Source of the DNA: an uncultured bacterium
GTDB lineage: Bacteria > Patescibacteriota > Minisyncoccia > Phycocordibacterales > GWA1-40-21
DNA: 64,000 nt
Assembly: GCA_903831305.1 (NCBI GenBank)
Contig: CAIKXE010000004.1
Span: 83,524-147,523 of the forward strand
Reading direction: 5' to 3'
Shown here: positions 1 through 64,000 of the stretch, one piece after another
Position numbering within the stretch: position 1 is the first letter of the stretch
Layout: each line of letters begins with the position of its first letter
Notes under the pieces: model-generated
What the model was told of the DNA's origin: nothing
What the model saw: the letters and a program-made list of their open reading frames with translations, nothing else
Databases searched by the model: none
Made by a program: the position numbers and the translations under genes

Positions 1-7
1 GGAGAGG

Positions 8-1246
8 ATGAAAGGTTTAACAAAATACCACTCCGAATTTATTTCCTCAGAAGATTCAGAGGTCGTTGATTTATGGTTGGCAAACAGCTTTTCTCCAACA
101 ATGGGTTTAAACGGGGTGGTTGTTTATCGTGGTAATGGTGTTGATTTCAAATATGTTTTACACAATAAGGTTGCTGACTATCTAGATGAGTCTAAGGTTA
201 ATGATCTTCAGCCAAGGTGGGTAACCCCACAACTAGGAGTCGCTCTAGATTATGCTCATGATGACACTGGTGTTGGTGCTCAAGTCAGGGTTTATGAGTT
301 AACTGATGATATTTATCGCTATAATTTTAGTAACCGTAATGAAGAAGGGTCTTTGGGAGGAGATAAGGTTGAAGATCATAAATCGTATACCGACGAAGAG
401 GCGGCTAAACTGAAGCTGGAAAAGATGACCAATTTGCAATTGGCGGAAAACTTACTTAATCTTTATGTAGGCAACTCTATGAAGGAATTATCTGGTATTG
501 AGCCAAAAGAAAAAGAGTCTGGTATTATTAAAGACACGGGGGAAAGGGTGAGCTTTATAGAAAGTGAATATGTCCTAAGAAATAAGGATTTGAAAAATAA
601 TTTAGTATCGGTATATACTGAAATTACTGAGGGAAAACATAAAGGTAAGTGGAGAAGAATTTATCAACGACCGGGCTCAAACAATGAGCACCTACCTTTG
701 AAACAATATTTTTCTCATGATGATTTAAATCAGATTAGTTTAAAAACCGTTGCTAATCTTATTGCCAAAGGTAATGATTTTGGTTTTTTACAATTGGTGA
801 AAAATAACCCAGCCGTACTTGCTCAAGCCTTAAAGATGATTGAAACTAGTGGGGTTGATGTTAAAAAAATTCGTAGAGAATATGAGTCGCGGTTTAATCC
901 ATCCGTGGAGGACAAAAAAATTAGATTGATAGAAAAGGCGATTAATGATTTTGTTTTAACCCTGGCTGTTGATAATATTTTAGATCGCCAAAAAGGTATT
1001 AGTCGTACAGAAGAGCAAGAAAAAGATCTTAGGAGTGAGGTGTTACTAAAAAAAGTTAAAAATGTATTTGACCCACTTCATTTTATTTCTAAATATCAAG
1101 ATGGGTTACATCAAAAAAACAGGGAGTCTGTCAGTCAACGATTGTCAAAAAAGAGGGAAGAAATAAAATTAACCACCGATGAAGTTGGAGTTTTATACCA
1201 AGATATTTTAAAAAGATTAGAAGTTGAGTTTACTCTTCCACATTAA
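8..1246 (+). CDS. hypothetical protein (412 aa), no recognisable motif
   Basis: Long ORF with host-like AT-rich codon usage; converges on PBP gene. Confidence 0.45.
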   Translation: MKGLTKYHSEFISSEDSEVVDLWLANSFSPTMGLNGVVVYRGNGVDFKYVLHNKVADYLDESKVNDLQPRWVTPQLGVALDYAHDDTGVGAQVRVYELTDDIYRYNFSNRNEEGSLGGDKVEDHKSYTDEEAAKLKLEKMTNLQLAENLLNLYVGNSMKELSGIEPKEKESGIIKDTGERVSFIESEYVLRNKDLKNNLVSVYTEITEGKHKGKWRRIYQRPGSNNEHLPLKQYFSHDDLNQISLKTVANLIAKGNDFGFLQLVKNNPAVLAQALKMIETSGVDVKKIRREYESRFNPSVEDKKIRLIEKAINDFVLTLAVDNILDRQKGISRTEEQEKDLRSEVLLKKVKNVFDPLHFISKYQDGLHQKNRESVSQRLSKKREEIKLTTDEVGVLYQDILKRLEVEFTLPH

Positions 1247-3725
1247 AACTTACTTCCGTTTCACTTCTATTATAAACATAATCAGTGGCGAGGATTTTTA
1301 GAGTATTTGTGGTACTGATGGCTTTTATGTTTGCTGGAGTAAAAGAAAAAAGGAAAGGAGAAACAGAGGAAGAGCCAATATAGGTACTGTTTAAATAAAA
1401 ATCTAATTTAGAAATCGGGAAAGTATTCTGACTCGTGGTTTGGATAATTATTTTTTGGTTTATGTTATAAGTTTGGTTTTCAACTGGGCTGACAATGATG
1501 ACCTTGGGGCTTCGGGCGGGGGTGTGAATATCATCTTTGGTGGCGGGCTTTATAGGTTGAGTTAGGCTCTGCGTTTTTAGCCATTGTTGTACTGGATATT
1601 CCCAGTGATCAAATTGCGGATCGTCACTAGGGTTTTCCGGTACCGCGCCCCAAGGGTCGGCTTTGTTTACCCAGTATAATATTTCGTGTACATCTGGAAT
1701 ATAGACTTCTACTTTGGTTTCATCCGGGGTAAATTCTGTGGCCAATTTGCCAGATATTTTATCAACCGTAAAAAAATCATAACCTTGCCAAACACCTCGG
1801 AAAACTGGTTTTATTTCCTTGCTCGTTGGGGTTGGAGCCGTAAAATATTCTTTAGAAAAAGAGGGTAGAGCTTCATCCATAAAAGCGCGCCACATGGGAG
1901 CAATAACCATGCCAGCCACCTTTTTATCAATAGAGGTATTGTCATTGTTTCCCGCCCAAGACCCTACTACCAAGTTTGGGGTATAACCAACAATCCAAAC
2001 GTCACGGAAGTCGTTTGTTGTACCAGTTTTAACCGCCACTTGTCGGTCGGAAAAATAAAGAGGGGACCGCGTGCCATAGGCGGGGGTTCTGGCTATGTTG
2101 TCTGACAGAATATCAGATATTTTATTAGCACTTTCCTCAGATAAAACTGCTTCCGGGTTATAAGTAGCTTGTTCTAGTATTTCACCGATTGAATTTTCTA
2201 CTTTCAGAATAGAGAGATAAGGGTTTCTTACGCCGGCATTGGCAAAGACCCCATAAGCACTAGTGAGTTCTAAGGGCGAGACTTCGCCACCTCCTAACAC
2301 CAATGTCAGACCATACTGATTAGCATCACCAAGGCTAGTAATACCCATGTTGCGAGCGGTGTCTAAAGAGTCCTTCACACCAGCGAGGTAGAGGGCTTTA
2401 ATGGATGGAATGTTTCGGCTTTGGGCTAGGGCATCGCGCAGAGTTATAGGCCCTAAATATTTGCTATCATAATTTTCCGGCATATAACAATCTTCAGGAT
2501 TGGTGTCACCTATTGGTTTGCCTTGAGCAGTACAGGTGGTTTGAAATTCGGTTGGTAGGTCAAAAAGAACGGTTTCCGGGGTATAACCCTTATTAAAGGC
2601 GGTGGCATAAACAAAGGGTTTAAAGGTAGAACCTGGTTGGCGGTGAGCAAGGGCGACATTAAAGTTTCCCTGTATTTCTTTGTCAAAGTAGTCACGAGAA
2701 CCCACCATCACTAGTATTTCACCGGTTTTGGGATCAATAGCTACTAAGGCCGCATTTTCCGCATTATAACTTATCTTATTTTCTAAAGCGTATTTTTTTA
2801 CCACCGCTTCGGCTTTGGCTTGCAAATCATAATTTAAGGTAGTTATTACTTTTAGGCCGTCCTCTCGAACTGCTTTTTCTCCATATTTATCCTCTAAATA
2901 TTGTCTGACATATTCCACAAAGTGGGCAGCTTTGATACCGTTTGATTGCTTTGGTTGAAAAATCACCACTTCAGCCTTAGCGGTTTTATACTCAACGTCG
3001 GTAATCATTTTGTTTTCTAATAGTCGGGACAAGACTAGATTTTTTCGGTTGTCTAACTTATCTTTATTGTTTCCATAGGGAGAATAATAGGTTGGGGCGT
3101 TTGGGATGGCGGCCAGATAGGCCGCTTCGGCTAGGGTAACTGAAGCTGCGTTTTTCTTAAAGAAGGTCTGAGCGGCTTCTTCTACTCCATAAATACTACC
3201 ACCATAAGGATTTTCGTTTAGGTAGACGGACAGTATTTCGTCCTTACTCATAATGTTCTCTAGTCTGATGGCAAGTACCCACTCTTTTATTTTTCTAGAA
3301 ATAGCATATTCAGAAGTTAGTAAAGAATTTTTTACAACTTGTTGAGTAATGGTAGAGCCCCCTCCGACCCCGCCCATAAGGTGGGCCAAAGTGGCGCGAA
3401 TGATGGCCTTGATCTCTATCCCACCATGGCTATAAAAACCGGTATCCTCAATGGCGATGGTGGCATTTTTAATATAAGGGGAGATTTTTTCAAAGGAGAC
3501 AACCTGTCTTTTAATGTCTTGATTGAGGTCAAAAAGTAGTATTTCTCCGGTTCGATCATAGATTTTAGTGCTTTGGGAGACCGTTCTTTCTTCAAAAGAA
3601 CGCAAGTCTGGCATTTTAAAGGTAGAAATCCAGAAAGTGATAATACCCAAGCCAATAAAGCCTAGGCTGGCCAAGTAAATAATAGCTTTTTTATAGTGTT
3701 TTTTGATATGTCTCATAATTATCAT
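1230..3725 (-). CDS. mrcA: class A penicillin-binding protein (transglycosylase + transpeptidase) with C-terminal extension
   Basis: N-terminal TM; GT51 region (RKIKEWVLAIRLE...ILSVYLNENPYGG...GVEEAAQTFF); transpeptidase region with STFKP. Confidence 0.85.
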   Translation of the reverse strand: MIIMRHIKKHYKKAIIYLASLGFIGLGIITFWISTFKMPDLRSFEERTVSQSTKIYDRTGEILLFDLNQDIKRQVVSFEKISPYIKNATIAIEDTGFYSHGGIEIKAIIRATLAHLMGGVGGGSTITQQVVKNSLLTSEYAISRKIKEWVLAIRLENIMSKDEILSVYLNENPYGGSIYGVEEAAQTFFKKNAASVTLAEAAYLAAIPNAPTYYSPYGNNKDKLDNRKNLVLSRLLENKMITDVEYKTAKAEVVIFQPKQSNGIKAAHFVEYVRQYLEDKYGEKAVREDGLKVITTLNYDLQAKAEAVVKKYALENKISYNAENAALVAIDPKTGEILVMVGSRDYFDKEIQGNFNVALAHRQPGSTFKPFVYATAFNKGYTPETVLFDLPTEFQTTCTAQGKPIGDTNPEDCYMPENYDSKYLGPITLRDALAQSRNIPSIKALYLAGVKDSLDTARNMGITSLGDANQYGLTLVLGGGEVSPLELTSAYGVFANAGVRNPYLSILKVENSIGEILEQATYNPEAVLSEESANKISDILSDNIARTPAYGTRSPLYFSDRQVAVKTGTTNDFRDVWIVGYTPNLVVGSWAGNNDNTSIDKKVAGMVIAPMWRAFMDEALPSFSKEYFTAPTPTSKEIKPVFRGVWQGYDFFTVDKISGKLATEFTPDETKVEVYIPDVHEILYWVNKADPWGAVPENPSDDPQFDHWEYPVQQWLKTQSLTQPIKPATKDDIHTPARSPKVIIVSPVENQTYNINQKIIIQTTSQNTFPISKLDFYLNSTYIGSSSVSPFLFSFTPANIKAISTTNTLKILATDYVYNRSETEVSFNVEE

Positions 3726-3778
3726 TATTGTAGCATAAATTTCGGGACAAAGTAAAAAAAATATGTTAGATTTTAATT

Positions 3779-4981
3779 ATGAAAATAGACACTAATATAA
3801 AAAAAATAGATGAATTTCTTACTCGCGCTGTTGAGCATATTTATCCTAACGAAGATTTTTTAAGAAAGAAGCTTTTGTCAGGAGAAAGGCAGACCGTTTA
3901 TTTAGGAATTGATCCAACTGGCCCAACTTTGCATATGGGGCACGCCGTAGTTTTAAAAAAACTTCGAGACCTCCAAAGACTTGGCCACAAAATTATTCTT
4001 TTGATTGGTGATTTTACTGCGACAATTGGTGATCCAGACAAGCTTTCCGTCCGTAAGCCGCTTACAAGAAAGGAAGTCTTAAATAATGCTAAATATTATA
4101 AAAAACAAGCCTCAAGGTTTTTGAATTTTGGTTGGGGTGGTGCTGAGTTAAAGTATAATTCCAAATGGTTGGCCAGTCTTTCTTTTGAGGATTTGTTAAA
4201 ACTTTCTTCCCACCTTACTTATTCTCAGGTCATTAAGCGCTCAATGTTTCAGGAGCGTATAAAGGAGGATCGGGACATATATCTTAATGAGTTTATGTAT
4301 CCGCTTATGCAGGGTTATGACTCTGTGGTCATGAATGTTGATGGTGAGATAGGAGGAAATGACCAAGTTTATAATATGTTGGTTGGACGTGATCTTATAA
4401 AAAAGATAAATAATAAAGAAAAGTTTGTTATCGGGACAAAGTTATTAGTTGATCCAACCGGAGTTAAGATGGGTAAGACCACTGGTAATATGATTACTAT
4501 GCAGGATAACGCCTCGGATATTTTTGGTAAGGTAATGAGCTGGCCGGATTCAATGCTTCTTCTGGGGTTTGAATTATGCACTGATGTCTCAATGGAGGAA
4601 ATAGAAAAGATCAAACAACAGATTTTAGCCGGGGTAAACCCACGAGATTTGAAAGTGCACTTGGCTAAGGAGATTGTCACTATTTACCATAGCCGAGCAG
4701 AGGCGGATAAAGCGGAGGCGGATTTTGTGAAGACTTTTAAAGAGGGCGGCCTGCCAGAAAAGATTGATGAGGTGTCAGCGGCTAACGGGGAATTACTTTC
4801 TGAACTTTCCGTTAAAGCCGGTTTGGTAAAATCCAAGGGGGAGTTTAGACGCCTGGTGCTTGAGGGGGCGGTGGCTAATCAGGAGACAGGAGATAAAATA
4901 AGCGACCCAAACTGGAAAGTTATTTCTACCGCCATATTTAAAATTGGGAAAAGGCGTTTTTTGAAGGTTGTGATTAAGTAA
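3779..4981 (+). CDS. tyrS: tyrosyl-tRNA synthetase
   Basis: HIGH motif (HMGH), KMSKS motif (KMGKT), C-terminal S4-like domain. Confidence 0.9.
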   Translation: MKIDTNIKKIDEFLTRAVEHIYPNEDFLRKKLLSGERQTVYLGIDPTGPTLHMGHAVVLKKLRDLQRLGHKIILLIGDFTATIGDPDKLSVRKPLTRKEVLNNAKYYKKQASRFLNFGWGGAELKYNSKWLASLSFEDLLKLSSHLTYSQVIKRSMFQERIKEDRDIYLNEFMYPLMQGYDSVVMNVDGEIGGNDQVYNMLVGRDLIKKINNKEKFVIGTKLLVDPTGVKMGKTTGNMITMQDNASDIFGKVMSWPDSMLLLGFELCTDVSMEEIEKIKQQILAGVNPRDLKVHLAKEIVTIYHSRAEADKAEADFVKTFKEGGLPEKIDEVSAANGELLSELSVKAGLVKSKGEFRRLVLEGAVANQETGDKISDPNWKVISTAIFKIGKRRFLKVVIK

Positions 4982-5175
4982 GTAAAAAAGAGAAGATTGT
5001 TTGATTTTAAAATGTCTGGCCGAAGTTCTGACGAGGTGAGGATTGGTATGGGACCCAATCCGCAAGACTCATTGAGAGATTCTGTCTTCAGAAGATCCAA
5101 TGAGTGGACTGCCTCTGTAAGAGGATCCGAGGACTTTTAAAATTAAATAATCTTCTCTTTTTGTTTTGCCAAAAT

Positions 5176-5245
5176 AAAAACCCCAGGAAAATCCTCTTCG
5201 TTTAACGTCAGAACTAATCACTACGAGGAAATTCCTGGGGTTTTT
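5176..5245. terminator. long imperfect hairpin plus U/A runs; bidirectional terminator between tyrS and convergent small ORF
   Basis: aaaaaccccaggaa...ttcctggggttttt with extended arms. Confidence 0.6.
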
Positions 5246-5256
5246 ATTTAATTAGA

Positions 5257-5433
5257 TTAAAAATTATCAACGTCATTATATTCGCTAAACTCTTCCGTAA
5301 AGGTATCCTCCACAATCGCCGGATCAATCACGGCATCATCGCCGATCGGGCCATCTTCTTCGGTGGACTCCTTACCCCCTTTCTTTTTGGTGATGACTTC
5401 ATCATCAACCACTACGCCTTTTTTCTTTGCCAT
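5257..5433 (-). CDS. small acidic hypothetical protein (58 aa)
   Basis: ATG...TAA ORF below the ORF-track cutoff; MAKKKGVVVDDEVITKKKGG...; no homolog recognised. Confidence 0.3.
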   Translation of the reverse strand: MAKKKGVVVDDEVITKKKGGKESTEEDGPIGDDAVIDPAIVEDTFTEEFSEYNDVDNF

Positions 5434-5609
5434 TTGTTCTGTTAAATTTTCTACTATGACTTGGATTTACCCAAGCTTTATAGAAACTTTTTATTAAACT
5501 TGTAATTTATTTTATCCCACTAAAAGTATCTTAATGAGAAGATTTTTATATTAATAGCAAATTTGAAAATGTTTGCAAGGGGTCAAGGGTATAACCCCTG
5601 TGGAAAACT

Positions 5610-6101
5610 CTATTGTCGGTGGCAGGCAAAGTAGGTGAGACCGGTGGCGATGGCATCATACTCATCGTCATATTTGATTTTTTCGGTTATTGTTATGAGC
5701 TTTTTTACCATCATTATGACTTGGCTCTTATCACTTTTACCATAACCAGTGACCGCTACTTTTATTTGTAGGGGGGTAAATTCTTTTATATCCAAATTAT
5801 TTTTAGCGGCCTCGTAAAGCATTACTCCCCGGGCTTCAGATACCCGCATGGCGGTTTTGGCGTTGGTTTTAAAAAAGAGGGTCTCAATCGCCAGGGCCTC
5901 TGGCGCATATTTTTTAATTAAAGTGGATATTTCTATACCAATCAGGTGCAGTCTCTCTTCGGCGGTCTCGGTGGCCAAAGTTTTAAAACATTCAGAAAAA
6001 AGAAGGACTTCTTTTCCGTTGTTTTTTTCGAGGATAGCAATACCCACTCGTTCATAACCAGGATCAATGGCAATAATTTTCATATTATGATTATAACACA
6101 A
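5610..6101 (-). CDS. ruvC: crossover junction endodeoxyribonuclease RuvC
   Basis: MKIIAIDPGYERVGIAIL N-terminus typical of RuvC. Confidence 0.88.
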   Translation of the reverse strand: MCYNHNMKIIAIDPGYERVGIAILEKNNGKEVLLFSECFKTLATETAEERLHLIGIEISTLIKKYAPEALAIETLFFKTNAKTAMRVSEARGVMLYEAAKNNLDIKEFTPLQIKVAVTGYGKSDKSQVIMMVKKLITITEKIKYDDEYDAIATGLTYFACHRQ

Positions 6102-6152
6102 CCGCCCCGGTCATCAGAATGACCACCCCGCCTTAACTAAGGCGGGGATTAG
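6096..6152. repeat. two-hairpin miniature repeat element, copy A
   Basis: CACAACCGCCCC-GGTCATCAGAATGACC-ACCCCGCCTTAACTAAGGCGGGG; related copies at 20581-20640 and inside polA. Confidence 0.6.
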
Positions 6153-6170
6153 TTGGAATAATAGTAGCTA

Positions 6171-6695
6171 TTATTCTGCATTCGTATAAATTTCCTGCAC
6201 CTCATCATTGTCTTCTAGCTCTTCAATCAGTTTGTCTAATTTGAAGCCATCTTCTTCGGAAATTTCTACCATGGTATTTGGCATATAGCCTTCAGGGGTT
6301 TTAGTAAAAGCCCAAGAGGCACTCCCTGGAGCAGCCAAGGCACAGCCATTGGCGGAAAGAATGTGTTTGATTTCGCCAGCCGCCTTATTCCTATTATCCG
6401 TCAAAGCTTCAATCATCAGAGCTACTCCGCCTGGGCCGTAAGCCTCATACATGATGGATTCCATCTGTGTGGCATTGTCACTCTTTTTTAAGGCGCGTTC
6501 AATATTTTCATTTGGCACATTGTATTCCCGCGCCTTCTTAACCGCGGCTTGCACACCAGCCGCTTTGATATCACCGTTAGCTTTTTTAATTTCCACACCA
6601 ATCACCTTGGCCATCTTGGTATAGATTTTACCCTTACGGGCATCAGTGACCATTTTCTTATTCTTGATTTTTGACCATTTATTATGTCCAGACAT
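6171..6695 (-). CDS. yebC: YebC/PmpR family DNA-binding regulator (short, 174 aa)
   Basis: MSGHNKWSKIKNKK...EAYGPGGVA signature; sits between ruvC and ruvB as in many bacteria. Confidence 0.75.
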   Translation of the reverse strand: MSGHNKWSKIKNKKMVTDARKGKIYTKMAKVIGVEIKKANGDIKAAGVQAAVKKAREYNVPNENIERALKKSDNATQMESIMYEAYGPGGVALMIEALTDNRNKAAGEIKHILSANGCALAAPGSASWAFTKTPEGYMPNTMVEISEEDGFKLDKLIEELEDNDEVQEIYTNAE

Positions 6696-6714
6696 ATTAT
6701 TTTAGAAAATATTT

Positions 6715-7776
6715 TTATAAAAGTTTATTCGGGTTCTTTAACTTGAGATGCTGCTTGGCGCGCTCGGTGATGGTCCGGCCACGGGAAGTCCTCTCAATAA
6801 AACCAAGTTGAAGCAGGTATGGTTCATACACATCTTCAATCGTCGCTTGTTCTTCTGACAGAGCGGCGGCTAGGGTGTTTAGCCCTACTGGCCCACCGTT
6901 AAACTTTTCTTCAATCACGGTGAGGAGGGCGCGGTCAGTGGCATTCAAGCCCACCTCATCAATCCCCAGGAGGTTAAGGGCCTCCATCACGGTTTCTTTA
7001 GATAATTTACTCTCTCGGACTTGAGCCAAATCCCGGCTTCTCTTTAACAAATAGTTGGCAGTGCGGGGAGTAAACCTACTTCTCTTAGCAATCTCAGTTT
7101 TGGCTTCGGTCTCAATATCCACTTTTAGTATTTTAGCGGAGCGATGAATAATTTCCTCTATTTCTTCATTAGTATAAAATTCTAGTTTAAAAACTCCACC
7201 GGAAAAACGCGAACGGAGCGGGGCCGAGAGTAGGGCAATACGAGTGGTGGCGGCAATTAAAGTAAAAGGGGGGAGATCAAGCTGAATTGTTCTAGCTGAT
7301 GGTCCCTTACCAATAATAATATCCAGAGAGCCGGACTCCATGGCCGGGTAGAGCACCTCTTCAATTGCTTTATTGAGTCGGTGAATCTCATCAATGAATA
7401 AAATATCACCGGGGGATAGGTTTGTCAGGATACTTGCTAGGTCACCCACCTTTTCTATGGCGGGACCGGAGGTCGCTTTGAGCTGAGCGCGAGTTTCTTT
7501 GGCAATTAAATGGGCCAGGGTGGTTTTACCGAGTCCGGGCGGACCATAAAAAAGTAAATGTTCTGGCGGGTGCTTCCTTTGAGCCGCGGCCGTTAGCAAA
7601 ATTTGCAGATTATCTTTGATGTTCTTCTGGCCGATATAGTCCTTCCAAATAGTGGGCCTAAGGGTCTGATCTAGGAAGTTTACATCCCCTTCACGGCTAG
7701 CCACTACGTCCGTATCCTGGCTTGTTTGTTCAGTCTTTTGACTTTTAGTAATAGAATCTTTGTTTTTGCTTGACAT
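6715..7776 (-). CDS. ruvB: Holliday junction branch migration helicase RuvB
   Basis: Walker A GPPGLGKTT, AAA+ lid, C-terminal winged helix. Confidence 0.92.
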   Translation of the reverse strand: MSSKNKDSITKSQKTEQTSQDTDVVASREGDVNFLDQTLRPTIWKDYIGQKNIKDNLQILLTAAAQRKHPPEHLLFYGPPGLGKTTLAHLIAKETRAQLKATSGPAIEKVGDLASILTNLSPGDILFIDEIHRLNKAIEEVLYPAMESGSLDIIIGKGPSARTIQLDLPPFTLIAATTRIALLSAPLRSRFSGGVFKLEFYTNEEIEEIIHRSAKILKVDIETEAKTEIAKRSRFTPRTANYLLKRSRDLAQVRESKLSKETVMEALNLLGIDEVGLNATDRALLTVIEEKFNGGPVGLNTLAAALSEEQATIEDVYEPYLLQLGFIERTSRGRTITERAKQHLKLKNPNKLL

Positions 7777-7847
7777 ATTTTTTGTTTTATGCTAAGCTAC
7801 TATAAGAAGCCTATGGTGCGTGTCGGAGGCTTTTTTTTGTACCTTTC

Positions 7848-8012
7848 CAGAGTATAAATCTCTAAGCAATTGGATCGTTTGCGCGGTTTACGAATTTTTC
7901 CGAGAGGACGGCCTGGTCTACACCTTCGGGTGCTCTGCGAGACCTATCCTTTAAGAACTGTTTAACTTTTGGTATCTAATATTGAAAGTATTGCTTAGAG
8001 ATTTATGTTCTG
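7848..8012. repeat. 17-nt perfect inverted repeat (ataaatctctaagcaat / attgcttagagatttat) enclosing a ~120-nt GC-richer core with a cUUCGg loop
   Basis: seen directly in sequence; see findings. Confidence 0.5.
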
Positions 8013-8102
8013 GATTCTCTATTTCTTTATACTAGAACTATTTTTAATATTTGCAACTGTGGAAAAGTTTTAAGACACAAGATTTTACTCTAGTGAAGCT
8101 GA

Positions 8103-9788
8103 TTAGTCACGACTTTCAATATCAATCACCCGCCCAAGCTCATCGAGTGAGCTTACTCCCTTCAAAATTCTGATCACGCCGTCTTGTTTCATATCTAAAA
8201 GATTTTGTGAGGCAGCCGCGGCCTTGATATCGCGATCCGAAGGGTTGTTAATAATAGCGTCCTCCACTTCCTTTTTCATCAAAATTACTTCTGTAATAGC
8301 AATACGCCCTTTATAGCCAGTTTTGTGACAGACTTCACAACCCACTGCTTGCCAGATCTTTTCAGTTTGAATATTAGCTAAATAAGTCTTGTCAGTAATA
8401 GTGGAGAGGGTGTGGTCAATAAATTCTTTTTCCTTGGCTGTTGGGGTGACCTGCGCTTTACAGTTGTTGCAGAGTTTTCTGATAAGTCTCTGGGCCATGG
8501 CCACGTTGATAGCGGAAGAAATAATTTTTGGGTTCACTCCGAGGTCAATCAGACGGGGGAAAGCACCCGCGGCGGTGTTGGTGTGCAAAGTAGAGAAGAC
8601 CAGGTGACCAGTCAAGGCGGAGTTGATAGCGATAGTAGCGGTTTCACCATCACGGATTTCTCCCACCATTATTACATCTGGATCCTGGCGCAAGGCGGAA
8701 CGCAAACCTGAAAGAAAAGTATAATCTTTTTCTTCTTCTACTTGGGTTTGGACAATACCTGGTAGGTGATATTCGATCGGATCTTCAATGGTAATTATCT
8801 TTACATCAGGAGAGCTGATCTTTTTCATAAAAGCATAGAGGGTCGTGGTTTTACCAGAGCCGGTGGGACCCGTGATGAGGAGCATGCCGTTTGGTCTCTT
8901 GATTTGTTCCAGTAAGGATTTTAAAGTGCGGTCTTCAATCCCAAGCTCTTCGATCGGCACAGCAATTGATTTTGGGTTTAAAAGTCTCATCACAATACTT
9001 TCATTATAGGCACCTGGTAAAACAGAGGAGCGGATTTCAATATCGTTATCTTGTATTTTGACACTAAAACGCCCATCCTGGGAGGTATTTTTTATGTTTA
9101 ATTTCATCCCGGACAATAATTTTATGCGGGACAAAAGTAATTCGTATGTATCAGTATCAAATTCAAAGACACTGATGAGCACGCCATCCAGTCTGAAGCG
9201 GATCCGGACATAAGCTTCTTCTGGCTCCACGTGAATATCAGAAGCGGAGAGGGCCAGGGCACCAGCGATCATTACTTCCATCATCTTGGAAATCTTATAA
9301 GCCTTTTTAAGGGACAAAATTTCCTTGATAATAGCTGTAACATCATCAACCTTTTTGATTTTATTCATATATTGAAGCACTTGGTCGGTAGAAATATCAA
9401 AAGTTCCGGCTGTGCTGTTTACTGCGTAAGATAAATCCTTATAGCGGTCCCAAGCCTTTGCTAGGCTAGCGGTGGTGGCCATGCTGGTCTGTATTTTATA
9501 ACCTTCATCAGCTAATTTTTTTAAAATAATGATTGCCTTATCATTCTTGGGTGAAAATACAGCGACTTGGATTTTTTTACCCACTTTTTCATAAACCGCT
9601 ATCTTTGCCTCACGAGCAAGCTCCTCCGGAATCAAACGAAGGGCGTCAGTATTTATCGGCACCGGCTTAAGATCAATAAAATTTAAACCATACCTAGTGG
9701 CTAGAATACGAATAACATCGTCTTCCTCTTTTTTATAGAGCTCTTCTAGACGCTTGGCTTGTTTATCTTCGTTAGCAAAGTCTGACAT
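8103..9788 (-). CDS. pilB: type IV pilus assembly ATPase PilB / GspE family
   Basis: Walker A GPTGSGKTT, Asp/His boxes, C-terminal Cys4 tetrad (CNNC...CEVC). Confidence 0.88.
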   Translation of the reverse strand: MSDFANEDKQAKRLEELYKKEEDDVIRILATRYGLNFIDLKPVPINTDALRLIPEELAREAKIAVYEKVGKKIQVAVFSPKNDKAIIILKKLADEGYKIQTSMATTASLAKAWDRYKDLSYAVNSTAGTFDISTDQVLQYMNKIKKVDDVTAIIKEILSLKKAYKISKMMEVMIAGALALSASDIHVEPEEAYVRIRFRLDGVLISVFEFDTDTYELLLSRIKLLSGMKLNIKNTSQDGRFSVKIQDNDIEIRSSVLPGAYNESIVMRLLNPKSIAVPIEELGIEDRTLKSLLEQIKRPNGMLLITGPTGSGKTTTLYAFMKKISSPDVKIITIEDPIEYHLPGIVQTQVEEEKDYTFLSGLRSALRQDPDVIMVGEIRDGETATIAINSALTGHLVFSTLHTNTAAGAFPRLIDLGVNPKIISSAINVAMAQRLIRKLCNNCKAQVTPTAKEKEFIDHTLSTITDKTYLANIQTEKIWQAVGCEVCHKTGYKGRIAITEVILMKKEVEDAIINNPSDRDIKAAAASQNLLDMKQDGVIRILKGVSSLDELGRVIDIESRD

Positions 9789-9841
9789 ACCAATATTATA
9801 ACATAAATGAATTTTAGATGTTAGGTTATAAGTATACTTTA

Positions 9842-9870
9842 TTGACAGATAATAGAGTGTGTGCTACTAT
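9842..9870 (+). promoter_or_regulatory. sigma70-like promoter TTGACA-17-TACTAT upstream of GC-rich lipoprotein ORF
   Basis: hexamers read directly; SD AGGAGG 7 nt before ATG at 9955. Confidence 0.5.
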
Positions 9871-9954
9871 CTTAGTTAGATATCTTGATAATCTTTCCCT
9901 GGTGTTACCTGTGTGGGTGCTCAGTGGAAGGAACAAAGAAGTTAGGAGGTTGAG

Positions 9955-10158
9955 ATGAAGAAGGTCTTTGTTTGTCTGGTGATGGTCGGGGTTTGTTTGG
10001 CGGCTGGAGGGTGCTTGATGCCGTATGACCCTTATGCCGGAGGGGTCTATGTGGAACCCGTCCCTCGGCCTTACTACGGTCCGGTGGTCGTCGTTCCGCC
10101 ACCTCCCGTCTACTACCATCACCGGCCACCACCTCCGCGTTACTACCGCCATCGGTAG
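9955..10158 (+). CDS. small Pro/Tyr-rich lipoprotein (67 aa) in GC-rich island
   Basis: signal peptide plus lipobox LAAGGC; strong SD; G/C-ending codons unlike neighbours. Confidence 0.5.
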   Translation: MKKVFVCLVMVGVCLAAGGCLMPYDPYAGGVYVEPVPRPYYGPVVVVPPPPVYYHHRPPPPRYYRHR

Positions 10159-10174
10159 GAATGCGGTAGGGCCA

Positions 10175-10213
10175 GGGCGCGCTTTGTGGAAGCTGATACC
10201 TTCCCCGAGCGCG
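10175..10213 (+). terminator. GC-rich hairpin plus T run
   Basis: agggcgcgc...gagcgcgctctttttgttt. Confidence 0.5.
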
Positions 10214-10250
10214 CTCTTTTTGTTTATAAAATTTATGCTAAAGTATAAAT

Positions 10251-10721
10251 ATGCTTTATTCAAGTAAAAGTGTGGCGGAAACAAACAAAATAGCAGCAGA
10301 TTTTCTACCAAAGATTATTGGCTCTCTCACAAATGATCAGAGTGGAGTGGCGGGAGCTACTGTCGTGGGGCTATTTGGCGACCTAGGTTCTGGTAAAACT
10401 ACTTTTACACAGTCTCTCGGTAAACATCTCGGGATAAAAGAAGTGATGACGAGTCCGACTTTTGTGATTGAAAAGATTTATTTATTAAAAAATCACTCCG
10501 AGGAATTTCCGGTGGCCTTTACTAGGTTGATCCATATTGATGCTTACCGCTTAGAAAAAGGGGAGGAATTACAAAGTCTCGGTTTTGCCGAATTATTAAA
10601 GGATCCTAAAAATTTGATTTTGATTGAATGGCCAGAGAGGGTAGTGGATATTTTGCCACCAAAGATGGTTAAAATTAATTTTAAGTTTGTTAGTGAGTTT
10701 GAGCGAGAGATTGAGTTTTAA
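10251..10721 (+). CDS. tsaE: tRNA threonylcarbamoyladenosine biosynthesis protein TsaE (YjeE)
   Basis: P-loop GDLGSGKTTF, SPTF motif, ~155 aa. Confidence 0.8.
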   Translation: MLYSSKSVAETNKIAADFLPKIIGSLTNDQSGVAGATVVGLFGDLGSGKTTFTQSLGKHLGIKEVMTSPTFVIEKIYLLKNHSEEFPVAFTRLIHIDAYRLEKGEELQSLGFAELLKDPKNLILIEWPERVVDILPPKMVKINFKFVSEFEREIEF

Positions 10722-10741
10722 ATATGCTATAATCTCCCTAA

Positions 10742-13210
10742 ATGGCCAAGATAAACCCTAAAGAAAAATCTCGGGCAGGTAAAAAACTAGTGTTGCTAGA
10801 TGTGCATGCTATCATCCACCGGGCGTATCACGCCTTGCCAGAATTTGTGTCTAGTAAAGGTGTGCCAACCGGCGCTTTATATGGCCTTTCTACCATGCTG
10901 CTAAAAATCATTGGGGATATCAAACCGGACTATATCATGGCTTGTTATGATTTGCCCAAGCCCACTTACCGTCATGAAGCTTACAAGGATTATAAAGCCG
11001 GCCGAGCCAAGACAGATGACGAACTAGTGGCCCAGCTGAAGAAGTCTCGGGAGATCTTTGAAGCTTTTGATATACCAATTTATGATAAAGAGGGTTTTGA
11101 GGCGGATGATATGATCGGCACCTTGGTGGAAAAAGTGTTGAAGTTGGACAAGGCCTCGCCTTGTCCGGAAATTGACGTGGTGATTGCTTCTGGCGATATG
11201 GATACTTTACAGCTAGTGGTGGATGACCGTGTGCGGGTCTATACTTTAAAAAAGGGGATTAAAGATACAATTATTTATAATGAAAAAGCGGTGGTGGAGC
11301 GTTTTGGTTTTTTGCCTAAACTTTTGCCAGATTATAAAGGCCTCCGGGGTGATCCGTCTGACAACATTATTGGTATTAAAGGAATCGGGGAGAAGACAGC
11401 CGGGATTTTAATTCAAAACTTTGGGGGTATAGAGGACATTTATAAAAAATTAAAAGCTAAAGGAGGAAAGGAAGAATTTAAAAAAGCGGGGATCACTGAC
11501 CGAATAGTAAAACTGCTAGAAGAGGGGGAAGAGGAAGCTGAGTTTTCTAAAATGCTTGGAACGATAAGGCGAGATGCGCCGATTGATTTTAAAATTCCGG
11601 AAAAGACTTGGTCGGAAAATCTGGCGGAAGAAAAGGTGCTTAAGTTGTGGAGTGAGTTGGAGTTTAGGACTTTGGGGACAAGATTAAAAGAATTGGTGGG
11701 TGGAAAGGCGGGGGAAAGTGTGGCCGAGAAAAAAGAAGCTATAGTAAAGCAGAATAATCAGTTATTCGCGGATAGTGACTTGTCTGAGACTGAGCTAAAA
11801 GAAGCTCAGATTGCCCTCTGGCTTGTCAATTCCAATATTACGGACCCGAAAATTGAAGATATTATTAACCTGTCTGGACAAAAGGATTTGAAGTCCGCCA
11901 AAGACTTTTTGTTGGCGGAAATTAAAAATAAAAAATTAGATTATGTTTTCACGGAGATTGAGAAACCCCTAATTCCGATTATTAAAGAGATGGAAGCTTG
12001 GGGAATTGTGGTAGATAAAGAGGCCCTTTTGAAATTGTCCGTGGAGAATCACAAGATTTTGGCTGATTTGGAAAAGAAAATTTGGGATTTGGCTGGTAGT
12101 GAATTTAATATAAATTCCCCTAAACAGATGGGAGAGATTTTATTTGATAAGATGGGTTTGCAAGTGAAGAATCAAAAGAAAACGGCTGGTGGTAAAGCTT
12201 CCACTAAGGAAAGCGAGCTGGAAAAAATGCGGGATTTAGACCCGATCATCCCTTTGATTCTAGAATATCGCGAATTGCAGAAAATGCTCTCCACTTATAT
12301 TGATAATATTCCAAACATGGTGGCGCCAGATGGACGCTTGCATGCTCGGTTTTTACAAACTGGAACCACCACTGGACGCATGTCATCGCAAGATCCAAAC
12401 CTACAAAACATTCCGAATAAAAGTGGCCTAGGAATGGAGGTGCGGAAGGCTTTTAAAGCGGGACCGGGCTGTAAGTTAGTAGCTTTTGATTATTCGCAGA
12501 TTGAAATCCGTATTGCTGCCTTTCTATCCGGCGATGAAAAACTTTTGGAGATTTTTAGAAAAGGGGAGGATGTTCACACCGCCGTGGCCTCGGAAGTATT
12601 TGGCGTACCACTCAACCAGGTGGACAAAGAAATGCGCCGAAAAGCTAAAGTAATTAACTTTGGTATTATGTATGGGATGGGTGTTTCCGCTCTTAAACAA
12701 AACCTGGGCACAGAACGAGCGGAAGCGCAAAAGTTTTATGATGATTATTTTGCTAAATTCAGTGGTCTGGCCAAATATTTGGATAAGGTAAAAGAGGAGA
12801 CTAAACAAACCGGGTTTACAGAAACACTGTTTGGTCGCCGTCGCTATTTTGAGGGTATCAAGTCTAAAATTCCTTTTATTAAGGCCATGGCCGAGCGTAT
12901 GGCTATAAATGCGCCAATTCAAGGGACAGAGGCGGATATTATAAAACTAGCGATGATTAAGGTGGGGGAATTTTTGAGCACAACCGCCCCTAACCCCTCC
13001 TTAACTAAGGAGGGGGAGGGAAAGAAAAATATCCACCTGTTGTTACAGGTTCATGATGAACTCGTTTATGAGATGCCGGTGGAAATGGTGGAAAAAATAG
13101 CCCCTAGAATAAAAGAAATCATGGAAAACGTGGTTAGTTTAGAAAAAACTAAAGGCGTGGTCTGCAAGGTGGATTATAAAGTGGGGGATAATTGGGGCGA
13201 GATGAAATAA
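10742..13210 (+). CDS. polA: DNA polymerase I (5' nuclease + polymerase; 3'-5' exo region reduced)
   Basis: 5'-nuclease N-terminus; motif A DYSQIEIR; motif B RRKAKVINFGIMYG; motif C QVHDE; carries in-frame repeat-derived insert. Confidence 0.92.
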   Translation: MAKINPKEKSRAGKKLVLLDVHAIIHRAYHALPEFVSSKGVPTGALYGLSTMLLKIIGDIKPDYIMACYDLPKPTYRHEAYKDYKAGRAKTDDELVAQLKKSREIFEAFDIPIYDKEGFEADDMIGTLVEKVLKLDKASPCPEIDVVIASGDMDTLQLVVDDRVRVYTLKKGIKDTIIYNEKAVVERFGFLPKLLPDYKGLRGDPSDNIIGIKGIGEKTAGILIQNFGGIEDIYKKLKAKGGKEEFKKAGITDRIVKLLEEGEEEAEFSKMLGTIRRDAPIDFKIPEKTWSENLAEEKVLKLWSELEFRTLGTRLKELVGGKAGESVAEKKEAIVKQNNQLFADSDLSETELKEAQIALWLVNSNITDPKIEDIINLSGQKDLKSAKDFLLAEIKNKKLDYVFTEIEKPLIPIIKEMEAWGIVVDKEALLKLSVENHKILADLEKKIWDLAGSEFNINSPKQMGEILFDKMGLQVKNQKKTAGGKASTKESELEKMRDLDPIIPLILEYRELQKMLSTYIDNIPNMVAPDGRLHARFLQTGTTTGRMSSQDPNLQNIPNKSGLGMEVRKAFKAGPGCKLVAFDYSQIEIRIAAFLSGDEKLLEIFRKGEDVHTAVASEVFGVPLNQVDKEMRRKAKVINFGIMYGMGVSALKQNLGTERAEAQKFYDDYFAKFSGLAKYLDKVKEETKQTGFTETLFGRRRYFEGIKSKIPFIKAMAERMAINAPIQGTEADIIKLAMIKVGEFLSTTAPNPSLTKEGEGKKNIHLLLQVHDELVYEMPVEMVEKIAPRIKEIMENVVSLEKTKGVVCKVDYKVGDNWGEMK
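12979..13025 (+). repeat. partial copy of the two-hairpin repeat element inserted in-frame in polA (encodes ~TAPNPSLTKEGEGKK)
   Basis: CACAACCGCCCC-TAA-CCCCTCCTTAACTAAGGAGGGGGAGGG shares 5' 12-mer and hairpin 2 with copies A/B. Confidence 0.55.
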
Positions 13211-13211
13211 T

Positions 13212-13973
13212 ATGTTTTATTTATTTTACGGAGCGGATACAGCCAAAGCCAGAAGCCAAGCCTATAAGGTGGTGGAGGCGGCCAAGAAAAAGCATGAGAC
13301 GGCGGAATTTTTTAAATTAGACAGTGAAAACTTTTCCGCAAGTAAGCTGGATGAGCTTTCCGCTAGCCAAGGACTTTTCTATTCTGCCTTTATTATTTTG
13401 GCTGATAAGTTATGTGATGATGAGGATACTTCAGAGATCTTATTAAAAAAATTAAAGGAACTAAAAGAGTCACCAAACTTTTTTATCTTTTTAGAGGGAG
13501 CGCTGAATAAAAAAGAGCTAGAAAAATTTGGAAAATATGCGGAGAAAGTGGAGGAATTTAACAAACCAGGGCGGAAGCTAAATAAAAAAGAGGCTTTGGC
13601 CGCTAAAGGCGAGAAAATAGACTTCTTTGAATTTGCTAATACGCTGGGAGAGAGAAATAAAAAGCTACTTTGGACTCTGTATCAGGATGCTTTGGCGGAG
13701 GAGGTGGCTTCTGAGGAGGTGCATGCCATGTTTTTTTGGCAGGTAAAGTCCATGCTCGCAGCGGTAAAGTCTAAAGATGCCACCGAGGCCGGGCTAAATC
13801 CTTATGTTTTTACCAAGTCTAAGGGTTATGCGCAAAATTATGGAACCACAGCCCTCGAAAGTGAGAAAAAATTGAAGGAGATGTCTACCAGGCTCTTTGA
13901 AATGTATCATGAGGCCCATCGGGGGAAGGCGGATTTTGCGGTGGCGCTAGAGAGATTTATTTTGGAGTTGTAA
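13212..13973 (+). CDS. DNA polymerase III delta subunit-like protein (HolA-like), uncertain
   Basis: N-terminal FYLFYGAD resembles HolA start; placed after polA; short for HolA. Confidence 0.3.
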   Translation: MFYLFYGADTAKARSQAYKVVEAAKKKHETAEFFKLDSENFSASKLDELSASQGLFYSAFIILADKLCDDEDTSEILLKKLKELKESPNFFIFLEGALNKKELEKFGKYAEKVEEFNKPGRKLNKKEALAAKGEKIDFFEFANTLGERNKKLLWTLYQDALAEEVASEEVHAMFFWQVKSMLAAVKSKDATEAGLNPYVFTKSKGYAQNYGTTALESEKKLKEMSTRLFEMYHEAHRGKADFAVALERFILEL

Positions 13974-14003
13974 ACCTATTTGATTTGAGCATATAAAGTT
14001 CTA

Positions 14004-14027
14004 GGGCCCCCGAGGTTGTCGGGGGCC
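14004..14027 (-). terminator. GC hairpin gggcccccga-caac-ctcgggggccc after Cys-rich ORF
   Basis: perfect 9-10 bp GC stem. Confidence 0.5.
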
Positions 14028-14043
14028 CTTGCTCATCTCTCGG

Positions 14044-14214
14044 TCACTCACCAAGGGGCGGGCACTTGCTTCTGTCGCAGATGCTGAAGGCACAGAGTCC
14101 TTCAGCCAATCCGCACATGATGCAGTAGCGCTCCTCTTCCTTTTTCTCACCGTTCTTGTACACGGTGATGTGCCCGTTTGCCCTGGCTTTTTTTCGGCCT
14201 TCTGCTTCGTCCAT
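14044..14214 (-). CDS. Cys-rich small protein (56 aa) in GC-rich island
   Basis: ATG preceded by AAGGGGG SD; 5 Cys (CxxC..CxxxxC..C); promoter-like TTGCAA-17-TATGGT at 14273-14301. Confidence 0.35.
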   Translation of the reverse strand: MDEAEGRKKARANGHITVYKNGEKKEEERYCIMCGLAEGLCAFSICDRSKCPPLGE

Positions 14215-14331
14215 TGGAACCCCCTTGTCCTTCCGGCTCTATTAGTGGCCGGTCTTTTACTGTTCTTTCTATACCATACTGTATTTCTGTCACTTTTGCA
14301 AGGAGTGAGGCTGGACAAACACTTGGCTGTT

Positions 14332-15060
14332 TTATATTTTTTTATAAAAAGTCTTAAATATTTGTTTTTGGAATTCCGCAATCCTCTTACTCTCTATAGT
14401 CATACAAGTCTCAGAATTGTAATCAATGAAGGCTACTTTGTCCCCATAAATTATTTCTGTGACATTGTGCTCAAAAGGACCAAAATCCGGCGGTAATACT
14501 TTGGTAAAGCGGTCCAAACTCGGTCTCTTGTTCTTAGCTGTTTGAACATTGGTGATCACCTCGCGTTGTAGCCTTTTTTTATCACGCATTTTTTGATAAA
14601 TTCTCGGTACATATTTATCTTTTTTTTCCTGACCATTTTTGTTTGAACTGTAACGGTAAAAGGTGTCACCTTTTTTTAGACTCCTGACCACATCATCAAA
14701 TATTCTTTTAGTACCATCCTTACCCTCTAGGAATCTGATCTTGGGTCTCTTCTCACTGCTGGCATAGGCATCTTCCAAGTCTGGCAATATCTCAAAGAAA
14801 TCAATTTTTAAATCATCAAACAAGGTTTCCAGCCGGTTGGGTGGCTCAGCACCAAAGACCACGCTTTTCAGTTTTTGGGTTTTGGTCACCAGTTTTTTAT
14901 CCAGGAGGGCGGGGAGAGCTTTATAAATGAGGGGGCGGTGGATAGAAGTTTTCTCGGATATCTCGGAAATATTTGAAGTCCCCATCTCAAGTAGCGCCAA
15001 ATAGATAGCGCTTTCATTCTTGGTCAGCCCTATTTTCTCCAAAATTTTGTTTTTGTCCAT
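14332..15060 (-). CDS. TrmB-family transcriptional regulator (paralog 0)
   Basis: N-terminal wHTH LTKNESAIYLALLEMG; full-length similarity to the three regulators in the ABC-transporter locus. Confidence 0.7.
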   Translation of the reverse strand: MDKNKILEKIGLTKNESAIYLALLEMGTSNISEISEKTSIHRPLIYKALPALLDKKLVTKTQKLKSVVFGAEPPNRLETLFDDLKIDFFEILPDLEDAYASSEKRPKIRFLEGKDGTKRIFDDVVRSLKKGDTFYRYSSNKNGQEKKDKYVPRIYQKMRDKKRLQREVITNVQTAKNKRPSLDRFTKVLPPDFGPFEHNVTEIIYGDKVAFIDYNSETCMTIESKRIAEFQKQIFKTFYKKI

Positions 15061-15372
15061 TTTTTATCTGTTTTAGTTATTAAAATTGTAACTCAATTTT
15101 ACAAATATATTATCATAATCATTAAGAAAGTTTAAGTTTTTCAAGGATTTATCCATATTATTGTATTGATTTGACGTGTTTGTAATATATTGTTACATCT
15201 TTTATGAGTAGAATAGGCCAGAGATTAACGGTTTGCGGGTAACGCCCGTATTTACATTACAGTACCGCCTCCAAAATAGGTGATGGCGAAGTAATTTTAA
15301 TATTATATTGTTCAGATAAGAGCTCCTTGAGATTTGAATCTAGGTTTAGAAAGGAAAAAAGGAGAAGGGCCA

Positions 15373-15599
15373 TGCGTTACGAAGGTGGTTTGACCTTGGA
15401 ACAGGCCAGGCGGGTGGAGGTGGGGGATGTGATCGTCCTGCACGACTACGGACCACTCAAAGTGATTGATGGGCACAAACTGCCCCCCTCAACGGTAAAT
15501 GGTGGGGATACCCCGCGGTCCATGGTGGTCAGGACGCAGGGTGGCCTCAGACGCCTCCTCATCGTCACGGCTCAGTCTGAAACCTTGTCCGTCTTCTGA
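15373..15599 (+). CDS. small hypothetical protein (~75 aa) in GC-rich island
   Basis: SD AAAGGAGAAGG then ATG; G/C-ending codons; terminator hairpin 15628-15652. Confidence 0.35.
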
Positions 15600-15627
15600 C
15601 TACTGACCTAGCATGTCACAAAACTGC

Positions 15628-15656
15628 CAGCCCGAGTAATCTCGGGCTTTCTCAAT
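15628..15656 (+). terminator. hairpin gcccgag-taat-ctcgggc plus T run
   Basis: read directly. Confidence 0.55.
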
Positions 15657-15672
15657 AAGTTTAAATATTTTG

Positions 15673-15745
15673 TCCGCCCAGTTGGAGTCGAACCAACGAC
15701 CTTCTCCTTAAAAGGGAGCTGCTCTACCAGCTGAGCTATGGGCGG
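15673..15745 (-). tRNA. tRNA-Lys (anticodon UUU)
   Basis: hand fold: 7-bp acceptor CCGCCCA/TGGGCGG, D arm GCTC/GAGC, loop CTTTTAA, T arm GTTGG-TTCGACT-CCAAC. Confidence 0.8.
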
Positions 15746-15803
15746 AATGCAAAAAATATAACAAAAAAAACAGCAAATGTCCAATTTAAAAGGTAAAAAG
15801 TAA

Positions 15804-16217
15804 TTACAGCATTGGAACATCTATGGCATAGAGCCCAGCACCGGAGAGGATGAGGGAAGCACAGATAGCGGTAAGGAGAAGATAAAAAACCATATCTCTT
15901 TTTAGAATTGATTCTTCCTCATATTCTATTAGTAGTTCACAAGTAGAAATAACCGCCAGGACTAGGGCTGCGACTTGGGTGTAAGCGCCACCGATGAGCA
16001 GGAACCCGCCGATAATCTCCACTAAGCCAAGAAGAGTAGTAAAAAAACCAGCTGGTTTGACACCTAAAATACTTAAGGAAGATATCCAACCCTTTTTTTC
16101 TTTACCTAGTTTTAAGAAACCAAGATTTAAGAAAACAAGACCAATAACAATCCTCAGAATCAGAGGGGCCAGTAATGAATAAGAAAATAGTTCGGGAAAA
16201 AGATTAAATGTTTGCAT
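15804..16217 (-). CDS. DoxX-family membrane protein
   Basis: 4 TM helices, DoxX-like LVFLNLGFLKL...GFLLIGG pattern. Confidence 0.65.
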   Translation of the reverse strand: MQTFNLFPELFSYSLLAPLILRIVIGLVFLNLGFLKLGKEKKGWISSLSILGVKPAGFFTTLLGLVEIIGGFLLIGGAYTQVAALVLAVISTCELLIEYEEESILKRDMVFYLLLTAICASLILSGAGLYAIDVPML

Positions 16218-16246
16218 ACGGGTATTATACCATGTAATATAAATTT

Positions 16247-16723
16247 ATGAAGCAAAAGGAAGTAATTGTCATCTTGGATAATATCAGAAGCACATATAAT
16301 GTGGGATCTATTTTCCGCACAGCAGATGCCCTAGGGGTAAAACAGCTTATTTTGGGTGGCACCACGCCAACACCGATAGACCGGTTTGGGCGTGAGCGAG
16401 CAGATATTGCTAAGGTGTCCTTGGGGGCGGAGAAAAGTGTGCCCTGGAAGCAGGAGAAAGCTATTTTGCCGGTTATCAAGAAGCTAAAAAAAGAGGGTTA
16501 TCAGATAATTGCCGTTGAACAGTCAGAAAAATCGGTGGATTATAAAAGGGTAAAAACCGCTGGTCGAGTAGCTTTTATTATGGGGGCGGAGGTGGAGGGG
16601 GTAGCAAAGGATATTTTAAAAATTGCTGACGTGATTGCGGAGATACCTATGTTGGGTAAAAAAGAATCATTAAATGTATCTGTTTCCTTTGGTGTCGCTT
16701 TATTTCGGATTTTGAATGTTTAA
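16247..16723 (+). CDS. SpoU/TrmH family RNA 2'-O-methyltransferase
   Basis: SPOUT motifs VILDNIRSTYNVGSIFRTADALG ... IMGAEVEGV. Confidence 0.75.
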   Translation: MKQKEVIVILDNIRSTYNVGSIFRTADALGVKQLILGGTTPTPIDRFGRERADIAKVSLGAEKSVPWKQEKAILPVIKKLKKEGYQIIAVEQSEKSVDYKRVKTAGRVAFIMGAEVEGVAKDILKIADVIAEIPMLGKKESLNVSVSFGVALFRILNV

Positions 16724-16732
16724 AACAGCACC

Positions 16733-16830
16733 TCCAGTTAATATGATTTTGGAGGCTTCACAGGCGGGTAGCCGAGAGAGAGCAAATTTTTGCAGAGAAT
16801 TTTATGCGCACTCCAAAATCATATTAACTG
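16733..16830. repeat. 20-nt perfect inverted repeat (CAGTTAATATGATTTTGGAG ... CTCCAAAATCATATTAACTG) with 57-nt spacer, between convergent genes
   Basis: read directly; bidirectional terminator or MITE-like element. Confidence 0.55.
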
Positions 16831-16852
16831 TAGGTTCTTGCAAATGGCTGAC

Positions 16853-17713
16853 TTATTTCTGACACCCTGGGCAGTAATGCGTTCCTCGGCCCGCATGTTT
16901 GGTTTTTATTATTGACAGGCCACACCTTTTACAAGCCTCACCTTTTCGGCCATAGACCATGAGGTGGGGGACAAAGCCACCCTTCTCTCCGTTACTTCGC
17001 ACATAATTTTTGGCGGAGGTCCCTTTTTTCTTGATAGAAAACTTTAGCACATTAATAATATTCTGATGTAAATCCCTTATTTCCTTGTTTGTCAGTGTTT
17101 TTGTTTTGCGCATTGGTAAAACACTGCTTAAAAAAGCACTTTCGTCTGCATAGATATTGCCAATACCGGCAAGCAAATGCTGATCTAAAAGTATTTGTTT
17201 TATAGTTCGGTTTGGGTACTTAGTAAATATTTTTTTAAGATTCGCTATGGTGAAAGTTTTAGAAAGAGGTTCTAGACCAATTTCTGTATCAATATACTTT
17301 TTTAGTTTATCGTCCAATATTTTGAACCAACCAAATTTTCTTAAGTCATTGAAGTAGAGATGACTTCTGTCTTTGAAGGTAAAGAACAGGCGGGTGTGCC
17401 GACCAGGGGTTTGGATATCAGCCGTGGGGTGGCCACCGGTGATTATTTTACCAGTTTGAGGCATAAAGATTAGTTGCCCGGTCATTTTGAGGTGAATAAT
17501 CAGGCTTAACTCGCCACTCAAATGGACTAAAAGCATTTTAGCTCGGCGATCTAGGCTAAGTATCTTTTTCCCCGTTACCATTTTAGTGAAGTTTTGAACG
17601 GAAGTGGGAGAGACAGTTTTTGGCCACAAAATAGTCACTTGGGAAATCACTTTTCCCTTAAGTGTTTTAGCCAGCTCTCTTTTGATAGTTTCAACTTCTG
17701 GTAATTCGGGCAT
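16853..17713 (-). CDS. mutM: formamidopyrimidine-DNA glycosylase
   Basis: N-terminal PELPEVE, H2TH, C-terminal zinc finger CxxC...CxxC. Confidence 0.88.
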   Translation of the reverse strand: MPELPEVETIKRELAKTLKGKVISQVTILWPKTVSPTSVQNFTKMVTGKKILSLDRRAKMLLVHLSGELSLIIHLKMTGQLIFMPQTGKIITGGHPTADIQTPGRHTRLFFTFKDRSHLYFNDLRKFGWFKILDDKLKKYIDTEIGLEPLSKTFTIANLKKIFTKYPNRTIKQILLDQHLLAGIGNIYADESAFLSSVLPMRKTKTLTNKEIRDLHQNIINVLKFSIKKKGTSAKNYVRSNGEKGGFVPHLMVYGRKGEACKRCGLSIIKTKHAGRGTHYCPGCQK

Positions 17714-17790
17714 AATCTAAGTGTATGTTTAAACGGTAAAAATGTAAAATATATACAGGACATAAAATTATTATCTGTTATAATAGGCCA

Positions 17791-18711
17791 GTGAAGAATA
17801 AGGAAAACATTGCCGGTATATTATGTTTGATAGCGATGTTTTTTGTTATAATCAATCTGTTTGCGGTGGCCTTTCCTCAATATGCAGCGATCTTTTTTGC
17901 TCAAGGTAAAACAGTGGAGGCTGTGGTGGCTAAATATGAGAAGGCCCCAAAGGAGGCCAAAGTAAAAATATTAATTGTGCCTGGACATGAAGCCGATTTT
18001 GGTGGGGCCTTGTATAATGGACTTATCGAGCGTGATATGAACGTGGCTTTAGCAGAAAAGATTTTAAGCGAGCTTAGCCTAAATGAAAAATTTCAGATTA
18101 TTTTAGCCCGTGACTATTATAAATGGAACCCGATTTTAGCTGATTATTTTACCAAGAATTTGGAGGCGATAAAAAAATGGAAGGATGATCAAAAAGGAGC
18201 AATGCTGTCTTTGGTTAAAAATGGCAAAATTCAATTGATTGATTCTGTTCCGCATAGTACTGCCCCAACTGCTCAAGCTTTACGCTTGTACGGTATAAAT
18301 AAGTGGGCCAATGAAAATAAAGTAGATATTGTTTTGCATGTGCACTTTAATGATAATTATCGGAAAAACGGGGTGCCTAAATATAGTGGTTTTTCCGTTT
18401 ATGTCCCCGAGGAACAGTATTCTAACGCGACCTCTAGTGTGGCTCTGGCGGGGGACCTCTTGGCTGAATTATTAAGGATTGGTCATGTGAGTACCTTAGA
18501 GCCGGAGTCGGCTGGGGTGGTGGAAGATCAGGACTTGATTGCTATCGGCAGTTATAATACCGCGGACGCTCTAAGCGTCCTGATTGAGTATGGCTATATT
18601 TATGAGAGCCAGTTTAAAACAAGGGATTTAAGAACTGTTTTTTATGATAAAGCCGCCAAGGCTACCACTCAAGGTGTTGTGAATTTCTTTGAAAGTCGCT
18701 CGTCTTTTTAG
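17791..18711 (+). CDS. N-acetylmuramoyl-L-alanine amidase-like (Amidase_3-like) protein with N-terminal TM
   Basis: ILIVPGHEADFGGA ... DIVLHVHFND resembles Amidase_3 metal-binding pattern. Confidence 0.45.
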   Translation: MKNKENIAGILCLIAMFFVIINLFAVAFPQYAAIFFAQGKTVEAVVAKYEKAPKEAKVKILIVPGHEADFGGALYNGLIERDMNVALAEKILSELSLNEKFQIILARDYYKWNPILADYFTKNLEAIKKWKDDQKGAMLSLVKNGKIQLIDSVPHSTAPTAQALRLYGINKWANENKVDIVLHVHFNDNYRKNGVPKYSGFSVYVPEEQYSNATSSVALAGDLLAELLRIGHVSTLEPESAGVVEDQDLIAIGSYNTADALSVLIEYGYIYESQFKTRDLRTVFYDKAAKATTQGVVNFFESRSSF

Positions 18712-19986
18712 CTAATTTAGTTTGTCTAGCTCCTCTTTGGCTACCACGGCATCACTCCAGGGCTCTTTGGCTGCATTTTTACGCATGATATATGGGTCCG
18801 TGCCCTTACCAGTGATAAGGATGATTACTTTTTTATTATCCTGAGGGAGTTTAGCTAGACGAATGGATTCAGCAATCGCGGCTCGGCGGTCCATAATAAT
18901 TTTCGTTTTGTCTCGATTTGTAAACTTGGCCATATCTTCAACTATTTCTAGCGGGTCATCATCATAAGGATCTTCATCTGTGAGGATTATCTCATCACAA
19001 TATTTTTCCGCTATCAGGGCCATCTCTTTTCTCTTCCATTTGTCACGGCCACCGCCACAGCTACCCAGGACGCAGATTTTTCTTTTATTAGGAAATGAAG
19101 AATATAGCGCCTGCAGGGAATCAGCGGTGTGGGCATAATCCACCAATACATCAATTCCTAAGTCGTTTGGTATCTTTTCGGCTCGGCCCTTTATCTCAGT
19201 CACTTTTTCTAGGCCGGCTTTTATGGAGTCCATACTGATACCTAAGGCCCGGGCATAGGCGGTAGCGGCGAGCATATTATAAACATTGAACTTACCGGGT
19301 AGCTTGCTTTGGACTTTTACTGTTTCACAGACAAAATCCACTCCATTATCATGACAGACTAAAGGCTCACCATCTTTAAGAGAGTAGGGGGCTTTCTTCT
19401 CAACATTTATAGCGAGGAAAAACTTACTCTCTGGATCATCTGTGTTAGCGGCAATGATTTTATTCCTTTTGGGGGATTTTTCTAAGGCCTCGGCAATACT
19501 TAGCTTGGCCTTTAAATATTTTTCATAAGAGCCGTGAGACTCAATATGTTCAGGAGCTATATTGGTAAAAATCAAGGCATCCAAATCAATAAATTTGTGG
19601 CGGTATTGTTTGGCCGCTTCAGAAGATATTTCAATGATGGCATAGTCACAGTGGGCGTTTACGGCCTGGCGCAGGAAGTGTTGGATGAAAAACCGGCCGG
19701 GCATCGTCATTTTAAACATATTTGGTTTGGACTCATTACGTATTTTGAAACGCAAGGTACCAGCGAGGGCGGTGACAAAACCCGCTTCCTCTAATATGGC
19801 ATTTACAAATTCTACAGTGGAGGTTTTACCTTTTGTGCCAGTGACAGCCACCACTTTTATTTTACGGGAAGGGAAGCGGTAAATCAGAGCCCCTAAAAGA
19901 GCTAGAGTATAATGATAAACTGGTTGAGCCAGAGTAAACACTTTTGTGGGTATTAGTTTTTTAATTTTTCTTAGAATCTTTTCCAT
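18712..19986 (-). CDS. Mur ligase family protein (MurE-like)
   Basis: VAVTGTKGKTST P-loop, DYAIIEISSE, central and C-terminal Mur ligase domains (DYAHTADSL, LGSCGGGRDKWKR). Confidence 0.7.
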   Translation of the reverse strand: MEKILRKIKKLIPTKVFTLAQPVYHYTLALLGALIYRFPSRKIKVVAVTGTKGKTSTVEFVNAILEEAGFVTALAGTLRFKIRNESKPNMFKMTMPGRFFIQHFLRQAVNAHCDYAIIEISSEAAKQYRHKFIDLDALIFTNIAPEHIESHGSYEKYLKAKLSIAEALEKSPKRNKIIAANTDDPESKFFLAINVEKKAPYSLKDGEPLVCHDNGVDFVCETVKVQSKLPGKFNVYNMLAATAYARALGISMDSIKAGLEKVTEIKGRAEKIPNDLGIDVLVDYAHTADSLQALYSSFPNKRKICVLGSCGGGRDKWKRKEMALIAEKYCDEIILTDEDPYDDDPLEIVEDMAKFTNRDKTKIIMDRRAAIAESIRLAKLPQDNKKVIILITGKGTDPYIMRKNAAKEPWSDAVVAKEELDKLN

Positions 19987-19997
19987 TGGTTTTAATT

Positions 19998-20567
19998 TTA
20001 TTGTTTTCCTAAGTGTTTGAGAGCCGCTTTGACTCGGTCACTCGTGGTAATAAGGCTCTTATCTATTTCCTGAAGGGCTTCACGTGATTCACGGTGAGAA
20101 TAGCCTAAGGATTTTAAGGCCTCTAGAGCGTCAATCTCTTCTTTGAGACCGAGACTTACTTCTTCATAGCTACCAAGTTTGCCCTTGAGCTCTAGCACTA
20201 TTTTATCAGCCATCTTTTTACCCAAGCCAGAAACTTTGGTCAGGTGAGCGGTCTCCCCGGTGGAAATAGCTTTACGCAATGAATCCACCGTGGCAACATT
20301 TAGTATCCCTAACGCCGTCTTAGGCCCGACGCCGGAGATAGTAATCAATAATTCAAAAAAGTCCAATTCTTTTTTATCCGCAAAACCATAAAGGTCCAGG
20401 GCATTCTCTCGGACAGCGAGGTACGTCCAGATCTTTTGGGTCAGATCCACTTTAGCTAGGTTTAATAATTCAGTGGTACCAAACACCTTATAACCAATGT
20501 TATTGGTTTCTACGATGACAAATTTGTCGGCTTTATAGATTATCTTTCCAGTTATTTGTGAGATCAT
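19998..20567 (-). CDS. ruvA: Holliday junction DNA helicase RuvA
   Basis: MISQITGKI..., HhH pairs (GVGPKTAL), C-terminal RuvB-binding domain. Confidence 0.9.
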   Translation of the reverse strand: MISQITGKIIYKADKFVIVETNNIGYKVFGTTELLNLAKVDLTQKIWTYLAVRENALDLYGFADKKELDFFELLITISGVGPKTALGILNVATVDSLRKAISTGETAHLTKVSGLGKKMADKIVLELKGKLGSYEEVSLGLKEEIDALEALKSLGYSHRESREALQEIDKSLITTSDRVKAALKHLGKQ

Positions 20568-20580
20568 AAATTAATTATAG

Positions 20581-20640
20581 CACACCACCCCGGTTATCAG
20601 AATAACCACCCCTCCTTGACTAAGGAGGGGAAAGGGGAGG
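20581..20640. repeat. two-hairpin miniature repeat element, copy B
   Basis: CACACCACCCC-GGTTATCAGAATAACC-ACCCCTCCTTGACTAAGGAGGGG-AAAGGGGAGG; compensatory changes relative to copy A. Confidence 0.6.
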
Positions 20641-20705
20641 TCATGTTGCTTTTTTGTCTTGTCTGTGTTATCTTTTCTTGGCAATAACTAATTAATAAAA
20701 AATCA

Positions 20706-20972
20706 ATGCCTATAACTTCATCTGCCAAAAAGGCCTTAAGGGCCTCAAAACACAAAGCCGTTTTTAATCTTCGAAGAAAAGACGCTATTTCTGATGTTGT
20801 CAAAAAGCTTAAGAAGCTCGTCTTGGCTAAAGATATTAAGAAAGCCGAGGCTCTACTCCCAACCGCTTTCCAGGCCATAGATAAAGCTTGCAAGACCAAG
20901 TTAATCCACAAGAATACCGCCTCCCGTAAGAAAAGCCGTCTAGCCAAAATGCTCGCTAAGGCATCTAAATAA
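20706..20972 (+). CDS. rpsT: 30S ribosomal protein S20
   Basis: MPITSSAKKALRASKHKAVFN... typical S20. Confidence 0.9.
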   Translation: MPITSSAKKALRASKHKAVFNLRRKDAISDVVKKLKKLVLAKDIKKAEALLPTAFQAIDKACKTKLIHKNTASRKKSRLAKMLAKASK

Positions 20973-20980
20973 TTAAAACA

Positions 20981-21008
20981 AAAACCACTCGGGAACGAGT
21001 GGTTTTTT
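20981..21008 (+). terminator. hairpin aaaaccactcg-ggaa-cgagtggtttt plus T run
   Basis: read directly. Confidence 0.65.
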
Positions 21009-21018
21009 GATTTAATTG

Positions 21019-21090
21019 TCCCCCTGGCAGGAATCGAACCTGCATTTCTCCCTTCGCAGGGGAGTGTCCTATCCATTGAACGACAAGAGG
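21019..21090 (-). tRNA. tRNA-Arg; anticodon reads GCG by hand fold (unusual)
   Basis: acceptor CCTCTTG/CAGGGGG (two GU), D arm GTTC/GGAC, anticodon stem CTCCC/GGGAG loop CTGCGAA, T arm GCAGG-TTCGATT-CCTGC. Confidence 0.6.
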
Positions 21091-21116
21091 AATTTAAAAA
21101 CTCTAACACAAATAGG

Positions 21117-21596
21117 CTAAAATCCCAAGTATTCCATGATTTTATGAGAAGCGGGTTCGGTGAGCTCTTTTTCTTCTAGAAAGTTTTTTAAATATGAGGA
21201 AACGTCATTTACGCTGTCTTCATGGACCGGGATAATGATAAAAGGTAGCACGGCTTTTTTCAAGTGTAGAATTAATTTGGGCTCACCCAGCCGTGTTTCT
21301 AACCAGAAGGCTTCAATAGTGAGGTAGGGATGCAAATCTTGGTTTATTATAATACCACGCTCGTTTATCTCATACTGTACATCTTGCGGTATCCGCAGAG
21401 TGTAAAAAATCAGGACCACCGCTGAGAGTAGTATCAATATACCAAACAAAGCATTGTCAAAAATAAAAGCCAAAACAACCACGCAGACTATGATGATGCC
21501 CACCGCCCAAAACCAATCCGCACTTCTTTGATAGTGATGATATTCGGGCGCTTGCCATTTGAGAGATGAATCTTCCACGGGATAATTATAACACAA
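21117..21596 (-). CDS. hypothetical membrane protein (2 TM)
   Basis: hydrophobic core helices; no motif recognised. Confidence 0.4.
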   Translation of the reverse strand: MCYNYPVEDSSLKWQAPEYHHYQRSADWFWAVGIIIVCVVVLAFIFDNALFGILILLSAVVLIFYTLRIPQDVQYEINERGIIINQDLHPYLTIEAFWLETRLGEPKLILHLKKAVLPFIIIPVHEDSVNDVSSYLKNFLEEKELTEPASHKIMEYLGF

Positions 21597-21663
21597 TTCT
21601 ATTTTTAAATAAAAGCAAAGATTGTCAGAGCTTTTATCTAAGTGTTAAATGAGGTAAGATTAG

Positions 21664-23055
21664 GTGATGGAAAAGAATTTTACATTTATCATCATGGGGG
21701 TGACGGGGGACTTGGCAAAATTAAAGCTTATTCCCGCTATTTATAAATTATTAAAGTTAAATACCGTGGCTGAGGCGGCACTTATCGGTGTAGCTCGGTC
21801 AGAAAATACTATCCAAGCTATTTTGGCGGAGGCAAAAAAGAATATTAGGGAAGTAGATGAAGTAGTTTGGCAGAAACTCTGTAATTCAGCGTATTATGAG
21901 CGTTTGGATTTTGCGGAATTAGATGATTTTGAAAATTTAAAAAATAAAATAGTTGCGGTAGAAGAGAAGCACGGCTTGTCACATAATCGCTTGTTTTATT
22001 TAGCAACCCTACCTGAACATTTTGAAGTAGCAACGGTGAATTTGGCTAAGGTGGGTCTGGTAAATAGTAAGGATGATAAATGGGAAAGGGTGCTCTATGA
22101 AAAGCCTTTTGGTGATAGTTTGCACTCAGCCAGGCAGATTAATAAAGAAATTGATAAGGTTTTCTTAGAAGAAAACGTGTATCGAGTGGACCATTATTTA
22201 GGCAAGGAATTAGTGGGGAATATTGCTCTTCTACGCTTTACCAACCGTGTTTTGGAACCACTGTGGAGTCGGGTGCATATTGACTCGGTGCAGATTATTT
22301 GTGATGAAAATTTTGGAATAAAAAACCGTGGAAATTATTATGATAAATATGGTGCGGTTAAGGATTTTTTACAGAATCATATTTTGCAAATGCTTTCTTT
22401 GGTAGCCATGGAGTCACCCAAGCTTATTTCTGGGGAATATTTGAGAAATGAGAAAGTAAGGGTTTTAAAGAAAACAAAAATAGTAGATATTTTACTCGGG
22501 CAATATGAGGGTTATGAAAATGAAAGGGGAATTACGCCAGGCTCAAAAACCGAGACGTTTTTTGCGGCAAAACTTTTGGTAAATAATCGCCGTTGGCGCG
22601 GGGTGCCTTTTTTTGTGCGAGCGGGTAAAAATCTGACTAAAAAGGAGACAGTTATTCATATCCGTTTTAAGGCGGTGGATTGCCTTTTGGCCAAGTCTTG
22701 CCCGGCGGATAATAACTATCTGACCATCCGGATTGATCCAAACGAAGGTTTTTCTCTTGAGCTAAATTCCAAGTCCTTACGTAAGGGTTTTGAAGTGGAG
22801 ACTGTAGATATGGATTATTCACATAATTCTGTCCATGGTGTAAATACCCCTGAGGCTTATGAGGTTCTCTTGGAACAGGCGGTTTTAGGTGAGCAGGCTT
22901 TATTTGTTCGTAATGATGAAGTGGAGTTAGCTTGGAAAATAGTAGACCGAATAGATTTTAAAAAATTGGAAGTTTATAAATATCCGGTTGGTAGTTCTGG
23001 TCCTTTGGAACTTACTGATTGGAACAAGAAAAATAATATAATATGGAAATCGTAA
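21664..23055 (+). CDS. zwf: glucose-6-phosphate 1-dehydrogenase
   Basis: N-terminal GVTGDLAKLKLIPAIY, RVDHYLGKE active-site motif. Confidence 0.88.
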   Translation: MMEKNFTFIIMGVTGDLAKLKLIPAIYKLLKLNTVAEAALIGVARSENTIQAILAEAKKNIREVDEVVWQKLCNSAYYERLDFAELDDFENLKNKIVAVEEKHGLSHNRLFYLATLPEHFEVATVNLAKVGLVNSKDDKWERVLYEKPFGDSLHSARQINKEIDKVFLEENVYRVDHYLGKELVGNIALLRFTNRVLEPLWSRVHIDSVQIICDENFGIKNRGNYYDKYGAVKDFLQNHILQMLSLVAMESPKLISGEYLRNEKVRVLKKTKIVDILLGQYEGYENERGITPGSKTETFFAAKLLVNNRRWRGVPFFVRAGKNLTKKETVIHIRFKAVDCLLAKSCPADNNYLTIRIDPNEGFSLELNSKSLRKGFEVETVDMDYSHNSVHGVNTPEAYEVLLEQAVLGEQALFVRNDEVELAWKIVDRIDFKKLEVYKYPVGSSGPLELTDWNKKNNIIWKS

Positions 23056-23969
23056 AACGGATTGGTTTTATTGGTTTGGGACGGATGGGGTCAAATATGG
23101 TCTACAATCTTTTAGATAAGAAATATGAAGTGGTAGTATTTAATCGGACGCAAGAAAAGATGGCTGAGCCAATCAAGGCGGGAGCGATAGGGTCCTCGTC
23201 TATTTCCGAATTAGTAAAGCTCATAACCCTAAATGAAACACCGGGCAAGCCTGAACGCAAAGTCATCTGGCTCATGGTCAATGCCGGGGAAGCGCTAGAC
23301 CAAGTCTTGGCCGAACTTACTCCGCTTTTGAAGGAGGGCGATATTGTGGTGGATGGTGGTAACTCATATTATCAGGACTCTCAAAAAAGGTATGCCGGTC
23401 TAAAAAAACTTGGTGTGAGCTTCTTGGACTGTGGTACTTCCGGGGGGATGGGGGGAGCGAGGAATGGCGCTTGCCTCATGATTGGCGGGGACCGGGAGAG
23501 CTTTGACTATGTTAAGAATGTTTTTCAGGATCTGGCTTTGCCGGACGGTTTTGCTTATCTTGGTCAGAGCGGGGCGGGGCATTATGTAAAGATGGTTCAC
23601 AACGGTATTGAGTACGGTATGATGTCAGCCTTGGGCGAGGGGTTTGAGACGATTAAAAATTCGGACTTAAATATTGATTTGAAGGAAGTCGCTAAAGTGT
23701 ATTCTCATGGCAGTATTGTGGAGAGTAAACTCATGGGTTGGCTTGCGGAGTCATTTAATGAGGAAGGTTATTTGGATGCTATTTCAGGTGAAGTGCCAAA
23801 GGGGGAGACTGAAGAAGAAATGAAGAAGCTAAACGAGGCTTCTCATATGCCGAGCCTGGCGAGCGCCATAAAAGTGCGGGAAGAGTCACGACTCAAGCCG
23901 TCATATGCTGGCAAGCTGATCTCTGCTATGCGTAACAAATTCGGTGGGCATAAGGTAAATAAGGCCTAG
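23043..23969 (+). CDS. gnd: 6-phosphogluconate dehydrogenase (decarboxylating), short form
   Basis: Rossmann IGFIGLGRMGSNM, overlaps zwf stop. Confidence 0.82.
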   Translation: MEIVKRIGFIGLGRMGSNMVYNLLDKKYEVVVFNRTQEKMAEPIKAGAIGSSSISELVKLITLNETPGKPERKVIWLMVNAGEALDQVLAELTPLLKEGDIVVDGGNSYYQDSQKRYAGLKKLGVSFLDCGTSGGMGGARNGACLMIGGDRESFDYVKNVFQDLALPDGFAYLGQSGAGHYVKMVHNGIEYGMMSALGEGFETIKNSDLNIDLKEVAKVYSHGSIVESKLMGWLAESFNEEGYLDAISGEVPKGETEEEMKKLNEASHMPSLASAIKVREESRLKPSYAGKLISAMRNKFGGHKVNKA

Positions 23970-23984
23970 CCTTGATCTATAATT

Positions 23985-24020
23985 GTAAACACCCCAGGGA
24001 CACAGGTTCCGTGGGGTGTT
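23985..24020 (-). terminator. hairpin acacccc...ggggtgt after GC-rich minus-strand ORF
   Basis: read directly. Confidence 0.45.
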
Positions 24021-24042
24021 TTGTGTAGGTGAGCGCGGTGGC

Positions 24043-24273
24043 TCAGGTGAGGAAGAGACCGAGGGTCTGCTGGTCTTCGGGTTCTTCGGCCACATACCAG
24101 GAACTGACGATGAGCACACTGTGAGTTTTGGGGTGCTTGCTAGGCCACTCTTTGAGTGCCCGTTTTTCCCGTTCGTTTTGGTTCAGACGTTGCTCTGAAA
24201 CAACGTCAATCTCCCCGGTGACCGGTTTGTCGCGTACACTCAAGGCGCTGATCATGACTCGGTACCTGTACAT
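24043..24273 (-). CDS. small hypothetical protein (76 aa; alternative upstream ATG at 24297) in GC-rich island
   Basis: SD AAGGAGG 7 nt before ATG MYRYRVMIS...; G/C-ending codons. Confidence 0.35.
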   Translation of the reverse strand: MYRYRVMISALSVRDKPVTGEIDVVSEQRLNQNEREKRALKEWPSKHPKTHSVLIVSSWYVAEEPEDQQTLGLFLT

Positions 24274-24595
24274 CCGCTCCTCCTTTGGCTTCTCCAACTC
24301 GTGGCTATTTGCCGCACATATCTTTTACCAATATATACCTTCAATTATTTTTGTAAAGATTATAAATATTTTTAGTCAAATCTTGTTTTTATACAATTTT
24401 AAAAAATTAGGCATTTAACGCCTCTTTTGCTCAGTAAAATATTACCCTGTCCGTCATGACAGAGAAAGACGATAGATATGCCAGTGTAGTCTTTTCCTTT
24501 ATCCATATTTGGATTATATCATAATTAATAAGGCTTGAAAAAATGCCAGAAATATGAGACTATTGTGCAGAAGCAGGGTTTTGCCCCTACTTGAC

Positions 24596-24682
24596 GGATG
24601 GGTGTCGGAGTGGTCTAACGAAACAGTCTTGAAAACTGTCGCCCGGGAAACTGGGCCGTGAGTTCGAATCTCACCCCATCCG
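24596..24682 (+). tRNA. tRNA-Ser (anticodon UGA)
   Basis: acceptor GGATGGG/CCCATCC, anticodon stem ACAGT/ACTGT loop CTTGAAA, long variable arm, T arm GTGAG-TTCGAAT-CTCAC. Confidence 0.85.
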
Positions 24683-24837
24683 CATTGTTAAAAAATTTAT
24701 GCTATAATAAATATCTTATTAGCGTAATTAATCCTAAACCAAAATAAATATTTTGGTCGGACAAGAAAAAAATGGCAAAAGGAAATAATCGACAGCAAAA
24801 AGAGAAGAAGAAACCAAAGAAGGCAAAATAATTAAAA

Positions 24838-24877
24838 ACAGCGGAGGGTTCAGACCTGAACCCTCCGCTGTTTTTTT
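24838..24877. terminator. perfect 15-bp hairpin cagcggagggttcag-acc-ctgaaccctccgctg plus T run (bidirectional)
   Basis: read directly. Confidence 0.7.
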
Positions 24878-24883
24878 ATTTGA

Positions 24884-25135
24884 TTATATTTGAGGTGGAG
24901 TCACAGTTGTCTGAGGAACAACTGATTTCTTTGTTTTATAATACATATAAGCTAGGTAGATTATCTCACCTACACCGAGGGTATTTATAACCAAGAGGAT
25001 AATAAAGATGACCAGCTGATTATTCCGCCCCGCCTTCCATAAAGCTAAGCCTTTCCAAATCAATGACCAAATCATAACAATGATAAACATTGTTATTTGT
25101 TGAGAGGTAAGCTCGCTCGGTAAACCACTAAACAT
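24884..25135 (-). CDS. small membrane protein (83 aa, 2 TM)
   Basis: two hydrophobic helices; no motif recognised. Confidence 0.4.
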   Translation of the reverse strand: MFSGLPSELTSQQITMFIIVMIWSLIWKGLALWKAGRNNQLVIFIILLVINTLGVGEIIYLAYMYYKTKKSVVPQTTVTPPQI

Positions 25136-25228
25136 ATTTTTAATTTATTAATATTTATAAAATCGACTATCATAGTATATACCTGGGGTGTGTTTTCTCA
25201 AAATCACTTTTTAGTGTAAGATAGGGAG

Positions 25229-25612
25229 ATGAAATATTTAGGTATTGATTTTGGGGAAAAACGGGTAGGAATAGCTATATCTGATGAAGATGGCAAGTTT
25301 GCTTTTCCGACGACGGTTTTGACTAATGATTCTGATTTAATGAAAAATATTGTAGATTTGTGTATGAAAAATAATGCAGAGGCAGTGGTGATGGGGGAAT
25401 CTCGTAATTTTCAGGGACAGATAAATAATATTATGTGGAAAATTGAGGGGTTTAAAAAGCAGTTAGAGACTATCGGTTTTAAGGTGGTATTTGAGCCAGA
25501 GTTTATGACTTCTATTCAGGCGAGCCAGATCACCGGGGAAAATAAGATGCTTGATGCTTCGGCGGCGGCCATAATTTTACAAGCGTATTTAAACAGACAA
25601 AATAATGGATAA
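25229..25612 (+). CDS. ruvX: putative pre-16S rRNA nuclease / Holliday junction resolvase-like YqgF (RuvX)
   Basis: MKYLGIDFGEKRVGIAISD start, RNase H-like. Confidence 0.85.
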   Translation: MKYLGIDFGEKRVGIAISDEDGKFAFPTTVLTNDSDLMKNIVDLCMKNNAEAVVMGESRNFQGQINNIMWKIEGFKKQLETIGFKVVFEPEFMTSIQASQITGENKMLDASAAAIILQAYLNRQNNG

Positions 25613-25943
25613 AATAATTTATGATGATTTTAAAAAAGTAGAAATCAAGATCGGTAAGATCCTGACAGTGGAGAGAATTGAAAAATCTGAGAAGTTATTA
25701 AAACTATCTGTGGATTTTGCAGAAGAAACGGGCCCTCGGCAGATTTTATCTGGTATTGCCAAGTATTTTCCCAATATTGAGGATTTGATCGGCAAGAAAT
25801 GCCCTTTTGTCACTAATCTGGAGCCTAAACCCATGATGGGAATGGAAAGTAACGGTATGATCTTGGCCGTGGGGGGCGGGGATGACCCTTTTTCTCTCTT
25901 TGAAGTAGCAGACGAAGGTCTTGTGGGTAAGATAATAAAATAA
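25605..25943 (+). CDS. tRNA-binding domain protein (CsaA/Trbp111-like, EMAP fold)
   Basis: DFKKVEIKIGKILTVE...KLLKLSVDFAEE...ILSGIAKYF typical of the MetRS C-terminal-like tRNA-binding domain. Confidence 0.7.
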   Translation: MDKIIYDDFKKVEIKIGKILTVERIEKSEKLLKLSVDFAEETGPRQILSGIAKYFPNIEDLIGKKCPFVTNLEPKPMMGMESNGMILAVGGGDDPFSLFEVADEGLVGKIIK

Positions 25944-25996
25944 ATTAAGCTACCCATCTTTCTTTCTTTGTAAATTAAGAAAAAAATATGTTATAA

Positions 25997-27076
25997 TTGA
26001 GACATAAAATTATGTCGCAACAAGTTCCTTATTCTAAATTATTTACTCCACCCCGTTTCCTAGAGATGGCTTCTGTCTCGGTGGAAATAAAGCCCCGAGG
26101 TATTACTTTTCTATCCACTAAAAATACGGAGAGAGGTCTATTACCAGATGTTTATGGAGTGATACCCTTACCAGAGAATGCTGTCGCTTTTGGGGAGATA
26201 ATAAAAAAGGAGCCCGTTATCAAGGCTTTGGTGGAAATCAAAAAGAGAACCAAAGTTGACTTTGTCCGCTATTCTATCCCTGAGGAAAAAAGTTATATTT
26301 TTATGGTTAATCTACCGCTTCTAAAGCCTAAGGAAATGCGTGATATTTTGGATTTTAAAATAGAGGAAAATGTCTCTCTTTCAGCCAAGGAAGCAGTGTT
26401 TGATTATGATATCGTTCCTGGATCCACCTATAAATCTAATTTAGACGTAGTAGTTTCCGTGGTCCCACTAGATATAGTGGAAGAAATGCAGTCCCTATGC
26501 CTTCAGGCCGGGTTAACTCCTATTTCCTTTAGCTCAGAGTCTAGTAACGTCGCTCGATCCGTCATAAAGAGCTCTAATGAACAAGTGATTATTGTCGTAT
26601 ATATTCGTGAGGCTAACATCATATTATCGCTCGTTGTTCATGGTGTGGTGTGTCAGACCTCGTCTGTAAATTTTGGCAGCTCTACTTTTACGGATTTGCT
26701 GGCCAAGTATTTTAAAGTGTCTTTAGCTGAGGCAGAGGAGATAAAAAAGGAGAAGCTGTATACTGACAATCCTGACAACATGGAAGTCTTTTCTTATTTG
26801 ATCAACACTATTTCTGCTATTAAAGATGAACTTTTCAAGTTTATTTCTTATTGCAACGAGCGTGAAGACGTGACCGGTCAAGTTGATCGGGTTATCTTGT
26901 GTGGGCAGGATGCTTTGATGATGGGTTTTGATAAATATCTATCCCTAAATTTGGATATACGTGTAGACGTGGCAAATGTCTGGGTAAATAACTTTGATTT
27001 GGATAAGTATGTGCCAGACATTAATCATGTGGCTTCGCAGAATTTATTAACCGTAAACGGTCTTAGTTTATTATAA
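25997..27076 (+). CDS. pilM: type IV pilus assembly protein PilM-like (actin-like ATPase fold)
   Basis: size, position ahead of PilN/O-like bitopic proteins. Confidence 0.6.
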   Translation: MRHKIMSQQVPYSKLFTPPRFLEMASVSVEIKPRGITFLSTKNTERGLLPDVYGVIPLPENAVAFGEIIKKEPVIKALVEIKKRTKVDFVRYSIPEEKSYIFMVNLPLLKPKEMRDILDFKIEENVSLSAKEAVFDYDIVPGSTYKSNLDVVVSVVPLDIVEEMQSLCLQAGLTPISFSSESSNVARSVIKSSNEQVIIVVYIREANIILSLVVHGVVCQTSSVNFGSSTFTDLLAKYFKVSLAEAEEIKKEKLYTDNPDNMEVFSYLINTISAIKDELFKFISYCNEREDVTGQVDRVILCGQDALMMGFDKYLSLNLDIRVDVANVWVNNFDLDKYVPDINHVASQNLLTVNGLSLL

Positions 27077-27077
27077 A

Positions 27078-27623
27078 ATGGCAAATCTTATTACCGAAAA
27101 ACAAAAGAAGATAATCAAGGTGGATTATTTGGTCCGTCTCCTGGCTCTTTCTTTGTTTGTGGCCAGTGTTTTGGGATCGTTTATTTTGGTTTACATTGTT
27201 CCGTATTATGTTTTTTTGAGTAAAAAGGAGGATCAGGTAGCCAAACAGTTTGAAGCTATGATCACGAGTGATAAAAAAGGGGGAGCGGGAGCCGGGGCGT
27301 CAGAGATTGTGCGGGAGACCCTGGATCAGATGAAGGCGCTAGAGCTTTATAAACCAGGTCAGCTGGACCCCTCAGATTACTTCACCAAAATTATTGAAAG
27401 CAAAAATACCAATATTGGTTTGAAAAAGCTTACCTTCAGCCCTAGTGGTAAAAGTGAAATTAAATTTTTAGTCAGTGGTATTTCCTTAGACCGAGAAAGC
27501 TTGGTGGATTTTATTGAGGCTTTGAAAATTAAAGGCGGTTTTGCCAGTGTAGAATCACCGGTTTCTGATTTTGCCAAGGATAAGAATATTTCTTTTACTT
27601 TAAATATTATTGCTAAAATATGA
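27078..27623 (+). CDS. pilN: PilN-like bitopic membrane protein
   Basis: single N-terminal TM after basic stretch, follows pilM with 1-nt gap. Confidence 0.5.
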   Translation: MANLITEKQKKIIKVDYLVRLLALSLFVASVLGSFILVYIVPYYVFLSKKEDQVAKQFEAMITSDKKGGAGAGASEIVRETLDQMKALELYKPGQLDPSDYFTKIIESKNTNIGLKKLTFSPSGKSEIKFLVSGISLDRESLVDFIEALKIKGGFASVESPVSDFAKDKNISFTLNIIAKI

Positions 27624-28189
27624 AATTAACTTTTTCCAAAAAAATATTAGTCCTGGCCCTCACCGTTTTTACTGGTATTTTGGTTTTGGATATTGTCCTG
27701 GGAAATTTACTTATTAACAGGATCTCTAGTATTAATGGCCGAGTGGACCAGTTAAACACTTCTTCACAAAAACGAGAAAAGGATCTAGTCTTGACGGACT
27801 TCATCGCTAATTCAGCCGCTGAACGTGATCAGCTGGCTAGCTACTTTGTGGGGGCTGGTAATGCGCAGACCGTAGATTTTACCAAATATTTAGAGACGCT
27901 GGCTAAGGAGGCAGGAGTAACGGAGAAAAAGACTTTGAACTATCAATCAGTGACTGGTCTGGAATCATCGGTTAATGTGTCAGCTATTGAGTATCATTTT
28001 AGTGTTTCTGGCCGGTGGACAAATATTTTTTCTTTCTTACAGTTGATTGAAAATTTACCTAAGGTACTGGTTTTAAATAATGTGTCGTTGTCAGTAGCTT
28101 CAGAGGCAGTTTCTCTTAATGAGATAAGGGCCGGGGTGAGAGTTTGGTCATTGGACCTAGATTTTTCTGTTGTTAATTTGAAAAATTAA
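27620..28189 (+). CDS. pilO: PilO-like bitopic membrane protein
   Basis: single TM, coiled-coil; overlaps pilN stop. Confidence 0.45.
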   Translation: MKLTFSKKILVLALTVFTGILVLDIVLGNLLINRISSINGRVDQLNTSSQKREKDLVLTDFIANSAAERDQLASYFVGAGNAQTVDFTKYLETLAKEAGVTEKKTLNYQSVTGLESSVNVSAIEYHFSVSGRWTNIFSFLQLIENLPKVLVLNNVSLSVASEAVSLNEIRAGVRVWSLDLDFSVVNLKN

Positions 28190-28192
28190 AAC

Positions 28193-28477
28193 ATGATGAG
28201 AAATACTAATTTAAAAAATATAATTCGGGATTGGAAGATTGTGGTCAGTACCTTTGCCGTTCTTTTGATTATTGTATCAGCCCTAGCCTGGAAAGTGTAT
28301 TTGAGCCGGGAGATAGGTGGGGGATTCTTCTCAAGAGCAGAGGTGCCTACCGACACACAGGAGGTGACCATGGATAGTAAGAGACTAAAAGCCGATCTAT
28401 TAATCATGGAAACTAAACAGGCGGATTTTGTTAAAGTAAAAGCCACGCGCTCCCGCCTAGTTGACCCCTCGCTCTAA
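28193..28477 (+). CDS. small bitopic membrane protein, possible PilP-like
   Basis: operon position only. Confidence 0.3.
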   Translation: MMRNTNLKNIIRDWKIVVSTFAVLLIIVSALAWKVYLSREIGGGFFSRAEVPTDTQEVTMDSKRLKADLLIMETKQADFVKVKATRSRLVDPSL

Positions 28478-28506
28478 AACTGTTATATTCAGCAGGTCTG
28501 ATCCAT

Positions 28507-28578
28507 GCCCTCGTAGTTCAATGGATAGAACAAAGCTCTTCTAAGGCTTTGATGTTGGTTCGATTCCAACCGAGGGCA
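28507..28578 (+). tRNA. tRNA-Arg (anticodon UCU)
   Basis: acceptor GCCCTCG/CGAGGGC, anticodon stem AAGCT/GGCTT loop CTTCTAA, T arm GTTGG-TTCGATT-CCAAC. Confidence 0.8.
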
Positions 28579-28719
28579 CAATAAAAAGTACTCTTTTTTA
28601 TTGTGCCCGAGAGCAGGCATGGGTATGCCTGCGTGTTGGAATCGAAGCCTGTTTGAGATTTTTTAGAATTTCCGAATGAATAAAAAATCCAAACACGGAT
28701 ACTGTTCTCGTAGAGAAAG

Positions 28720-28739
28720 ATATCCAACCGAGGGCACCA
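28720..28739 (+). repeat. direct repeat of the tRNA-Arg(UCU) 3' end (gatATCCAACCGAGGGCAcc)
   Basis: matches 28561-28579 (GATTCCAACCGAGGGCACA) 140 nt upstream. Confidence 0.5.
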
Positions 28740-28800
28740 GAATAAAAGTATCTATTGTCTACTTTTTGATAAGAACGGAAAAAAATGATATATTTATCCG

Positions 28801-29676
28801 GTGGATATTGTTCCCCAACTCATTGTAAATAGTCTCATTGCTGGATCACTCTATGCCTTGGTAGCTTTGGGTTTCAATTTTATTTATGGAGCAACCCGTT
28901 TTTTCAACTTGGCGCACGGGGCTATCGCCGTGGCGGGAGGCTATATAGTGTACTTCTTTACAAAAATGCTCGGCTGGTCAGCTATACCGTCCATCATTAT
29001 TGGTCTACTTGTTGCTGGGTTGTTAGGTTATTTATCTGAACGTTTTATCTACCGCCCCCTTCGAGCCCGTAAAAGCTCACACATGGTTCTTCTGGTAGCT
29101 TCCTTGGGTGTATTGACCGCCCTCCAAGCCATAATTGCTATGCTCTTTACTAGCCAGTTTCAGACCCTGGGCCAGATGGATAGTGTGAACCGAACTTTCA
29201 ATATCTTTGGTGGCGTGATCACGCAAATACAGCTGATTATGTTTATCTCTGTGGTGGTGGTGATGGTGGGCCTGGCCGTGATTTTGAAATTTACTTTTTT
29301 TGGCAAATCGGTTCGGGCTATCAGTGACGATGAAGAAGTGGCCAGGATGGTGGGGATAAACACTAATCAAGTAATCGGTATTGTTTTTTTTATTGGTTCA
29401 GCCTTGGCGGGTCTCTCCGGGATACTTTCGGGCTATGATACCGGACTGGAGCCCACTATGGGTATGAGCTTGCTTTTGAAAGGGGTTATTGCTTCTATTA
29501 TCGGCGGTATTGGCAATGTGTATGGGGGAGTGCTTGGGGCCTTCCTTCTAGGTTTTGTAGAAAATTTCGGCATCTGGAAAATTTCCGGTGAGTGGAAAGA
29601 TGCTATTGCCTTTGGTCTCCTCATCATTTTCCTCCTGCTCAGACCCAATGGTATTTTAGGTCAAAAGCGGTCATAG
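28801..29676 (+). CDS. livH: branched-chain amino acid ABC transporter permease (LivH-like)
   Basis: 8 TM, conserved permease loop; near AGGYIVYFF. Confidence 0.8.
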   Translation: MDIVPQLIVNSLIAGSLYALVALGFNFIYGATRFFNLAHGAIAVAGGYIVYFFTKMLGWSAIPSIIIGLLVAGLLGYLSERFIYRPLRARKSSHMVLLVASLGVLTALQAIIAMLFTSQFQTLGQMDSVNRTFNIFGGVITQIQLIMFISVVVVMVGLAVILKFTFFGKSVRAISDDEEVARMVGINTNQVIGIVFFIGSALAGLSGILSGYDTGLEPTMGMSLLLKGVIASIIGGIGNVYGGVLGAFLLGFVENFGIWKISGEWKDAIAFGLLIIFLLLRPNGILGQKRS

Positions 29677-29681
29677 TCTAG

Positions 29682-30494
29682 CTAATCTTTTAGTTGTTTA
29701 GAGTCCCAAGAGAGTTCAAAAATAGTTTTCATCATGTCATGTATGGCCTGATCCTCGATGATTACGCCAGTCTCATGATCCTTCTTGAAGTTAGTTATAG
29801 CTACTTTATTTGTTCCATATATTGTAATTTCTGAGGCGGAAGGAAATTTTCCCTTTTTTACAAATCGCATTTCTGGCCAAAACTTTTTATCCACATTACC
29901 ATAAAATATTTCTCTTGATTCTCTATCTTCTTTAGTATCTGGTAAAATAATGCGAGTGGTTATTCCGTTTTTGGTTTTTCTTTCTGTGTAGGATTTGAAT
30001 AAATCCTTATTGTCGGCATCAAGAAAGTTTGTAAACTCCTTACCGTTGGTGAAGTTTAACATTTCATATGGTTTCTGATTAGTGACCATATCGTCAAAGA
30101 TGTCAAAGAAGCCCTTTTTACCAGAATAATAAGTAATTTTTGCTTGGTCTTGGTTTGACGAGTAGATATTTTTTATATTTGGCAAGATTTCGGTTATCTC
30201 ACTAACAGATTCTTCTACTTGATGAAGTCTTGATTTAGTAAATTTTAAAACATTTTCCGGTTTTTCTATCTGGTAGTATATTTTATCCTTATTCATTATT
30301 TCATTGACGAGACCTTTTATGGATAGCGAGGTCAAAATATTATATGCGGTTGATCGCCGTATCCCTGCGTATTTGGCGATTCGGGAAGGGAAGGCTTCCC
30401 TCAGTTCCAGAACAGAAACGTATACCAGAGACTCTTTGTCAGTCAGGCCAGACTTCATTAGTTTTTTTATTAGCCCGATATTCTTTATTTCCAT
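29682..30494 (-). CDS. TrmB-family transcriptional regulator (paralog 1)
   Basis: wHTH LTDKESLVYVSVLELREAFPSRIAKYAGIRRSTAY; divergent to SBP gene. Confidence 0.7.
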   Translation of the reverse strand: MEIKNIGLIKKLMKSGLTDKESLVYVSVLELREAFPSRIAKYAGIRRSTAYNILTSLSIKGLVNEIMNKDKIYYQIEKPENVLKFTKSRLHQVEESVSEITEILPNIKNIYSSNQDQAKITYYSGKKGFFDIFDDMVTNQKPYEMLNFTNGKEFTNFLDADNKDLFKSYTERKTKNGITTRIILPDTKEDRESREIFYGNVDKKFWPEMRFVKKGKFPSASEITIYGTNKVAITNFKKDHETGVIIEDQAIHDMMKTIFELSWDSKQLKD

Positions 30495-30689
30495 AGTTTA
30501 ATAGTAACAGATGTGTGTAAACTGTCAATGTAAACCGACAGTCTCTGTATAATTCTACAATAGACTTCTATTTAGTCATATTTATAGTTTGGAGTGTCAA
30601 TCATTACACACATATTCTTAGTATGTGGTAGTCTTTTTGATAGAAGGTCTAGGTTATGACCTTCTATTTTAATCAATAATTTAAAAAAA

Positions 30690-31805
30690 ATGGAAAAAAT
30701 AAATAAGAAATGGTTAGTAAAAATTATTGTTTTGGTTTTAGTTATAATATTTGTCGGTTTAGCTTTTGGAATGACTAGGCCGGTTGCTAATAAATCAGTG
30801 AAAGTTGGGGTAATTTTACCCTTGACTGGGGCCGCCGCTGATTATGGGCAGGCCACAAAAAAGGGTATTATCTTGGCGGTGGCTAAGACTTTGAAGAATG
30901 ACAATATTAATCTGGAAGTTATATATGAAGATAGCCAGGCTGATCCAAAGTTAGCCGTTAGTGCTATGAAAAAATTGGTGAATATTGATAAAGTAAAATA
31001 TGTTATTGGCTTTACTAGCGGGGAAACTTTAGCTATTTGTTCTATCGCGGATACTAATAAGGTTATATTGCTTGGAACTGCCACCAGCCCTGATATCACG
31101 ACGAAGTGCGGGGATTATACTTTTAGGAACTCACCGTCTGATACTTATCAGGGTAAGGTTTTAGCAGACAAGGTTTTTGCTATGGGTTATAAAAATGTTG
31201 CTATTTTTTATATTAACAATGATTACGGAGTTGGTTTGAAAGATAAATTTATAAAGGATTTTGAGGGAACAATTACAAATGTGGAGTCACACAAGCCTAA
31301 TGATACGGACTTTAGAACTCAGCTGATGAAGATAAAAGCAAACAATCCCGAGGCAGTTGTTCTCATTTCCCATCTGGCCGAGGGATCAATAATCCTCAAA
31401 CAGCAGGTGGAGTTAGGGCTGGCCAAGCCTGTATTTTCTTCGGAGTCTTTGAAGGACTCCGCCGTATTCAAGCTTAGTAAGCTTTCATTAGAAAGATTAT
31501 ATATTAGCTTCATTAGCCAATACGAGGGTCCGGAATTTAAGGAGTACAAGGATAGTTATACAAAAGCTTATGGTTCGGAGTTTGGTATCTATTCAGATTA
31601 TCAGTATGATAATATTTTAACTATAGTTAATGCTCTAAAGATTTGTAAAGATGGAAGTGATATTGAGTGTGTAAAGAAAGAAATTTACAGAACTAATATA
31701 ATTGGTGCTACGGGCCGTATAAACTTTGACAGCAATGGTGATCGAGTTGATAAAGATTATTTTCTATATAAGGTACAGGATAATACTTTTGTTCCACTAG
31801 ATTAG
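30690..31805 (+). CDS. ABC transporter substrate-binding protein, Leu/Ile/Val-binding family (SBP-1)
   Basis: N-terminal TM anchor, VKVGVILPLTGAAADYGQ motif. Confidence 0.8.
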   Translation: MEKINKKWLVKIIVLVLVIIFVGLAFGMTRPVANKSVKVGVILPLTGAAADYGQATKKGIILAVAKTLKNDNINLEVIYEDSQADPKLAVSAMKKLVNIDKVKYVIGFTSGETLAICSIADTNKVILLGTATSPDITTKCGDYTFRNSPSDTYQGKVLADKVFAMGYKNVAIFYINNDYGVGLKDKFIKDFEGTITNVESHKPNDTDFRTQLMKIKANNPEAVVLISHLAEGSIILKQQVELGLAKPVFSSESLKDSAVFKLSKLSLERLYISFISQYEGPEFKEYKDSYTKAYGSEFGIYSDYQYDNILTIVNALKICKDGSDIECVKKEIYRTNIIGATGRINFDSNGDRVDKDYFLYKVQDNTFVPLD

Positions 31806-31815
31806 TCTTGCAACC

Positions 31816-32562
31816 TTAATCCTCCGTGGAGATATTCCACAAAATATTGAACAGGGCTAGGATGGTTTGGCTAAACTCGGGGCTCTCAATCACAAAGCCA
31901 AAATTTCCCCTTTCGGTAAAGATGATCGCTACCTTTTGCCCGATGACACAGATGGTATCTGGGATGAAGACCCCTTTAGGGGCATAGCGTATTTCCCGTA
32001 GCATTTCTGTGGCGCCACTGATAAGTGGTTCAGTGGGCTGATCCTCGCGCATACGGACATTTTTTACTTTGATCCTTTTGGCGATTCGGCGCCTGGCATA
32101 ATCCTTGAGGAAGTCATCACCGACGGTTTGCACCCGGGAAGCATTAGAGCTGACGTAATACATGGTTTTACTTCTGGTGGTCAGTGTTTCCTCAAAGATA
32201 TTTTGCATCCCTTTTTGCCCAAAATAATATTTCATCTTTGGTTTTTCTTGGTCCGGTGAGATCATAGCAGACAAAGCGGGGACTACTTGCTCAGCGTATT
32301 TTAAATTATTTTTAGCTTGGCGGATAAAGGCCGTAGGGGATTCTACTTTGTATTGCTTTTTCTTTTCTGTCAGCACCATGGTAATCAAGCCACGTCTGAT
32401 GAGCTCATCTAAGATAAGGTAACAAGTGGGCCTCTTTAGCCCGGATTTGGCCGCCACTTCCAGGACAGTAAAGGACACTAGCTCCAAGGCGGCCAGGTAT
32501 AGCCGGGCTTCCTTGTCACCGAGGCCTAATAGTTCTAATTGTTTCTCCTTTATCATTGCCAC
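31816..32562 (-). CDS. TrmB-family transcriptional regulator (paralog 2)
   Basis: wHTH GDKEARLYLAALELVSFTVLEVAAKSGLKRPTCY. Confidence 0.7.
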   Translation of the reverse strand: MAMIKEKQLELLGLGDKEARLYLAALELVSFTVLEVAAKSGLKRPTCYLILDELIRRGLITMVLTEKKKQYKVESPTAFIRQAKNNLKYAEQVVPALSAMISPDQEKPKMKYYFGQKGMQNIFEETLTTRSKTMYYVSSNASRVQTVGDDFLKDYARRRIAKRIKVKNVRMREDQPTEPLISGATEMLREIRYAPKGVFIPDTICVIGQKVAIIFTERGNFGFVIESPEFSQTILALFNILWNISTED

Positions 32563-32731
32563 CCTATTATAACAGAGCCAAGTATGTTGTCAAATTTATT
32601 GACATTTATCTACATACCTTAATATACGGCTATATGTAAGAATATTATGTAATATATAGTTTAAATTGTTTGACGTATTTTGGTCTTGTGATACAATAAT
32701 TCTGTTAGTTTATTAATTATCAATTAATCAT

Positions 32732-33856
32732 ATGAAAAAAATATACATATATTTAGGTTTAGTTGTTATTGTGCTTGCGGGGGCGGTTATGGTTTCTAGA
32801 AATCAAACCACACTTGGGCCGGTCAAGATCGGCGTTATCGGTCCAGTGACTGGTAGCTCCGCTGGGGTTTATTATGAGCCATTGAAAAAGGGGATTGATA
32901 TTGCTCTGGCGGGGATAAACAAGAGTGGTACTAAATTAGCGGTGGTGTATGAGGATGATCAGCTAGATGGTAAATTATCAGTTTCGGCCTATGCTAAATT
33001 AAAAGCAGAAGGTGTGCGGTACTTTATCCTAAACGGTAGTCCAGCGGCGGCCGCCGTCGCTCCACTGATCAAGGCTGATGGAAACGTGTCCATGGTGCCC
33101 TCAGCCCTCCTGACGGCTTACAAGGATGATAGCCCTCTGACTTGCCGTATTGCTCTGACCGCTGACAATTATGGTCCAGCTTTCACTGATTTGTTCTTAA
33201 ATAAATTAGATAAGAAGCAAATAGTCACCTTGGTTTCAAATACCGAGGGGGCGATGGCTATCTATAATGTATTCAAGGAAAAGTTTGAGGCCGCAGGCGG
33301 GCAGATAGTCCAGGCGGAAACCTTTGGCAAGGATGACATTGATTTCCGTACCCAGATTACTAAAATCAAAGCTAATAAAAAAGCCGAAGCGATTGTGGTT
33401 ATAAACTGGTCAAGCACTATTGTACCTATGCTTACTCAGATAAAAGAACTTGGCCTGACCTTACCGATCTTTGGTGACACGGGGACAATCAAGAATGCGG
33501 CTATCAAGGATTTGACTCTGGCTAACGGAATTACTTTCTTGGACTATTCTTTCACCACTGATGGTAACAATGTTTCAGGCATTGCTCAGAAATTTATCAG
33601 TGATTATGCTTCCTTAAATGGTGGAAGCAAGCCGAGTATCCAAGCCCTCCAAGGTCATGACTCTGTAAGTATCCTGGCTCATGCTCTTGCTCAGGCTGAT
33701 GCTAAGAACCCAACCAGTGTGGCAAACTATATTGTAAATAATATTAAGGATTATGAGCTGGCCGGTGGTAAATTCTCCTTCAACAGTACCTGTGAAGCTG
33801 ATAGAGATATTGCCGTCAGACAAGTGGTAAACGGGGAGATTGTAGATGTAAAATAA
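32732..33856 (+). CDS. ABC transporter substrate-binding protein, Leu/Ile/Val-binding family (SBP-2)
   Basis: VKIGVIGPVTGSSAGVYYE; paralog of SBP-1/3. Confidence 0.8.
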   Translation: MKKIYIYLGLVVIVLAGAVMVSRNQTTLGPVKIGVIGPVTGSSAGVYYEPLKKGIDIALAGINKSGTKLAVVYEDDQLDGKLSVSAYAKLKAEGVRYFILNGSPAAAAVAPLIKADGNVSMVPSALLTAYKDDSPLTCRIALTADNYGPAFTDLFLNKLDKKQIVTLVSNTEGAMAIYNVFKEKFEAAGGQIVQAETFGKDDIDFRTQITKIKANKKAEAIVVINWSSTIVPMLTQIKELGLTLPIFGDTGTIKNAAIKDLTLANGITFLDYSFTTDGNNVSGIAQKFISDYASLNGGSKPSIQALQGHDSVSILAHALAQADAKNPTSVANYIVNNIKDYELAGGKFSFNSTCEADRDIAVRQVVNGEIVDVK

Positions 33857-33878
33857 AGATTATTAATAATTAATCACC

Positions 33879-33908
33879 AAAATAGCCCTAAACCAGGGCT
33901 ATTTTGGT
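33879..33908 (+). terminator. hairpin aaaatagccct-aaacc-agggctatttt
   Basis: perfect 11-bp stem. Confidence 0.65.
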
Positions 33909-33922
33909 GTCAGAAAAAGTGC

Positions 33923-33951
33923 TTGACAAATAGTCCATACTATGCTAGTGT
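33923..33951 (+). promoter_or_regulatory. sigma70-like promoter TTGACA-17-TAGTGT for GC-rich two-gene island
   Basis: hexamers read directly; SD AGGGAG before ATG 34023. Confidence 0.45.
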
Positions 33952-34022
33952 TATAGGTAGATCGATCCACCGTAATTCGCGTCCCATATCGGGGTGCGAC
34001 GGGGATCAAGGGAGATATCGGG

Positions 34023-34394
34023 ATGAAGAAGATCATTGGTATGCTGGTGGCTGTCGCGGTCGTGGCGTTGTTTGCCACGGGGTGCGCGTCGCTCACTCGG
34101 GATCCGAACCGTGGGCGGGGCGTGGAGTATTCGGAGAAGATCCTCCGGCCGACGGGCGACGTCCCGAAGATCGGGACCGTGATCCACGTGATCGCGATTC
34201 TGAATCGGGAGGTGGAGTCTCAGGTCATCTGGACCGAGATGCCCACTGACTACGCCATGTTCCCGAAAGTTCGGGTCATGACGGTCAAGGGGTTTCGCGC
34301 CTGGTCGGAGGGTGTGGGTGACGAGAGAGACTCGTTGTGCATGGTCCAGTACGATAGTGAGACCAGCATACGCCTCATCCTCATGAAGGACTGA
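34023..34394 (+). CDS. lipoprotein (123 aa) in GC-rich island
   Basis: signal peptide plus lipobox LFATGC; GC3-rich codons. Confidence 0.5.
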   Translation: MKKIIGMLVAVAVVALFATGCASLTRDPNRGRGVEYSEKILRPTGDVPKIGTVIHVIAILNREVESQVIWTEMPTDYAMFPKVRVMTVKGFRAWSEGVGDERDSLCMVQYDSETSIRLILMKD

Positions 34395-34564
34395 CCACCC
34401 GAGTTTGTGGGTTAACTCTGACAACTCATATGGTCCTGAGGCGCCATTGTAAAAAGCCTCACTGTCTCACGATGTGTGTCGTGACTGATAAGTCCAAAAG
34501 GACGAAACAGAAAAGTTCTTTGAGAGGTAAGTAAGCGGGGTAAATCCCCAGAAAGAGAGAGACA

Positions 34565-35404
34565 ATGAATACGGAAACGAAGAATGGTCGGCCGGTGAAG
34601 GTTCATTTGGCCATGAGGGACGGTCCAGTTCCCAGGTCGATCAGGCAAGTTCTGCCGATCGTCGGGGATGAGGCCTCCCACACTTACGTGGAGGTCCAAG
34701 CCGAGGCAGACCTCGTCATCTTTGACGAGGTGCGGGAGATCGAACGGGGATACGACAAGGAGAAATCCTACGCGTTCCTGCAGATGCCCGGAGTGAAGGT
34801 TCCGCGTCTGCCGGATAACTGCGAGGTCATCAACCCCCTGCAGATCTTGCCGGGCTTGATCGGGTCCATCAGTAAGGCTCGTTTGAGACTTCCCCCGCCC
34901 GCCATGTCGGCCGTGGAAGAAGAGGAAGAGACGACTGTGTCTTTACTCCCCGACGCCCTGCGTATCCTCGTCATTGAGGATACGCCGCGGCACCAGGCGA
35001 GTGCTAAGCAAGGTCTGGCCGGACACCGACTCATGGTAGCCACGGGGTACGAGGAAGCGATGGAGGTTCTCGGCAACGAGAAGTTCGACGTCGTCCTCAC
35101 GGACCTGCAACTACCCATGTCCTCGCGCACGCTCGGTACCGAAGCGTTCAAGCTCGGTCAGCTGGTGCCTTATGGCCTCATGCTCATGATCGAGGCGGCG
35201 CACCAGGGGGCGAGACATGTGGCGGTCGTCACAGACATGAACCATCACGCGGACTGGCTATCGGCAGCATTCGATCACTTCCGCTACTCGGTGAAAATCG
35301 AGGGAGCGGTCGTGCAGATGATGCACGCGCCGATGAAGCGGGACGCGTCTGGTGAGTCCGTCAAGGACTGGGTCGCCGCCCTTGACCGGCTCCTGAAAGA
35401 GTAG
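34565..35404 (+). CDS. protein with C-terminal CheY-like receiver-type domain (279 aa), GC-rich island
   Basis: LRILVIEDT...DVVLTDLQLPM pattern resembles REC domain; no obvious output domain. Confidence 0.45.
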   Translation: MNTETKNGRPVKVHLAMRDGPVPRSIRQVLPIVGDEASHTYVEVQAEADLVIFDEVREIERGYDKEKSYAFLQMPGVKVPRLPDNCEVINPLQILPGLIGSISKARLRLPPPAMSAVEEEEETTVSLLPDALRILVIEDTPRHQASAKQGLAGHRLMVATGYEEAMEVLGNEKFDVVLTDLQLPMSSRTLGTEAFKLGQLVPYGLMLMIEAAHQGARHVAVVTDMNHHADWLSAAFDHFRYSVKIEGAVVQMMHAPMKRDASGESVKDWVAALDRLLKE

Positions 35405-35470
35405 CTCTTAACCTAAAGCGCGGATATAATCCGCCAAGTGACCTGACATGTTACAGACAACTGTCAACGG

Positions 35471-35505
35471 GCCCGGACTGCAACACGCAGTTCCGGGCCT
35501 TTAAA
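35471..35505 (+). terminator. hairpin ggcccggactgc...gcagttccgggcc plus T run
   Basis: read directly. Confidence 0.55.
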
Positions 35506-35582
35506 CTTGTCTGAATTTCAAAATAAGGTGTGGATTATAAATAAGCGGTCGCGTTCTTATATTCCACCCCTAAACAGGGTTT

Positions 35583-36482
35583 TTGTTTTGGAAAAATTTA
35601 AGGTATAATTTCTCCGTGGAATATTTAATACACCTTGCCATACTCTTTGCTATCTACGTGCCACTGGCGGTGTCACTAAATTTGGTGGTGGGGTATACTG
35701 GACTGCTCTCTGTCACTCACGCGGCCTTTTATGGTGTGGGGGCTTATGCCACTACTCTGCTTGTGGTAAATTTTGGTTGGGGCTTTATCCCGGCTTTGCT
35801 TGTGGCCATGATCCTCTCCGGCCTCCTGGCCACTCTCTTTGGCTTGATCCTCAGCCGTTTCCGAGATGATTATTATGCCTTGGTCTCTTTTGGTTTCAAC
35901 ATTATCGTTTACAGTATTTTATTAAACTGGGAGAGCTTGACCCGTGGCCCCCTAGGGATCCCTGGTATTCCTCGGCCAGAAATATTTGGTCTGACTTTTG
36001 ATTCAAATTTATCATTCTTGATTTTAGCCTTGGCTCTGGCTCTCACGGTCTACCTGGTTTCAGCGGGCATTGTAAAATCATCCCTTGGCCGAGTGCTCAA
36101 AGGGATAAGAGAAGATGAAAAGGTGCTCGCTATCTTTGGTTACAATACCGAGGTTTTCAAGCTGGTCATCTTTGGCCTGACCGCGATGATGGCGGGGCTC
36201 GCGGGTGGTCTCTTTGCTACTTATATTACTTTTATTGACCCTTCCACTTTTGGCCTGAATGAAAGTATTTTTATCCTGGCTATGATTATCCTGGGTGGTA
36301 TGGCTAATCTCCGGGGGTCCGTCATCGGCGCTCTGTTCCTAATCCTCCTGCCGGAAATTCTGCGTTTTGTGGGCTTCCCCTCAGACATCGCGGCCCAGAT
36401 GCGCCAAGTGGTGTATGGGGCTCTCTTGGTCTTGCTTATGTTATATCGTCCCCAAGGATTGCTAGGGGAGTATAAACTGTGA
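35583..36482 (+). CDS. livM: branched-chain amino acid ABC transporter permease (LivM-like)
   Basis: multi-TM permease; paralogous to LivH-like gene. Confidence 0.78.
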   Translation: MFWKNLRYNFSVEYLIHLAILFAIYVPLAVSLNLVVGYTGLLSVTHAAFYGVGAYATTLLVVNFGWGFIPALLVAMILSGLLATLFGLILSRFRDDYYALVSFGFNIIVYSILLNWESLTRGPLGIPGIPRPEIFGLTFDSNLSFLILALALALTVYLVSAGIVKSSLGRVLKGIREDEKVLAIFGYNTEVFKLVIFGLTAMMAGLAGGLFATYITFIDPSTFGLNESIFILAMIILGGMANLRGSVIGALFLILLPEILRFVGFPSDIAAQMRQVVYGALLVLLMLYRPQGLLGEYKL

Positions 36483-36526
36483 TATTCTTTAAATAGTAAT
36501 TTATTAATAATTCTTAAAAAAAACTC

Positions 36527-36697
36527 ATGAAAAAGTGGCTTTGGATTGCTCTGATTATCGTGGTGGTGGCTATTATCGGCGCGGGGATGAATAAGGGGAA
36601 GGATACTACAAATATCAAAGTAGGGGCTACCCTCTCTCTTACGGGCAGTTTAGCCTCAATTGGTAAATCAGAAATGATTGCTAGATTGGCAATTTAG
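36527..36697 (+). pseudogene. truncated substrate-binding protein remnant (56 codons: TM anchor + first beta-strand KVGATLSLTGSLASIG)
   Basis: aligns with N-termini of SBP-1/2/3 then stops. Confidence 0.5.
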
Positions 36698-36721
36698 TAA
36701 TTATGTTTGAATTTTATCAAG

Positions 36722-36752
36722 GCAAAAAATCCCTCCCAAACGGGGGATTTTT
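36722..36752 (+). terminator. hairpin aaaatccctccc-aaac-gggggatttt
   Basis: read directly. Confidence 0.55.
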
Positions 36753-36767
36753 TGCTATACTGTATAG

Positions 36768-37520
36768 GTGACTATATTGCGAACACAAAATATTCATAAA
36801 AACTTTGGTGGGGTGAAGGCGGTGGACGGAGTCTCTATTGCTTTCGAGCCGGGGAAAATCACGGGGTTGATAGGGCCGAATGGCTCCGGTAAGTCTACCC
36901 TGATAAACCTTTTGACCGGTATGACTGCCTTTGATAACGGCCTTATTTATATTGGGGAGCATACCCGGCTGGATCATATACACCCTTATGACTTGCCAGA
37001 CTTTGGCATCACCCGGACCTTTCAGGATATCCGCCTGTTTGAACAGATGCCGGTTTTAGATAATATCTTGATTGTGATTACTTCCCGGAATGTGCTCGGC
37101 GCCCTTTTTGAAAAGCATAAAAAGTATCATTTAGATATTGCGGAGAAGGTGCTCCGGCAAGTGGGCTTGTGGGAGAAGAGAGACTGTTTGGCTCATGATT
37201 TGTCATATGGGCAGAGAAAGCTTTTGGAGATTGCTCGGGTACTTGCCCTAAATGAAGATGGTGGTGAGGTGCTCCACACTATTTTATTTGACGAACCGTT
37301 TGCTGGCCTATTTCCGGAGATGATAAAGATCGTTTCAGAGACCCTGTGCCTCCTGCGGTCTCAAGGCAAGACGGTGGTACTGGTGGAGCATAATATGGAT
37401 ATTATCCGGGAATTATCTGATCACGTTATCGTTCTGGATAGTGGCCAGGTGATAGCCGAGGGGACACCGGCCCACGCCCTCTCTCAGGCGAGCGTCATCG
37501 AGGCGTATTTGGGAAAATAG
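36768..37520 (+). CDS. livG: branched-chain amino acid ABC transporter ATP-binding protein (LivG-like), GTG start
   Basis: Walker A GPNGSGKST, signature LSYGQRKLLEIA, Walker B ILFDEP. Confidence 0.85.
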   Translation: MTILRTQNIHKNFGGVKAVDGVSIAFEPGKITGLIGPNGSGKSTLINLLTGMTAFDNGLIYIGEHTRLDHIHPYDLPDFGITRTFQDIRLFEQMPVLDNILIVITSRNVLGALFEKHKKYHLDIAEKVLRQVGLWEKRDCLAHDLSYGQRKLLEIARVLALNEDGGEVLHTILFDEPFAGLFPEMIKIVSETLCLLRSQGKTVVLVEHNMDIIRELSDHVIVLDSGQVIAEGTPAHALSQASVIEAYLGK

Positions 37521-37521
37521 T

Positions 37522-38262
37522 TTATTTCTCCTCAGGGATCATCTCCCACATCACTTCAAATATTTGTTTTATGGCATCATGGATTTTTGAACTTTCAATT
37601 ATTATTCCCAGGCGGTCATCATAGTTTAAAATAGCCGTTTTATTTTTACCATACAAGAGTATCTCATTCTCCAGATTAAACTTTTTAGAATCCAAGGTCC
37701 GAGATTTGCGTAACTGCTCGCTATTTTTGAGAATATACGGTTTTAGCTCCTGGCTGTCTGGTAGGATAGCGCGGATCCAGATGTTTTTCTTTTGCCTTTC
37801 CGGAATATAATATTTTTCCTGAAAGGATTCACTACCAACTGAAGAGGAAGCGGAGAACCAGGATTGGATCTCTTGGTTTGGAGTAGAAAGTGTTTCTCGG
37901 TAGGCCTCCTTTATGCCATCTTCACCTTCAAAATACCGGACAGACGGTTTTTTATCAATCGCTGATCCCAGGGATAAAAGGCTGGCCATATTTTGTTCCA
38001 GTTCTTTTTTATTTTCATCCAGGATCGCTAGAATCACTTTAGGGCTCTGAGCATTATAATATTTCAAATTCCGCCTTTCTGATTGACTGACCAATCCCTT
38101 TTTTATCAAGTTTTCAAGCTCCATATAAGTAGTGGGCCTTTTTATGCCGGACTTTTGGGCAATGCGGGAAGCGGTGGTTTCTCCAAGCTCATAACTGGCT
38201 AGGTAAACTGAGGCCTCCTTAGGGGAGAGGCCAGCCTTAATCAAGGTGTCTAAATGGTTCAT
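37522..38262 (-). CDS. TrmB-family transcriptional regulator (paralog 3)
   Basis: wHTH LSPKEASVYLASYELGETTASRIAQKSGIKRPTTY. Confidence 0.7.
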   Translation of the reverse strand: MNHLDTLIKAGLSPKEASVYLASYELGETTASRIAQKSGIKRPTTYMELENLIKKGLVSQSERRNLKYYNAQSPKVILAILDENKKELEQNMASLLSLGSAIDKKPSVRYFEGEDGIKEAYRETLSTPNQEIQSWFSASSSVGSESFQEKYYIPERQKKNIWIRAILPDSQELKPYILKNSEQLRKSRTLDSKKFNLENEILLYGKNKTAILNYDDRLGIIIESSKIHDAIKQIFEVMWEMIPEEK

Positions 38263-38482
38263 AATTTATTTTAAATATTACTTTGTCAGTAAAATTGACA
38301 ACAGTGTAATAATAGTAATCTTCTATTAGTTTGTCAAGAATAATAAGGATATTTATTAACACGCTCATTTTCATAAAGTGTCAATTTGTATGACTATGTT
38401 GTTATATATTCTCTAGAGTGTATAATATATGGAGATATAAGGTTAATCCTTTTATTTTATTAGTAGTTAATTTTTAAAAAAT

Positions 38483-39607
38483 ATGGAACAAGCAAAAAAG
38501 AGTTGGTGGGTTGTGGGAGTTGTGATATTAATTGTTTTAATTATTATTGTGGTTATTTCTACTAAAAAACCCACAGAGACTGGGCCAATTAAGATTGGTT
38601 TTGTGGCCCCCCTTACTGGGGATGCTGGTGGTATAGGGCAGAGTATAAAGCAAGCGGCTGAGCTAGCGGTGTCTGAAATAAATATGGCCGGTGGTATCAA
38701 TGGGCAAATGGTTACCTTGTTATCAGAGGATGGTAAATGTGACGGTAAGGAGGCAGTAACGGCGGTGACCAAGCTTATCAATGTGGATAAAGTGGGGGTG
38801 ATAGTTGGTGGGGCTTGTTCCTCTGAAACGGTGGCTTCAGCTCCGATCGCGGAGAAGGCCAAGGTGGTGATGCTCTCACCTCTTTCTTCTAGTCCAGCTC
38901 TGACAACGGCAGGAGACTATATCTTCAGGGACTATCCGTCTGACTCCTTTCAGGGAGTAAAGGCGGCGGAATTTGCGGTGAACACCTTGAATGCTAAAAA
39001 GATTGCTATTCTGTCTTGTGTGGATGATTGGTGTCAGGGGGTGGCTCAGGTTTTCAAAGCTAAAGCTATTGCCTTGGGGGCGAGCCTGGTCAGTGAAGAA
39101 AAGTATGAGAAAAGTTCTACTGACCTAAAGACGCAGTTGACCAAGATAAAAGCGGCTAATCCAGACCTGGTATATTTTCTGGGTTATACAGATGGAACTG
39201 TTGTGGGTTTAAAGCAAGCCAAAGAACTAGGCTTGCAAGCTAAAATACTTGGTGGTGATGCGTGGAATGATCCTAAGATTGTGGCCAGTGTTGGTTTGGC
39301 TGCTGAGGGGATAGTCTATCTGGTCCCGACCTCGTTTAAGAATGCTTCATTTGAAACGGCGATGGTAAAAGTAAATGGTGGCAAGGAGATAACCATCGGT
39401 TCAAAGGAATCATATGATGCGGTGAAGATTCTGGCGCAGGTGATGCAGAAAGTCGGTACGGATAGTACCAAGGTAAAGAATGCTTTATACGAGGTCAAGA
39501 ATTATCAAGGAGTGTCTGGCAGTATTTCTTTCGATAAGAATGGAGATATTAGCAGTTCAAGTTATGATGTTAAAGTGATTAAGGGAGGTGTTGCAGTAAA
39601 CTACTAG
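38483..39607 (+). CDS. ABC transporter substrate-binding protein, Leu/Ile/Val-binding family (SBP-3)
   Basis: IKIGFVAPLTGDAGGIGQ; paralog of SBP-1/2. Confidence 0.8.
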   Translation: MEQAKKSWWVVGVVILIVLIIIVVISTKKPTETGPIKIGFVAPLTGDAGGIGQSIKQAAELAVSEINMAGGINGQMVTLLSEDGKCDGKEAVTAVTKLINVDKVGVIVGGACSSETVASAPIAEKAKVVMLSPLSSSPALTTAGDYIFRDYPSDSFQGVKAAEFAVNTLNAKKIAILSCVDDWCQGVAQVFKAKAIALGASLVSEEKYEKSSTDLKTQLTKIKAANPDLVYFLGYTDGTVVGLKQAKELGLQAKILGGDAWNDPKIVASVGLAAEGIVYLVPTSFKNASFETAMVKVNGGKEITIGSKESYDAVKILAQVMQKVGTDSTKVKNALYEVKNYQGVSGSISFDKNGDISSSSYDVKVIKGGVAVNY

Positions 39608-39633
39608 GATCTTAAGAAGAAATAAATAAAACA

Positions 39634-39663
39634 AAAACCCGCTTATTGTTGCGGGTTTTTGTT
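39634..39663 (+). terminator. hairpin aaaaacccgc-ttattgtt-gcgggttttt
   Basis: read directly. Confidence 0.65.
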
Positions 39664-39686
39664 TATAGGTTAATATATAAAGACAC

Positions 39687-40361
39687 ATGGAACCAGAAAA
39701 AATGGAGATAATTGAAAAACCGCAATTCACTAGAAAAGTATTTTGGGACAACCCTTATCTAACAGAATTGAAAGCTAAGATAACTAGCGTGGAGGATAAT
39801 AATATTACACTGAATCAAACTATCTTTTATGCTTTTTCTGGTGGTCAGGAAAGTGACGAAGGCACAATTGGAGGTAATCATGTTCTGCAAGCGAAAAAGG
39901 AAGGGAAAAATATTATTTACACCATAGAAAGTGGTAAGTGTTATAATGTGGGTGATGAGGTAACGATAAGTATTGATTGGGCGAGACGGTATGAGCTGAT
40001 GAAACTACATTTTGCTGCGGAAATTGTATTGGAATTGATGTACAAGAAATTTCCCGGCATCGAGAAACTGGGAGCTCACATTGCTTTTAATAAAGCGAGG
40101 ATAGATTTTAAATATGATGGAAGTCTGGCAGATATTTTGTCCGAAATAGAAAAGGTAGCCAATGAAATCATTAGCAATAAAGTAGTAGTTAAGAGTGATT
40201 TTAGTGATATTGAAAATGAACGAAGATACTGGGAGATTACAGGTTTTGCTCAGGTGCCCTGTGGAGGAACTCATATTAAAAATACCGGTGAGATTGGACG
40301 TGTTGAATTAAAACGAAAGACAGCTGGTAAAGGAAAAGAGAGAATTGAAATCAATCTTTAA
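39687..40361 (+). CDS. AlaX-like tRNA editing domain protein (Ala/Thr-tRNA synthetase second additional domain)
   Basis: conserved CGGTH motif (VPCGGTHIKNTGEIG) and H..H region characteristic of AlaRS-type editing domains. Confidence 0.55.
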   Translation: MEPEKMEIIEKPQFTRKVFWDNPYLTELKAKITSVEDNNITLNQTIFYAFSGGQESDEGTIGGNHVLQAKKEGKNIIYTIESGKCYNVGDEVTISIDWARRYELMKLHFAAEIVLELMYKKFPGIEKLGAHIAFNKARIDFKYDGSLADILSEIEKVANEIISNKVVVKSDFSDIENERRYWEITGFAQVPCGGTHIKNTGEIGRVELKRKTAGKGKERIEINL

Positions 40362-40402
40362 AAGATGATTTTAGCGGGGAAATACCGTATAATGAAGAGA
40401 CG

Positions 40403-41134
40403 ATGAAAAAAGAAGGGAAAGAACAACTCTTAAAACTAGAAAATATCAGTGTGAACTTTGGCGGGGTGCAAGCCTTGAAGGGTGTTTCTCTGTCATTTGA
40501 TGAGGGGGAGATAGTGGCCTTGATGGGTCCAAACGGGGCTGGCAAATCTACTGTGCTAAAGGCGATCTTTGGCCTAGTGGAGACGGCTGGTGGTAAGGTG
40601 CTGTGGCATGAGCAGGAGATTCGGCCTGTACCGCATGAGGTGGTCAAGCTCGGTATCTCTTTTGTGCCCCAGGGCCGGCGGGTATTTAAATATTTGACCG
40701 TGAAGGAAAATCTGGAGCTAGGCGGAGTCACAATAAAGAATAAGAATATTTTGAAGGAAAGGCTGGAAGAAGTGCTGGTCCTGTTCCCGGCTTTGCGGGA
40801 AAAGCTTTCCGCCAAGACCGGGGCGCTGTCCGGTGGACAACAGCAGATGGTGGCGATAGCCAGGGGACTCATCACTGATCCCAAGATATTGCTTTTAGAT
40901 GAGCCGTCACTTGGGCTATCACCTAAGATTGTGGGCGAAGTCTTTCAAAAAATTAAGGAAATAAATGAAAAGAGAAAGATGACTATAGTGGTGGTGGAGC
41001 ATAATATTAAGTCGCTCTTGCCCATCACCGACCGGGCCTATATTTTAGATAAAGGGGTGCTGGTTCATACTGGTGTGGGTACAGAAATCCTAAAAGATAA
41101 TATTTTAGAGAAGGTGTTTTTGGCCAAAATCTAA
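40403..41134 (+). CDS. livF: branched-chain amino acid ABC transporter ATP-binding protein (LivF-like)
   Basis: Walker A GPNGAGKST, signature LSGGQQQMVAIA, Walker B LLLDEPS. Confidence 0.85.
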   Translation: MKKEGKEQLLKLENISVNFGGVQALKGVSLSFDEGEIVALMGPNGAGKSTVLKAIFGLVETAGGKVLWHEQEIRPVPHEVVKLGISFVPQGRRVFKYLTVKENLELGGVTIKNKNILKERLEEVLVLFPALREKLSAKTGALSGGQQQMVAIARGLITDPKILLLDEPSLGLSPKIVGEVFQKIKEINEKRKMTIVVVEHNIKSLLPITDRAYILDKGVLVHTGVGTEILKDNILEKVFLAKI

Positions 41135-41143
41135 TTGCTATTT

Positions 41144-41219
41144 TGGTGGGCGGTATAGGACTTGAACCTATGACCCTTCGCGTGTAAAGCGAGCGCTCTA
41201 CCAACTGAGCTAACCGCCC
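41144..41219 (-). tRNA. tRNA-Val (anticodon UAC), CCA encoded
   Basis: acceptor GGGCGGT/ACCGCCC, anticodon loop TTTACAC, T arm TAGGTTCAAGTCCTA. Confidence 0.8.
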
Positions 41220-41287
41220 CCTAGGTAAAAGATTAGCTTAAAATCAGGGATAATGCAATTTTTTCTTTTTTATGTTAGAACTTATAT

Positions 41288-42025
41288 ATGGAAATACCTG
41301 TTTTATATGAAGACAAGAATATGCTGGCGGTGAATAAACCGTCTGGTCTTGTGATACACACAGATGGCCGGACCAAGGAGCCGGCTCTGACGGATTGGAT
41401 TAAAGATAAATGCCCCAAGTGTGAGGATGTGGGGGAACCACTGGAGATCGGCACCGGACAAATGATCAAGCGGTACGGGATAGTGCACCGGATTGACCGA
41501 GAGACTTCCGGGATAGTCCTTATTGCCAAGAATCAGGAAACTTATGAGTTTCTGAAAAATCAGTTTTTAAAACGCGAGATAGAAAAGTTTTATCACGCTA
41601 TTGTCCATGGTGATGTGTGTTATGATGAGGGAATAATTAATTTGGCGATTGGCCGAAATAAAAGTGACTTCCGCAAGCGCGCTACTGGCAAAGCAGTGCG
41701 CGGGGAGGTCAAGGAGGCTATCACTCACTATAAAACTCTGGCTCGGAAGGAGAAAATATCTTTTATTGAAGCTAATCCGCGGACCGGCCGGACACATCAG
41801 CTTCGAGTGCACTTTGCGGATATTGGGCACCCGATCGTGGGGGATAGGCTGTATTCTGTACCCCGCAAATCACCTTTAGAGATCACCCGTTTAGCCTTGC
41901 ATGCTTATGCTATAGAATTTGAAATCCCCCCTAATTCCGAGGAACGGGCAGGTGGTGGTAACTTGACCAAAATTATCGCTCCTTATCCTCCTGATTTTCA
42001 AAAAGCGGTGGATTTCTTTAAGTAA
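41288..42025 (+). CDS. RluA-family pseudouridine synthase
   Basis: HRIDRETSGIVLIAKN catalytic Asp motif; no S4 domain. Confidence 0.85.
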   Translation: MEIPVLYEDKNMLAVNKPSGLVIHTDGRTKEPALTDWIKDKCPKCEDVGEPLEIGTGQMIKRYGIVHRIDRETSGIVLIAKNQETYEFLKNQFLKREIEKFYHAIVHGDVCYDEGIINLAIGRNKSDFRKRATGKAVRGEVKEAITHYKTLARKEKISFIEANPRTGRTHQLRVHFADIGHPIVGDRLYSVPRKSPLEITRLALHAYAIEFEIPPNSEERAGGGNLTKIIAPYPPDFQKAVDFFK

Positions 42026-42203
42026 CTGGTTTTTCATCAGTCCTCTTTTTCACCACATCCTTTTCCGGGTACGAATTTTTTCTGCTAAAAAAATTCTCCG
42101 TTTTCGCCTCAGTCAGGCTCAAAAGCCCCTCCAAAGGAAGATGGTTCAACGAGGACCTTTTAAACGATTTGCGAAAAAGGAATATCTGTGCTAGATTACG
42201 GGG

Positions 42204-42593
42204 ATGAAAATTTCAACGGTAAACATTGAAGAAAGGAAGAAACTGGTCCTCAAGGCCGGTGATACGGTGCGTGTTCACCAGAAGATTGTGGAAGGTGACA
42301 AGTCCCGAATCCAGATTTTTGAAGGTTTAGTCATTGGCCGTAAGCATGGTGATGAAGCCGGTGGTACTATCACTGTCCGTAAGGTGATTGATGGGGTAGG
42401 GGTAGAGAGAATCTTCCCATTTTACTCTCCAAACATTGCTAAATTTGAAGTTGTCAGAAAGTCCAAGACCCGCCGTTCCAAGCTCTACAATATCCGAGAC
42501 AAAGCCGCCAAGGAAATCCGTCGTAAGATGAAAAACATCATCAATGCTAAGGAACCAGTAGAAGTAGCCGAGGCTCCAGCTGAAACTAAATAA
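42204..42593 (+). CDS. rplS: 50S ribosomal protein L19
   Basis: typical L19 sequence ([22 protein letters not shown]). Confidence 0.9.
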
Positions 42594-42602
42594 ATTAAAT
42601 TT

Positions 42603-42632
42603 AAAAACCCCGGTTATGATAACCGGGGTTTT
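42603..42632 (+). terminator. hairpin aaaaccccggttat-ga-ataaccggggtttt
   Basis: perfect palindrome; shares the CCCCGGTTAT 10-mer with repeat copy B. Confidence 0.7.
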
Positions 42633-42696
42633 TAGTTGTATATTAATTGGTAGACGCTACAGGTTTGAGGTATTTCTTTTAGCGTGATACATTTAT

Positions 42697-43377
42697 GTGA
42701 TGGGAAAGCGTGGCCCAAAACCAAAATATTTAGTTTCAACTGTTTGGCGATTTGGCCTCGCTTACGCGGTTGGTTTATTGGCCTCTGATGGATGCCTTTC
42801 TTGTGATGGCAGGCATATTGATTTAACTTCGATAGACATAGAGCAATTAGAAAATTTTAACAAGGCACTAGGATTAAATTTTGAAATCGGGTTCAAGGAT
42901 AGAAATTCTAAAAGTAATAATACTGCATACAGGGTTCAAATTTCAAGTGTTTTGTTCTATGAGTTTCTAGAAGGAATCGGTTTTACAAAAAAGAAGTCCC
43001 TGACAATAAAGGAGATAAATTTACCAGATAAGTATTTTGCAGATTTTCTTAGAGGACTATTTGATGGGGATGGGTGTAGCTATTCCTATTGGGACAAGAG
43101 ATGGAGGTCTAGTTTTATGTTTTATGTTGGATTTTGTTCTGGAAGCACTGCCTTTGTTAGTTGGTTACAAGAAAAAATTAAAAAACAAGTAAAGGTAAAA
43201 GGACATATTACTAAATCAAAAAGAAAAAACTTTTATTATCAGTTAAAGTATTCAAAATATGAAGCTGTAAAACTGGTCGGTTTTTTATATAAAAATGGTA
43301 ATGTTATTAAATTAAATAGAAAGTACTTGAAAATAATGAAAACTTTAGGTACTATGAGGAAGTTAGGTGAGATTTAG
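42697..43377 (+). CDS. free-standing double-motif LAGLIDADG homing endonuclease
   Basis: two LAGLIDADG motifs (LLASDGCLS and GLFDGDGCS) ~100 aa apart; ends 1 nt before tRNA-Leu. Confidence 0.75.
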   Translation: MMGKRGPKPKYLVSTVWRFGLAYAVGLLASDGCLSCDGRHIDLTSIDIEQLENFNKALGLNFEIGFKDRNSKSNNTAYRVQISSVLFYEFLEGIGFTKKKSLTIKEINLPDKYFADFLRGLFDGDGCSYSYWDKRWRSSFMFYVGFCSGSTAFVSWLQEKIKKQVKVKGHITKSKRKNFYYQLKYSKYEAVKLVGFLYKNGNVIKLNRKYLKIMKTLGTMRKLGEI

Positions 43378-43462
43378 GCCTGGGTGGCGAAACTGGCTAG
43401 ACGCACTACCTTGAGGTGGTAGCGGGAGCAATCCTATGGAGGTTCAAATCCTCTCCCAGGCA
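43378..43462 (+). tRNA. tRNA-Leu (anticodon GAG)
   Basis: acceptor GCCTGGG/CCCAGGC, anticodon stem CTACC/GGTAG loop TTGAGGT, long variable arm, T arm GAGGTTCAAATCCTC. Confidence 0.8.
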
Positions 43463-43466
43463 CAAT

Positions 43467-43997
43467 ATGTTATATACACGTAAAGGTGATAAAGGCAAAA
43501 CGCAAATCTTTGGCTGTAATCAAAAGCTGTCTAAAAGCTCGGTGATTGCCGAGGCTTTGGGGACACTGGATGAGGCTAATTCTTTTCTTGGTGTAATAAA
43601 ATCCAAGACAATAGATAAAAAGTTAGGCACTGTTATTAATAATGTTCAGGAAAATCTTTTTATTATTCAAGCTGAGGTGGCCGGGGCGGATAAAAGGATA
43701 ACTAGGACCAAGGTATTAGAGCTTGAAAAGATTATTAATCAGATTGAAAAGGAATTACCCCCTATCAAATCTTTTTTTATTTCTGGGGCATCAGAAACTT
43801 CAGCCCTATTTGATTTTGCGCGTACTCTTGCGCGGCGAGCGGAGAGGCGAGCGGTCCAGGTAGCCGAGGAAGGGGTGGCAAAGGTGGGTCCAGAGACCCT
43901 GGCTTACTTAAACCGCCTGTCCAGCTTATTATACGCTTTGGCTAGACAATCAGCCCATAAGAGTGGGTTTAGGGAAGCTATTCCTAAGTATAAATAA
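43467..43997 (+). CDS. PduO-type ATP:cob(I)alamin adenosyltransferase-like protein
   Basis: N-terminal MLYTRKGDKGKT and overall helical-bundle pattern typical of PduO/MMAB family. Confidence 0.55.
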   Translation: MLYTRKGDKGKTQIFGCNQKLSKSSVIAEALGTLDEANSFLGVIKSKTIDKKLGTVINNVQENLFIIQAEVAGADKRITRTKVLELEKIINQIEKELPPIKSFFISGASETSALFDFARTLARRAERRAVQVAEEGVAKVGPETLAYLNRLSSLLYALARQSAHKSGFREAIPKYK

Positions 43998-44060
43998 TAT
44001 ATTTTTTAACCACAGATTTGAGTATTTACATTAACTGATGATTTTTGTATACTTATAAAT

Positions 44061-44534
44061 ATGGATGATTTTAATTGTGATTTTTGTGGTAATAAATTTA
44101 AAAAGAAGAAATCTCAAGTAAAGTTGAGTTTTAAACACTATTGTTCCAGGGTCTGTTCAGAAGGGGGAAGAAAAAATGGTAAACTCGTCCTGTGCTATGT
44201 TTGTAAAATACCTATTTATAAAAAGTTAAAGGATTTAGGTTCTTCAAAGAGTGGTAAGTATTTTTGTGGTCACGTTTGTTGTAATATCTGGACCGGAAAG
44301 AAACAAAGAGCAGAAAACCACCCTAATTGGGTTAATGGAAAGGCCTCGTATAAAAATATTTTAAAAAGGTCAGATTTTTTAAAAGAATGTATTCTGTGCG
44401 GAAAGAATGATATCAGGGTACTTTGTGTCCATCATCTAGATAAAAATAGGAAGAATAATACAATCCAAAACCTGGTTTGGTTATGTCAAAACTGTCATTT
44501 CCTAGTTCATCGATATAATAAAGAAATAAAATGA
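44061..44534 (+). CDS. HNH endonuclease with N-terminal Cys-rich zinc-finger repeats (paralog 1)
   Basis: HHLDKNRKNN...NLVWLCQNCH HNH motif; four CxxC pairs. Confidence 0.7.
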   Translation: MDDFNCDFCGNKFKKKKSQVKLSFKHYCSRVCSEGGRKNGKLVLCYVCKIPIYKKLKDLGSSKSGKYFCGHVCCNIWTGKKQRAENHPNWVNGKASYKNILKRSDFLKECILCGKNDIRVLCVHHLDKNRKNNTIQNLVWLCQNCHFLVHRYNKEIK

Positions 44535-45037
44535 AAGCTTTTTGCAAAATTTGTAGAACTAAATTTTCCCCTAGACCATCCCATGTAAAAAGAGGCTGGG
44601 GGTTATTTTGCTCAAGAGGTTGTAAGAATGTGGGTACTCGCGTTAGACAGAAAGTGTATTGTTTTATCTGTAGTAAGGAATTGTTCAAGACAGCTACGCA
44701 GATCAATCATTCAAAAAGTGGAAAATATTTTTGTGATAAATCGTGCCAGACAATTTGGAGGAATAGCCAATTTACTGGTTTAAGGCATTCAAATTTTAAG
44801 TCAGGTAGTCATACTTATCAAAGTATTTTAAAACGTAATAAGGTTTTTCAAACTTGTGGGTTTTGTGGCGAAAAGGATATAAGGGTTTTAGTTACACACC
44901 ACGTCGACGAAAACCATAGTAACAATGATCTCAATAATTTGGCTTGGCTCTGTCATAATTGCCATACACTGGTACATTATGCTAATGTAGAGAAGCGAAG
45001 GTTTCTTGTTAAACACAATAAGAGCCAGAGCAAATAA
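44531..45037 (+). CDS. HNH endonuclease with N-terminal Cys-rich repeats (paralog 2, overlaps paralog 1 by 4 nt)
   Basis: HHVDENHSNNDLNNLAWLCHNCH; KSGKYFC shared with paralog 1. Confidence 0.7.
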   Translation: MKAFCKICRTKFSPRPSHVKRGWGLFCSRGCKNVGTRVRQKVYCFICSKELFKTATQINHSKSGKYFCDKSCQTIWRNSQFTGLRHSNFKSGSHTYQSILKRNKVFQTCGFCGEKDIRVLVTHHVDENHSNNDLNNLAWLCHNCHTLVHYANVEKRRFLVKHNKSQSK

Positions 45038-45038
45038 T

Positions 45039-45112
45039 GGTAGCTATAGCTCAACTGGTAGAGCGTCCGCCTGTGGCGCGGAAGGTTACCGGATCATACC
45101 CGGTTAGCTACC
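45039..45112 (+). tRNA. tRNA-His (anticodon GUG) with encoded G-1
   Basis: G-1 : C73 pair, acceptor GTAGCTA/TAGCTAC, anticodon stem TCCGC/GCGGA loop CTGTGGC. Confidence 0.75.
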
Positions 45113-45498
45113 CAATATTTATTTTTGTAAGTATCTTCTTATTTTACTTTGTGTTTTGAAGTCTATTTTGATATGATTTCTAGATGCAGCAGTTATATTA
45201 TGAGTCTCCCGATAAAAAGAACCACGTAAAGGAATTATTTAGTTCACCTTTTGTTGGTCTTTGGAATTTTTATCGATAATATTCAGTCGGTCGCTGCTGT
45301 CCTATTATTTATTTTTAGGGCGGGTATTGATTCTGTTTTTTCTTTTTATAATGCTTTTCCTGGCAAAGACAACTCTGGGATGATAGACAGGATTTAGAAG
45401 GAGAAGCTCTTTGGCTGAACGTTCCAAATCTTTAATTGCTATTAAGTGTAATTCTTTGTATAATCTAACTATTATTAATAGCCTTAAACACCATAAGA

Positions 45499-45822
45499 GT
45501 GTTTTTTAAAAAAATGAATTTAATGAGCATTAAAAAGATAGTTTACGTTATTTTAACTATCATCTTTGGTCAGCTGATCAGCCTCTTGGCTTATGAAATA
45601 TCTTTGGCCGAATACATAAAGGCTATGTTATACCAAAATATTACCGTCAGTAATTATTTGGGTATTTTTTATAACCCGGCTGACGTTCATACTTTTTGGA
45701 TTTTTATTGGCTTTGGTTCCGTGTTTGGTTTTTTTCTTGGTTTGCATTGGTGGCGTATGGTCTATGTGGAGCACAAATACTGGAGAAAACCAGTAAGCAC
45801 CCCAGACCCTTTTCAGAAATAG
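45499..45822 (+). CDS. small membrane protein (107 aa)
   Basis: 2-3 TM helices; no motif. Confidence 0.35.
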   Translation: MFFKKMNLMSIKKIVYVILTIIFGQLISLLAYEISLAEYIKAMLYQNITVSNYLGIFYNPADVHTFWIFIGFGSVFGFFLGLHWWRMVYVEHKYWRKPVSTPDPFQK

Positions 45823-45834
45823 TTTAATTTTATT

Positions 45835-47406
45835 GTGTTAATGCCTGGTGACGCTAACAAAAAAGCCTATATCATCGGTGGGGGGATTGCTGGTTTAGCC
45901 ACGGCAGTTTTTCTTATTACGGATGGGGGGATGAAAGGAGAAAATATTTTTATCTATGATCAAAATCCAGAAAGCGGGGGGAGTCTGGATGAGCAGGGTA
46001 ATCCACAGTCTGGGTATTTGTGTCGAGGTTACCGGCTTTTTGAAAGGACCATTTACTCCACTACTTTTGATCTATTATCTAAAATTCCTTCGCCAGACAA
46101 TAGCGGAAGGACCCTAGAGGATGACTTTTTTGAATTTAATAAAAAGGTAAAAGTTAATTCTAGAGCTAGACTAATCAAAGAGGGTAAGGTAATAGAGGCC
46201 CATCATCTTGGTTTGAATTGGGGGGATCGTTTTAAATTGATTAAATTATTGTTTTATTCGGAGAATTTTTATTATAATAAGAAAGTTGAGGATTATTTTT
46301 CTAGTGACTTTTTTAAGTCTAATTTTTGGTTGGAGTGGGCTACTACCTTCAGTTTTGAACCCTGGCATGGGCTAGTGGAGATGAAGCGGTATTTGGGGAG
46401 GTTTATTCATGATGCGCCATATTTTGATACTATGTCCTGTACTCTAAATTCCCCATACAGTGAGCATGATTTTATGATTTTACCAATACTTACTTGGTTA
46501 AGAAACATGGGGGTGAATCTTATTCAAAATAATACAGTAACTGACTTAGAGTTTTTAGCTATCAAGGGTCAGAAGGAAGTAATCAGTTTGCTGGCAAAGG
46601 ACAAAGTTGAAATTAAAAAAAATGATTTAGTCTTTTTGACCAGTGGTTCTATCACCGAAGATTCAAGTGTGGGTTCTATGAATAAAGCTCCAATACTTAA
46701 AGAACAGGAGATCTCTCTGTGGAATATGTGGCGAGATGTAGTTAAAGATTTTTCTGATCTCGGGAACCCTGATAGTTTTTGTCTGGCTAAAGGTAAAACC
46801 CAGTGGGAATCTTTTACTCTTACTTTTTCTAATTCAGTCTTTTTTGACTTAATGGAGAATTTAACCAAGAATAAAGTCGGCACCGGGGGACCGCATACTT
46901 TTAAGGGTTCAAATTGGTTATTATCAATTATTTTACCTCATCAGCCATTTTTTAGAAATCAATCAGTCGGGACTTTTGTCTGTTGGGGATACGGTCTGGT
47001 CTCTAATCAGGAGGGAAATTACGTAAAAAAGAAGATGACTGAATGTAGTGGTGAGGAAATATTGAAGGAAGTGTGTTTTCATCTAGGCTTTGTTGAACAG
47101 ATGCCAGAAATAATCAAATCGGCTATTTGTATCCCGGTTTTAATGCCTTATATTACCAGCCAGTTTTCATTACGGAAAAGGACTGACCGTCCAGAAGTGG
47201 TTCCAAGGGGTTCGGTTAATTTTGCTTGTATTGGCCAATATGTGGAAATTTCAGATGAGATTACTTTTACGGTGGAGCAATCCGTCCGTTCAGCCAAAAT
47301 CGCCGTCAAAAAATTATTAAAACTGAAAAATAAAATCCCGCCAATTTATCAGGGAAAATATAATCCCTGGTATGTTATTAGGGCTATTTTAACTGTTTTG
47401 AGATAG
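45835..47406 (+). CDS. oleate hydratase (MCRA family, FAD-dependent)
   Basis: AYIIGGGIAGLA FAD fold; SNFWLEWATTFSFEPWHGLVEMKRYLGRFIH matches conserved MCRA core. Confidence 0.75.
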   Translation: MLMPGDANKKAYIIGGGIAGLATAVFLITDGGMKGENIFIYDQNPESGGSLDEQGNPQSGYLCRGYRLFERTIYSTTFDLLSKIPSPDNSGRTLEDDFFEFNKKVKVNSRARLIKEGKVIEAHHLGLNWGDRFKLIKLLFYSENFYYNKKVEDYFSSDFFKSNFWLEWATTFSFEPWHGLVEMKRYLGRFIHDAPYFDTMSCTLNSPYSEHDFMILPILTWLRNMGVNLIQNNTVTDLEFLAIKGQKEVISLLAKDKVEIKKNDLVFLTSGSITEDSSVGSMNKAPILKEQEISLWNMWRDVVKDFSDLGNPDSFCLAKGKTQWESFTLTFSNSVFFDLMENLTKNKVGTGGPHTFKGSNWLLSIILPHQPFFRNQSVGTFVCWGYGLVSNQEGNYVKKKMTECSGEEILKEVCFHLGFVEQMPEIIKSAICIPVLMPYITSQFSLRKRTDRPEVVPRGSVNFACIGQYVEISDEITFTVEQSVRSAKIAVKKLLKLKNKIPPIYQGKYNPWYVIRAILTVLR

Positions 47407-47486
47407 GTATTGTCATCACCCTCGCTTTGTATCTTAAGACATATTTAATTTGCAATTATGGTCGGTAAAGGAGTATACTCTTACTT

Positions 47487-47978
47487 GTGCTAAAAGAATT
47501 TTATTTTATGAAAAAAAAGGTAATATATATTATAATTTTGGTTATTTTTTTTCTGCTTCTGGCAAGCATTTTTACTGGAATTGAAACTAAAAAAGTCCAA
47601 TTAGGAACTCCGCTATCTCTTTTTGGTAATGTAAAATCTCCGTTACTCCAAAAAGCTATTATTCCAGAAAAAGTTTCCGAGGTCACTGACGGCCGCCAGA
47701 CAAATTTTATTGTCGGTTCGGTTTCCTATCCGGTTTCTACTGCTGTCGGAGGAAATATTTATGAGGTGATGAACACCTTATCTTCTACTACCGCTTTCCG
47801 CTTTACGGCAAAATATTATCAAGGTTTAGGCTATTTTATAGAGGAAATCAATGGAATAAAGAATAAGGATGGTTATTATTGGACTCTATATGTAAACGAG
47901 GTATATTCAACCGTTGGAGTATCAGACTATATTTTAAAAGAGGGTGATCAGATAGAATGGAAGCTTGAGAAAAAATAA
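47487..47978 (+). CDS. DUF4430-domain secreted protein
   Basis: N-terminal TM/signal; C-terminal GYFIEEINGIKN..DGYYWTLYVN...LKEGDQIEW pattern of DUF4430. Confidence 0.55.
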   Translation: MLKEFYFMKKKVIYIIILVIFFLLLASIFTGIETKKVQLGTPLSLFGNVKSPLLQKAIIPEKVSEVTDGRQTNFIVGSVSYPVSTAVGGNIYEVMNTLSSTTAFRFTAKYYQGLGYFIEEINGIKNKDGYYWTLYVNEVYSTVGVSDYILKEGDQIEWKLEKK

Positions 47979-48528
47979 AATTATGTCCAAGAAAGTCTCC
48001 TTGATTGTTTTAGTATTCTTAATTGGGCTCGGTATATTGGGGCGTTTCTTTCCGCATTTACCAAACGTCACACCAGTAACCGCCATTGCCCTCTTTTCGG
48101 TCACTTATTTGGGTTTACGGTATTCATTTATAGCCTTCTTGGTTACGATGTTTATTTCGGATATTTTTATTGGTTTTTATCAGTGGCAAATAATGCTCTC
48201 GGTTTATAGTGGTTTTGCTCTAGCTAGCCTCGTTGGGTTATATTTCAAAAAGCACAAAACATTCCCTATTATTTTAGGCGGCACCGTGGTGTCTTCTTTG
48301 TTATTCTTTGTGATAACCAACTGGGCAGTTTGGCAATACAGCGGTATGTATAGTCATAATTGGGCTGGTTTGCTTGAGTCATATACCATGGCTCTGCCTT
48401 TTCTTAAAAATTCGTTAGTGGGTGATTTGTTCTATACTGGTGTTTTCTTTGGGGCTTTTGAATTAGTTAAGTATTTTGTTATAAATAGAAGTGCAAATAT
48501 GCTATATTATAGGGGTGGACAAAAATAA
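47965..48528 (+). CDS. integral membrane protein, possible ECF-type S component
   Basis: 5-6 TM; genomic pairing with DUF4430 gene. Confidence 0.35.
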   Translation: MRKNKIMSKKVSLIVLVFLIGLGILGRFFPHLPNVTPVTAIALFSVTYLGLRYSFIAFLVTMFISDIFIGFYQWQIMLSVYSGFALASLVGLYFKKHKTFPIILGGTVVSSLLFFVITNWAVWQYSGMYSHNWAGLLESYTMALPFLKNSLVGDLFYTGVFFGAFELVKYFVINRSANMLYYRGGQK

Positions 48529-48555
48529 AATATTATTTTTTAGGTAATAATCCTT

Positions 48556-49203
48556 ATGTTTGATTTTTTAGAAAAAATAATAATCCCATATTCAGAGACT
48601 ATACATTTGGCTATATTTGCTCCAGTTATTTCGTTTATTGAGGAAGTAATTCCACCTATCCCTTCACCGTCTATAATGCTCGCTACGGGTTATATGGCCC
48701 AGATTCAGGGGTATTTGTTTTATAGCCTAATCATTTTAGCTATTCTTGGAGCTCTGGGTAAAACCGGTGGGGCCGCGGTGGTTTATTATATTGCGGATAA
48801 GGTGGAGGATCTCTTGTCTAGTAAAATTGCCAAATTCATCGGGGTTACCCATGAGCAGATTGAGTCTTTGGGGAAGCGGCTGAGTAAGGATAAGCGTGAT
48901 TATGTTATTTTGACCGCTCTACGGGCTACTCCGTTGGTACCGAGCTCGCTACTTTCCGTGGGCTGTGGTTTACTCAAGGTAGATTTTAAGCTTTTTATGA
49001 TCTCCACTTTTTTTGGTTCTATTATTCGGGATTTTATCTATATTTATTTGGGGTATACCGGAACCCGGCTAGCTATCCACTCCTTTAAAAATAATGCTAA
49101 TACCATTGAATCCATCATCCAGTATCTGGCTGTTATCCTGATTATCTTATTTTTGGGATTTTTATATTATAGACGTTATCAGAATAATAAAGTAAAAAAG
49201 TAA
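48556..49203 (+). CDS. DedA/SNARE-associated (VTT domain) family membrane protein
   Basis: YVILTALRATPLVPSSLLSVGCGLLKV VTT motif. Confidence 0.7.
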   Translation: MFDFLEKIIIPYSETIHLAIFAPVISFIEEVIPPIPSPSIMLATGYMAQIQGYLFYSLIILAILGALGKTGGAAVVYYIADKVEDLLSSKIAKFIGVTHEQIESLGKRLSKDKRDYVILTALRATPLVPSSLLSVGCGLLKVDFKLFMISTFFGSIIRDFIYIYLGYTGTRLAIHSFKNNANTIESIIQYLAVILIILFLGFLYYRRYQNNKVKK

Positions 49204-49262
49204 AGTTATTTTTATTAATTTATTAGCCCCAGCACAAAAAATAATGTTGGAGTCAAAATAAA

Positions 49263-49646
49263 ATGAAAGCATTCGTAAAAAACATTGAGGAGGCAACATT
49301 AGGAAATGAGAATTTTAGAAAGGTTCTTTATACTAGCAAATATGGTCAGGTGGTGGTGATGTCACTCTTACCAAAAGAGGAGATCGGGCTCGAGGTGCAC
49401 GAGGTCACGGATCAGTTTTTTAGAGTAGAGAAGGGTGATGGCAAGGTAATAATAGATGGGGAGGAATCTTATATTCATGATGGTTTTGTGGTGGTGGTGC
49501 CTGCCGGGGCGCATCATAATGTGATAAATACTTCAGCTGATCATGATTTAAAGCTTTACACTATATATATGCCCCCACATCATAAGGATGGGGTGATTCA
49601 TAAGACAAAAGCTGACGCTGAAGCAGATACCGAGGATCATTTGTAA
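49263..49646 (+). CDS. cupin domain protein
   Basis: cupin motifs G(x)5HxH-like VHEV..., PAGAHH. Confidence 0.6.
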   Translation: MKAFVKNIEEATLGNENFRKVLYTSKYGQVVVMSLLPKEEIGLEVHEVTDQFFRVEKGDGKVIIDGEESYIHDGFVVVVPAGAHHNVINTSADHDLKLYTIYMPPHHKDGVIHKTKADAEADTEDHL

Positions 49647-49647
49647 A

Positions 49648-50202
49648 ATGAAAACAGAAAATATTGAGATTTTGAAAAACGGCGGAGTGGGGGTGATGCC
49701 GACGGATACAGTGTACGGTATCGTCTGCAGTGCTTTTTCTAAGCCGGCGCTAGAAAGGCTTTTTAAAGTCAAAGGCCGGGATGAAAACAAACCACCGATT
49801 ATTCTCATAGCCGATATTTCTGATTTGGATAGGTTTGGAATCAGCATTTCTCCTACTCAGGTTGAGTTTATGGGAAAATATTGGCCAGGGAAGGTAACGA
49901 TTATCTTTACTGTACCAGAAAACTTTTCTTATTTAGACAAGGGTTTGGGTCTGGCTATCCGGCTACCGGCCGATGAGAGTTTGAGAGAAATCTTAAGGCA
50001 GACCGGACCACTGGCTACTACTAGTGCTAATTTTCAGGGTCAAACCACAGCTAAAAATATTAATGAGGCGAAGAAGTGTTTTGCTGATAATGTGGATTTT
50101 TATGAAGATGGTGGTGAGCTAGAATCCCTACCTTCTACCTTAGTAAAAATAAGTGGTGACAAAGTAGAAATCCTACGCCAGGGAGCGGTTGTTATTTCTT
50201 AA
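49648..50202 (+). CDS. tsaC: L-threonylcarbamoyladenylate synthase TsaC/YrdC
   Basis: VMPTDTVYGIVCSAF ... Sua5/YrdC fold. Confidence 0.8.
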   Translation: MKTENIEILKNGGVGVMPTDTVYGIVCSAFSKPALERLFKVKGRDENKPPIILIADISDLDRFGISISPTQVEFMGKYWPGKVTIIFTVPENFSYLDKGLGLAIRLPADESLREILRQTGPLATTSANFQGQTTAKNINEAKKCFADNVDFYEDGGELESLPSTLVKISGDKVEILRQGAVVIS

Positions 50203-51130
50203 ATATCTTGTTATATTGTTGATAAACAATCTTATGAAAAAAGGTTTTACCCACACCCTAAATTTTAAAAGAAAGTTAGTATGTGGGTTTACATTACTCG
50301 AAATCCTCCTCGTCGTCGGCATCATCGCTGTCCTGGCCGGCATTGTTATTTTAGCTATTAATCCTACGAAACAGTTCTCCAATATCCGTAATACTCAAAG
50401 AAAGATGAATCTAGCGGAAATCAACAAAGCCTTATACCAATACTATATAGATAATAGCGGTTATCCTTCCACTCTCACCACCACCTTAACCGAAATATGT
50501 AACACCGGTACTGGTACTACTACCCACAGTGTAGTCTGTACTGGACTTATCGACCTCTCGGCTCTCGTCCCCACTTATTTAGTAGCTATCCCCGCTGATC
50601 CCCAAGCTACCTCTACCAATGCTTTATATAAGGTGATGAAGGGTACCAATAATAAACCCTATGTCAGTGCAGCTTCAGCTGAGCTTGGGGTAACGGTTGA
50701 GTTGGGGACGGCACCACCGGCTGTGGTTCCTTGTGGTGACCCTACTAGTGAGGCTTGTTGGTCGACGATTGCTAGTAGTAAAGCTTGGGGACCATCTGGT
50801 GTAACTACTGGTGCCCAAAGTAATACTGACGGATCGGCAAATACAGTAATCTTGGCCGGTTTAGCTGGTAGTTATCCGGCAGCGGAATATTGTGACGCTC
50901 TGTCAGAAGGAGGTTATACTGATTGGTATTTACCAGCTAAGGATCAGTTATTTTCTGGTCGTGTAGCTCTCGGTTTGTCTGGTTTCCCGAGTGGTGTTTA
51001 TTATTGGTCATCTACTGAGAATCAAAACTATCCAGGTGACGGCGCTTGGTTCCTGGATACCGACTACGGTGGCAGCATGGGCGACTACTACGATAAGATC
51101 AATCAGTTCTCCATTCGTTGTCTTCGCTAG
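50189..51130 (+). CDS. type IV pilin-like protein with C-terminal DUF1566 (Lcl-like) domain
   Basis: prepilin motif G-FTLLEILLVVGIIAVLAGI; C-terminal YTDWYLPAKDQL...YYWSSTE...RCLR. Confidence 0.65.
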   Translation: MLFLKYLVILLINNLMKKGFTHTLNFKRKLVCGFTLLEILLVVGIIAVLAGIVILAINPTKQFSNIRNTQRKMNLAEINKALYQYYIDNSGYPSTLTTTLTEICNTGTGTTTHSVVCTGLIDLSALVPTYLVAIPADPQATSTNALYKVMKGTNNKPYVSAASAELGVTVELGTAPPAVVPCGDPTSEACWSTIASSKAWGPSGVTTGAQSNTDGSANTVILAGLAGSYPAAEYCDALSEGGYTDWYLPAKDQLFSGRVALGLSGFPSGVYYWSSTENQNYPGDGAWFLDTDYGGSMGDYYDKINQFSIRCLR

Positions 51131-51211
51131 TTTTTTGGTATTAACGTAGGTACATAAAATAGAGTTATTTATTTAATGGCTAATTTTATTTGACCAAGGT
51201 ATAATATATAA

Positions 51212-51862
51212 ATGTTAAATTTATTTAAAAAAAAGCTATTGGAAAATACGACTACTAAAACAAATATTCCTAAGGCATTTATCATTATTGGGCGCTCAGG
51301 CTGTGGTAAGGGGACGCAAGCGGACTTGCTGATGGAGCATTTATGTAAAACTGGTGATAAAACTTGCCGTAGTTTACATATTGAGAGCGGGGCGCTGCTC
51401 AGAGCCTTTTCTCTTGGTGGTAATTTTACTCAGAAAAAGATCAAAACTGTTCTAAATAGTGGCACCTTGGTACCAGAATCCATCATTGTGTCCTTGTGGA
51501 CAAATTATATTATTGCTAATTTTACTGGTACGGAAAATATGGTTTTTGATGGTACACCTAGGAAGCTTCATGAGGCCCAGCTTTTGGATAATGCCCTGCA
51601 GTTTTATGGAGTAGAAAAACCTGTTGTCCTTCATTTGGATGTTAGCCGAGATTGGTCAGAAAAAAGGTTGCAAGGAAGGGCGAGGAAGGATGATACCGTG
51701 GAGGCGATCGCTCGAAGGCTGGCTTGGTTTGAGACTGAAGTGACAAAGACAATAGATTATTATAAAAACAATTCCTATTATAATTTTATAAATATTAATG
51801 GCGAACAGCCGATTACTGATGTTCAAAATGAAATACTTGCCAAATTAGGCTTAAATAGGTAG
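51212..51862 (+). CDS. adk: adenylate kinase-like nucleoside monophosphate kinase
   Basis: P-loop IIGRSGCGKGTQA; NMP-binding and LID-like regions. Confidence 0.6.
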   Translation: MLNLFKKKLLENTTTKTNIPKAFIIIGRSGCGKGTQADLLMEHLCKTGDKTCRSLHIESGALLRAFSLGGNFTQKKIKTVLNSGTLVPESIIVSLWTNYIIANFTGTENMVFDGTPRKLHEAQLLDNALQFYGVEKPVVLHLDVSRDWSEKRLQGRARKDDTVEAIARRLAWFETEVTKTIDYYKNNSYYNFININGEQPITDVQNEILAKLGLNR

Positions 51863-51865
51863 TAT

Positions 51866-52645
51866 TTGTTAATGGCCGTAACTGTTAAAAATAAAGAGGA
51901 AATAGAAGCTTTGCGAGAAGGGGGTAAGAGATTAGCCTTTATTTTGGCTGAAGTGGCTCGGGCGGTAAAGCCTGGTGTTTCTACTTTGGATCTAGATAAT
52001 TTAGCTCGGAAGCTGGTAGAAGAGGGGGGTGATAAAAGTGCTTTTCTAAATTATAAACCGGCCGGTATGAAGAGGCCTTATCCGGCGACTATTTGTGTAT
52101 CAGTGAACGATGCGATTGTCCACGGTATTCCTAACGAGAATCCTCTGATTATAAAAGAAGGTGACATAGTTTCCTTGGATATGGGACTAAATCATAAGGG
52201 ACTTTTTACGGACGCGGCGGTGACAGTGGGGGTAGGAACAGTGGATCAGGCAGGTCAAAATTTGATTGACGCTACTCGCCTGGCTCTATATGAGGGAATA
52301 AATGTCATAAAACCAGGTAAACATATCAGAGATATTAGCTATGCGATTGAAAAATATGTCCGACCAAAGCATTTGGGGATTGTGGAGGAACTCTGCGGGC
52401 ACGGCGTGGGTTATAAAGTCCACGAGGATCCATTTATTCCAAATTTTTGTTTGGAAGAGAAAGGAGAAAAATTAAAAGAGGGCATGGTCCTGGCCCTGGA
52501 GCCAATGCTAAATGAGGGGAGTCGGCATATCAAGCTTGATGCGGATGGCTATACTTATAGGACACAGGATGGTAAGCGTAGCGCACATTTTGAACACACG
52601 GTCGTCGTCACCCATGATGGGGTGGAAATATTGACTCAGGAATAA
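51866..52645 (+). CDS. map: type I methionine aminopeptidase
   Basis: metal ligands in ...VHGIP..., D..D, H, E, E pattern. Confidence 0.88.
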   Translation: MLMAVTVKNKEEIEALREGGKRLAFILAEVARAVKPGVSTLDLDNLARKLVEEGGDKSAFLNYKPAGMKRPYPATICVSVNDAIVHGIPNENPLIIKEGDIVSLDMGLNHKGLFTDAAVTVGVGTVDQAGQNLIDATRLALYEGINVIKPGKHIRDISYAIEKYVRPKHLGIVEELCGHGVGYKVHEDPFIPNFCLEEKGEKLKEGMVLALEPMLNEGSRHIKLDADGYTYRTQDGKRSAHFEHTVVVTHDGVEILTQE

Positions 52646-52740
52646 TTATTGTCACCAAGTAAGCCATGGCTTACTTTACAATATAGGAGTTTTCAATATG
52701 TATCTGTGCTATTATAGTAAGCATAATTTTATTTAGTATT

Positions 52741-54681
52741 ATGAAAAGAAACCACGGTTTTACATTACTTGAAATCCTCCTCGTCGTCGGTCTCATCGCT
52801 ATCCTCGCTGGTATCGTGATTCTTGCCCTAAATCCCACCAAGATGTTCTCCCAAGTCCGTAATGCTCAGCGTAAGGCTAATCTGACAGAAATCAATAAAG
52901 CCGTCTACCAATATTATATTGATAACTCCCGTTATCCCGCCACCTTAACCTCCATCGCCACTGAGATCTGTAATACCGGGGCTACTTCTACTGGTCATAG
53001 TATAAGCTGTACTGGTTTGATTGACCTCTCAGCTCTCGTCCCTACTTATATGGTCGCCATCCCCACTGACCCCAGTGGGGCCATAAATACCGGTGGAGCC
53101 GGTTATAAAATAGCTAGTGACCCTATTGGTAAACCGTACCTTCAAGCCTCTCGCGCGGAACTCTCGGTCAGTATTTACATTGGTAATAGCACTGGAGTTC
53201 TAGGTACAAACTGGGATATGCCTGGAAGCTGGACTACACCTACTACAACCGGTAATCTCCGTTACTGGGTGGCCTCCTCGGCTGGCTCTTGGAATGATAC
53301 CGCTAACTGGTCTACTACCTCTGGTGGAGCGGGTGGCTCCTCGGTCCCCGGTTCTACCGAGGATGCCTACTTTGATGGTAGTGGAAATGGAGCTTGTACC
53401 ATAAATGCCACCGTCAATGTTAAAGGTCTAATCCTAGAAGGCTATTCCGGCACTATCACTCAAGGCTCCTATGCTGTGACGGTGGGGACTGATGGTTACT
53501 CTCAAGCCTCGGGGACCTTTACTGGTTCAGGTGCTGGCTCAGCGGTTACTGTAAATGGTATCTATAAATTGGCGGGAGGGGTGTTTACAGGGACAAGTGG
53601 GACGTTAACCGTGGCTGGTAATTTTACTAAAACGAATGGGACGTTTGCGCATAATAGCGGGACGACAAAAATGACTGGCTACGGGAGTACCTTTACTAGT
53701 GGTGGTACTACCTTTGGTAGTCTTACTTTTTATTCAACTGCCTATACCGCAAATCCATATGTCCTAGCCGACGATTTTGTTGTAGCAGGAGATTTAACAA
53801 TATCTTCAGCCGCATATGGATGGGTTACAGCCATATCTCCTCGCACAATTACCCTTCAAAGTAATTTTTATCAAACAACATCTTTTAATAGTGCACTTGG
53901 TGGTTTTGATACGAGTAATATAACTCTTATTATGACAGGAAGCGGAAAGACTTTTACTCTCTCATCCGGACAATTCAAAGCTAACTTAAGTTTACAAGGT
54001 GCAACTACATTAGCTTACTCAGCATATTTACCTAATTATTCTGGGACTCTCACTATTGATGCAAGTGTGGGTCTTGGCGCGGCATTAAATTGTGGTTCAT
54101 TAGTCATAAATTCCGGTAAGACCCTCACCACAAACAACTATGATGTTACCATTAGCGGCTCCTTAATTAATAGTGGCACGTTTACTTTGGGAACAAGTAA
54201 TGTAACATTAAGAAATGCATACAATTCAATAGTAACTCATACAACTGGTGGTATTGCCTTTAATAATCTGACACTTGGTGGAGCGAGTATAACTGGATCT
54301 CAAATATTAGCGGATAATTTTACAGTAGCTGGGACTTTGACGATCGGCGACGTCTCCTGGCTAAATACGGTTACTGCCACTTCTACTCGAACGATTACTC
54401 TTCAGGGTAATTTTGTTCAGACATTGCTTTCTAATAGTAACCTCGGCGGTTTTGATACAAGTAACATTACTCTTAATATGACAGGAAGCGGAAAGACTAT
54501 TAATTTTACTCAGGGTAAATTTAAGGCTAATTTAAATATTGCTAATTCTGCCTCAATTTCTTTGGTTAATAATTTAGTTGTTACTAGTGCCACGACTACT
54601 ATAAATGCCGGTGGTACATTAAACAAAATGGGCTATACCTTGACCGGGACTTTAGTAAATAATGGTACTCTAATACCTTAA
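52741..54681 (+). CDS. large type IV pilin-like protein (646 aa) with Thr/Gly/Ser-rich internally repeated C-terminal region
   Basis: prepilin motif G-FTLLEILLVVGLIAILAGI; N-terminal 140 aa paralogous to 50189 ORF; tandem ~180-aa repeats. Confidence 0.65.
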   Translation: MKRNHGFTLLEILLVVGLIAILAGIVILALNPTKMFSQVRNAQRKANLTEINKAVYQYYIDNSRYPATLTSIATEICNTGATSTGHSISCTGLIDLSALVPTYMVAIPTDPSGAINTGGAGYKIASDPIGKPYLQASRAELSVSIYIGNSTGVLGTNWDMPGSWTTPTTTGNLRYWVASSAGSWNDTANWSTTSGGAGGSSVPGSTEDAYFDGSGNGACTINATVNVKGLILEGYSGTITQGSYAVTVGTDGYSQASGTFTGSGAGSAVTVNGIYKLAGGVFTGTSGTLTVAGNFTKTNGTFAHNSGTTKMTGYGSTFTSGGTTFGSLTFYSTAYTANPYVLADDFVVAGDLTISSAAYGWVTAISPRTITLQSNFYQTTSFNSALGGFDTSNITLIMTGSGKTFTLSSGQFKANLSLQGATTLAYSAYLPNYSGTLTIDASVGLGAALNCGSLVINSGKTLTTNNYDVTISGSLINSGTFTLGTSNVTLRNAYNSIVTHTTGGIAFNNLTLGGASITGSQILADNFTVAGTLTIGDVSWLNTVTATSTRTITLQGNFVQTLLSNSNLGGFDTSNITLNMTGSGKTINFTQGKFKANLNIANSASISLVNNLVVTSATTTINAGGTLNKMGYTLTGTLVNNGTLIP

Positions 54682-54771
54682 TTTCGGACAAGGCCTCGCC
54701 TTGTCATAATTACTTTTGGTGAATTTTGATAATAAATTATTTTTTATTCTTTTTATGATATAATTATCTCA

Positions 54772-57591
54772 ATGGAAAATGGACTACAAAAAATAGAGCA
54801 AAAGTTTTCTTCTCCACAGGAGGAGCTAAATTATTTACGTGAGCAAGTGGCTCGGCAGGAAAAAGTCCTGATAGAGAAAGGGGAGAGTGTGCCTAGAGAA
54901 GACATCATCACCGATAAAATAATTGATTATAAAAATACTAGGCCCGAGGAGGCTTTACAGCCAGACTATCAGTTGAAAACGGCGGAGGTGGAGGCGATTG
55001 TTTTGGATCTGTCGCCGGAGGAGCACGATGCTAAGATGGAAGAGATGGTTACTATTTTACAGCACAAGGGCTTGATGAATGCTTTGTCTGTGGTGGAGAG
55101 TTTAAAGGACGCACATCTAGATGATGATTTCCACCGTTTTTTAATCCAATATATCAAGGCTGGTCTGCCACTTGGGGCGGTGAAGGAGAGTAGCCCATTT
55201 TTTAAGGCTCTTAAAATGACTTTATATGAAGTAGCTTTGCCACAAGCTGAGGAGGAAGAAAAAGGCAAGCAGAAAAATTTGAAAGAGCTTATTTCTAAAA
55301 TGGAACAGTTTTACGCTGGTATGCTTTCAGTCTCCGCAGAAAAGGCGGGCCCAGATTATCTGACGATAGAGCTTGCTAACGCTAACAAGAGTGCGGAGTT
55401 TATTTTTTATGTTTCTGTTTCGGATGCTAAAAAGGAGTTATTTGAAAAACAAATCATGTCTATTTTCCCTGAGGCTAGGATCCTGGAGAAAAAAGATGAT
55501 TATAATATTTTCAATGAGCAAGGGGTGTCAGTGGGCTCTTATGCCAAGCAGGAGAAAAACCATATCTTCCCATTAAAAACCTATGATAAGTTTGATTATG
55601 ACCCACTCAATGTTATTTTAAACAGTTTTTCAAAAATTGACCGTGATGGTGAAGGAGCCAGCATCCAGATAGTTTTTAAGCCAGTGGGGGAAAAATATGT
55701 GAGTTTTTATAAAACCGCTTTGAAGGACTTTTCCAAGGGGATGAAGCTTAAAGAAGCGATAGATATGGACCGCTTCTCCTTTTTTGGCGAGACCAAGAAA
55801 ATATTTAAAGAGATTACTGATAGCTTTGTGGAAGGAAAAAAAGAAAAAGAAAAGGAAAAAGGTTTGGCTGATCAAAAGACCTTGGATATGGATAAAAACG
55901 TGCTGGAAAACTTAAATGGCAAGATCAGCACACCCACGGTGGAGACAAATATCCGAATTATTGCATCATCCCGCACAGAGGCTGAAGCTCTGTCCATCCT
56001 ATCTGATCTGGAGTCCGCTTTTAATCAGTTTGAAAATACGGGTAGTAATAAACTGTCCTTTAAACGTCCGGAAGGTAAGGACCTCAGACAGTTTTTCCGT
56101 GAGTTTTCCTTCCGGGTTTTTATGGCTAGCCAAAAGATGCCCTTAAATATCAGGGAAATAACCAGTATGATGCATTTACCGGAGAATGAAATCTTGGGGA
56201 CCTCACAACTCAAGCAGAGTAAGGCCGGTAGTGCGCAAGCTCCGCTTGACCTACAGAAGAACGGTATTTCCCTTGGTAAAAATATTCACCGTAATGTGGA
56301 GACGGACATTTATATGTCACCGGAAGACCGTCTCCGTCACTTATATATCATTGGACAGACGGGTACTGGTAAAACTACTTTATTAAAGCAGATGATTAGA
56401 CAGGATATTTTAAATGGTGATGGTGTTTGTATGATTGATCCGCATGGTTCAGATATTCAGGATGTCTTATCATATGTGCCGAAAGAGCGCCTGGAGGACT
56501 TGGTTTACTTTGATCCATCCTACACCGCTCGGCCGATGGGCCTAAATATGCTGGAATATGATATTCGTTTCCCGGAGCAAAAGACTTTTGTGGTAAATGA
56601 AATGCTTTCCATCTTTAATAAACTCTTTGACATGAAGGTAGCTGGTGGCCCGATGTTTGAGCAGTATTTTAGAAATTCCGTGATGCTGGTATTGGAAGAT
56701 CCAGAGAGTGGTAATACTTTGCTTGACGTTTCTCGGGTTTTGTCCAACAAGCAGTTTAGGGATTTGAAGATTTCCAAATGTAAGAATCCGCTCGTTATAC
56801 AATTTTGGAAGGAGATAGCGGAGAAAGCCGGCGGAGAAGCCTCTTTGGCTAATATTGTGCCTTATATTGTCAGTAAGTTTGATGTCTTTTTGCAGAATGA
56901 TATTATGCGACCAATCATTGCTCAAGAAAAATCCTCTTTTAATTTCCGTGAGATAATGGATCAGAAGAAAATCCTTCTGGTGAACTTGTCCAAGGGACGC
57001 CTAGGGGATATCAATGCCAATTTGATTGGTCTGATCATTGTAGGTAAAATCCTGATGGCGGCTTTATCACGGGTGGATTCTCTTGGTAAGGACTTAGCAC
57101 CATTTTACTTATATATTGATGAATTCCAAAATATTACCACGGATTCTATCTCTACTATTTTCTCGGAGGCCAGAAAGTACAAATTATCACTTACTGTTGC
57201 CCATCAATTTATTGCTCAGCTGGAAGAGGATATTCGGGATTCCGTTTTTGGAAACGTGGGATCCATTGCTTCTTTCCGGGTTAGTTCGGAGGATGCTGAA
57301 TATTTGGAAAAGCAGTTTGCGCCGACTTTCTCCGCCAAGGATTTGATGAGTATAGATAATTTGAATTGTTATATGAAGATGCTTGCTTCTGGCCGGCCGG
57401 TCAAGCCATTTAATTTGTTTATCCCCTTTCCACCACGTGGGGATAATGCCTTGATTGACAAAGTAAAGGAACTTTCCTATCTTAAATATGGTCGGGATCG
57501 TGAATTAGTGGAGTCAGAAATAATGAAGAAGTATGAGAAAAAGCCACTTGAGGAGGCGCCGCCAGTCCCGGTTAGCCCATTTAAGATTTAA
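54772..57591 (+). CDS. large P-loop NTPase (939 aa): novel N-terminal ~480 aa + C-terminal TraD/VirD4/HerA-FtsK-like ATPase domain
   Basis: Walker A IIGQTGTGKTTLL, IDPHG, Walker B YLYIDEFQN, HQ sensor; no TM segments seen. Confidence 0.55.
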   Translation: MENGLQKIEQKFSSPQEELNYLREQVARQEKVLIEKGESVPREDIITDKIIDYKNTRPEEALQPDYQLKTAEVEAIVLDLSPEEHDAKMEEMVTILQHKGLMNALSVVESLKDAHLDDDFHRFLIQYIKAGLPLGAVKESSPFFKALKMTLYEVALPQAEEEEKGKQKNLKELISKMEQFYAGMLSVSAEKAGPDYLTIELANANKSAEFIFYVSVSDAKKELFEKQIMSIFPEARILEKKDDYNIFNEQGVSVGSYAKQEKNHIFPLKTYDKFDYDPLNVILNSFSKIDRDGEGASIQIVFKPVGEKYVSFYKTALKDFSKGMKLKEAIDMDRFSFFGETKKIFKEITDSFVEGKKEKEKEKGLADQKTLDMDKNVLENLNGKISTPTVETNIRIIASSRTEAEALSILSDLESAFNQFENTGSNKLSFKRPEGKDLRQFFREFSFRVFMASQKMPLNIREITSMMHLPENEILGTSQLKQSKAGSAQAPLDLQKNGISLGKNIHRNVETDIYMSPEDRLRHLYIIGQTGTGKTTLLKQMIRQDILNGDGVCMIDPHGSDIQDVLSYVPKERLEDLVYFDPSYTARPMGLNMLEYDIRFPEQKTFVVNEMLSIFNKLFDMKVAGGPMFEQYFRNSVMLVLEDPESGNTLLDVSRVLSNKQFRDLKISKCKNPLVIQFWKEIAEKAGGEASLANIVPYIVSKFDVFLQNDIMRPIIAQEKSSFNFREIMDQKKILLVNLSKGRLGDINANLIGLIIVGKILMAALSRVDSLGKDLAPFYLYIDEFQNITTDSISTIFSEARKYKLSLTVAHQFIAQLEEDIRDSVFGNVGSIASFRVSSEDAEYLEKQFAPTFSAKDLMSIDNLNCYMKMLASGRPVKPFNLFIPFPPRGDNALIDKVKELSYLKYGRDRELVESEIMKKYEKKPLEEAPPVPVSPFKI

Positions 57592-57674
57592 TAGTGCATC
57601 AGCAGGAAATATTTAATTTTAAAAGTCCTCCAGACATTTTAAAATTAAACATTTCTTGTTGATGAGAAAATAAC

Positions 57675-58271
57675 ATGCAAAACGAAAAAACCTTTGTCAT
57701 TATCAAGCCGGATGGAGTCCAACGTACTTTGATTGGGGAGATCATCAGACGTTACGAGCGGATGGGCTTAAAAATGGTTGCCTTAAAGATGCTCGTGCCG
57801 ACAGCAGAGATGGCTGAGAGACATTACACCTTGGATCCAGAGTGGCTCCGCAAGGTGGGGGAGAAGTCAATCGCTAGTTATAAAGCTAAAAATATTCCAG
57901 CTCCCTCTGATGATCCGATTACCTTGGGGAAAAAAGTTTTAACTCGTTTAGTTAAGTTTGTGACTTCTGGTCCGGTGGTGGCCATGGTCTGGCAAGGGGC
58001 GCACGCTGTGGGAATAGTCCGAAAGATGACTGGTGGCACAGAGCCCTTAAGCTCAGATATTGGTACAATCCGGGGTGACTTTGTGCTGGACTCTTATCAG
58101 ATTGCTGATGTCTCAGATCGAGCTATTCGTAATCTGGTCCACGCTTCCGGTTCGGTAGCGGAGGCCGAGAATGAAATAAAGCTTTGGTTCAAACCGGAGG
58201 AAATACTGAATTATAGGCTTATCCAGGACGCTATCCTTTACGATGTAAATTTAGATGGTATATTAGAGTAA
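57675..58271 (+). CDS. ndk: nucleoside diphosphate kinase (long form)
   Basis: TFVIIKPDGVQR, catalytic His in NLVHASG. Confidence 0.88.
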   Translation: MQNEKTFVIIKPDGVQRTLIGEIIRRYERMGLKMVALKMLVPTAEMAERHYTLDPEWLRKVGEKSIASYKAKNIPAPSDDPITLGKKVLTRLVKFVTSGPVVAMVWQGAHAVGIVRKMTGGTEPLSSDIGTIRGDFVLDSYQIADVSDRAIRNLVHASGSVAEAENEIKLWFKPEEILNYRLIQDAILYDVNLDGILE

Positions 58272-58546
58272 AAGCTATTGCATTTGACTAGGTGGAGTTT
58301 ATAATAAGAGCAGGAGTTATTTAAGGTATTTTCTAGCTTAAATAATTTTTAAGGGAGTTCTATATCGGTAGTGACCTTGGTCATCTATCTGCGGACACCC
58401 ACCTAGAATCATTTCTGGGGAATACCTCTGAGTAACTCCTATAAAGAACCCATCCTGAGGTTTACGAAGGGTGGATTTTTTATTTCTTGCACCGCGTAGC
58501 TAATTTAGCTTTGGAAATTAGTGAAGTGGTGTGGTATAATTACCAC

Positions 58547-59023
58547 ATGTTCAAGCAAAAACCATTTCCGTTCTCGCTGATTGTATTAGCTGTTTTGGTT
58601 TCTTTGCACTCTCTTGGCTCATATCTTTCCTGGTATTGGTTTTACCCGTGGTTTGATATGCCAGTCCATATTATAAGTGGGTTATGGATAGCTCTGGTTT
58701 TTTTATGGCTTGCCTCTATTTTTGGGGAGCTCAAATCCTTGAGAAATTATAAAATCAAGGCTTTCCTCATCGCTTTTATTACTGCCGCTTTTGTGGGTGT
58801 GGCCTGGGAACTGATTGAAAACTTTACCCAGATCACCTCTGTTCGGTCTCCGGATTATAGTTTTAATACTACAAAAGATATTTTGAGTGATTGTCTTGGT
58901 GGTTTATTAGCTTTTTGGTATTTTATTCAAATAAAAAAATGTACTTTTAAGAAAGAGGATTATTATTCTTTGCATCCCTTTTATGATAAGACCGGTATTG
59001 TTAATCATGAAGCCAATGTCTAA
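58547..59023 (+). CDS. hypothetical membrane protein (4 TM); ATG lies 8 nt after a TATAAT box (possible leaderless start); alternative start 58487
   Basis: hydropathy by eye; TATAAT at 58533-58538. Confidence 0.35.
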   Translation: MFKQKPFPFSLIVLAVLVSLHSLGSYLSWYWFYPWFDMPVHIISGLWIALVFLWLASIFGELKSLRNYKIKAFLIAFITAAFVGVAWELIENFTQITSVRSPDYSFNTTKDILSDCLGGLLAFWYFIQIKKCTFKKEDYYSLHPFYDKTGIVNHEANV

Positions 59024-60383
59024 ATTAACTTTTTATGGCGGGACGGGAACAGTGACAGGAGCAAATTTTTTACTGGAAATAGATGGTTGCAAAATATTAG
59101 TAGACTGTGGTTTGGTGCAGGGACATCAAGCAGCTGAAAACCTAAATCGTTCAGAGTTTCCTTATAATCCGGCGGAGGTTGATTACCTTTTAGTGACACA
59201 TGCTCATATTGATCATATCGGCCGTATTCCCAAATTAGTAAAGGACGGTTTTTCTGGTCAAATAATCAGCACGCCCGAGACGAGGGAGATCGCTGAATTT
59301 TTGTTGGCAGATATGGTCAAGATTTTAGACACGGAGGCCAGGCATGATGGCGTCTTGCCTATATACGGTGCTTCAGATATTGCTCCGGTCCTGGCTCTTT
59401 GGAATACCTTGCCTTATCATACGGCAAAAGAGTTAAAAGGCGGGGTAAGTATTTATTTGAAGGATGCCGGACATATTTTAGGCTCTACCATGATTGAGCT
59501 ATCTCATAATGATAAAAAGATTGTTTTTACTGGTGACCTAGGTAATTCACCATCTATCCTACTGCGTGATACAGAGGAGATTACGGATGCGGATTATATC
59601 TTGATGGAATCCGTCTACGGTGACCGCAATCATGAGCCTAAGGAAGAGAGAAGAAAGAAACTATCGTCCGTAGTGGCTGACGTGGTGGCTAATAAGAAGA
59701 CCTTGATTATTCCGGCTTTTTCTCTGGAGCGCACCCAGATGATTATCTATGAATTGAATGAACTATTTGAAAATGGTGAAGTAAAGGCCAAGGTACCCGT
59801 TTTCCTAGACTCACCACTCGCCATAAAGATTACTGGTGTGTATGAAAAGTATACGGAGGATTTTAATGATAAAGCTCGAGCGGATATAAAATCTGGTGAT
59901 GATATTTTTAACTTTCCTGGTTTGAAATTTATTGTTCAAGGTGGGGATTCCAAGATGATTGATCAGGTGCCTGGGCCAAAGATCATTATGGCCGGCTCGG
60001 GGATGTCTGTGGGTGGGCGAGTGATTCTCCATGAGAAGCATTATATTTCAAATCCAAATGCGGAGATTTTGTTTGTGGGTTATCAAGCAGTGGGAAGCCT
60101 TGGGCGCAAGCTTCAAGACGGGGCGCAGAAGGTAAATATTTACGGTGAGGAAAAAGTAGTTAAGGCTAAGATAGAATCTATCAGTGGATATTCCTCGCAT
60201 AAAGACTCTGATCACTTATTGGAGTTTGTAGCTAAGGCCACGGAAGGAGGAAAGTTAAAGCAGGTCTTTGTGGTGATGGGGGAGCCCAAGTCCTCAATGT
60301 TTTTGGTGCAAAAATTACGGGATAATCTAGGGGTGGAGGCCATATATCCAGAATATAAGCAGATAAATGAGATTGACTTTTAA
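59007..60383 (+). CDS. MBL-fold beta-CASP ribonuclease (RNase J-like)
   Basis: HxHxDH motif (THAHIDHIG), beta-CASP motifs, C-terminal His. Confidence 0.7.
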   Translation: MKPMSKLTFYGGTGTVTGANFLLEIDGCKILVDCGLVQGHQAAENLNRSEFPYNPAEVDYLLVTHAHIDHIGRIPKLVKDGFSGQIISTPETREIAEFLLADMVKILDTEARHDGVLPIYGASDIAPVLALWNTLPYHTAKELKGGVSIYLKDAGHILGSTMIELSHNDKKIVFTGDLGNSPSILLRDTEEITDADYILMESVYGDRNHEPKEERRKKLSSVVADVVANKKTLIIPAFSLERTQMIIYELNELFENGEVKAKVPVFLDSPLAIKITGVYEKYTEDFNDKARADIKSGDDIFNFPGLKFIVQGGDSKMIDQVPGPKIIMAGSGMSVGGRVILHEKHYISNPNAEILFVGYQAVGSLGRKLQDGAQKVNIYGEEKVVKAKIESISGYSSHKDSDHLLEFVAKATEGGKLKQVFVVMGEPKSSMFLVQKLRDNLGVEAIYPEYKQINEIDF

Positions 60384-60385
60384 TT

Positions 60386-60412
60386 AAAAAACCTCCGAGC
60401 GGAGGTTTTTTT
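60386..60412. terminator. hairpin aaaaaacctccg-agc-ggaggttttttt (bidirectional)
   Basis: read directly. Confidence 0.7.
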
Positions 60413-60415
60413 AGA

Positions 60416-60760
60416 CTATTTGACTTGAGCGACGACTCTTTTGAAAGTATCAAGGTTGTTCTCCGCGAGGTCAGCCAGGATCTTGCGGTCCACTTCAATA
60501 TTTTTCTTGTGCAAAGCGTCAATGAATTTGCTGTATGACAGGCCTTCAGGTCTCACGGCAGCGTTGATCTTTACATTCCATAAATTACGCATGTCACCCT
60601 TTTTATCTCGGCGGTGAGCAAAGGCGTAAGCCCCAGCATGCATCATAGCCTCGGTGGCGTTTGCCTCCTTGGTGGATCGGCCAAAACGGTAACCCTTAAC
60701 TTGCTTTAAGAGATTGCGTCTGGTCTTGGTTTTTAGTACTCCTCTTTTTACTCTGGTCAT
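60416..60760 (-). CDS. rplT: 50S ribosomal protein L20
   Basis: MTRVKRGV...typical L20. Confidence 0.92.
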   Translation of the reverse strand: MTRVKRGVLKTKTRRNLLKQVKGYRFGRSTKEANATEAMMHAGAYAFAHRRDKKGDMRNLWNVKINAAVRPEGLSYSKFIDALHKKNIEVDRKILADLAENNLDTFKRVVAQVK

Positions 60761-60796
60761 TTTGGTTTAGCGGTTAATTAATAATCTTTAAATATT

Positions 60797-60982
60797 TTAG
60801 GCTCCGTTTAGGAAACGAGCTTTAGCTTTGTTCTTAAAATTCACATTCAAGGTCCTCTTCTTAGCCTGCTGGCTACGGCGACTTTCCTTGGAATTGAAGT
60901 GATTTTGGCCAGCCTTACGACCGATGATTTTACCGGTTCTGGTCACTCTGAGTCTTTTACTAAATGATTTGTTTGTTTTCAT
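60797..60982 (-). CDS. rpmI: 50S ribosomal protein L35
   Basis: MKTNKSFSKRLRVT... typical L35. Confidence 0.9.
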   Translation of the reverse strand: MKTNKSFSKRLRVTRTGKIIGRKAGQNHFNSKESRRSQQAKKRTLNVNFKNKAKARFLNGA

Positions 60983-61015
60983 TTTTTTACTTTATAAACT
61001 TTATAACCTTTTACT

Positions 61016-61528
61016 TTATAACTTTTCAATCACCATGGTTAGTCCTTTCAACCCTTTTTTAGGACTCTCCGCCACTTTATATTTCTCAGTGATTAATTTC
61101 AAAATTCGATCTAACCTTTCATTTAAAAACTTGAAGTCCATATACTTGGCCCGGCCCGTGATGAATAAATCAATCTTTATTCGGTGACCTTCGGCCAGCC
61201 ACTCGGAAGCTTTTTTGGCTTTGAGCTGTAAATCATGCTCGTCCGTGGCTATCTTGACCTGTAAACTCTTGGTTTCAATGGTCTTGATCTTGGTTTTGGC
61301 TTCTTTATGCTTCTTCTTCTCGTCATACTGATACTTACCAAAGTCCGTAATCTTGCAAATTGGCGGAACAATATTGGGTGATATCTCTACCAAATCCAAG
61401 CCAAACTCCTGGGCCTTAGCCAAAGCGTTTTGCAAGGGGAGTACCCCGAAGTTTTCACCGGCCGGGCCGATTACTCGTAGTTCCGGAGACTTTATTTGAT
61501 GATTTATTCTGATTTTAATATTGCTCAA
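61016..61528 (-). CDS. infC: translation initiation factor IF-3 (TTG start)
   Basis: N- and C-domains; non-ATG start is typical for infC autoregulation. Confidence 0.9.
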   Translation of the reverse strand: MSNIKIRINHQIKSPELRVIGPAGENFGVLPLQNALAKAQEFGLDLVEISPNIVPPICKITDFGKYQYDEKKKHKEAKTKIKTIETKSLQVKIATDEHDLQLKAKKASEWLAEGHRIKIDLFITGRAKYMDFKFLNERLDRILKLITEKYKVAESPKKGLKGLTMVIEKL

Positions 61529-61597
61529 CTTATTTGTAACAGTTATTTGAGAGACTTAGTTATAGCATTTTTTCCTTTTTTGGGCAAGTATTTTGGG

Positions 61598-61624
61598 CGA
61601 GTCGGGTGGAGATGGGCGAAACTC
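61598..61624 (-). repeat. degenerate direct repeat of the tmRNA 3' end (GGTGGAGATGGGCGaaactcgaccc)
   Basis: shares TGGAGATGGGCG with 61795-61806; T-arm degenerated. Confidence 0.45.
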
Positions 61625-61794
61625 GACCCTTACAGGGTCAGTACCCGTGTTTGGATTTTTTATTCTCCTTCGAAAGACTCAGGATCTAAAAAATCTCAAA
61701 CAGGCTTCGCTTCCGCCCCGTAAGCAAAATCATTTGCTTACTCATCTCCACATAACAAAAATCGCCCATCAGAATGAGCGGGTTTTTGTACATG

Positions 61795-62208
61795 TGGAGA
61801 TGGGCGGAATCGAACCGCCGTGCATAAGAGTATCCTAATTGCTTCTACAAAGTCTAGTTAATTTATCTTCACTTGCGTGAATTTAAGTCTGTGATTTCAA
61901 AAAGAACAAAATGATCACAAACCGATCCTCTAATTTCTTTCCGTACCGAGAAAATTACGGAATATAATCTAATTTTATGTCACCCAGACCAGTTTATTAG
62001 ATATGGACTGATTGGATGCCGCTTAGGTTTGTTTTATGAAACGTAAGCGAAAGCAAAGTTGTTGGCCGCAAAATATGGGGACACAACAGACTTTACTCTT
62101 GAAACAATGCTATTAGCAGTTGTTTGTTTATTAACATTTTAGGTGTGTATAATAATGCACCACTTTGCGCAATCAAGGACAGATCAGATGTCTAGGCCGA
62201 TCATCCCC
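61795..62208 (-). ncRNA. ssrA: tmRNA (ssrA), ~414 nt
   Basis: 5' GGGGATG pairs with 3' CATCTCC-A; 3' T arm GGCGG-TTCGATT-CCGCC; smpB 0.4 kb away. Confidence 0.6.
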
Positions 62209-62301
62209 CTAAAACATTTTATCGGATAAAATGTTCGGGCGACCAATTTTAGGAAAAATTGGTTTAGCCCAAAAACATTATCTTTAAAATATCTAGTCAT
62301 A

Positions 62302-62574
62302 TTATAAAGTATGACCTATTTTATTTATATATTCATTTAGAATTTTTCTTTTCTCTCTAGCACCCCAGAGACTTTTTAAAAATCTTTCTTTGTTAAACGC
62401 AGCAGTTTTGCTTGGGGCTTCTTCTAAATGAATTCTTACTAAAGGACGTCTATTTTTCGTGGTAAGTACTTTTCCAGAATTATGTTCTTCTAGTCTTTGG
62501 TCTGGATTTTGTGTACATCCAACATATAGGCGATTATCTTTTTTGCTTAGTAAAATATAAACAAAATAGGGCAT
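62302..62574 (-). CDS. GIY-YIG nuclease family protein (90 aa, YhbQ-like)
   Basis: FVYIL...LYVGCT...R..EHN motif set. Confidence 0.75.
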   Translation of the reverse strand: MPYFVYILLSKKDNRLYVGCTQNPDQRLEEHNSGKVLTTKNRRPLVRIHLEEAPSKTAAFNKERFLKSLWGAREKRKILNEYINKIGHTL

Positions 62575-62579
62575 ACTTA

Positions 62580-63029
62580 TTATTCATTTTTCAAAGTGCG
62601 GCGTATATCACGATCTGTCTCGCGTTTCTTGATAGTCTCGCGTTTATCAAAGCTCTTTTTACCCTTGGCAATACCGAGTTCTAGCTTGAGCTTTCTACCT
62701 GTATTATACACCGCTATAGCCACAATTGTCAAGCCTTTCTTGTTTTCAATCTCAGTCAGCTGTTTGATCTCTTTTTTGGTCAATAAAATCTTTCGATTTC
62801 GGAGAGGGTCGTAATCAGCAGGAGTATTAGTGGCCTGATAGGCGGGGATATTGGCGCCAATGAGGAAGGCTTCTCCACCGCGGACCGTGACATAAGCGCC
62901 ATCGAGCTGACCCTTTTTCCCCCGCACACTCTTTACCTCCAAGCCTAAAAGCTCTAGCCCGGCGGTAAATTTGTCCGTGATTTCATAGTTAAAGTATGCT
63001 TTTTTATTTTGTAGTAAACTTTCACTCAT
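62580..63029 (-). CDS. smpB: SsrA-binding protein SmpB
   Basis: KAYFNYEI..., C-terminal basic tail; canonical SmpB. Confidence 0.92.
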   Translation of the reverse strand: MSESLLQNKKAYFNYEITDKFTAGLELLGLEVKSVRGKKGQLDGAYVTVRGGEAFLIGANIPAYQATNTPADYDPLRNRKILLTKKEIKQLTEIENKKGLTIVAIAVYNTGRKLKLELGIAKGKKSFDKRETIKKRETDRDIRRTLKNE

Positions 63030-63089
63030 GACAGTATCTTAGCATATAGGCTTGTTTGTTTATAGTGTTTTGTCTGTCTTTATGAAAAT

Positions 63090-63986
63090 GTGGTTGTGTG
63101 CTATATTGTGTTTATGGAAAACCTAATAATATTAAAAACTAAAACCAGTGCGGATTATGAACTCCTAGACTCTGGTGATGGGGAGAAATTAGAGCGTTTT
63201 GGTGAATATACCTTGCGTCGTCCAGATCCGCAGGCTCTCTGGAAAAAAGCTTTGGATGAAAAAGAGTGGAAGAAGGCCAGCGCCTCTTTCATCCGGGAGG
63301 GGGACAATGCCAAATGGCGTATTAAAGACAGCTTACCGAAGGAATGGGTGATAGGCATGCTTGATTTAAGGTTTTACATCAAGCCCACGGCTTTTAAGCA
63401 TACTGGTCTTTTTCCCGAGCACGAGGCTAATTGGCAGTGGATTATAGGGAAGATAAAAGAAGCCGAGCGACCAATAAAAGTTTTAAACCTTTTTGGTTAT
63501 ACGGGCGGGGCTACTTTAGCGGGGCTGACCGCTGGGGCCGAAGTGACGCATGTGGATAGTTCTAAAAGCGCCATCACTTGGGCCAAGCAGAATGCTGAGG
63601 CTTCAAAGCTGGACACAAAAAAGGTGCGCTTTATTGAAGATGATGCTCGCAAGTTTGTCCTGCGGGAAATAAAGCGGGGAAATAAGTATGACGCTATTAT
63701 TATGGATCCGCCCGCTTTTGGTCATGGGGCTAATAATGAATTATGGAAGATTGAAGATGATTTTATCAAATTATTGGATTCTTGTTTGGAAATTTTATCT
63801 GATAAACCGCTGTTTGTTTTGGTGAATGGTTATTCCGCTGGTTATTCCGCCGTCGCTTATGCTAATAGTCTTTCACCGCTCGTCAAAAAGTATGGTGGAG
63901 ATATAGAAAGCGGGGAGTTGACCATTGAAGAGTCAGCTGCCGGCCGCCTCCTTCCAGCCGGTATCTTTTCCCGCTGGTCAAAATAG
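63090..63986 (+). CDS. class I SAM-dependent rRNA methyltransferase (RlmI/RlmK-like catalytic domain)
   Basis: VLNLFGYTGGATLAG SAM motif I, IIMDPPAFG motif IV (DPPxF). Confidence 0.65.
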   Translation: MVVCYIVFMENLIILKTKTSADYELLDSGDGEKLERFGEYTLRRPDPQALWKKALDEKEWKKASASFIREGDNAKWRIKDSLPKEWVIGMLDLRFYIKPTAFKHTGLFPEHEANWQWIIGKIKEAERPIKVLNLFGYTGGATLAGLTAGAEVTHVDSSKSAITWAKQNAEASKLDTKKVRFIEDDARKFVLREIKRGNKYDAIIMDPPAFGHGANNELWKIEDDFIKLLDSCLEILSDKPLFVLVNGYSAGYSAVAYANSLSPLVKKYGGDIESGELTIEESAAGRLLPAGIFSRWSK

Positions 63987-64000
63987 ATTTTATGCTATAA

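Follow-up and report, generated by a model that had tools for sequence, protein, structure and literature searches.

Just upstream of ruvC, in the 64,000-nucleotide stretch of Patescibacteria DNA analyzed here (the window), lies a short element made of two hairpins, which recurs upstream of ruvA and, in part, inside polA. Does this element control recombination genes, or is it a mobile repeat? A preliminary description, made from the nucleotide sequence, had left both readings standing. Pattern searches of the window retrieved two instances of hairpin 1 and three hairpin 2 loci, against none in dinucleotide shuffles, and the window contains three copies of the repeat, at 6096–6152 (A), 20581–20640 (B) and 12979–13020 (C). 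Their parts, together with the neighboring features referred to below, are the following:

6096–6152, minus strand: copy A, long form, between yebC (6171–6695, minus) and ruvC (5610–6083, minus); CACAACCGCCCC / GGTCATCAGAATGACC / A / CCCCGCCTTAACTAAGGCGGGG in window orientation, CCCCGCC-TTAGTTAA-GGCGGGG-T-[GGTCATTCTGATGACC]-GGGGCGGTTGTG on the G-rich (minus) strand
6126–6147: hairpin 2 of copy A, C-block CCCCGCC(TT) and G-block (AA)GGCGGGG, stem of 9 bp, loop of 4 nt
6109–6124: hairpin 1 of copy A, GGTCAT-CAGA-ATGACC, which fills the second loop of the triplex-motif architecture
6097–6108, minus strand: third block or 'leader' of copy A, with GGGGCGG, the exact mirror of the arm GGCGGGG
6090–6098, minus strand: extended −10 box of ruvC, TGTTATAAT (consensus match only), separated by 6 nt from the ATG at 6083
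6156–6176: AT-rich 7-bp hairpin, GAATAATAG-TAG-CTATTATTC, overlapping the yebC stop codon
20581–20641, minus strand: copy B, long form with both outer blocks, between ruvA (19998–20567, minus) and rpsT (20706–20972, plus); CACACCACCCC / GGTTATCAGAATAACC / A / CCCCTCCTTGACTAAGGAGGGG / AAA / GGGGAGGT in window orientation, ACCTCCCC-TTT-CCCCTCC-TTAGTCAA-GGAGGGG-T-[GGTTATTCTGATAACC]-GGGGTGGTGTG on the minus strand
20609–20630: hairpin 2 of copy B, CCCCTCCTT-GACT-AAGGAGGGG
20592–20607: hairpin 1 of copy B, GGTTAT-CAGA-ATAACC
20574–20582, minus strand: extended −10 box of ruvA, TGCTATAAT (consensus match only), separated by 6 nt from the ATG at 20567
12979–13020, minus strand: copy C, of the short (canonical) form, lying in frame within polA (ORF 10742–13210, plus); CACAACCGCCCC / TAA / CCCCTCCTTAACTAAGGAGGGG / GAGGG in window orientation, without hairpin 1, CCCTC-CCCCTCC-TTAGTTAA-GGAGGGG-TTA-GGGGCGGTTGTG on the minus strand

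Copies A and B were recovered with the sequences reported in the preliminary description, their differences being paired exactly as it states, and the start codons do lie close by, the ATG of ruvC 13 nt past the end of A and that of ruvA 14 nt past B; the partial copy that it mentions inside polA is copy C, in frame and devoid of hairpin 1. The gene calls hold by Pfam (RuvC, YebC, RuvB, RuvA and S20). The arm said to be shared with the rplS terminator (42602–42634) is indeed present there as CCCCGGTTAT, but the resemblance is coincidental since this is an ordinary terminator of the A-tract/stem/T-tract type, like about eight others in the window, without any other feature of the repeat family.

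On the G-rich strand, the layout of the family comprises a C-block, a loop, a complementary G-block, a linker and a second G-block that mirrors the first. More specifically, the three blocks read, on the minus strand, CCCCGCC, GGCGGGG and GGGGCGG in copy A (an exact mirror), CCCCTCC, GGAGGGG and GGGGTGG in copy B (T opposite A), and CCCCTCC, GGAGGGG and GGGGCGG in copy C (one odd position). The linker, or second loop, is TTA in copy C, the minus-strand core of which is CCCCTCC-N8-GGAGGGG-TTA-GGGGCGG with a first loop of 8 nt (4 if TT and AA pair), and spans 17–18 nt in A and B, where it is itself a 16-nt covarying hairpin (hairpin 1). The end of the third block of copy A (GGTTGTG) continues into the ruvC promoter, a hairpin identical to hairpin 1 of copy B is present in the polA insert of a relative (L133), and the plus strand of copy C encodes STTAPNPSLTKEGEG, in a PolA loop that precedes the QVHDE motif.

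That the hairpins are maintained by compensatory changes, as had been proposed, is confirmed in related genomes, which yielded 17 distinct copies of the long form: 93% of the cells are paired, all six of the six hairpin 1 pairs are changed on both sides, and the observed values were reached by none of 500 shuffles, slid controls being 38–55% paired. The arms of hairpin 1 vary freely and covary (GGTCAT, GGTTAT, GTCCAT, GGCTAT, GTCTAT), while its asymmetric center, ATCAGAAT, is conserved; outside Patescibacteria, the hairpin 1 loops are TTC, TGC or TCC, that is GAA, GCA or GGA on the G-rich strand. Folding as single-stranded DNA, computed with Watson–Crick pairing only, gave z = −3.9 to −5.6 on either strand, with very stable stems (−16 to −19 kcal/mol) and, for copy B, a three-way junction whichever strand was folded. 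In the third block, the middle base follows the middle pair of the hairpin: it is G with G-C in 11 of 12 copies, and A or T with T-A in 106 of 114. The structural constraint put forward earlier, at the level of either RNA or cruciform DNA, is more likely to act on DNA: G-U pairs account for only one of the 255 pair cells in the 17 long-form copies, the hairpin 2 loop can face either way with respect to the leader, and the third block mirrors the hairpin arm, all of which favors DNA over RNA. The published triplex reading would suit this mirror symmetry better than a G-quadruplex or an i-motif.

Comparison with related genomes indicates that all three window copies are lineage-specific insertions. 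The yebC–ruvC site is empty in L134, L138, L139, L202, L177 and L127, where the two genes are 2–20 nt apart; the 87-nt spacer of the window, to which the AT-rich hairpin at 6156–6176 belongs, is missing in relatives. The ruvA–rpsT site is empty in L129, which aligns on both flanks. As for polA, 110 of 117 homologues contain a 32-residue ancestral segment and no insert, and the site is polymorphic in close relatives, with ancestral, short, long, nested and remnant forms (sister alleles are short in L127 and long in L194). Altogether, polA and the two ruv junctions are hypervariable among relatives; the same junctions also harbor extra DNA encoding a 189-residue ORF in L130 and a 360-residue ORF in L138, neither of which is a DUF559 protein (see below). 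Comparing filled with empty sites revealed no convincing target-site duplication, clean element ends not being definable, and the outer repeats of copy B are imperfect (ACCACCCC and GGGGAGGT). The suggestion of a mobile element akin to REPs or Rickettsia palindromic elements (RPEs) was thus well founded, in that the repeat behaves as a selfish insertion and, in polA, even lies in frame in the manner of RPEs.

The covarying family does extend beyond the copies first noticed, many more having been found in a genome scan: at least 118 genome loci match CCCCNCCTTNACTAAGGNGGGG, against a chance expectation that we calculate to be about 4, and nearly all of them conserve a flank on which the pattern places no constraint, AACC(A/G/T)CCCC, the Patescibacteria version being ACACAACCGCCCC. 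The family occurs in Bacteroidota, Pseudomonadota, Nitrospirota, Acidobacteriota, Patescibacteria and others. Its copies are mostly intergenic (91/127) and in mixed orientations without strong bias, copy C being an exception in lying inside a gene. Inverted dimers of the element are found in L044, L069, L073 and L224, the latter containing a gene-less inverted pair on the contig of the window just past its end (L224, 3415–3560). The hairpin 2 pattern had no match in a collection of viral contigs, so the element is not phage-borne, and a full-text literature search with the sequence strings of the element returned nothing relevant.

The three-block architecture is that of the BoxC/PIT/TMECO repeats of E. 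coli and other bacteria, which, first reported from E. coli as BoxC, were subsequently called PIT elements or intrastrand 'triplex motifs' (TM) (Bergler 1992 and Hoyne/Maher 2000, as cited in Holder et al. 2015, NAR 43:10126, PMC4666352), the E. coli motif being CCCTCNCCC-N3–6-GGGNGAGGG-N3-GGGNGAGGG with a second loop that is often TTA (or CCG) (PMC4666352). Common to both are the C-block, the complementary G-block and the mirror G-block, the TTA second loop (copy C), the multi-copy and mostly intergenic distribution without orientation bias or assigned function, the location at loci that are hypervariable, as polA and both ruv junctions are here, and the presence of a copy adjoining a DUF559 gene (ycjD–BoxC–fabI in E. 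coli). The window copies are nonetheless not TMECO copies but a separate sequence subfamily, because their blocks differ in length and sequence, with 7 nt (CCCCKCC) instead of 9 and a first loop of 8 nt (or 4 if TT and AA pair) instead of 3–6. Likewise, the 16-nt hairpin in the second loop of A and B lies outside the 1–6 nt loops searched by Holder et al., so that this variant would have been missed by their settings (PMC4666352); one copy here is inside a gene, whereas TMECO repeats were reported to be always intergenic (PMC4666352), and the host belongs to the Patescibacteria (candidate phyla radiation). A regular expression for the E. coli consensus matched the E. coli locus L219, where a real copy, CCCTCGCCCCTCTGGGGAGAGGGTTAGGGTGAGGG, lies between ycjD and fabI, but nothing in the window. 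Since block and loop sizes depart from the E. coli consensus, the kinship with BoxC rests on the architecture, the TTA linker and the gene association, not on alignment. Note that triplex formation was observed in vitro only, with E. coli oligonucleotides, and not detected in vivo, and that, in the study of Holder et al., the E. coli motif showed no connection with mobile elements; a DUF559 association is not mentioned there (PMC4666352).

Such an association exists, and it is tight and reciprocal. DUF559 proteins, identified here by Pfam PF04480 matches with E-values of 1e-27 to 1e-35, belong to the same PD-(D/E)xK clade as Vsr and I-Bth0305I (PMC3424549). In 819 kb of repeat-centered loci, we found 12 DUF559 ORFs, all touching an element, versus none in 994 kb of control loci. 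Conversely, when protein similarity was the only criterion for choosing DUF559 loci (seven from Patescibacteria and six from elsewhere, namely cyanobacteria, E. coli, Neisseria, Azospirillum and Deinococcus), 12 of the 13 had a three-block motif less than or equal to 300 nt away, or all 13 when judged by eye, versus 4 of 400 control windows, some of the flanking motifs being calls of our own detector. The gene lying between or beside the repeats encodes a DUF559 protein in all 25 loci examined, the repeats bracketing it as inverted or direct flanks. In a relative (L207, on the same contig as L139), hairpin 2, hairpin 1, GGGGTGGTGG, TGTGTTAGAAT and the ATG of a DUF559 gene follow one another, an order that would drive the nuclease gene, and the same layout is seen upstream of ruvC and ruvA in the window. 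A DUF559 gene is inserted between ruvB and yebC in L208, and L209 and L210, from the same samples as the window, contain a DUF559 cassette with a matching flank subtype. The fear that the motif might be a fragment of a known IS terminal repeat was not borne out in that form; the element is, on the other hand, the flanking repeat of a DUF559 gene cassette and a member of the BoxC/PIT/TM family.

The window itself contains no DUF559 ORF detectable with the PF04480 HMM, and its copies are therefore orphans; nor did the same HMM find any in the approximately 9 kb fetched past its end (L224) or in 0.93 Mb of related loci (L127–L206), which is why a mobilization by DUF559 in trans is, for this genome, something that we infer. 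More generally, we put forward, as a tentative idea that we hold somewhat short of an even chance, that the BoxC/PIT/triplex-motif repeats of bacteria are the cognate DNA partners of DUF559 nucleases, in a REPtron-like selfish system. A DUF559 nuclease would recognize or cut the folded three-block structure and thereby seed, spread or maintain the repeats, and gene-less copies such as the three of the window would be its products. The presence in E. coli of 23 motif copies for what is apparently a single ycjD counts against such a partnership. Motif number varies between genomes, with 29 copies in E. coli 55989, 1 in IHE3034 and none in Salmonella. We know of no cleavage or transposition activity of DUF559 proteins.

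The vicinity of ruvC, ruvA and polA nevertheless invites regulatory explanations, and the promoters bear on them directly. Copy A begins directly upstream of the ruvC −10 box, and the TG of the extended −10 of ruvA falls within the first bases of copy B; L129, which has an empty site, shows GCTTATACT at ruvA, without TG. The layout TGnTAnAAT, 6 nt and start codon recurs at many genes of the window. Since ruvC and ruvA start 6 nt past an extended −10 box, their transcripts are predicted from this consensus match to be leaderless, and would therefore offer no 5′ UTR or ribosome-binding site to act on; the overlap with ribosome-binding sites envisaged in the preliminary description thus has nothing to mask. 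Cis-acting RNA or DNA elements that control recombination and repair genes by masking translation signals or by attenuation would account for the fact that all three copies touch repair or replication genes, for the DUF559 cassette that a related genome carries inside its ruvB–yebC–ruvC operon, for the position of copy A, where read-through from yebC would enter ruvC, and for the terminator-like call that a lenient scan gives to the copy B hairpin on the minus strand. Yet the copies are missing from the same sites in close relatives and hence are not conserved regulators, which largely refutes this reading; moreover, members of the family neighbor unrelated genes across many phyla, with either orientation, transcription would start downstream of the elements, copy C is embedded in coding sequence and its strand relation to the host gene is the reverse of that of A and B, and G-U pairs are almost absent. 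Rfam 15 recognized no family in the window at gathering thresholds, and region 6040–6200 gave only chance-level matches (E ≥ 0.08) at permissive E-values. BoxC/PIT motifs also lacked promoter or terminator activity in published tests (PMC4666352). We consider such control very improbable; the idea of a regulatory RNA tied to recombination genes is not supported, in view of the empty sites, the unrelated loci and the lack of an Rfam match, and the elements, which do not appear to be a conserved ruv control mechanism, should not be annotated as ruv regulators. A narrower version, in which hairpin 1 is the operator of a dimeric, LexA-like SOS repressor and overlaps the −35 region of ruvC, ruvA and the DUF559 gene of L207, which would be damage-inducible, draws on its being a 16-bp inverted repeat at the −35 of two repair-gene promoters, with the same hairpin type upstream of the nuclease gene in L207. 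It is rejected because the symmetric arms covary while the asymmetric center is the conserved part, the opposite of a dimeric operator; besides, the same hairpin is found inside the polA coding sequence of L133 and L194, other phyla have unrelated mini-hairpins or a linker of 2–3 nt instead, and hairpin 1 is missing from the ruv promoters of relatives, so that we find this version scarcely credible. That the copies are intrinsic terminators or RNA-stabilizing stem-loops, alike by convergence of strong G/C hairpins, would agree with the stability of the stems and with the position of copy A at the 3′ end of yebC. However, the terminators of the host (24834–24875, 28574–28608, 33875–33909, 39629–39664, 42602–42634 and 60386–60411) have an A-tract, a stem and a T-tract, whereas no T-tract follows any of the three copies, copy B lies between divergent genes where no gene ends, and convergence cannot explain the conserved unpaired leader AACCNCCCC, the common loop sequences or the DUF559 association, which makes this explanation quite unlikely as well. 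Two further candidates were discarded: a hammerhead ribozyme, for which the CUGAUGA of copy A (minus strand) lies inside hairpin 1, reads CUGAUAA in copy B and has no Rfam match; and a Shine–Dalgarno/anti-Shine–Dalgarno mimic (CCUCCUU/AAGGAGG), rejected in general on two grounds: GGCGGGG is present in copy A and in many Patescibacteria copies, and the genes are predicted to be leaderless.

As mobile elements, the repeats could be of the REP/REPIN type, mobilized by RAYTs (IS200/IS605-like Y1 transposases), or be miniature derivatives of ordinary ISs, DUF559 then being incidental. The likeness is considerable: REP/REPINs and the TIR-flanked genes of RAYT-like enzymes (Di Nocera et al. 2013, PMC3733652) share with our repeats short G/C palindromes with a conserved unpaired head, an occurrence as singletons, inverted dimers (here L044, L069, L073 and L224) and arrays, a small bracketed nuclease gene, many gene-less copies and occasional copies inside replication or repair genes, and precedents exist both for REPs in such genes and for inverted repeats with GGGG on either side of transposase genes (PMC3733652). 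Nevertheless, the head is AACC(A/G/T)CCCC (ACACAACCGCCCC in Patescibacteria) instead of a GTAG or CGTC tag, no target-site duplication was seen, and the gene actually found at each of the 25 loci encodes a PD-(D/E)xK, Vsr-like DUF559 protein, not an HUH/Y1 transposase. A search of all the fetched loci for a RAYT/IS200-type transposase with a crude HUH...Y regular expression, a weak test, returned no match. This reading thus seems unlikely to us.

We therefore favor, as the probable explanation, that the window copies, which contain no gene, belong to a widespread family of three-block repeats of G/C-rich DNA (BoxC, PIT, TM), selfish insertions linked to DUF559. Such repeats would be selfish and non-autonomous, persisting and spreading as DNA; hairpins or fold-backs would form in single strands during replication or repair, and a DUF559 nuclease would be the most likely partner in trans, as RAYT transposases are with REPs. 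Alternatively, the repeats may be scars or solo ends of DUF559 cassettes, the gene having been lost by recombination between palindromic flanks. If the copies are the selfish insertions proposed here, A and B would have replaced the AT-rich −35 region of their host promoters and supplied the TG of the extended −10, A would have separated yebC from ruvC, which previously abutted, and C would lengthen a variable loop of DNA polymerase I by about 10 residues. A further point against this explanation is that all three copies touch repair or replication genes, which purely random insertion does not predict, although the usual homes of selfish nuclease cassettes are conserved core genes. Taken alone, the three copies are ordinary selfish repeats.

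Of greater use are the placement of a Patescibacteria repeat in the BoxC/PIT/triplex-motif family and the extension of this family to many phyla, the hairpin-in-loop variant, which was beyond the reach of earlier searches, and, as the new point, the strong reciprocal association in genomes of the repeat family with DUF559 endonuclease genes. As both the repeats and DUF559 are without known function, this association merges two questions into one: does DUF559 bind or cut the neighboring motif? If true, the partnership would provide a function for the DUF559 family (3HRL of N. gonorrhoeae, E. coli YcjD) and an origin for repeats unexplained since 1992.

Other systems combine some of these features. 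Conserved hairpins also precede free-standing homing endonuclease genes of the Vsr-like (EDxHD) type (Dassa 2009, PMC2677866; I-Bth0305I, Taylor 2011, PMC3239194). Like the DUF559 cassettes, these small selfish nuclease genes occupy conserved genes of replication, repair and the ribosome, or the spaces between such genes, and have conserved hairpins and a promoter just upstream; one published EDxHD locus retained its hairpin after loss of the nuclease gene, similar to the orphan copies reported here. Unlike DUF559 genes, they are phage- or intein-associated, and they encode enzymes with extra DNA-binding domains, whereas the DUF559 proteins found here are putative nucleases of about 100–120 residues; their hairpins are RNA translational controls and not dispersed repeats. 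Selfish palindromic DNA is also reportedly represented by the double-hairpin elements and GC clusters of fungal mitochondria, which Paquin is said to have described in 2000, the former folding as two adjacent hairpins; these elements are organellar, and we know of no nuclease gene associated with them. When Correia elements, the small inverted-repeat elements of Neisseria, insert, their ends give adjacent genes a new promoter or alter the existing one, and in our repeats, too, element ends would affect neighboring promoters; Correia elements are, however, 100–155 bp long, generate a TA target duplication, are confined to Neisseria and lack the three-block G/C architecture. Finally, RPEs, reportedly described by Ogata in 2000, are said to be selfish palindromic DNA found in frame in conserved protein genes as well as between genes. 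They measure 100–150 bp, occur in one genus only and are unrelated in sequence to the window repeats, so the likeness is best taken as a functional analogy and not as membership, given that size, sequence and host range differ. Copy C and its polA relatives do share with RPEs an in-frame insertion that keeps the reading frame open, a warning that repeats of this kind can occupy the frame of essential genes such as polA, or abut promoters.

Copies A and B share one order of parts, leader, hairpin 1, A and hairpin 2, and copy C is a short form of the same element:

6096–6152: copy A, by ruvC; leader, hairpin 1, A, hairpin 2
20581–20640: copy B, by ruvA; leader, hairpin 1, A, hairpin 2
12979–13020: copy C, in frame within polA, encoding STTAPNPSLTKEGEG; leader, TAA replacing hairpin 1, hairpin 2

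The leaders of copies A and B read CACAACCGCCCC and CACACCACCCC, respectively; both copies conform to GGTYAT-CAGA-ATRACC in hairpin 1 and to CCCCKCCTT-RACT-AAGGMGGGG in hairpin 2. A pattern search of the window found two occurrences of hairpin 1 and three loci with hairpin 2, and neither in shuffled sequences. As single strands, on either strand, the elements fold far more strongly than shuffles, copy B forming a three-way junction with the closing pairs ACC.CCCC/GGGG.GGT; eight contigs from the same population are identical. The feature is thus real, with the coordinates, neighbouring ruvC and ruvA genes and third copy within polA as in the preliminary description; Pfam identifies the neighbours as RuvC, YebC, RuvB, RuvA and S20. 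The likeness to the rplS terminator, in contrast, comes down to 10 nt in common, a coincidence, and we rejected it as a related element: it belongs with the window's ordinary terminators (A-tract, stem, T-tract).

Rather than conserved regulators, the copies are insertions, and all three sites show insertion polymorphism. In 80 loci taken around polA in related Paceibacteria/Taylorbacteria-like genomes, ruvC, yebC, ruvA and rpsT lie in a conserved gene order. The yebC–ruvC gap is only 2–6 nt in five relatives (L134, L138, L139, L202 and L177), as against an 87-nt spacer in the window, while the same junction in L130 contains a diverged short-form copy, whose hairpin 2 is longer in each arm (CCCCTCTCC/GGAGAGGGG), along with 770 nt of additional DNA. 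Between ruvA and rpsT, locus L129 aligns to the window on both flanks of a gap of ~60 nt (ACACCACCCC...GGGGAGGT). In polA, where the 32-residue segment ahead of the QVHDE motif was found in 110 of 117 homologues, the site takes several forms among the closest relatives.

Forms of the polA site in the window and in comparison loci
Ancestral: L132, L134–138, L157
Short form: window, L127
Long form with hairpin 1: L194, P0003, P0004
Nested or double insert: L133, 2382–2558 (59-residue loop versus 20 in the ancestral form, frame open)
Remnant: L128–131, L139, L202

In a neighbour-joining tree of polA, most insert-bearing alleles form one clade, the L139 and L202 remnants are placed elsewhere, and the sister alleles L127 and L194 differ in element form; this pattern points to turnover or conversion among copies rather than to gradual divergence. 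In two close relatives we also observed other inserted DNA, at yebC–ruvC in L130 (1104–1845, with a 189-aa ORF, function unassigned) and at ruvA–rpsT in L138 (17036–18252, with a 360-aa ORF); both junctions seem to be hot spots of insertion.

The promoters of ruvC and ruvA were considered in relation to a motif, TGnTAnAAT followed after 6 nt (occasionally 3–8) by the start codon, that recurs at many window genes:

+ strand: extended −10 examples at 10725, 17776, 36753, 54756, 58532
− strand: extended −10 examples at 32574, 21593, 20582, 16232, 9803, 6098
6090–6098, − strand: predicted ruvC extended −10, TGTTATAAT, consensus match
20574–20582, − strand: predicted ruvA extended −10, TGCTATAAT, consensus match

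Because the extended −10 box lies exactly 6 nt ahead of many start codons, the transcripts would be leaderless, as seems usual in this organism. The element starts directly upstream of both predicted −10 boxes, displacing the AT-rich upstream region and supplying the TG, which is absent from the empty ruvA site of L129 (GCTTATACT). A consensus promoter scan did not call the ruvC and ruvA promoters, since they have no −35 box. A regulatory RNA motif tied to recombination genes had been one of two readings proposed, with hairpins that might overlap the ribosome-binding sites. The predicted leaderless starts offer no such site to overlap, and relatives have empty yebC–ruvC and ruvA–rpsT sites; we therefore rejected a role as ruv regulator.

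Further copies were abundant. An exact-pattern scan (CCCCNCCTTNACTAAGGNGGGG, one genome per species) returned at least 118 stretches versus ~4 expected by chance (our own arithmetic), the matches listed including Bacteroidota, Gamma- and other Pseudomonadota, Nitrospirota, Acidobacteriota, Ignavibacteriota, Planctomycetota, Actinomycetota and many Patescibacteria; a viral contig collection yielded no copies. Among the matches listed, a flank lying outside the search pattern, AACC(A/G/T)CCCC, is conserved, separated from hairpin 2 by a 2–5 nt linker (TAA, TG) or a mini-hairpin, and 91 of 127 copies lie between genes, neither orientation being strongly preferred. Part of the copies have an inverted outer block, GGGGTGGTT, and inverted dimers and tandem arrays occur. 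The paired changes initially noticed in both hairpins were borne out: hairpin 1 varies strongly in sequence across the family but almost always folds, and across 17 long-form copies changes on both sides were seen at each of its pairs, with 93% of cells paired and a single G-U. Beyond Patescibacteria, its loops are TTC, TGC and TCC, that is GAA, GCA and GGA on the G-rich strand; GNA triloops with a C:G closing pair are hallmark hyperstable DNA mini-hairpins. Structural constraint had been ascribed to either RNA or cruciform DNA. The conserved flank, the occurrence of the hairpin-2 loop in either orientation, the covariation, the near absence of G-U pairs and the GNA-type loops, taken together, lead us to favour DNA over RNA.

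On the G-rich strand, the element reads C-block, loop, G-block, linker, mirror G-block, as in copy C (CCCCTCC-TTAGTTAA-GGAGGGG-TTA-GGGGCGG). This is the block order of BoxC, otherwise known as PIT elements or as the TM/TMECO "intrastrand triplex motif", whose consensus is CCCTCNCCC-N3-6-GGGNGAGGG-N3-GGGNGAGGG, with TTA, the linker of copy C, frequent as second loop (PMC4666352). The TM motif has 3610 copies in 262 proteobacterial genomes; in E. coli it is always intergenic and orientation-unbiased (Holder et al., PMC4666352). Earlier tests revealed no promoter or terminator activity, a triplex was formed in vitro and undetected in vivo, and the motif was associated with rearranged loci, with no mobile-element link (PMC4666352). 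Judged by its sequence, copy C is a canonical member of a separate subfamily of the BoxC kind. Copies A and B differ further in holding hairpin 1 within the second loop, so that the 1–6 nt loop limit of the Holder et al. search would have missed them. Family-wide, the middle base of the third block tracks the middle pair of the hairpin, as a fold-back third strand would require, although the association is weak within Patescibacteria alone. The element is thus a new sequence subfamily, with a hairpin-bearing variant, of the known BoxC/PIT/TM repeats, and its copies in the window are orphan insertions.

What merits follow-up is the association with DUF559. At L070, a ~100-residue ORF between rpsJ and rplC is bracketed by two inverted long-form copies. 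Searching by motif and then by HMM, we counted 12 ORFs of this kind across 819 kb of repeat-centred loci, every one touching an element, and none in 994 kb of control loci; Pfam assigns the 12 to DUF559 (PF04480, E 1e-27 to 1e-35). Layouts differ, yet in every case the same blocks form a larger palindromic array around the gene. Reciprocally, among 13 loci selected on DUF559 protein similarity alone (7 Patescibacteria, 6 from a plasmid collection), the three-block detector found the motif within 300 nt in 12 (13 by eye), versus 4 of 400 control windows.

DUF559 loci
L207 (Patescibacteria, as are L208 and L209): hairpin 2, hairpin 1, GGGGTGGTGG, TGTGTTAGAAT, ATG, DUF559; same layout as upstream of window ruvC and ruvA
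L208: DUF559 between ruvB and yebC
L209: DUF559 between rpsS and rplB
L222 (Deinococcus psychrotolerans plasmid), 400–900: DUF559 between paaD and paaZ, ~50-nt near-perfect inverted repeats
Plasmid collection: Picosynechococcus, Synechocystis, Azospirillum, N. gonorrhoeae, Deinococcus (L222, above), E. coli ycjD

The L222 repeats, each a C-block plus a C/G hairpin, delimit the cleanest transposon-like cassette observed. The downstream neighbour of E. coli ycjD is a BoxC copy before fabI. In the E. coli locus (L219, 800–1060), the last ~45 nt of ycjD are duplicated (GAGACGGTGCTGGAGAATATTC...CTGAACCG) with BoxC-like sequence after each, which looks like a remnant of a second DUF559 copy. DUF559 shares a PD-(D/E)xK clade with Vsr and the homing endonuclease I-Bth0305I (PMC3424549); its closest solved structure, 3HRL, is unannotated. 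In the literature outside subscription journals, we found no paper linking DUF559 or ycjD to BoxC-type repeats; an earlier mention in those journals is possible.

No DUF559 ORF is present in the window or in a further 9 kb of its contig. A gene-less inverted pair of elements (L224, 3415–3560) separates folD from an ftsX-like gene about 5.6 kb past the window end, its two subtypes, CCCCGCC/GGTGGGG and CTCCTCC/GGAGGAG, ~30 nt apart; the right member is of the subtype flanking the DUF559 cassette of P0180 (L209/L210), a cassette from the sample series that also yielded the window's ruvA. Three-block motifs are rare in ~1 Mb of the clade, and polA and ruvC/ruvA are the only places where the sampled polA neighbourhoods have them. 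Each window copy lies next to or within one of these three genes, which would fit the preference of selfish nuclease cassettes for conserved core genes. REPs are known within replication and repair genes (PMC3733652). Free-standing Vsr-like homing endonuclease genes offer a parallel: located in replication genes, they have conserved upstream hairpins with a promoter, and at one such locus the hairpin was left behind after gene loss (PMC2677866).

We propose that the repeats persist as selfish DNA on which DUF559 would act in trans, and that the single-strand fold, hairpins plus fold-back block, would matter in replication or repair. Alternatively, gene-less copies could be leftovers after loss of the DUF559 gene between palindromic flanks: since hairpin 2 equals its own reverse complement, flanks in inverted orientation provide direct-repeat homology as well, on which a gene-losing deletion could draw. 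The in-frame copy in polA speaks for independent insertion of gene-less units as well.

Three further observations concern the window. Positions 14001–14330, between a gene ending at 13973 and a TrmB-family gene (14332–15060, − strand), are unusually G/C-rich and open with a 9-bp G/C hairpin (AGGGCCCCC-N9-GGGGGCCCT, 14003–14029); Rfam gave no match for this stretch even at E 0.1, and the stretch might encode an uncharacterised RNA or be one more inserted element. A 90-residue GIY-YIG nuclease-domain ORF (62302–62574, − strand; Pfam match in the contig's precomputed annotation) sits between smpB (62580–63029) and the tmRNA gene (61792–62208), another small and possibly selfish nuclease gene at a conserved locus. 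Finally, two pairs of diverged direct repeats, 50285–50584 versus 52756–53055 (300 nt, 74% identity) and 53823–53989 versus 54369–54535 (167 nt, 75% identity), probably represent domain repetition inside large genes or between them.

Follow-up and report, generated by a model that had tools for sequence, protein, structure and literature searches.

Bacterial Y RNAs (YrlA) are encoded beside rsr and combine a long terminal helix with a multi-branched module and a tRNA-like domain. IsrR/isiA, GadY/gadX and coliphage 186 pR/pL are cis-encoded antisense RNAs or face-to-face promoter pairs. Patescibacteria, also called the candidate phyla radiation, form a very large and mostly uncultured bacterial branch whose genomes are tiny and in which few regulators are known, and a literature search on small RNAs of Patescibacteria, Parcubacteria or the candidate phyla radiation, on 6S and on ruvB found nothing relevant. 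Here we analyze a 64-kb stretch of DNA (the window) in which a spacer separates a pilB-type ATPase gene from ruvB. Comparison of homologous loci shows that this spacer contains a gene, present in single copy, whose product is a structured non-coding RNA of ~170 nt predicted on the + strand; the gene appears to be previously undescribed. Judged from the sequences compared, the RNA family belongs to Patescibacteria of the Parcubacteria/Minisyncoccota type. Our best overall explanation, to which we give a probability of roughly three in four, is a structured + strand RNA gene that is promoter-coupled to the ruvB operon and whose product would work as a ribonucleoprotein. The argument draws on the following features.

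6715–7776, − strand: ruvB (Pfam RuvB_N, AAA_lid_4, RuvB_C), leading ruvB-yebC-ruvC
7770–7775, + strand: −35 hexamer TTGACA, read from the sequence
7790–7798, + strand: extended −10 element TGCTAAGCT (TGn plus TAAGCT), 17 nt past the −35
7807–7838, + strand: 5′ leader hairpin AAGCCU...AGGCUU followed by U8, between promoter and P1
7846–7870, + strand: P1, 5′ strand of a 25-bp terminal helix (left arm of the inverted repeat in the original prediction)
7871–7890, + strand: P2 hairpin, from the minimum-free-energy fold
7892–7963, + strand: P3, a long irregular arm, from the fold and covariation (helices 2 and 3)
7965–7989, + strand: P4 hairpin of the CUUUU...AAAAG type, from the fold and covariation
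7990–8014, + strand: P1, 3′ strand (right arm of the inverted repeat), holding the ATG of the 22-aa open reading frame
8005–8073, + strand: 22-aa open reading frame MFWILYFFILELFLIFATVEKF, judged not to be a gene
8015–8033, + strand: U-rich tail UUCUCUAUUUCUUUAUAC after P1
8029–8056, − strand: promoter-like site, TTGCAA (8056–8051), 16 nt, TAGTAT (8034–8029), from the sequence
8103–9788, − strand: pilB-type ATPase gene (Pfam T2SSE, 5e-120), convergent with the 3′ end of the RNA

Pfam matches agree with the original prediction on the two − strand genes that flank the gap, and its description of the gap as unusually long holds roughly (326 nt, where many neighbouring genes are less than 100 nt apart). 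All of the sequence features that it listed exist, with coordinates 1–4 nt off. The RNA core occupies + strand positions 7846–8014, is antisense to pilB as well as ruvB, and folds into a four-way junction made of the terminal helix P1, the hairpins P2 and P4 and the long irregular arm P3. Folding of both strands, which had been proposed as a check, showed the 181-nt segment 7840–8020 to be strongly folded, with the + strand the more stable (−64.2 kcal/mol, z = −6.4, 0 of 200 shuffles as stable, versus −50.9 kcal/mol, z = −5.5, for the − strand). P1 together with three branches is also the fold of 100 of 125 homologs folded independently.

P1 joins the 5′ and 3′ ends of the RNA and contains the 17-nt perfect inverted repeat (ATAAATCTCTAAGCAAT) that had been noticed in the gap; the repeat is real but lies at 7854–7870 and 7990–8006 rather than 7850–7866 and 7991–8007, and it extends to 25 nt with 92% complementarity (7846–7870/7990–8014). 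Matches to the arm with up to three mismatches are expected ~0.43 times by chance in the window. The inner 14 bp of P1, AAUCUCUAAGCAAU, are nearly invariant. The P2 region has unrelated sequences among homologs, all of them hairpin-forming in the examples (mean z = −2.4), and P4 has a mean z of −3.3 over 98 homologs. P3 consists of a basal helix, a conserved AGGA/UCCU helix (AGGAC at 7905–7909, CUAUCCU at 7944–7950), a G·U-rich helix with the family consensus 5′-GUUCUGGU/ACUGGGGC-3′, and a variable apex. In the window this apex is capped by C(UUCG)G with the loop at 7925–7928, which corresponds to the predicted UUCG tetraloop hairpin caccTTCGggtg at 7921–7932.

The helices are supported by covariation. 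In the covariance-model alignment A3 (98 distinct sequences), 92.7% of cells are paired, compared with 81% in shuffles and 38–51% when partners are slid; since A3 was fitted to the model this percentage is inflated, and the MAFFT-only alignment A1 gives the same helices. Compensatory changes occur at 31 of 37 pairs in the 98 sequences and involve 452 cells versus 128 in shuffles, with none of 500 shuffles reaching 452. P1 (helix 1) contributes 22 pairs, 20 of which carry compensatory changes, with 94.5% of cells paired; in P4 (helix 4) such changes are found at 5 of 6 pairs. A core conserved without its arms had been named as an argument for a different RNA class, and the opposite was found, the arms being the most conserved part and covarying where they vary.

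Several asymmetries bear on the coding strand. P1 contains 224 G·U or U·G pairs versus 46 A·C or C·A, a ratio of ~5:1 for the + strand. At one P3 pair, 78 of 98 sequences have U·G, 10 have C-G and 6 have U-A; this position pairs on the + strand only. RNAalifold gives −33.6 in the + orientation versus −10.5 reversed; when homologs are folded individually, the + strand is the more stable in 116 of 125, with a mean margin of 12.3 kcal/mol. The wobble counts, the energies and the U-runs that follow the RNA (described below) agree and point to an RNA read on the + strand.

We weighed these data against a functional − strand molecule, either a 5′ leader (riboswitch or attenuator) or an intercistronic element of a pilB-ruvB mRNA. 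The complement does fold well, and candidate ruvB-sense promoters lie upstream of it. The site at 8029–8056 points through the RNA complement towards ruvB, is conserved in three close relatives (L001, L124, L149) and may act as a ruvB-sense promoter; across the family, TTGnnn-N16–18-TAnnnT occurs beyond the RNA in ruvB sense at 40 of 103 loci, against 15 for the opposite strand and 10 for shuffles. Moreover, ruvB-sense terminators between the RNA and ruvB are nearly absent (2 of 103 loci). Even so, a − strand function is very improbable. The P1 wobble counts run ~5:1 the other way, four conserved P3 G·U pairs would become four A·C mismatches, the alifold energy is three times weaker, and it is on the + strand that the element has a conserved promoter and terminators at its sides. 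At roughly half of the loci a predicted ruvB promoter lies downstream of the element: the motif TGCTATAAT is found between the RNA and ruvB at 54 of 103 loci (17 in shuffles), where it faces the RNA promoter 45–80 nt from the ruvB ATG. A cis-regulatory leader or riboswitch of ruvB was rejected on the same wobble and energy asymmetry, which favours the strand opposite ruvB.

The + strand RNA has a near-consensus promoter of its own. From the sequence around 7770–7798 and its conservation, we infer that the RNA is transcribed from an extended −10 promoter, TTGACA-N14-TGn-TAnnnT, with transcription starting near 7805. Between ruvB and the RNA, the + strand carries the motif TTGnnn-N13–15-TGnTAnnnT at 101 of 103 distinct loci; the opposite strand has it at 0 of 103, and shuffles give 0.65. 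In the −10 region of these 103 loci, TG is found in 93 and 92, T−12 in 92, A−11 in 92 and T−7 in 94, and the three inner positions of the hexamer are free. Because the loci for the column counts were chosen by the pattern ATGTC[AT]A, part of the −35 invariance in those counts follows from the selection; neither the −10 statistics nor the 101/103 count carries this bias. The extended −10 also fits the consensus (A/G)TGnTATAAT found upstream of many genes of this genome. The reverse complement of the −35 TTGACA lies in ATGTCAA, the sequence with which ruvB opens (start codon at 7774–7776, − strand). In the distant homologs L010, L027, L032 and L040 the promoter motif moves with the RNA, and both are kept without the start-codon overlap.

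Two other promoter assignments were rejected. The conserved TAGCAT upstream of ruvB could be taken for the −10 of ruvB, but the TG-n-TA-nnn-T pattern, including T−7, fits the opposite strand only. A predicted − strand promoter, CCGACA-16-TATAGT (7826–7799), is probably a chance match because it is not conserved in the three close relatives named above.

The primary transcript probably runs from ~7805 to ~8030, as judged from the promoter and the sequence after P1. It would begin with a leader hairpin, GCCT...AGGC followed by T8 (7831–7838), that the original prediction had described and that is also found, with a variable loop, in the same three relatives. The hairpin and U8 look like a terminator, and could be an attenuator or a protective 5′ hairpin; the terminator scan made no call here because the loop is too large. 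If it were an efficient terminator, it would block RNA synthesis from the 7770–7798 promoter. Terminator-like hairpins lie between the promoter and P1 on the + strand at no fewer than 17 of 103 loci, compared with 2 of 103 in ruvB sense. At the other end, the U-rich tail after P1 is likely the RNA 3′ end or a termination zone. In homologs, P1 is followed by U7–8 or by a separate GC hairpin with a U-run. Windows of 8 nt with at least 7 T occur downstream of the RNA on the + strand at 52 of 115 loci versus 11 of 115 for the opposite strand, and strict terminator matches number 22 and 13, respectively. The locus has two of the marks of an independent small-RNA gene: a predicted promoter and terminator of its own on the structured strand, and compensatory substitutions in its secondary structure.

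The RNA and its arrangement with ruvB are strongly conserved. It is present, head-to-head with ruvB, at 22 of 22 ruvB loci of the closest genomes. Of 120 metagenome contigs retrieved by an arm-only pattern, ~108 carry the RNA and 12 fall below the nhmmer cut-off; ruvB adjoins the RNA on the opposite strand in every one with enough flank. The linkage holds across RuvB identities of 60–90% at all testable loci, and the pilB-type ATPase gene is a frequent, not universal, neighbour. Three of these 12 contigs, with weak covariance-model scores (L087, L090, L160), were rejected as unrelated hairpins without ruvB or pilB.

Copy number and synteny bear on the idea, raised in the original prediction as a MITE, that the element acts as DNA: a mobile inverted repeat, a cruciform or a protein-binding site. 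A perfect, highly conserved 17-nt terminal inverted repeat is what such an element would have. The covariance model, however, finds one copy in the 64-kb window (135 bits), and in the family the element is always at the same locus; copy number and fixed synteny exclude a MITE. A second arm-like match at 33581–33597 (2 mismatches) is not a second copy. The element is not in viral contigs, where none of four arm-pattern matches is the RNA; its interior shows RNA-helix covariation, including G·U pairs specific to one strand, and a promoter and terminators flank it. We regard a DNA-level function as having next to no probability.

Comparison with known RNA families returned no assignment. Rfam 15 gave no match for the whole window at gathering thresholds or for 7700–8180 at E≤10, and no consistent match over the RNA for 15 homologous loci at gathering thresholds and 20 short ones at E≤10; ARAGORN found nothing in 7600–8300. 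An Infernal scan with Rfam 6S and toxin-antitoxin models had been among the checks proposed. We considered whether this might be the 6S-type RNA of the lineage, whose paired ends would bind the RNA polymerase holoenzyme. Its ~170-nt length, long closing 5′-3′ helix, single-copy gene and near-consensus promoter would suit such an RNA, and no canonical 6S occurs in the sequence examined, which covers small parts of each genome. But the Rfam 6S models do not match the window or 20 homologous loci even at E≤10, the four-way junction with covarying side hairpins differs from a rod that opens into a large central bubble, and conservation is concentrated in helices, unlike in 6S. The 6S-like class suggested earlier is thus without support from covariance models or shape, and we consider it improbable.

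The original prediction favoured a type I toxin-antitoxin locus in which a 22-aa hydrophobic peptide has its start sequestered by a fold-back. The open reading frame exists (at 8005–8073, not 8004–8072), it is hydrophobic, and its ATG does lie within the 3′ strand of a long helix. That helix is the terminal helix of the non-coding RNA, and the ATG is part of P1, with AUG pairing with CAU. Only 57 of 120 distinct homologs have ATG here; in the three closest relatives the codon is ATC, ATC and ATA. The frame varies from 2 to 35 codons without a conserved peptide, and the DNA behind its hydrophobic run is T-rich terminator and promoter sequence. The weak Shine-Dalgarno sequence carries no weight, as such motifs are scarce in the window (4 of 54 long open reading frames). 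Three further assemblies of this organism have no gene called in the gap. The element is moreover single-copy, vertically inherited and syntenic rather than patchy. The proposed small antisense antitoxin RNA also finds no counterpart: opposite-strand promoters point only into the ruvB operon mRNA, with ruvB-sense terminators at 2 of 103 loci. With the start codon and frame not conserved, a toxin locus is scarcely credible; the fallback offered at the time, another non-coding RNA, was correct.

How the + strand RNA might work can be considered from its conservation and position. We propose a stable, abundant RNA that would act as a ribonucleoprotein and not as an mRNA. Its putative protein-binding sites would be the invariant 14 bp of P1 and the invariant internal loops of P3, the sole basis for proposing protein binding being the invariance within the helices. 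We consider this assignment of function and sites somewhat better than an even bet. At the same time, the RNA promoter on the ruvB start codon would face, or sit within, the path of ruvB-sense transcription. Because of this placement, RNA synthesis and transcription of ruvB-yebC-ruvC may each impede the other, by promoter occlusion or by collision, and sense-antisense overlap of the RNA and ruvB 5′ regions could add to the interference. Such a promoter interlock would explain why the synteny is unbreakable. That the coupling is regulatory rather than incidental is a tentative reading, to which we give slightly under even odds. A single antisense mechanism is not universal, because ruvB-sense promoter geometry varies between clades and bidirectional terminators separate pilB from the RNA at some loci. 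Synteny could also persist merely through a promoter embedded in the start of ruvB.

The RNA might instead lack any function in trans and be purely a cis-acting antisense or transcriptional-interference device that sets ruvB-yebC-ruvC expression, with the fold providing stability or a kissing loop. Head-to-head linkage at every testable locus over RuvB identities of 60–90%, the overlap of the RNA promoter with the ruvB start codon, ruvB-sense promoters that face the RNA promoter or read through the RNA, and the depletion of ruvB-sense terminators between the two would all be expected of such a device. However, the 14 invariant base pairs of P1, the G·U-rich and AGGA/UCCU helices and the four-way junction represent far more constraint than antisense pairing would call for. 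Where a clade has its ruvB promoter close to the gene, there is no overlap at all between the ruvB mRNA and the structured core, and distant homologs that lack the start-codon overlap still retain both the RNA and its promoter. We therefore judge a cis-only device unlikely and prefer the ribonucleoprotein.

A more specific idea can be drawn from the four-way-junction fold, the strong predicted promoter, a ruvB neighbour wherever this can be tested, and the position of ruvC, the junction resolvase gene, two genes downstream of ruvB in the source organism. The RNA might be a structural mimic of a Holliday junction that binds RuvA/RuvB/RuvC or YebC and titrates or guides them, which we view as a long shot. 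6S RNA, for comparison, mimics an open promoter. The A-form arms of an RNA junction differ from B-form DNA.

Whatever its partners, an RNA with a complex fold is kept by more than 100 species of Patescibacteria, locked to the start of a recombination-repair operon. It would offer a new, easily searchable marker for the clade and may represent a new ribonucleoprotein, or a new principle of regulation where genomes are reduced. Annotation of the locus can also be corrected, as the gap has been left empty by gene callers or open to spurious peptide calls. The interleaved promoter and start codon provide a clean natural case for studies of transcriptional interference.

Among described systems, type I toxin mRNAs (hok/Sok, ldr/Rdl, tisB/IstR) have a similar long-range 5′-3′ fold-back and short hydrophobic open reading frame, but in this RNA family the frame is not conserved and inheritance is vertical, single-copy and syntenic. 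6S RNA (SsrS, RF00013) is likewise a single-copy non-mRNA of ~170–185 nt that ends in a long helix and has a strong housekeeping-type promoter. In contrast to 6S, the RNA described here has no covariance-model match, its helices are strongly conserved in sequence, and it is linked to ruvB rather than to ygfA. YrlA shares the long terminal helix, the multi-branched module and an RNA gene kept beside one protein gene, whereas the ruvB-linked RNA has no tRNA-like domain by ARAGORN and no Rfam match, and its neighbours are pilB and ruvB, not rsr. IsrR/isiA, GadY/gadX and 186 pR/pL resemble this locus in opposite transcription and in a promoter interleaved with the 5′ region of an operon, where collision, occlusion or an RNA duplex would be expected; unlike in those pairs, the fold and helix sequences are conserved beyond pairing needs, and overlap with the ruvB mRNA varies by clade. 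Finally, the complex-folded orphan RNAs, such as raiA, OLE and the motif classes from Breaker-lab comparative screens, differ in host clade and have no match to this RNA in sequence or structure in Rfam 15; the promoter embedded in a neighbour's start codon also sets the present RNA apart. Like the patescibacterial RNA, they are lineage-restricted multi-helix junctions with covariation, beside no gene that is obviously regulated in cis.

The gap between ruvB and pilB (7777-8102, 326 nt) is bounded by two − strand genes and contains every feature that the original prediction had listed for it, at slightly shifted coordinates.

Features of the gap and its borders
6715-7776, − strand: ruvB (Pfam RuvB_N, AAA_lid_4, RuvB_C)
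7770-7775, + strand: −35 of the predicted RNA promoter, overlapping the ruvB start codon (7774-7776)
7790-7792, + strand: TGn of this promoter
7793-7798, + strand: −10 of this promoter
7807-7838, + strand: hairpin followed by T8
7846-7870/7990-8014: P1, the 25-bp terminal helix (92% complementarity), an extension of the perfect 17-nt inverted repeat 7854-7870 and 7990-8006
7871-7890: P2, hairpin
7892-7963: P3, long arm
7921-7932: C(UUCG)G hairpin capping P3
7965-7989: P4, hairpin
8005-8073: 22-aa ORF
8056-8051 and 8034-8029, − strand: ruvB-sense promoter-like site (TTGCAA, 16 nt, TAGTAT)
8103-9788, − strand: PilB/T2SSE ATPase gene, flanking the gap opposite ruvB

Folding of 7840-8020 on both strands, a check proposed with the original prediction, revealed a strongly folded region, with −64.2 kcal/mol (z = −6.4) for the + strand vs −50.9 kcal/mol (z = −5.5) for the − strand. 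An 11-nt perfect inverted repeat (7979-7989 / 8112-8122), which joins the 3′ strand of P4 with the last codons of pilB, is probably due to chance.

By computation, the RNA forms a four-way junction that is conserved, covarying and strand-specific. When 125 distinct homologs were folded individually, 100 produced a ~22-bp terminal helix closing a three-branched loop, and RNAalifold, applied to 65 diverse members aligned with MAFFT, recovered P1, the P3 core and P4, with double substitutions at 31 of 37 pairs. In a model-based alignment of 98 distinct sequences, 92.7% of cells are paired, compared with 81.0% for shuffled partners and 38–51% for partners slid by 1–3 columns. Compensatory changes occur in 452 cells vs 128 ± 15 in shuffles, and none of 500 shuffles reached this number. 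P2 and the P3 apex are too variable in length for alignment; their sequences are unrelated among species, and the hairpin is formed every time. Conserved sequence is confined chiefly to three sites: the 14 inner base pairs of P1 (AAUCUCUAAGCAAU / AUUGCUUAGAGAUU), the AGGA/UCCU helix in P3, and a neighbouring 8-bp helix (family consensus 5'-GUUCUGGU / 5'-ACUGGGGC) with four G·U wobbles. These invariant helix segments are putative protein-binding sites.

Although the flanking genes lie on the − strand, the RNA is on the + strand: wobble counts, a P3 U·G pair, fold energies and downstream U-runs all favor this orientation. P1 contains 224 G·U/U·G wobbles vs 46 A·C/C·A, which would count as the wobbles of a functional − strand. 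In 78 of 98 sequences one P3 pair is a U·G, replaced by C-G or U-A in the remainder, and the G·U-rich P3 helix read on the − strand becomes half A·C mismatches. RNAalifold assigns −33.6 to the + orientation vs −10.5 to the reverse, and the + strand fold is stabler in 116/125 homologs (mean difference 12.3 kcal/mol). Many homologs also have U7-8 right after P1, or a separate GC hairpin and U-run, on the + strand; at least seven T per 8-nt window were found downstream of the element in 52/115 loci vs 11/115 on the other strand.

RuvB-anchored sampling (80 loci fetched, one genome per species) placed a homolog directly upstream of ruvB in all 22 of the loci with the closest RuvB, from uncultured Patescibacteria labelled Parcubacteria, Paceibacteria, Minisyncoccia, Kaiserbacteria and 'Saccharibacteria'. 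An independent, arms-only pattern (TCTCYARRCAAN{96,126}TTGYYTRGAGA) matched at least 120 metagenome contigs. About 108 of the 120 listed carry the element; the other 12 fell below the nhmmer cut-off, and three that were inspected are unrelated hairpins. In every one of the element-carrying contigs with sufficient flank, ruvB is on the same side in the same relative orientation, while pilB is usually, not always, on the other. A covariance model built from the family (R1) found the element just once in the 64-kb window (+ strand, 135.4 bits). It also detected weaker homologs with other P1 sequences and the same architecture (L010, L032, L027, L040) upstream of more distant ruvB genes. Among viral contigs, the arm pattern gave four matches, none containing the element. 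This single copy in fixed head-to-head synteny with ruvB, together with the viral-contig result, excludes the suggested MITE or another mobile element. As a separate matter, two fetched contigs (L087 2534-2677 and L160 2289-2426) share another conserved hairpin element, unrelated and with ruvB and pilB not nearby, in which the arm motif is coincidental. A near-perfect ~145-nt hairpin on a short metagenome contig (L090 525-682, −80.6 kcal/mol), also unrelated to the RNA, might be either a mobile element or an artefact of assembly.

Besides its U-rich ends, the RNA strand has a conserved promoter motif. At the ruvB start lies a conserved block (AGCTTAGCATAA...ATGTCAAGC on the ruvB strand). Its + strand reading is TTGACA, 14 nt, TGn and TAnnnT, with a spacer of exactly 17 nt across 103 distinct loci. 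The regex ATGTC[AT]A was used to select these loci, which makes their −35 invariance partly a matter of selection. Column counts are 93/92 for TG, 92 for T, 92 for A, three free positions, and 94 for T; judged from sequence, only a + strand extended −10 promoter would explain this pattern. The full motif lies between ruvB and the RNA on the + strand in 101/103 loci and on the ruvB strand in 0/103 (shuffle mean 0.65), and it is identical to the promoter consensus of the genome itself. Distant homologs keep it upstream of the RNA with no overlap with the ruvB ATG, indicating that the promoter travels with the RNA. Transcription would begin near 7805 and probably yields an independent stable species. 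The first bases of ruvB (ATGTCAAGC, 7774-7782, −) show much stronger DNA-level conservation than an N-terminus requires (ATGTCAA in 106/130 loci), apparently because they also serve the opposite-strand promoter as its −35 TTGACA. Between the predicted start and P1, the terminator-like hairpin and U8 at 7807-7838 have analogues at the same position in at least 17/103 loci (+) vs 2/103 on the other strand, and could act as an attenuator, shield the 5′ end or be a tiny RNA in its own right.

Across the window, SD-like motifs precede only 4 of 54 long ORFs, and many genes have an (A/G)TGnTATAAT extended −10 box ending 6–10 nt before the ATG (for example upstream of 9788, 10742, 20567, 32556, 54772, 58547 and 63114). 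These two observations suggest that leaderless or very-short-leader mRNAs may be widespread in this organism.

The original prediction had favored a type I toxin mRNA encoding the 22-aa peptide. ATG occurs at the ORF start in 57/120 homologs, owing to the pairing of AUG with CAU in P1; in the closest relatives this position reads ATC, ATC and ATA. The frame runs from 2 to 35 codons, no conserved peptide was found in it among the 120 homologs compared, and its hydrophobic residues stem from the T-rich DNA of the terminator and promoter. In three further assemblies of this organism, the gap has no gene call. With start codon, frame length and peptide all unconserved, the element has no conserved ORF and the toxin reading is rejected.

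ruvB is the first gene of a ruvB-yebC-ruvC cluster. It has no evident genome-type promoter beside its ATG. The cluster's gene order is found in the window (5610-7776, −) and in L201 (3001-5167), neither with ruvA adjoining; yebC is only 174 aa, short for its family. Across the family, ruvB-sense promoters occur in two locations. In the RNA-ruvB interval, TGCTATAAT faces the RNA promoter 45–80 nt from the ATG in 54/103 loci vs 17 in shuffles. Beyond the RNA, between pilB and its 3′ end, TTGnnn-N16-18-TAnnnT is present ruvB-sense in 40/103 loci, compared with 15 for the opposite strand and 10 for shuffled sequence; the window's site is of this type. ruvB-sense terminators separate RNA and ruvB in only 2/103 loci. 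Given these promoter and terminator positions, ruvB transcription must cross the RNA promoter wherever it started, and in many genomes, the window's included, it also traverses the whole RNA complement. This geometry predicts mutual interference between the RNA promoter and ruvB transcription, which might have a regulatory use. A long-spacer clade (L012, L016, L084, L097, L143, L151, L167, L194; roughly 190–270 nt from RNA to ruvB ATG) has ruvB-sense TGCTATAAT fixed about 68 nt from the ATG and a second + strand TAGTATAAT closer to the RNA, giving multiple interleaved promoters.

It is highly improbable that the RNA, a four-way junction next to two genes for Holliday-junction proteins (ruvB and ruvC), acts as a mimic of the DNA on which these proteins work. 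With respect to known RNAs, Rfam 15 gave no match over the element in the window (gathering thresholds, E<=10) or in 35 homologous loci, which excludes 6S, the family suggested originally, as well as SRP, RNase P, Y-like, toxin-antitoxin and riboswitch models. ARAGORN found no tRNA-like gene at the element; the window has a standard one-piece tmRNA gene (61792-62208, −, 98 bits) and six tRNA genes elsewhere. A full-text literature search did not find a description of such an RNA. The broader fallback of another ncRNA proved right. On the available evidence, the element represents a previously undescribed structured small-RNA family of Patescibacteria, of interest for RNA biology and for the annotation of candidate-phyla genomes.

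Follow-up and report, generated by a model that had tools for sequence, protein, structure and literature searches.

In the window, by which we mean the whole 64-kb stretch of DNA analysed, from an uncultured Patescibacteria (CPR) bacterium, a gap of 462 bp (9789-10250) separates the divergent gene pilB, whose ATG lies at 9788, from tsaE, whose ATG lies at 10251. The left border of this slot is the pilB promoter (9795-9824, minus strand; CTAACA, an 18-nt spacer and TATAAT, with a TG), which keeps its -35 and -10 positions in the relatives and leaves 6 nt between its -10 and the pilB ATG, so that the pilB mRNA is probably leaderless. On the plus strand follow a second promoter at 9842-9870 (TTGACA at 9842-9847, a 17-nt spacer and TACTAT at 9865-9870, with a TG at 9862-9863 giving a TGn extended -10), a 5′ untranslated region (9871-9954; some 78 nt, counted from a transcription start inferred near 9877), the Shine-Dalgarno sequence AGGAGG (9944-9949), separated by 5 nt from the ATG at 9955, and an ORF of 67 aa (9955-10158) that reads MKKVFVCLVMVGVCLAAGGC followed by LMPYDPYAGGVYVEPVPRPYYGPVVVVPPPPVYYHHRPPPPRYYRHR. 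Codons 1-20 (9955-10014, plus strand), with Cys20 at 10012-10014, make up the putative signal peptide, and the mature portion (10015-10158, plus strand) comprises the 47 residues after Cys20 and the stop codon. Near its end, a degenerate 30-nt tandem duplication, 73% identical (10096-10155, plus strand), encodes PPPPVYYHHR and PPPPRYYRHR; it was detected by the repeat search only, Tandem Repeats Finder having scored none. Downstream lies an intrinsic terminator (10174-10225, plus strand), an interrupted GC-rich hairpin at 10174-10217 followed by TTTTTGTTT. The right border is the tsaE promoter, a TGcTAAAGT extended -10 (10236-10253, plus strand) kept in all relatives, which stops 6 nt short of the tsaE ATG, so that this mRNA too is probably leaderless.

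The initial annotation had described a self-contained unit here, and each feature that it named, from the consensus-type promoter, the AGGAGG and the ORF to the GC hairpin terminator and the GC peak, was found in the sequence where it had been placed. The scores of the promoter and the terminator, however, do not by themselves rise above chance. Promoter matches at 10 of 12 positions occur 44 times on both strands of the window and are thus not rare, the local matches number 4 against 4.8 expected, and the terminator hairpin (centroid -25.9 kcal/mol) has a z-score of -1.09 against shuffled sequences. What supports the two signals is that about 20 relatives have them at conserved positions. The terminator sequence is single-copy in the window and its DNA is partly homologous to the terminators at loci L022 and L033; at L002, the genome locus that carries the only homologue of the peptide, the hairpin and T-run are retained with a different stem sequence, and the tsaE promoter is 89% identical. 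The 5′ untranslated region is 79% identical to that of L002, against about 50% at synonymous sites (pS 0.48), and contains a predicted hairpin CUUUCCC...GGAAGG (z = -1.48) in which the two sequences compared, and these only, gave no compensatory pairs. A regulatory function of this region is possible and would be compatible with the explanation that we favour.

The L002 homologue is 81% identical at the protein level and likewise lies upstream of tsaE, which permits a codon-by-codon comparison. The 34 differences between the two ORFs fall 7, 4 and 23 on the first, second and third codon positions; dN/dS is 0.09 (0.089) over the whole ORF and 0.02 (0.022) over the mature part, where 19 synonymous and 2 non-synonymous changes were counted, at a divergence of dS ~0.8-0.9. 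Judged by these substitutions, 9955-10158 is a real protein gene under strong purifying selection. GC-rich islands in AT-rich genomes are often RNA genes, the region is open in several frames, and the 5′ untranslated region is conserved beyond the level of synonymous sites; one could accordingly picture the GC-rich stretch as a structured non-coding RNA or cis-regulatory element with a fortuitous ORF, or take the 161-aa antisense ORF at 9826-10311 as the real gene. We give this next to no credence, since the Rfam matches on 9600-10400 are all within noise (best 19.7 bits against a threshold of 46.5, all E-values above 2), the first positions of the antisense ORF are the variable third positions of the sense frame, neither the 5′ untranslated region nor the terminator folds with a significant z-score, the product has a well-formed signal peptide, and a signal-peptide ORF lies at the same place in every relative with an occupied gap. 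For the body of the ORF the RNA reading is refuted, and the conserved non-coding RNA that the initial annotation had weighed against its own proposal is not what the Rfam search and the codon pattern reveal. The unit, with a promoter, Shine-Dalgarno, ORF and terminator all its own, is protein-coding.

Apart from this homologue the peptide is an orphan, with 2 sequences among about 15 billion. It matched nothing in Pfam, NCBIfam or the PDB sequences, and the protein searches (5.8 and 1.84 billion) returned only P0002 and one spurious match, namely P0003 from the HMMER scan of 1.84 billion representatives, an 890-aa repeat protein in which four repeats sum weak scores and which we rejected. Five contigs bear the identical protein, and the window contains no paralogue of the gene. 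In the literature we found nothing on lipoprotein processing in the CPR or on small lipoproteins rich in Pro and Tyr.

In about 27 relatives pilB and tsaE are divergent neighbours, and in about 20 of these the gap is occupied, measuring 300-820 bp and holding a different small ORF, of 48-190 aa and with a signal peptide or lipobox, placed, as 9955-10158 is, on the tsaE strand between the two genes; six relatives have an empty gap of 41-87 bp. Loci L011-L041 come from lake metagenomes. A promoter of the form TTGAC[AT]-17-TAnnnT is present in 19 of the 20 occupied slots (the spacer is 16 in L027), 12 of them having a perfect TTGACA-17-TATAAT and L002 a TTGACT-17-TATCAT, and most relatives have a hairpin with a T-run as terminator. 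The promoters are of the sigma-70 consensus type, the Shine-Dalgarno is strong in all alleles, and the signal peptide usually closes with G-C. DNA homology between slots is limited to these borders, that is to the promoter, the Shine-Dalgarno and start, and the terminator. All tblastx matches between slots are in-frame with both ORFs, and frameshift remodelling of the mature region was rejected on this ground. The signal region aligns with the slot family by hhalign at 92.5% probability (E = 4.8e-7, residues 1-42), and in blastp residues 1-29 match L017 and L041.

Beyond the signal peptide, the genomes have almost nothing in common in their mature sequences, and the alleles are linked only by a web of weak similarities between pairs. 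Composition-corrected blastp of our mature part against the family gave no match and its homology is not significant; the likeness of PPPVYY to L006 appears only without that correction. In a comparison made post hoc with the family core SVYVTPAPRV, the segment GVYVEPVPRP gave a closer match than did 4974 of 5000 shuffles, the other 26 being as good, while the N-module ..SGGTTE..TPDGG..TYHN.GSG is absent from the 67-aa peptide and the C-motif VYVTPAPxVGGLLP is a likeness at motif level only. Mature regions throughout the slot have a biased composition, with much Pro, Tyr, Gln, His, Gly and Arg and little Lys, Leu or Ile; other alleles are Gly/Gln/Thr/Tyr-rich. Pfam gave nothing above cut-off for five slot alleles; a weak match of allele L005 to GRP (E = 0.0046) is below cut-off and compositional. 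It is by its position, its regulatory borders and its signal peptide that the 67-aa peptide joins the slot family, the mature part being similar in motif and composition only, and on these grounds the gene can be placed as the local allele of a family that occupies the pilB-tsaE slot across a clade of Patescibacteria (Paceibacteria-like MAGs). The allele carried does not follow the relatedness of the flanking genes: similarity of the mature region correlates with PilB identity at a rho of 0.11, and the best mature pair, L013 and L027, is 55% identical where PilB is 71% identical. Alleles have probably been exchanged or replaced between lineages and sometimes deleted. The slot holds a previously undescribed, fast-changing gene for small secreted proteins across the clade.

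The initial annotation had taken the unit for an insertion, a GC-rich mini-cassette lying in an AT-rich backbone, and had proposed a comparison of pilB-tsaE intergenic regions in order to date it. Several observations agree with a recently acquired foreign cassette. Besides the six relatives with nearly closed gaps, the unit lies between two imperfect copies of a 26-nt direct repeat (9818-9843 and 10235-10260; 20 of 26 positions match, and only 3 of 400 shuffles were as good), excision between these copies would reduce the gap to 45 bp that are collinear with the empty slots, and GC and GC3 exceed those of the neighbouring genes. However, most relatives have an occupied slot, as do the outgroups L030 and L032, with homologous promoter, start and terminator borders, and L002 has the same gene at the dS given above; none of the other 19 occupied slots has the 26-nt repeat, the terminator does not recur as a repeat, neither a target-site duplication nor a terminal repeat turned up consistently, and viral, phage and plasmid collections gave no match. 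The inverted repeats I1, I2 and I5 proved to be nothing more than the leaderless promoters of pilB and of tsaE, which resemble each other. A recent or foreign insertion is therefore largely refuted and very improbable. The occupied majority and outgroups, together with empty slots scattered on the PilB tree, which call for at least 4 independent events, fit ancient occupancy with repeated loss.

The compositional bias itself is real, GC being 0.62-0.65 at 10000-10199 and 0.41 for the whole window, but it does not point to a foreign origin. The ORF has GC1, GC2 and GC3 of 0.69, 0.46 and 0.63, compared with 0.49, 0.35 and 0.42 +/- 0.09 in long ORFs, so that the excess comes partly from the amino-acid composition of the product and partly from a raised GC3, and the latter is common to nearly all slot alleles.

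At the N-terminus, the n-region MKK is followed by an uncharged h-region of 16 residues and by a lipobox-like AGG-C ending in Cys20, and AF2 places a helix at residues 2-19 with coil after it. A signal peptide and lipobox had been claimed; the first is supported, as a Sec-type signal peptide ending in a conserved Cys that fits the relaxed patterns G+LPPv2 and PS51257-like, but a canonical lipobox is absent, since A-G-G-C lacks Leu, Val or Ile at -3 and does not satisfy [LVI][ASTVI][GAS]C. The precursor could be exported without lipidation, either set free after cleavage by signal peptidase I or held by an uncleaved hydrophobic N-terminus, which would yield a free or membrane-anchored disordered peptide. 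This view gains from the whole family, in which the canonical lipobox occurs in 0 of 22 proteins and no allele has Leu at -3, while five alleles (L003, L006, L013, L014 and L022) have lost the Cys and have signal-peptidase-I-type, AxA-like ends, L013 having G-Y where its relatives have G-C. It gains too from the rest of the window, where three substrate-binding proteins have uncleaved N-terminal anchors and no lipobox, and from the fact that lgt and lspA were not seen with Pfam labels in about 84 kb of this genome; on these two grounds lipoprotein processing in this organism counts as putative. Yet those 84 kb amount to no more than some 10% of what CPR genomes typically measure, a motif scan for lgt and lspA over 345 kb of loci was negative and uninformative, and a second ORF with a lipobox does lie in the window at 34023-34394. 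Most slot alleles keep the Cys that ends the signal peptide, L002 retains AGGC, and 14 highly diverged alleles have nothing nearly invariant in common except the G-C that closes the h-region, which indicates selection on the Cys. We thus hold export without lipidation to be somewhat unlikely and consider lipidation of Cys20 plausible, given the relaxed lipobox and the conserved residue.

Taken together, these data lead us to read 9842-10225 as an autonomous transcription unit whose 67-aa product is the precursor of a small peptide exported to the envelope, with a probability of roughly 60%. The peptide would probably be made at a high level, the precursor exported by Sec, Cys20 modified with diacylglycerol and the signal peptide cleaved by signal peptidase II, leaving an N-terminus diacylglyceryl-Cys-LMPYDPYAGGVYVEPVPR; the mature product would yield PYYGPVVVVPPPPVYYHHRPPPPR-type peptides. 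The mature region was said to be rich in Pro, Tyr and Val, and it does contain 29%, 19% and 17% of these residues; it carries a net charge of +3, three His and a C-terminal Arg. AF2 models it as coil with no regular secondary structure, a 124-aa allele has a pLDDT of about 40 with low confidence throughout after the signal peptide, and both alleles modelled (9955-10158 and L041) are predicted to be disordered. The product is thus predicted to be a disordered, exported peptide, which we picture as 48 residues in a non-globular polyproline-II or extended form, cationic and aromatic, tethered on the outer face of the cytoplasmic membrane.

As to function, composition and location lead us to infer a role in adhesion or in contact at the surface or envelope, in which the peptide may bind the cell wall, the S-layer or partner cells through Tyr, Arg and His contacts. 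The PRP motif, the richness in Tyr and Arg, the cationic C-terminal tail and the small size also recall Pro/Arg-rich antimicrobial peptides such as oncocin and Bac7, a likeness that is compositional only, and such an effector might act on a host or competitor cell. That would suit episymbionts attached to host bacteria, as the cultivated Patescibacteria described in PMC11623550 are. It is nevertheless very improbable in our view: the net charge of the other alleles runs from -2 to +7 and many are not cationic, a lipid or membrane anchor would retain the peptide on the cell that makes it, and no immunity or export genes are adjacent. For the slot as a whole, the envelope-contact role could be carried further, although this is doubtful and put forward only tentatively, to a recombining, hypervariable locus of surface identity in Paceibacteria-like CPR bacteria, a single, very strongly expressed gene for a disordered, membrane-tethered peptide rich in Tyr, Pro, Gly and Gln, whose alleles would be swapped between lineages through the conserved flanks and repeatedly deleted under selection by hosts or phages; each fixed allele would then be under tight purifying selection, and 9955-10158 would be a minimal bristle of 48 residues, made of polyproline, Tyr and Arg, for contact with a partner cell or cell wall.

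By itself the single peptide is an ordinary lineage-specific hypothetical lipoprotein. The Patescibacteria (CPR) are mostly uncultured, and the cultivated members considered in PMC11623550 all live attached to other microbes. Surface molecules of the CPR are largely unexplored, and a conserved near-consensus promoter, an exported product predicted to be disordered, decoupled turnover of alleles and repeated loss make the slot a cheap candidate determinant of surface properties or host range in one CPR clade. It also shows that comparative data alone can suffice to validate an orphan mini-ORF in a genome of this kind.

Among known systems, Braun's lipoprotein Lpp offers a parallel as a very small envelope tether with a mature form of 58 aa, a basic C-terminus, a strong promoter, a stable monocistronic mRNA and its own terminator. 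Lpp is, however, alpha-helical, with heptads that assemble into a trimeric coiled coil, and is cross-linked to peptidoglycan through its C-terminal Lys, whereas the peptide described here is 29% Pro, is predicted as coil, ends in Arg and has no homology to it (Pfam, NCBIfam, PDB), in an organism not known to have an outer membrane. With signal peptidase II substrates in general it shares the positive n-region, the uncharged h-region and the small residues before Cys20, but not the Leu at -3, and about 84 kb of the genome showed none of the modifying enzymes. Plant extensins and Gly/Tyr-rich proteins resemble it in PPPPVYY-type motifs, in their propensity for polyproline-II and in lying outside the cytoplasm; this likeness is compositional only, with no Ser-Pro4 units and no homology, and the hydroxylation, glycosylation and peroxidase cross-linking of extensins are eukaryotic. 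The slot family differs from the variable lipoproteins of Mollicutes in that there is no sequence homology to their signal or upstream region, one gene per genome sits at a fixed slot instead of a multigene locus, neither a recombinase nor a homopolymer or repeat tract in the promoter is available for phase variation, the only repeat is a single 10-aa duplication, and variation lies between species and not within a population, five contigs sharing an identical protein. The resemblance lies in organisation, since Vsp, Vpma and Vlp combine a conserved 5′ upstream region and prolipoprotein signal peptide with mature regions that diverge strongly, are repetitive and of low complexity, and often contain much Pro (PMC3720590). 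They are likewise small proteins, and their bearers, Mycoplasma bovis, M. agalactiae and M. hyorhinis respectively, are likewise host-associated bacteria with reduced genomes.

In the window, the 67-codon peptide ORF (9955-10158, plus strand) lies in a 462-bp gap (9789-10250) between pilB on the left (8103-9788, minus strand, with ruvB beyond) and tsaE on the right (10251-10721, plus strand, followed by polA). The signals described in the initial annotation were all found as stated: a promoter with TTGACA (9842-9847), a 17-nt spacer with TGc at its end and TACTAT (9865-9870), an AGGAGG Shine-Dalgarno sequence (9944-9949) 5 nt upstream of the ATG at 9955, an interrupted GC hairpin (10174-10217) followed by TTTTTGTTT, and a GC peak at 10000-10199 that reaches 0.62-0.65 in a window averaging 0.41. 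On their own, the promoter and terminator are statistically unremarkable (44 promoter matches of at least 10/12 on both strands of the window, 4 against 4.8 expected in the local scan, and a terminator fold just 1.1 SD better than shuffles), and we accept the signals as real because of the comparative evidence from related loci, not their scores. The peptide tail holds a degenerate 10-aa duplication (PPPPVYYHHR / PPPPRYYRHR). Both pilB and tsaE look leaderless, an arrangement conserved in relatives: the pilB -10 TATAAT (9800-9795, minus strand, region 9786-9824) and the tsaE extended -10 TGcTAAAGT (10236-10244, plus strand, region 10236-10253) each end 6 nt short of the ATG, and the two promoters are alike (inverted repeat I1). 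A perfect 10-bp palindrome, AAGTATACTT, which is not conserved in relatives, is located at 9830-9839 between the -35 boxes of the divergent pilB and peptide genes.

PilB scans recovered five GTDB genomes (PilB 84-88% identical; MAGs labelled Paceibacteria, Saccharibacteria or uncultured bacterium) and about 25 metagenome contigs as relatives. Divergent, adjoining pilB and tsaE were found in about 27 of the compared loci, where the intergenic slot is either empty (41-87 bp in L018, L019, L021, L025, L028 and L034) or occupied (300-820 bp in about 20 loci) by a single 48-190 aa ORF that lies on the same strand as tsaE and encodes an N-terminal signal peptide. A TTGAC[AT]-17-TAnnnT promoter is present in 19 of 20 occupied slots (16-nt spacer in L027) and is a perfect TTGACA-17-TATAAT in 12; a Shine-Dalgarno of the AAGGAG or AGGAGG type is common to them, and most carry a GC hairpin and T-run upstream of the conserved TGCTAAAGT tsaE promoter. 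The DNA similarity of the window slot to the others is confined to these borders (pilB promoter, Shine-Dalgarno/start, terminator and tsaE promoter).

The initial annotation had regarded the unit as a GC-rich mini-cassette inserted between pilB and tsaE, to be dated by comparing this intergenic region among relatives; that comparison points instead to ancient occupancy with losses, the slot being occupied in some 20 relatives and in the outgroups. Loci with an empty slot are dispersed over a neighbour-joining tree built from the PilB N-terminus, implying at least four separate events, and the outgroups L030 and L032 (PilB 60-69% identical) have larger occupied gaps of 2.1-2.3 kb. These outgroup slots each hold two secreted or lipobox low-complexity ORFs, including long Tyr/Gly/Asn/Gln-rich repeat proteins (e.g. 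GSYGNYD repeats). A terminator-like T-run persists upstream of the tsaE promoter in two empty slots (L018 and L019). Nothing similar to the unit was found in viral contigs, phage genomes or plasmids, and its terminator has no repeated-element copies. Since the slot ORF has a higher GC3 than the neighbouring pilB in almost all genomes compared, the GC island is a property of the family rather than a mark of foreign origin. The unit in the window lies between the copies of an imperfect 26-nt direct repeat (20/26 positions match; 3/400 shuffles as good), and deletion between these copies would shorten the gap to 45 bp, collinear with the empty slots; no such flanking repeat was found in the other 19 occupied slots. 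Given the occupied outgroups, the scattered empty slots, the common borders and the lack of viral, phage or plasmid matches, we reject an insertion in this genome, and ancient occupancy with repeated deletion is the simplest reading of the sequences.

The other possibility, a conserved non-coding RNA, finds no backing, since Rfam returned noise only (top score 19.7 bits, where the gathering score is 46.5) and the codon-position pattern is that of a protein gene. A search of 5.8 billion proteins recovered the identical protein on five contigs and one homologue, P0002 (66 aa, 81% identical), whose gene lies on the 557-bp contig L002, the sole contig bearing it, where the start of tsaE follows too. 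The two ORFs differ at 34 nucleotides, distributed 7/4/23 over codon positions 1/2/3, with a dN/dS of 0.089 for the whole ORF, 0.37 for the signal peptide and 0.022 for the mature part (19 synonymous and 2 non-synonymous changes; dS about 0.9). A 161-aa antisense ORF is not the frame under constraint, since the variable third positions of the sense ORF fall on its first positions. The unit is a protein gene in which the exact mature sequence matters, and the small lipoprotein-like gene with its own signals proposed earlier is borne out by coding constraint and by signals kept across relatives. The 5′ UTR (9871-9954) is 79% identical to L002 against only about 50% at synonymous sites of the ORF, and contains a CUUUCCC stretch whose possible pairing partners are an upstream GGAAGG decoy and, less strongly, the Shine-Dalgarno; on these two sequences, both features suggest a conserved regulatory or stabilising role. 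Contig L002 ends in Nextera adapter sequence (CTGTCTCTTATACACATCT...; region 490-557); its last ~60 nt are an assembly artefact, and the tsaE divergence seen there is not real.

After composition correction, the slot proteins (alleles) are linked in a network by pairwise similarities that are weak yet significant (E = 6e-27 for L013-L027, 1e-16 for L017-L041 and 4e-11 for L004-L027). In an alignment of 14 lipobox-bearing alleles G-C alone is near-invariant, with an N-terminal module '..SGGTTE..TPDGG....TYHN.GSG' and a C-terminal module 'VYVTPAPxVGGLLP'. Mature regions are enriched 2-3 fold in Cys, Pro, Gln, His, Trp and Tyr and about 1.6 fold in Arg and Gly, and depleted in Lys (0.19x), Leu, Ile, Met, Asp, Phe and Ala. 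Among the 20 alleles of L003-L041 and the window, ten have a C-terminal Arg (RHR, RQR, RRR, FHR, QYR etc.; binomial p = 8e-8, Arg being 6% of mature regions), which may guard against C-terminal processing proteases. AF2 predicts a signal-peptide helix only, both for the window peptide (pLDDT 69, coil past residue 19) and for a 124-aa allele (pLDDT about 40 past residue 25). No Pfam family matches the slot proteins, database members are all 'hypothetical', and a profile search of the 5.8 billion proteins yielded five sequences only. The window peptide, second-shortest after the 48-aa ORF of L011, has the family position, borders and signal peptide (hhalign 92.5%, residues 1-42); its mature part shows no significant similarity to any allele after composition correction. 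Its other likenesses are weaker: a compositional one to the PPPVYY repeats of L006, L014 and L022, and, in a post hoc motif test, a match of GVYVEPVPRP to the family core SVYVTPAPRV that 26/5000 shuffles equalled.

At synonymous sites, pilB of the window has reached saturation against every other locus (pS 0.70-0.86); the peptide ORF and L002 give a pS of 0.48, which places L002 in a much closer relative. At the distance of L003-L041 nothing in the mature parts is alignable with the window peptide, and gradual change at a dN/dS of 0.02 would not erase similarity so completely. Over 153 genome pairs, mature-region similarity does not follow PilB identity (Spearman 0.11, p = 0.17): the alleles closest to each other (L013 and L027, 55% identical) accompany PilBs just 71% identical, and pairs with 86% identical PilBs have alleles with nothing in common. 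This decoupling, measured with a 250-aa marker, together with the loss of alignability, speaks, without being proof, for replaced or exchanged alleles, or for long-standing allele classes, rather than for steady divergence. Frameshift remodelling of the mature region was also considered, and no cross-frame similarity between slots backs it.

The gene is an autonomous unit whose coding sequence is under purifying selection, and its non-globular product has a Sec-type signal and a conserved Cys. With its conserved consensus promoter, strong Shine-Dalgarno and own terminator, it would be highly expressed. The precursor would be exported by Sec, lipid-modified at Cys20 and cut by signal peptidase II, leaving on the outer face of the membrane an extended 48-residue peptide, by estimate at most ~15 nm long if all polyproline-II (3.1 Angstrom/residue), that could make contacts via Tyr, Arg and His. 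The least secure of these steps is lipidation, because a canonical lipobox is absent from every allele examined, neither lgt nor lspA was seen in the ~84 kb of this genome inspected, and the substrate-binding proteins are without lipoboxes. These three paralogous Peripla_BP_6 proteins (30690-31805, 32732-33856 and 38483-39607) have hydrophobic N-terminal anchors and no lipobox Cys, which is unusual in a monoderm-type bacterium and bears on whether the organism lipidates proteins. Their genes belong to repeated divergent pairs with TrmB-family regulator genes (29682-33856 and 37522-39607), which on the minus strand have perfect or near-perfect TTGACA/TATAAT-type promoters upstream (-35 starts at 32593, 30528 and 38337); a fourth TrmB gene lies at 14332-15060. 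Elsewhere in the window a single lipobox-type ORF occurs (34023-34394; 123 aa, MKKIIGMLVAVAVVALFATGC...); it belongs to no Pfam family and its sequence is not low-complexity.

An adhesion or host-contact role is only a hypothesis, reasonable since the cited accounts describe cultivated Patescibacteria as episymbionts (PMC11623550, PMC9894109). Adjacency to pilB carries little weight, since pilB is a lone gene outside any pilus operon; pilus-related genes are scattered elsewhere in the window: at 52741-57591 a 939-aa DUF87/TraG-like ATPase (DUF8128) comes after a 646-aa protein whose N-terminus is weakly N_methyl (pilin-like), and PilM-like and downstream genes lie at about 25997-28500.

Taken singly, the gene encodes an ordinary hypothetical protein specific to its lineage; the slot, modestly interesting, represents a previously undescribed family from one CPR clade, with fast turnover and peptide products predicted to be exported and disordered. 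The window peptide, predicted as coil, Pro-rich and ending in Arg, is not Lpp-like, and resembles extensins and Pro-rich antimicrobial peptides in composition only. The best functional analogy is the variable lipoproteins of Mollicutes, which combine a conserved upstream region and prolipoprotein signal with divergent, repetitive, often Pro-rich mature parts (PMC3720590), although the slot locus shares no homology with them and is single-copy, without a phase-variation device.
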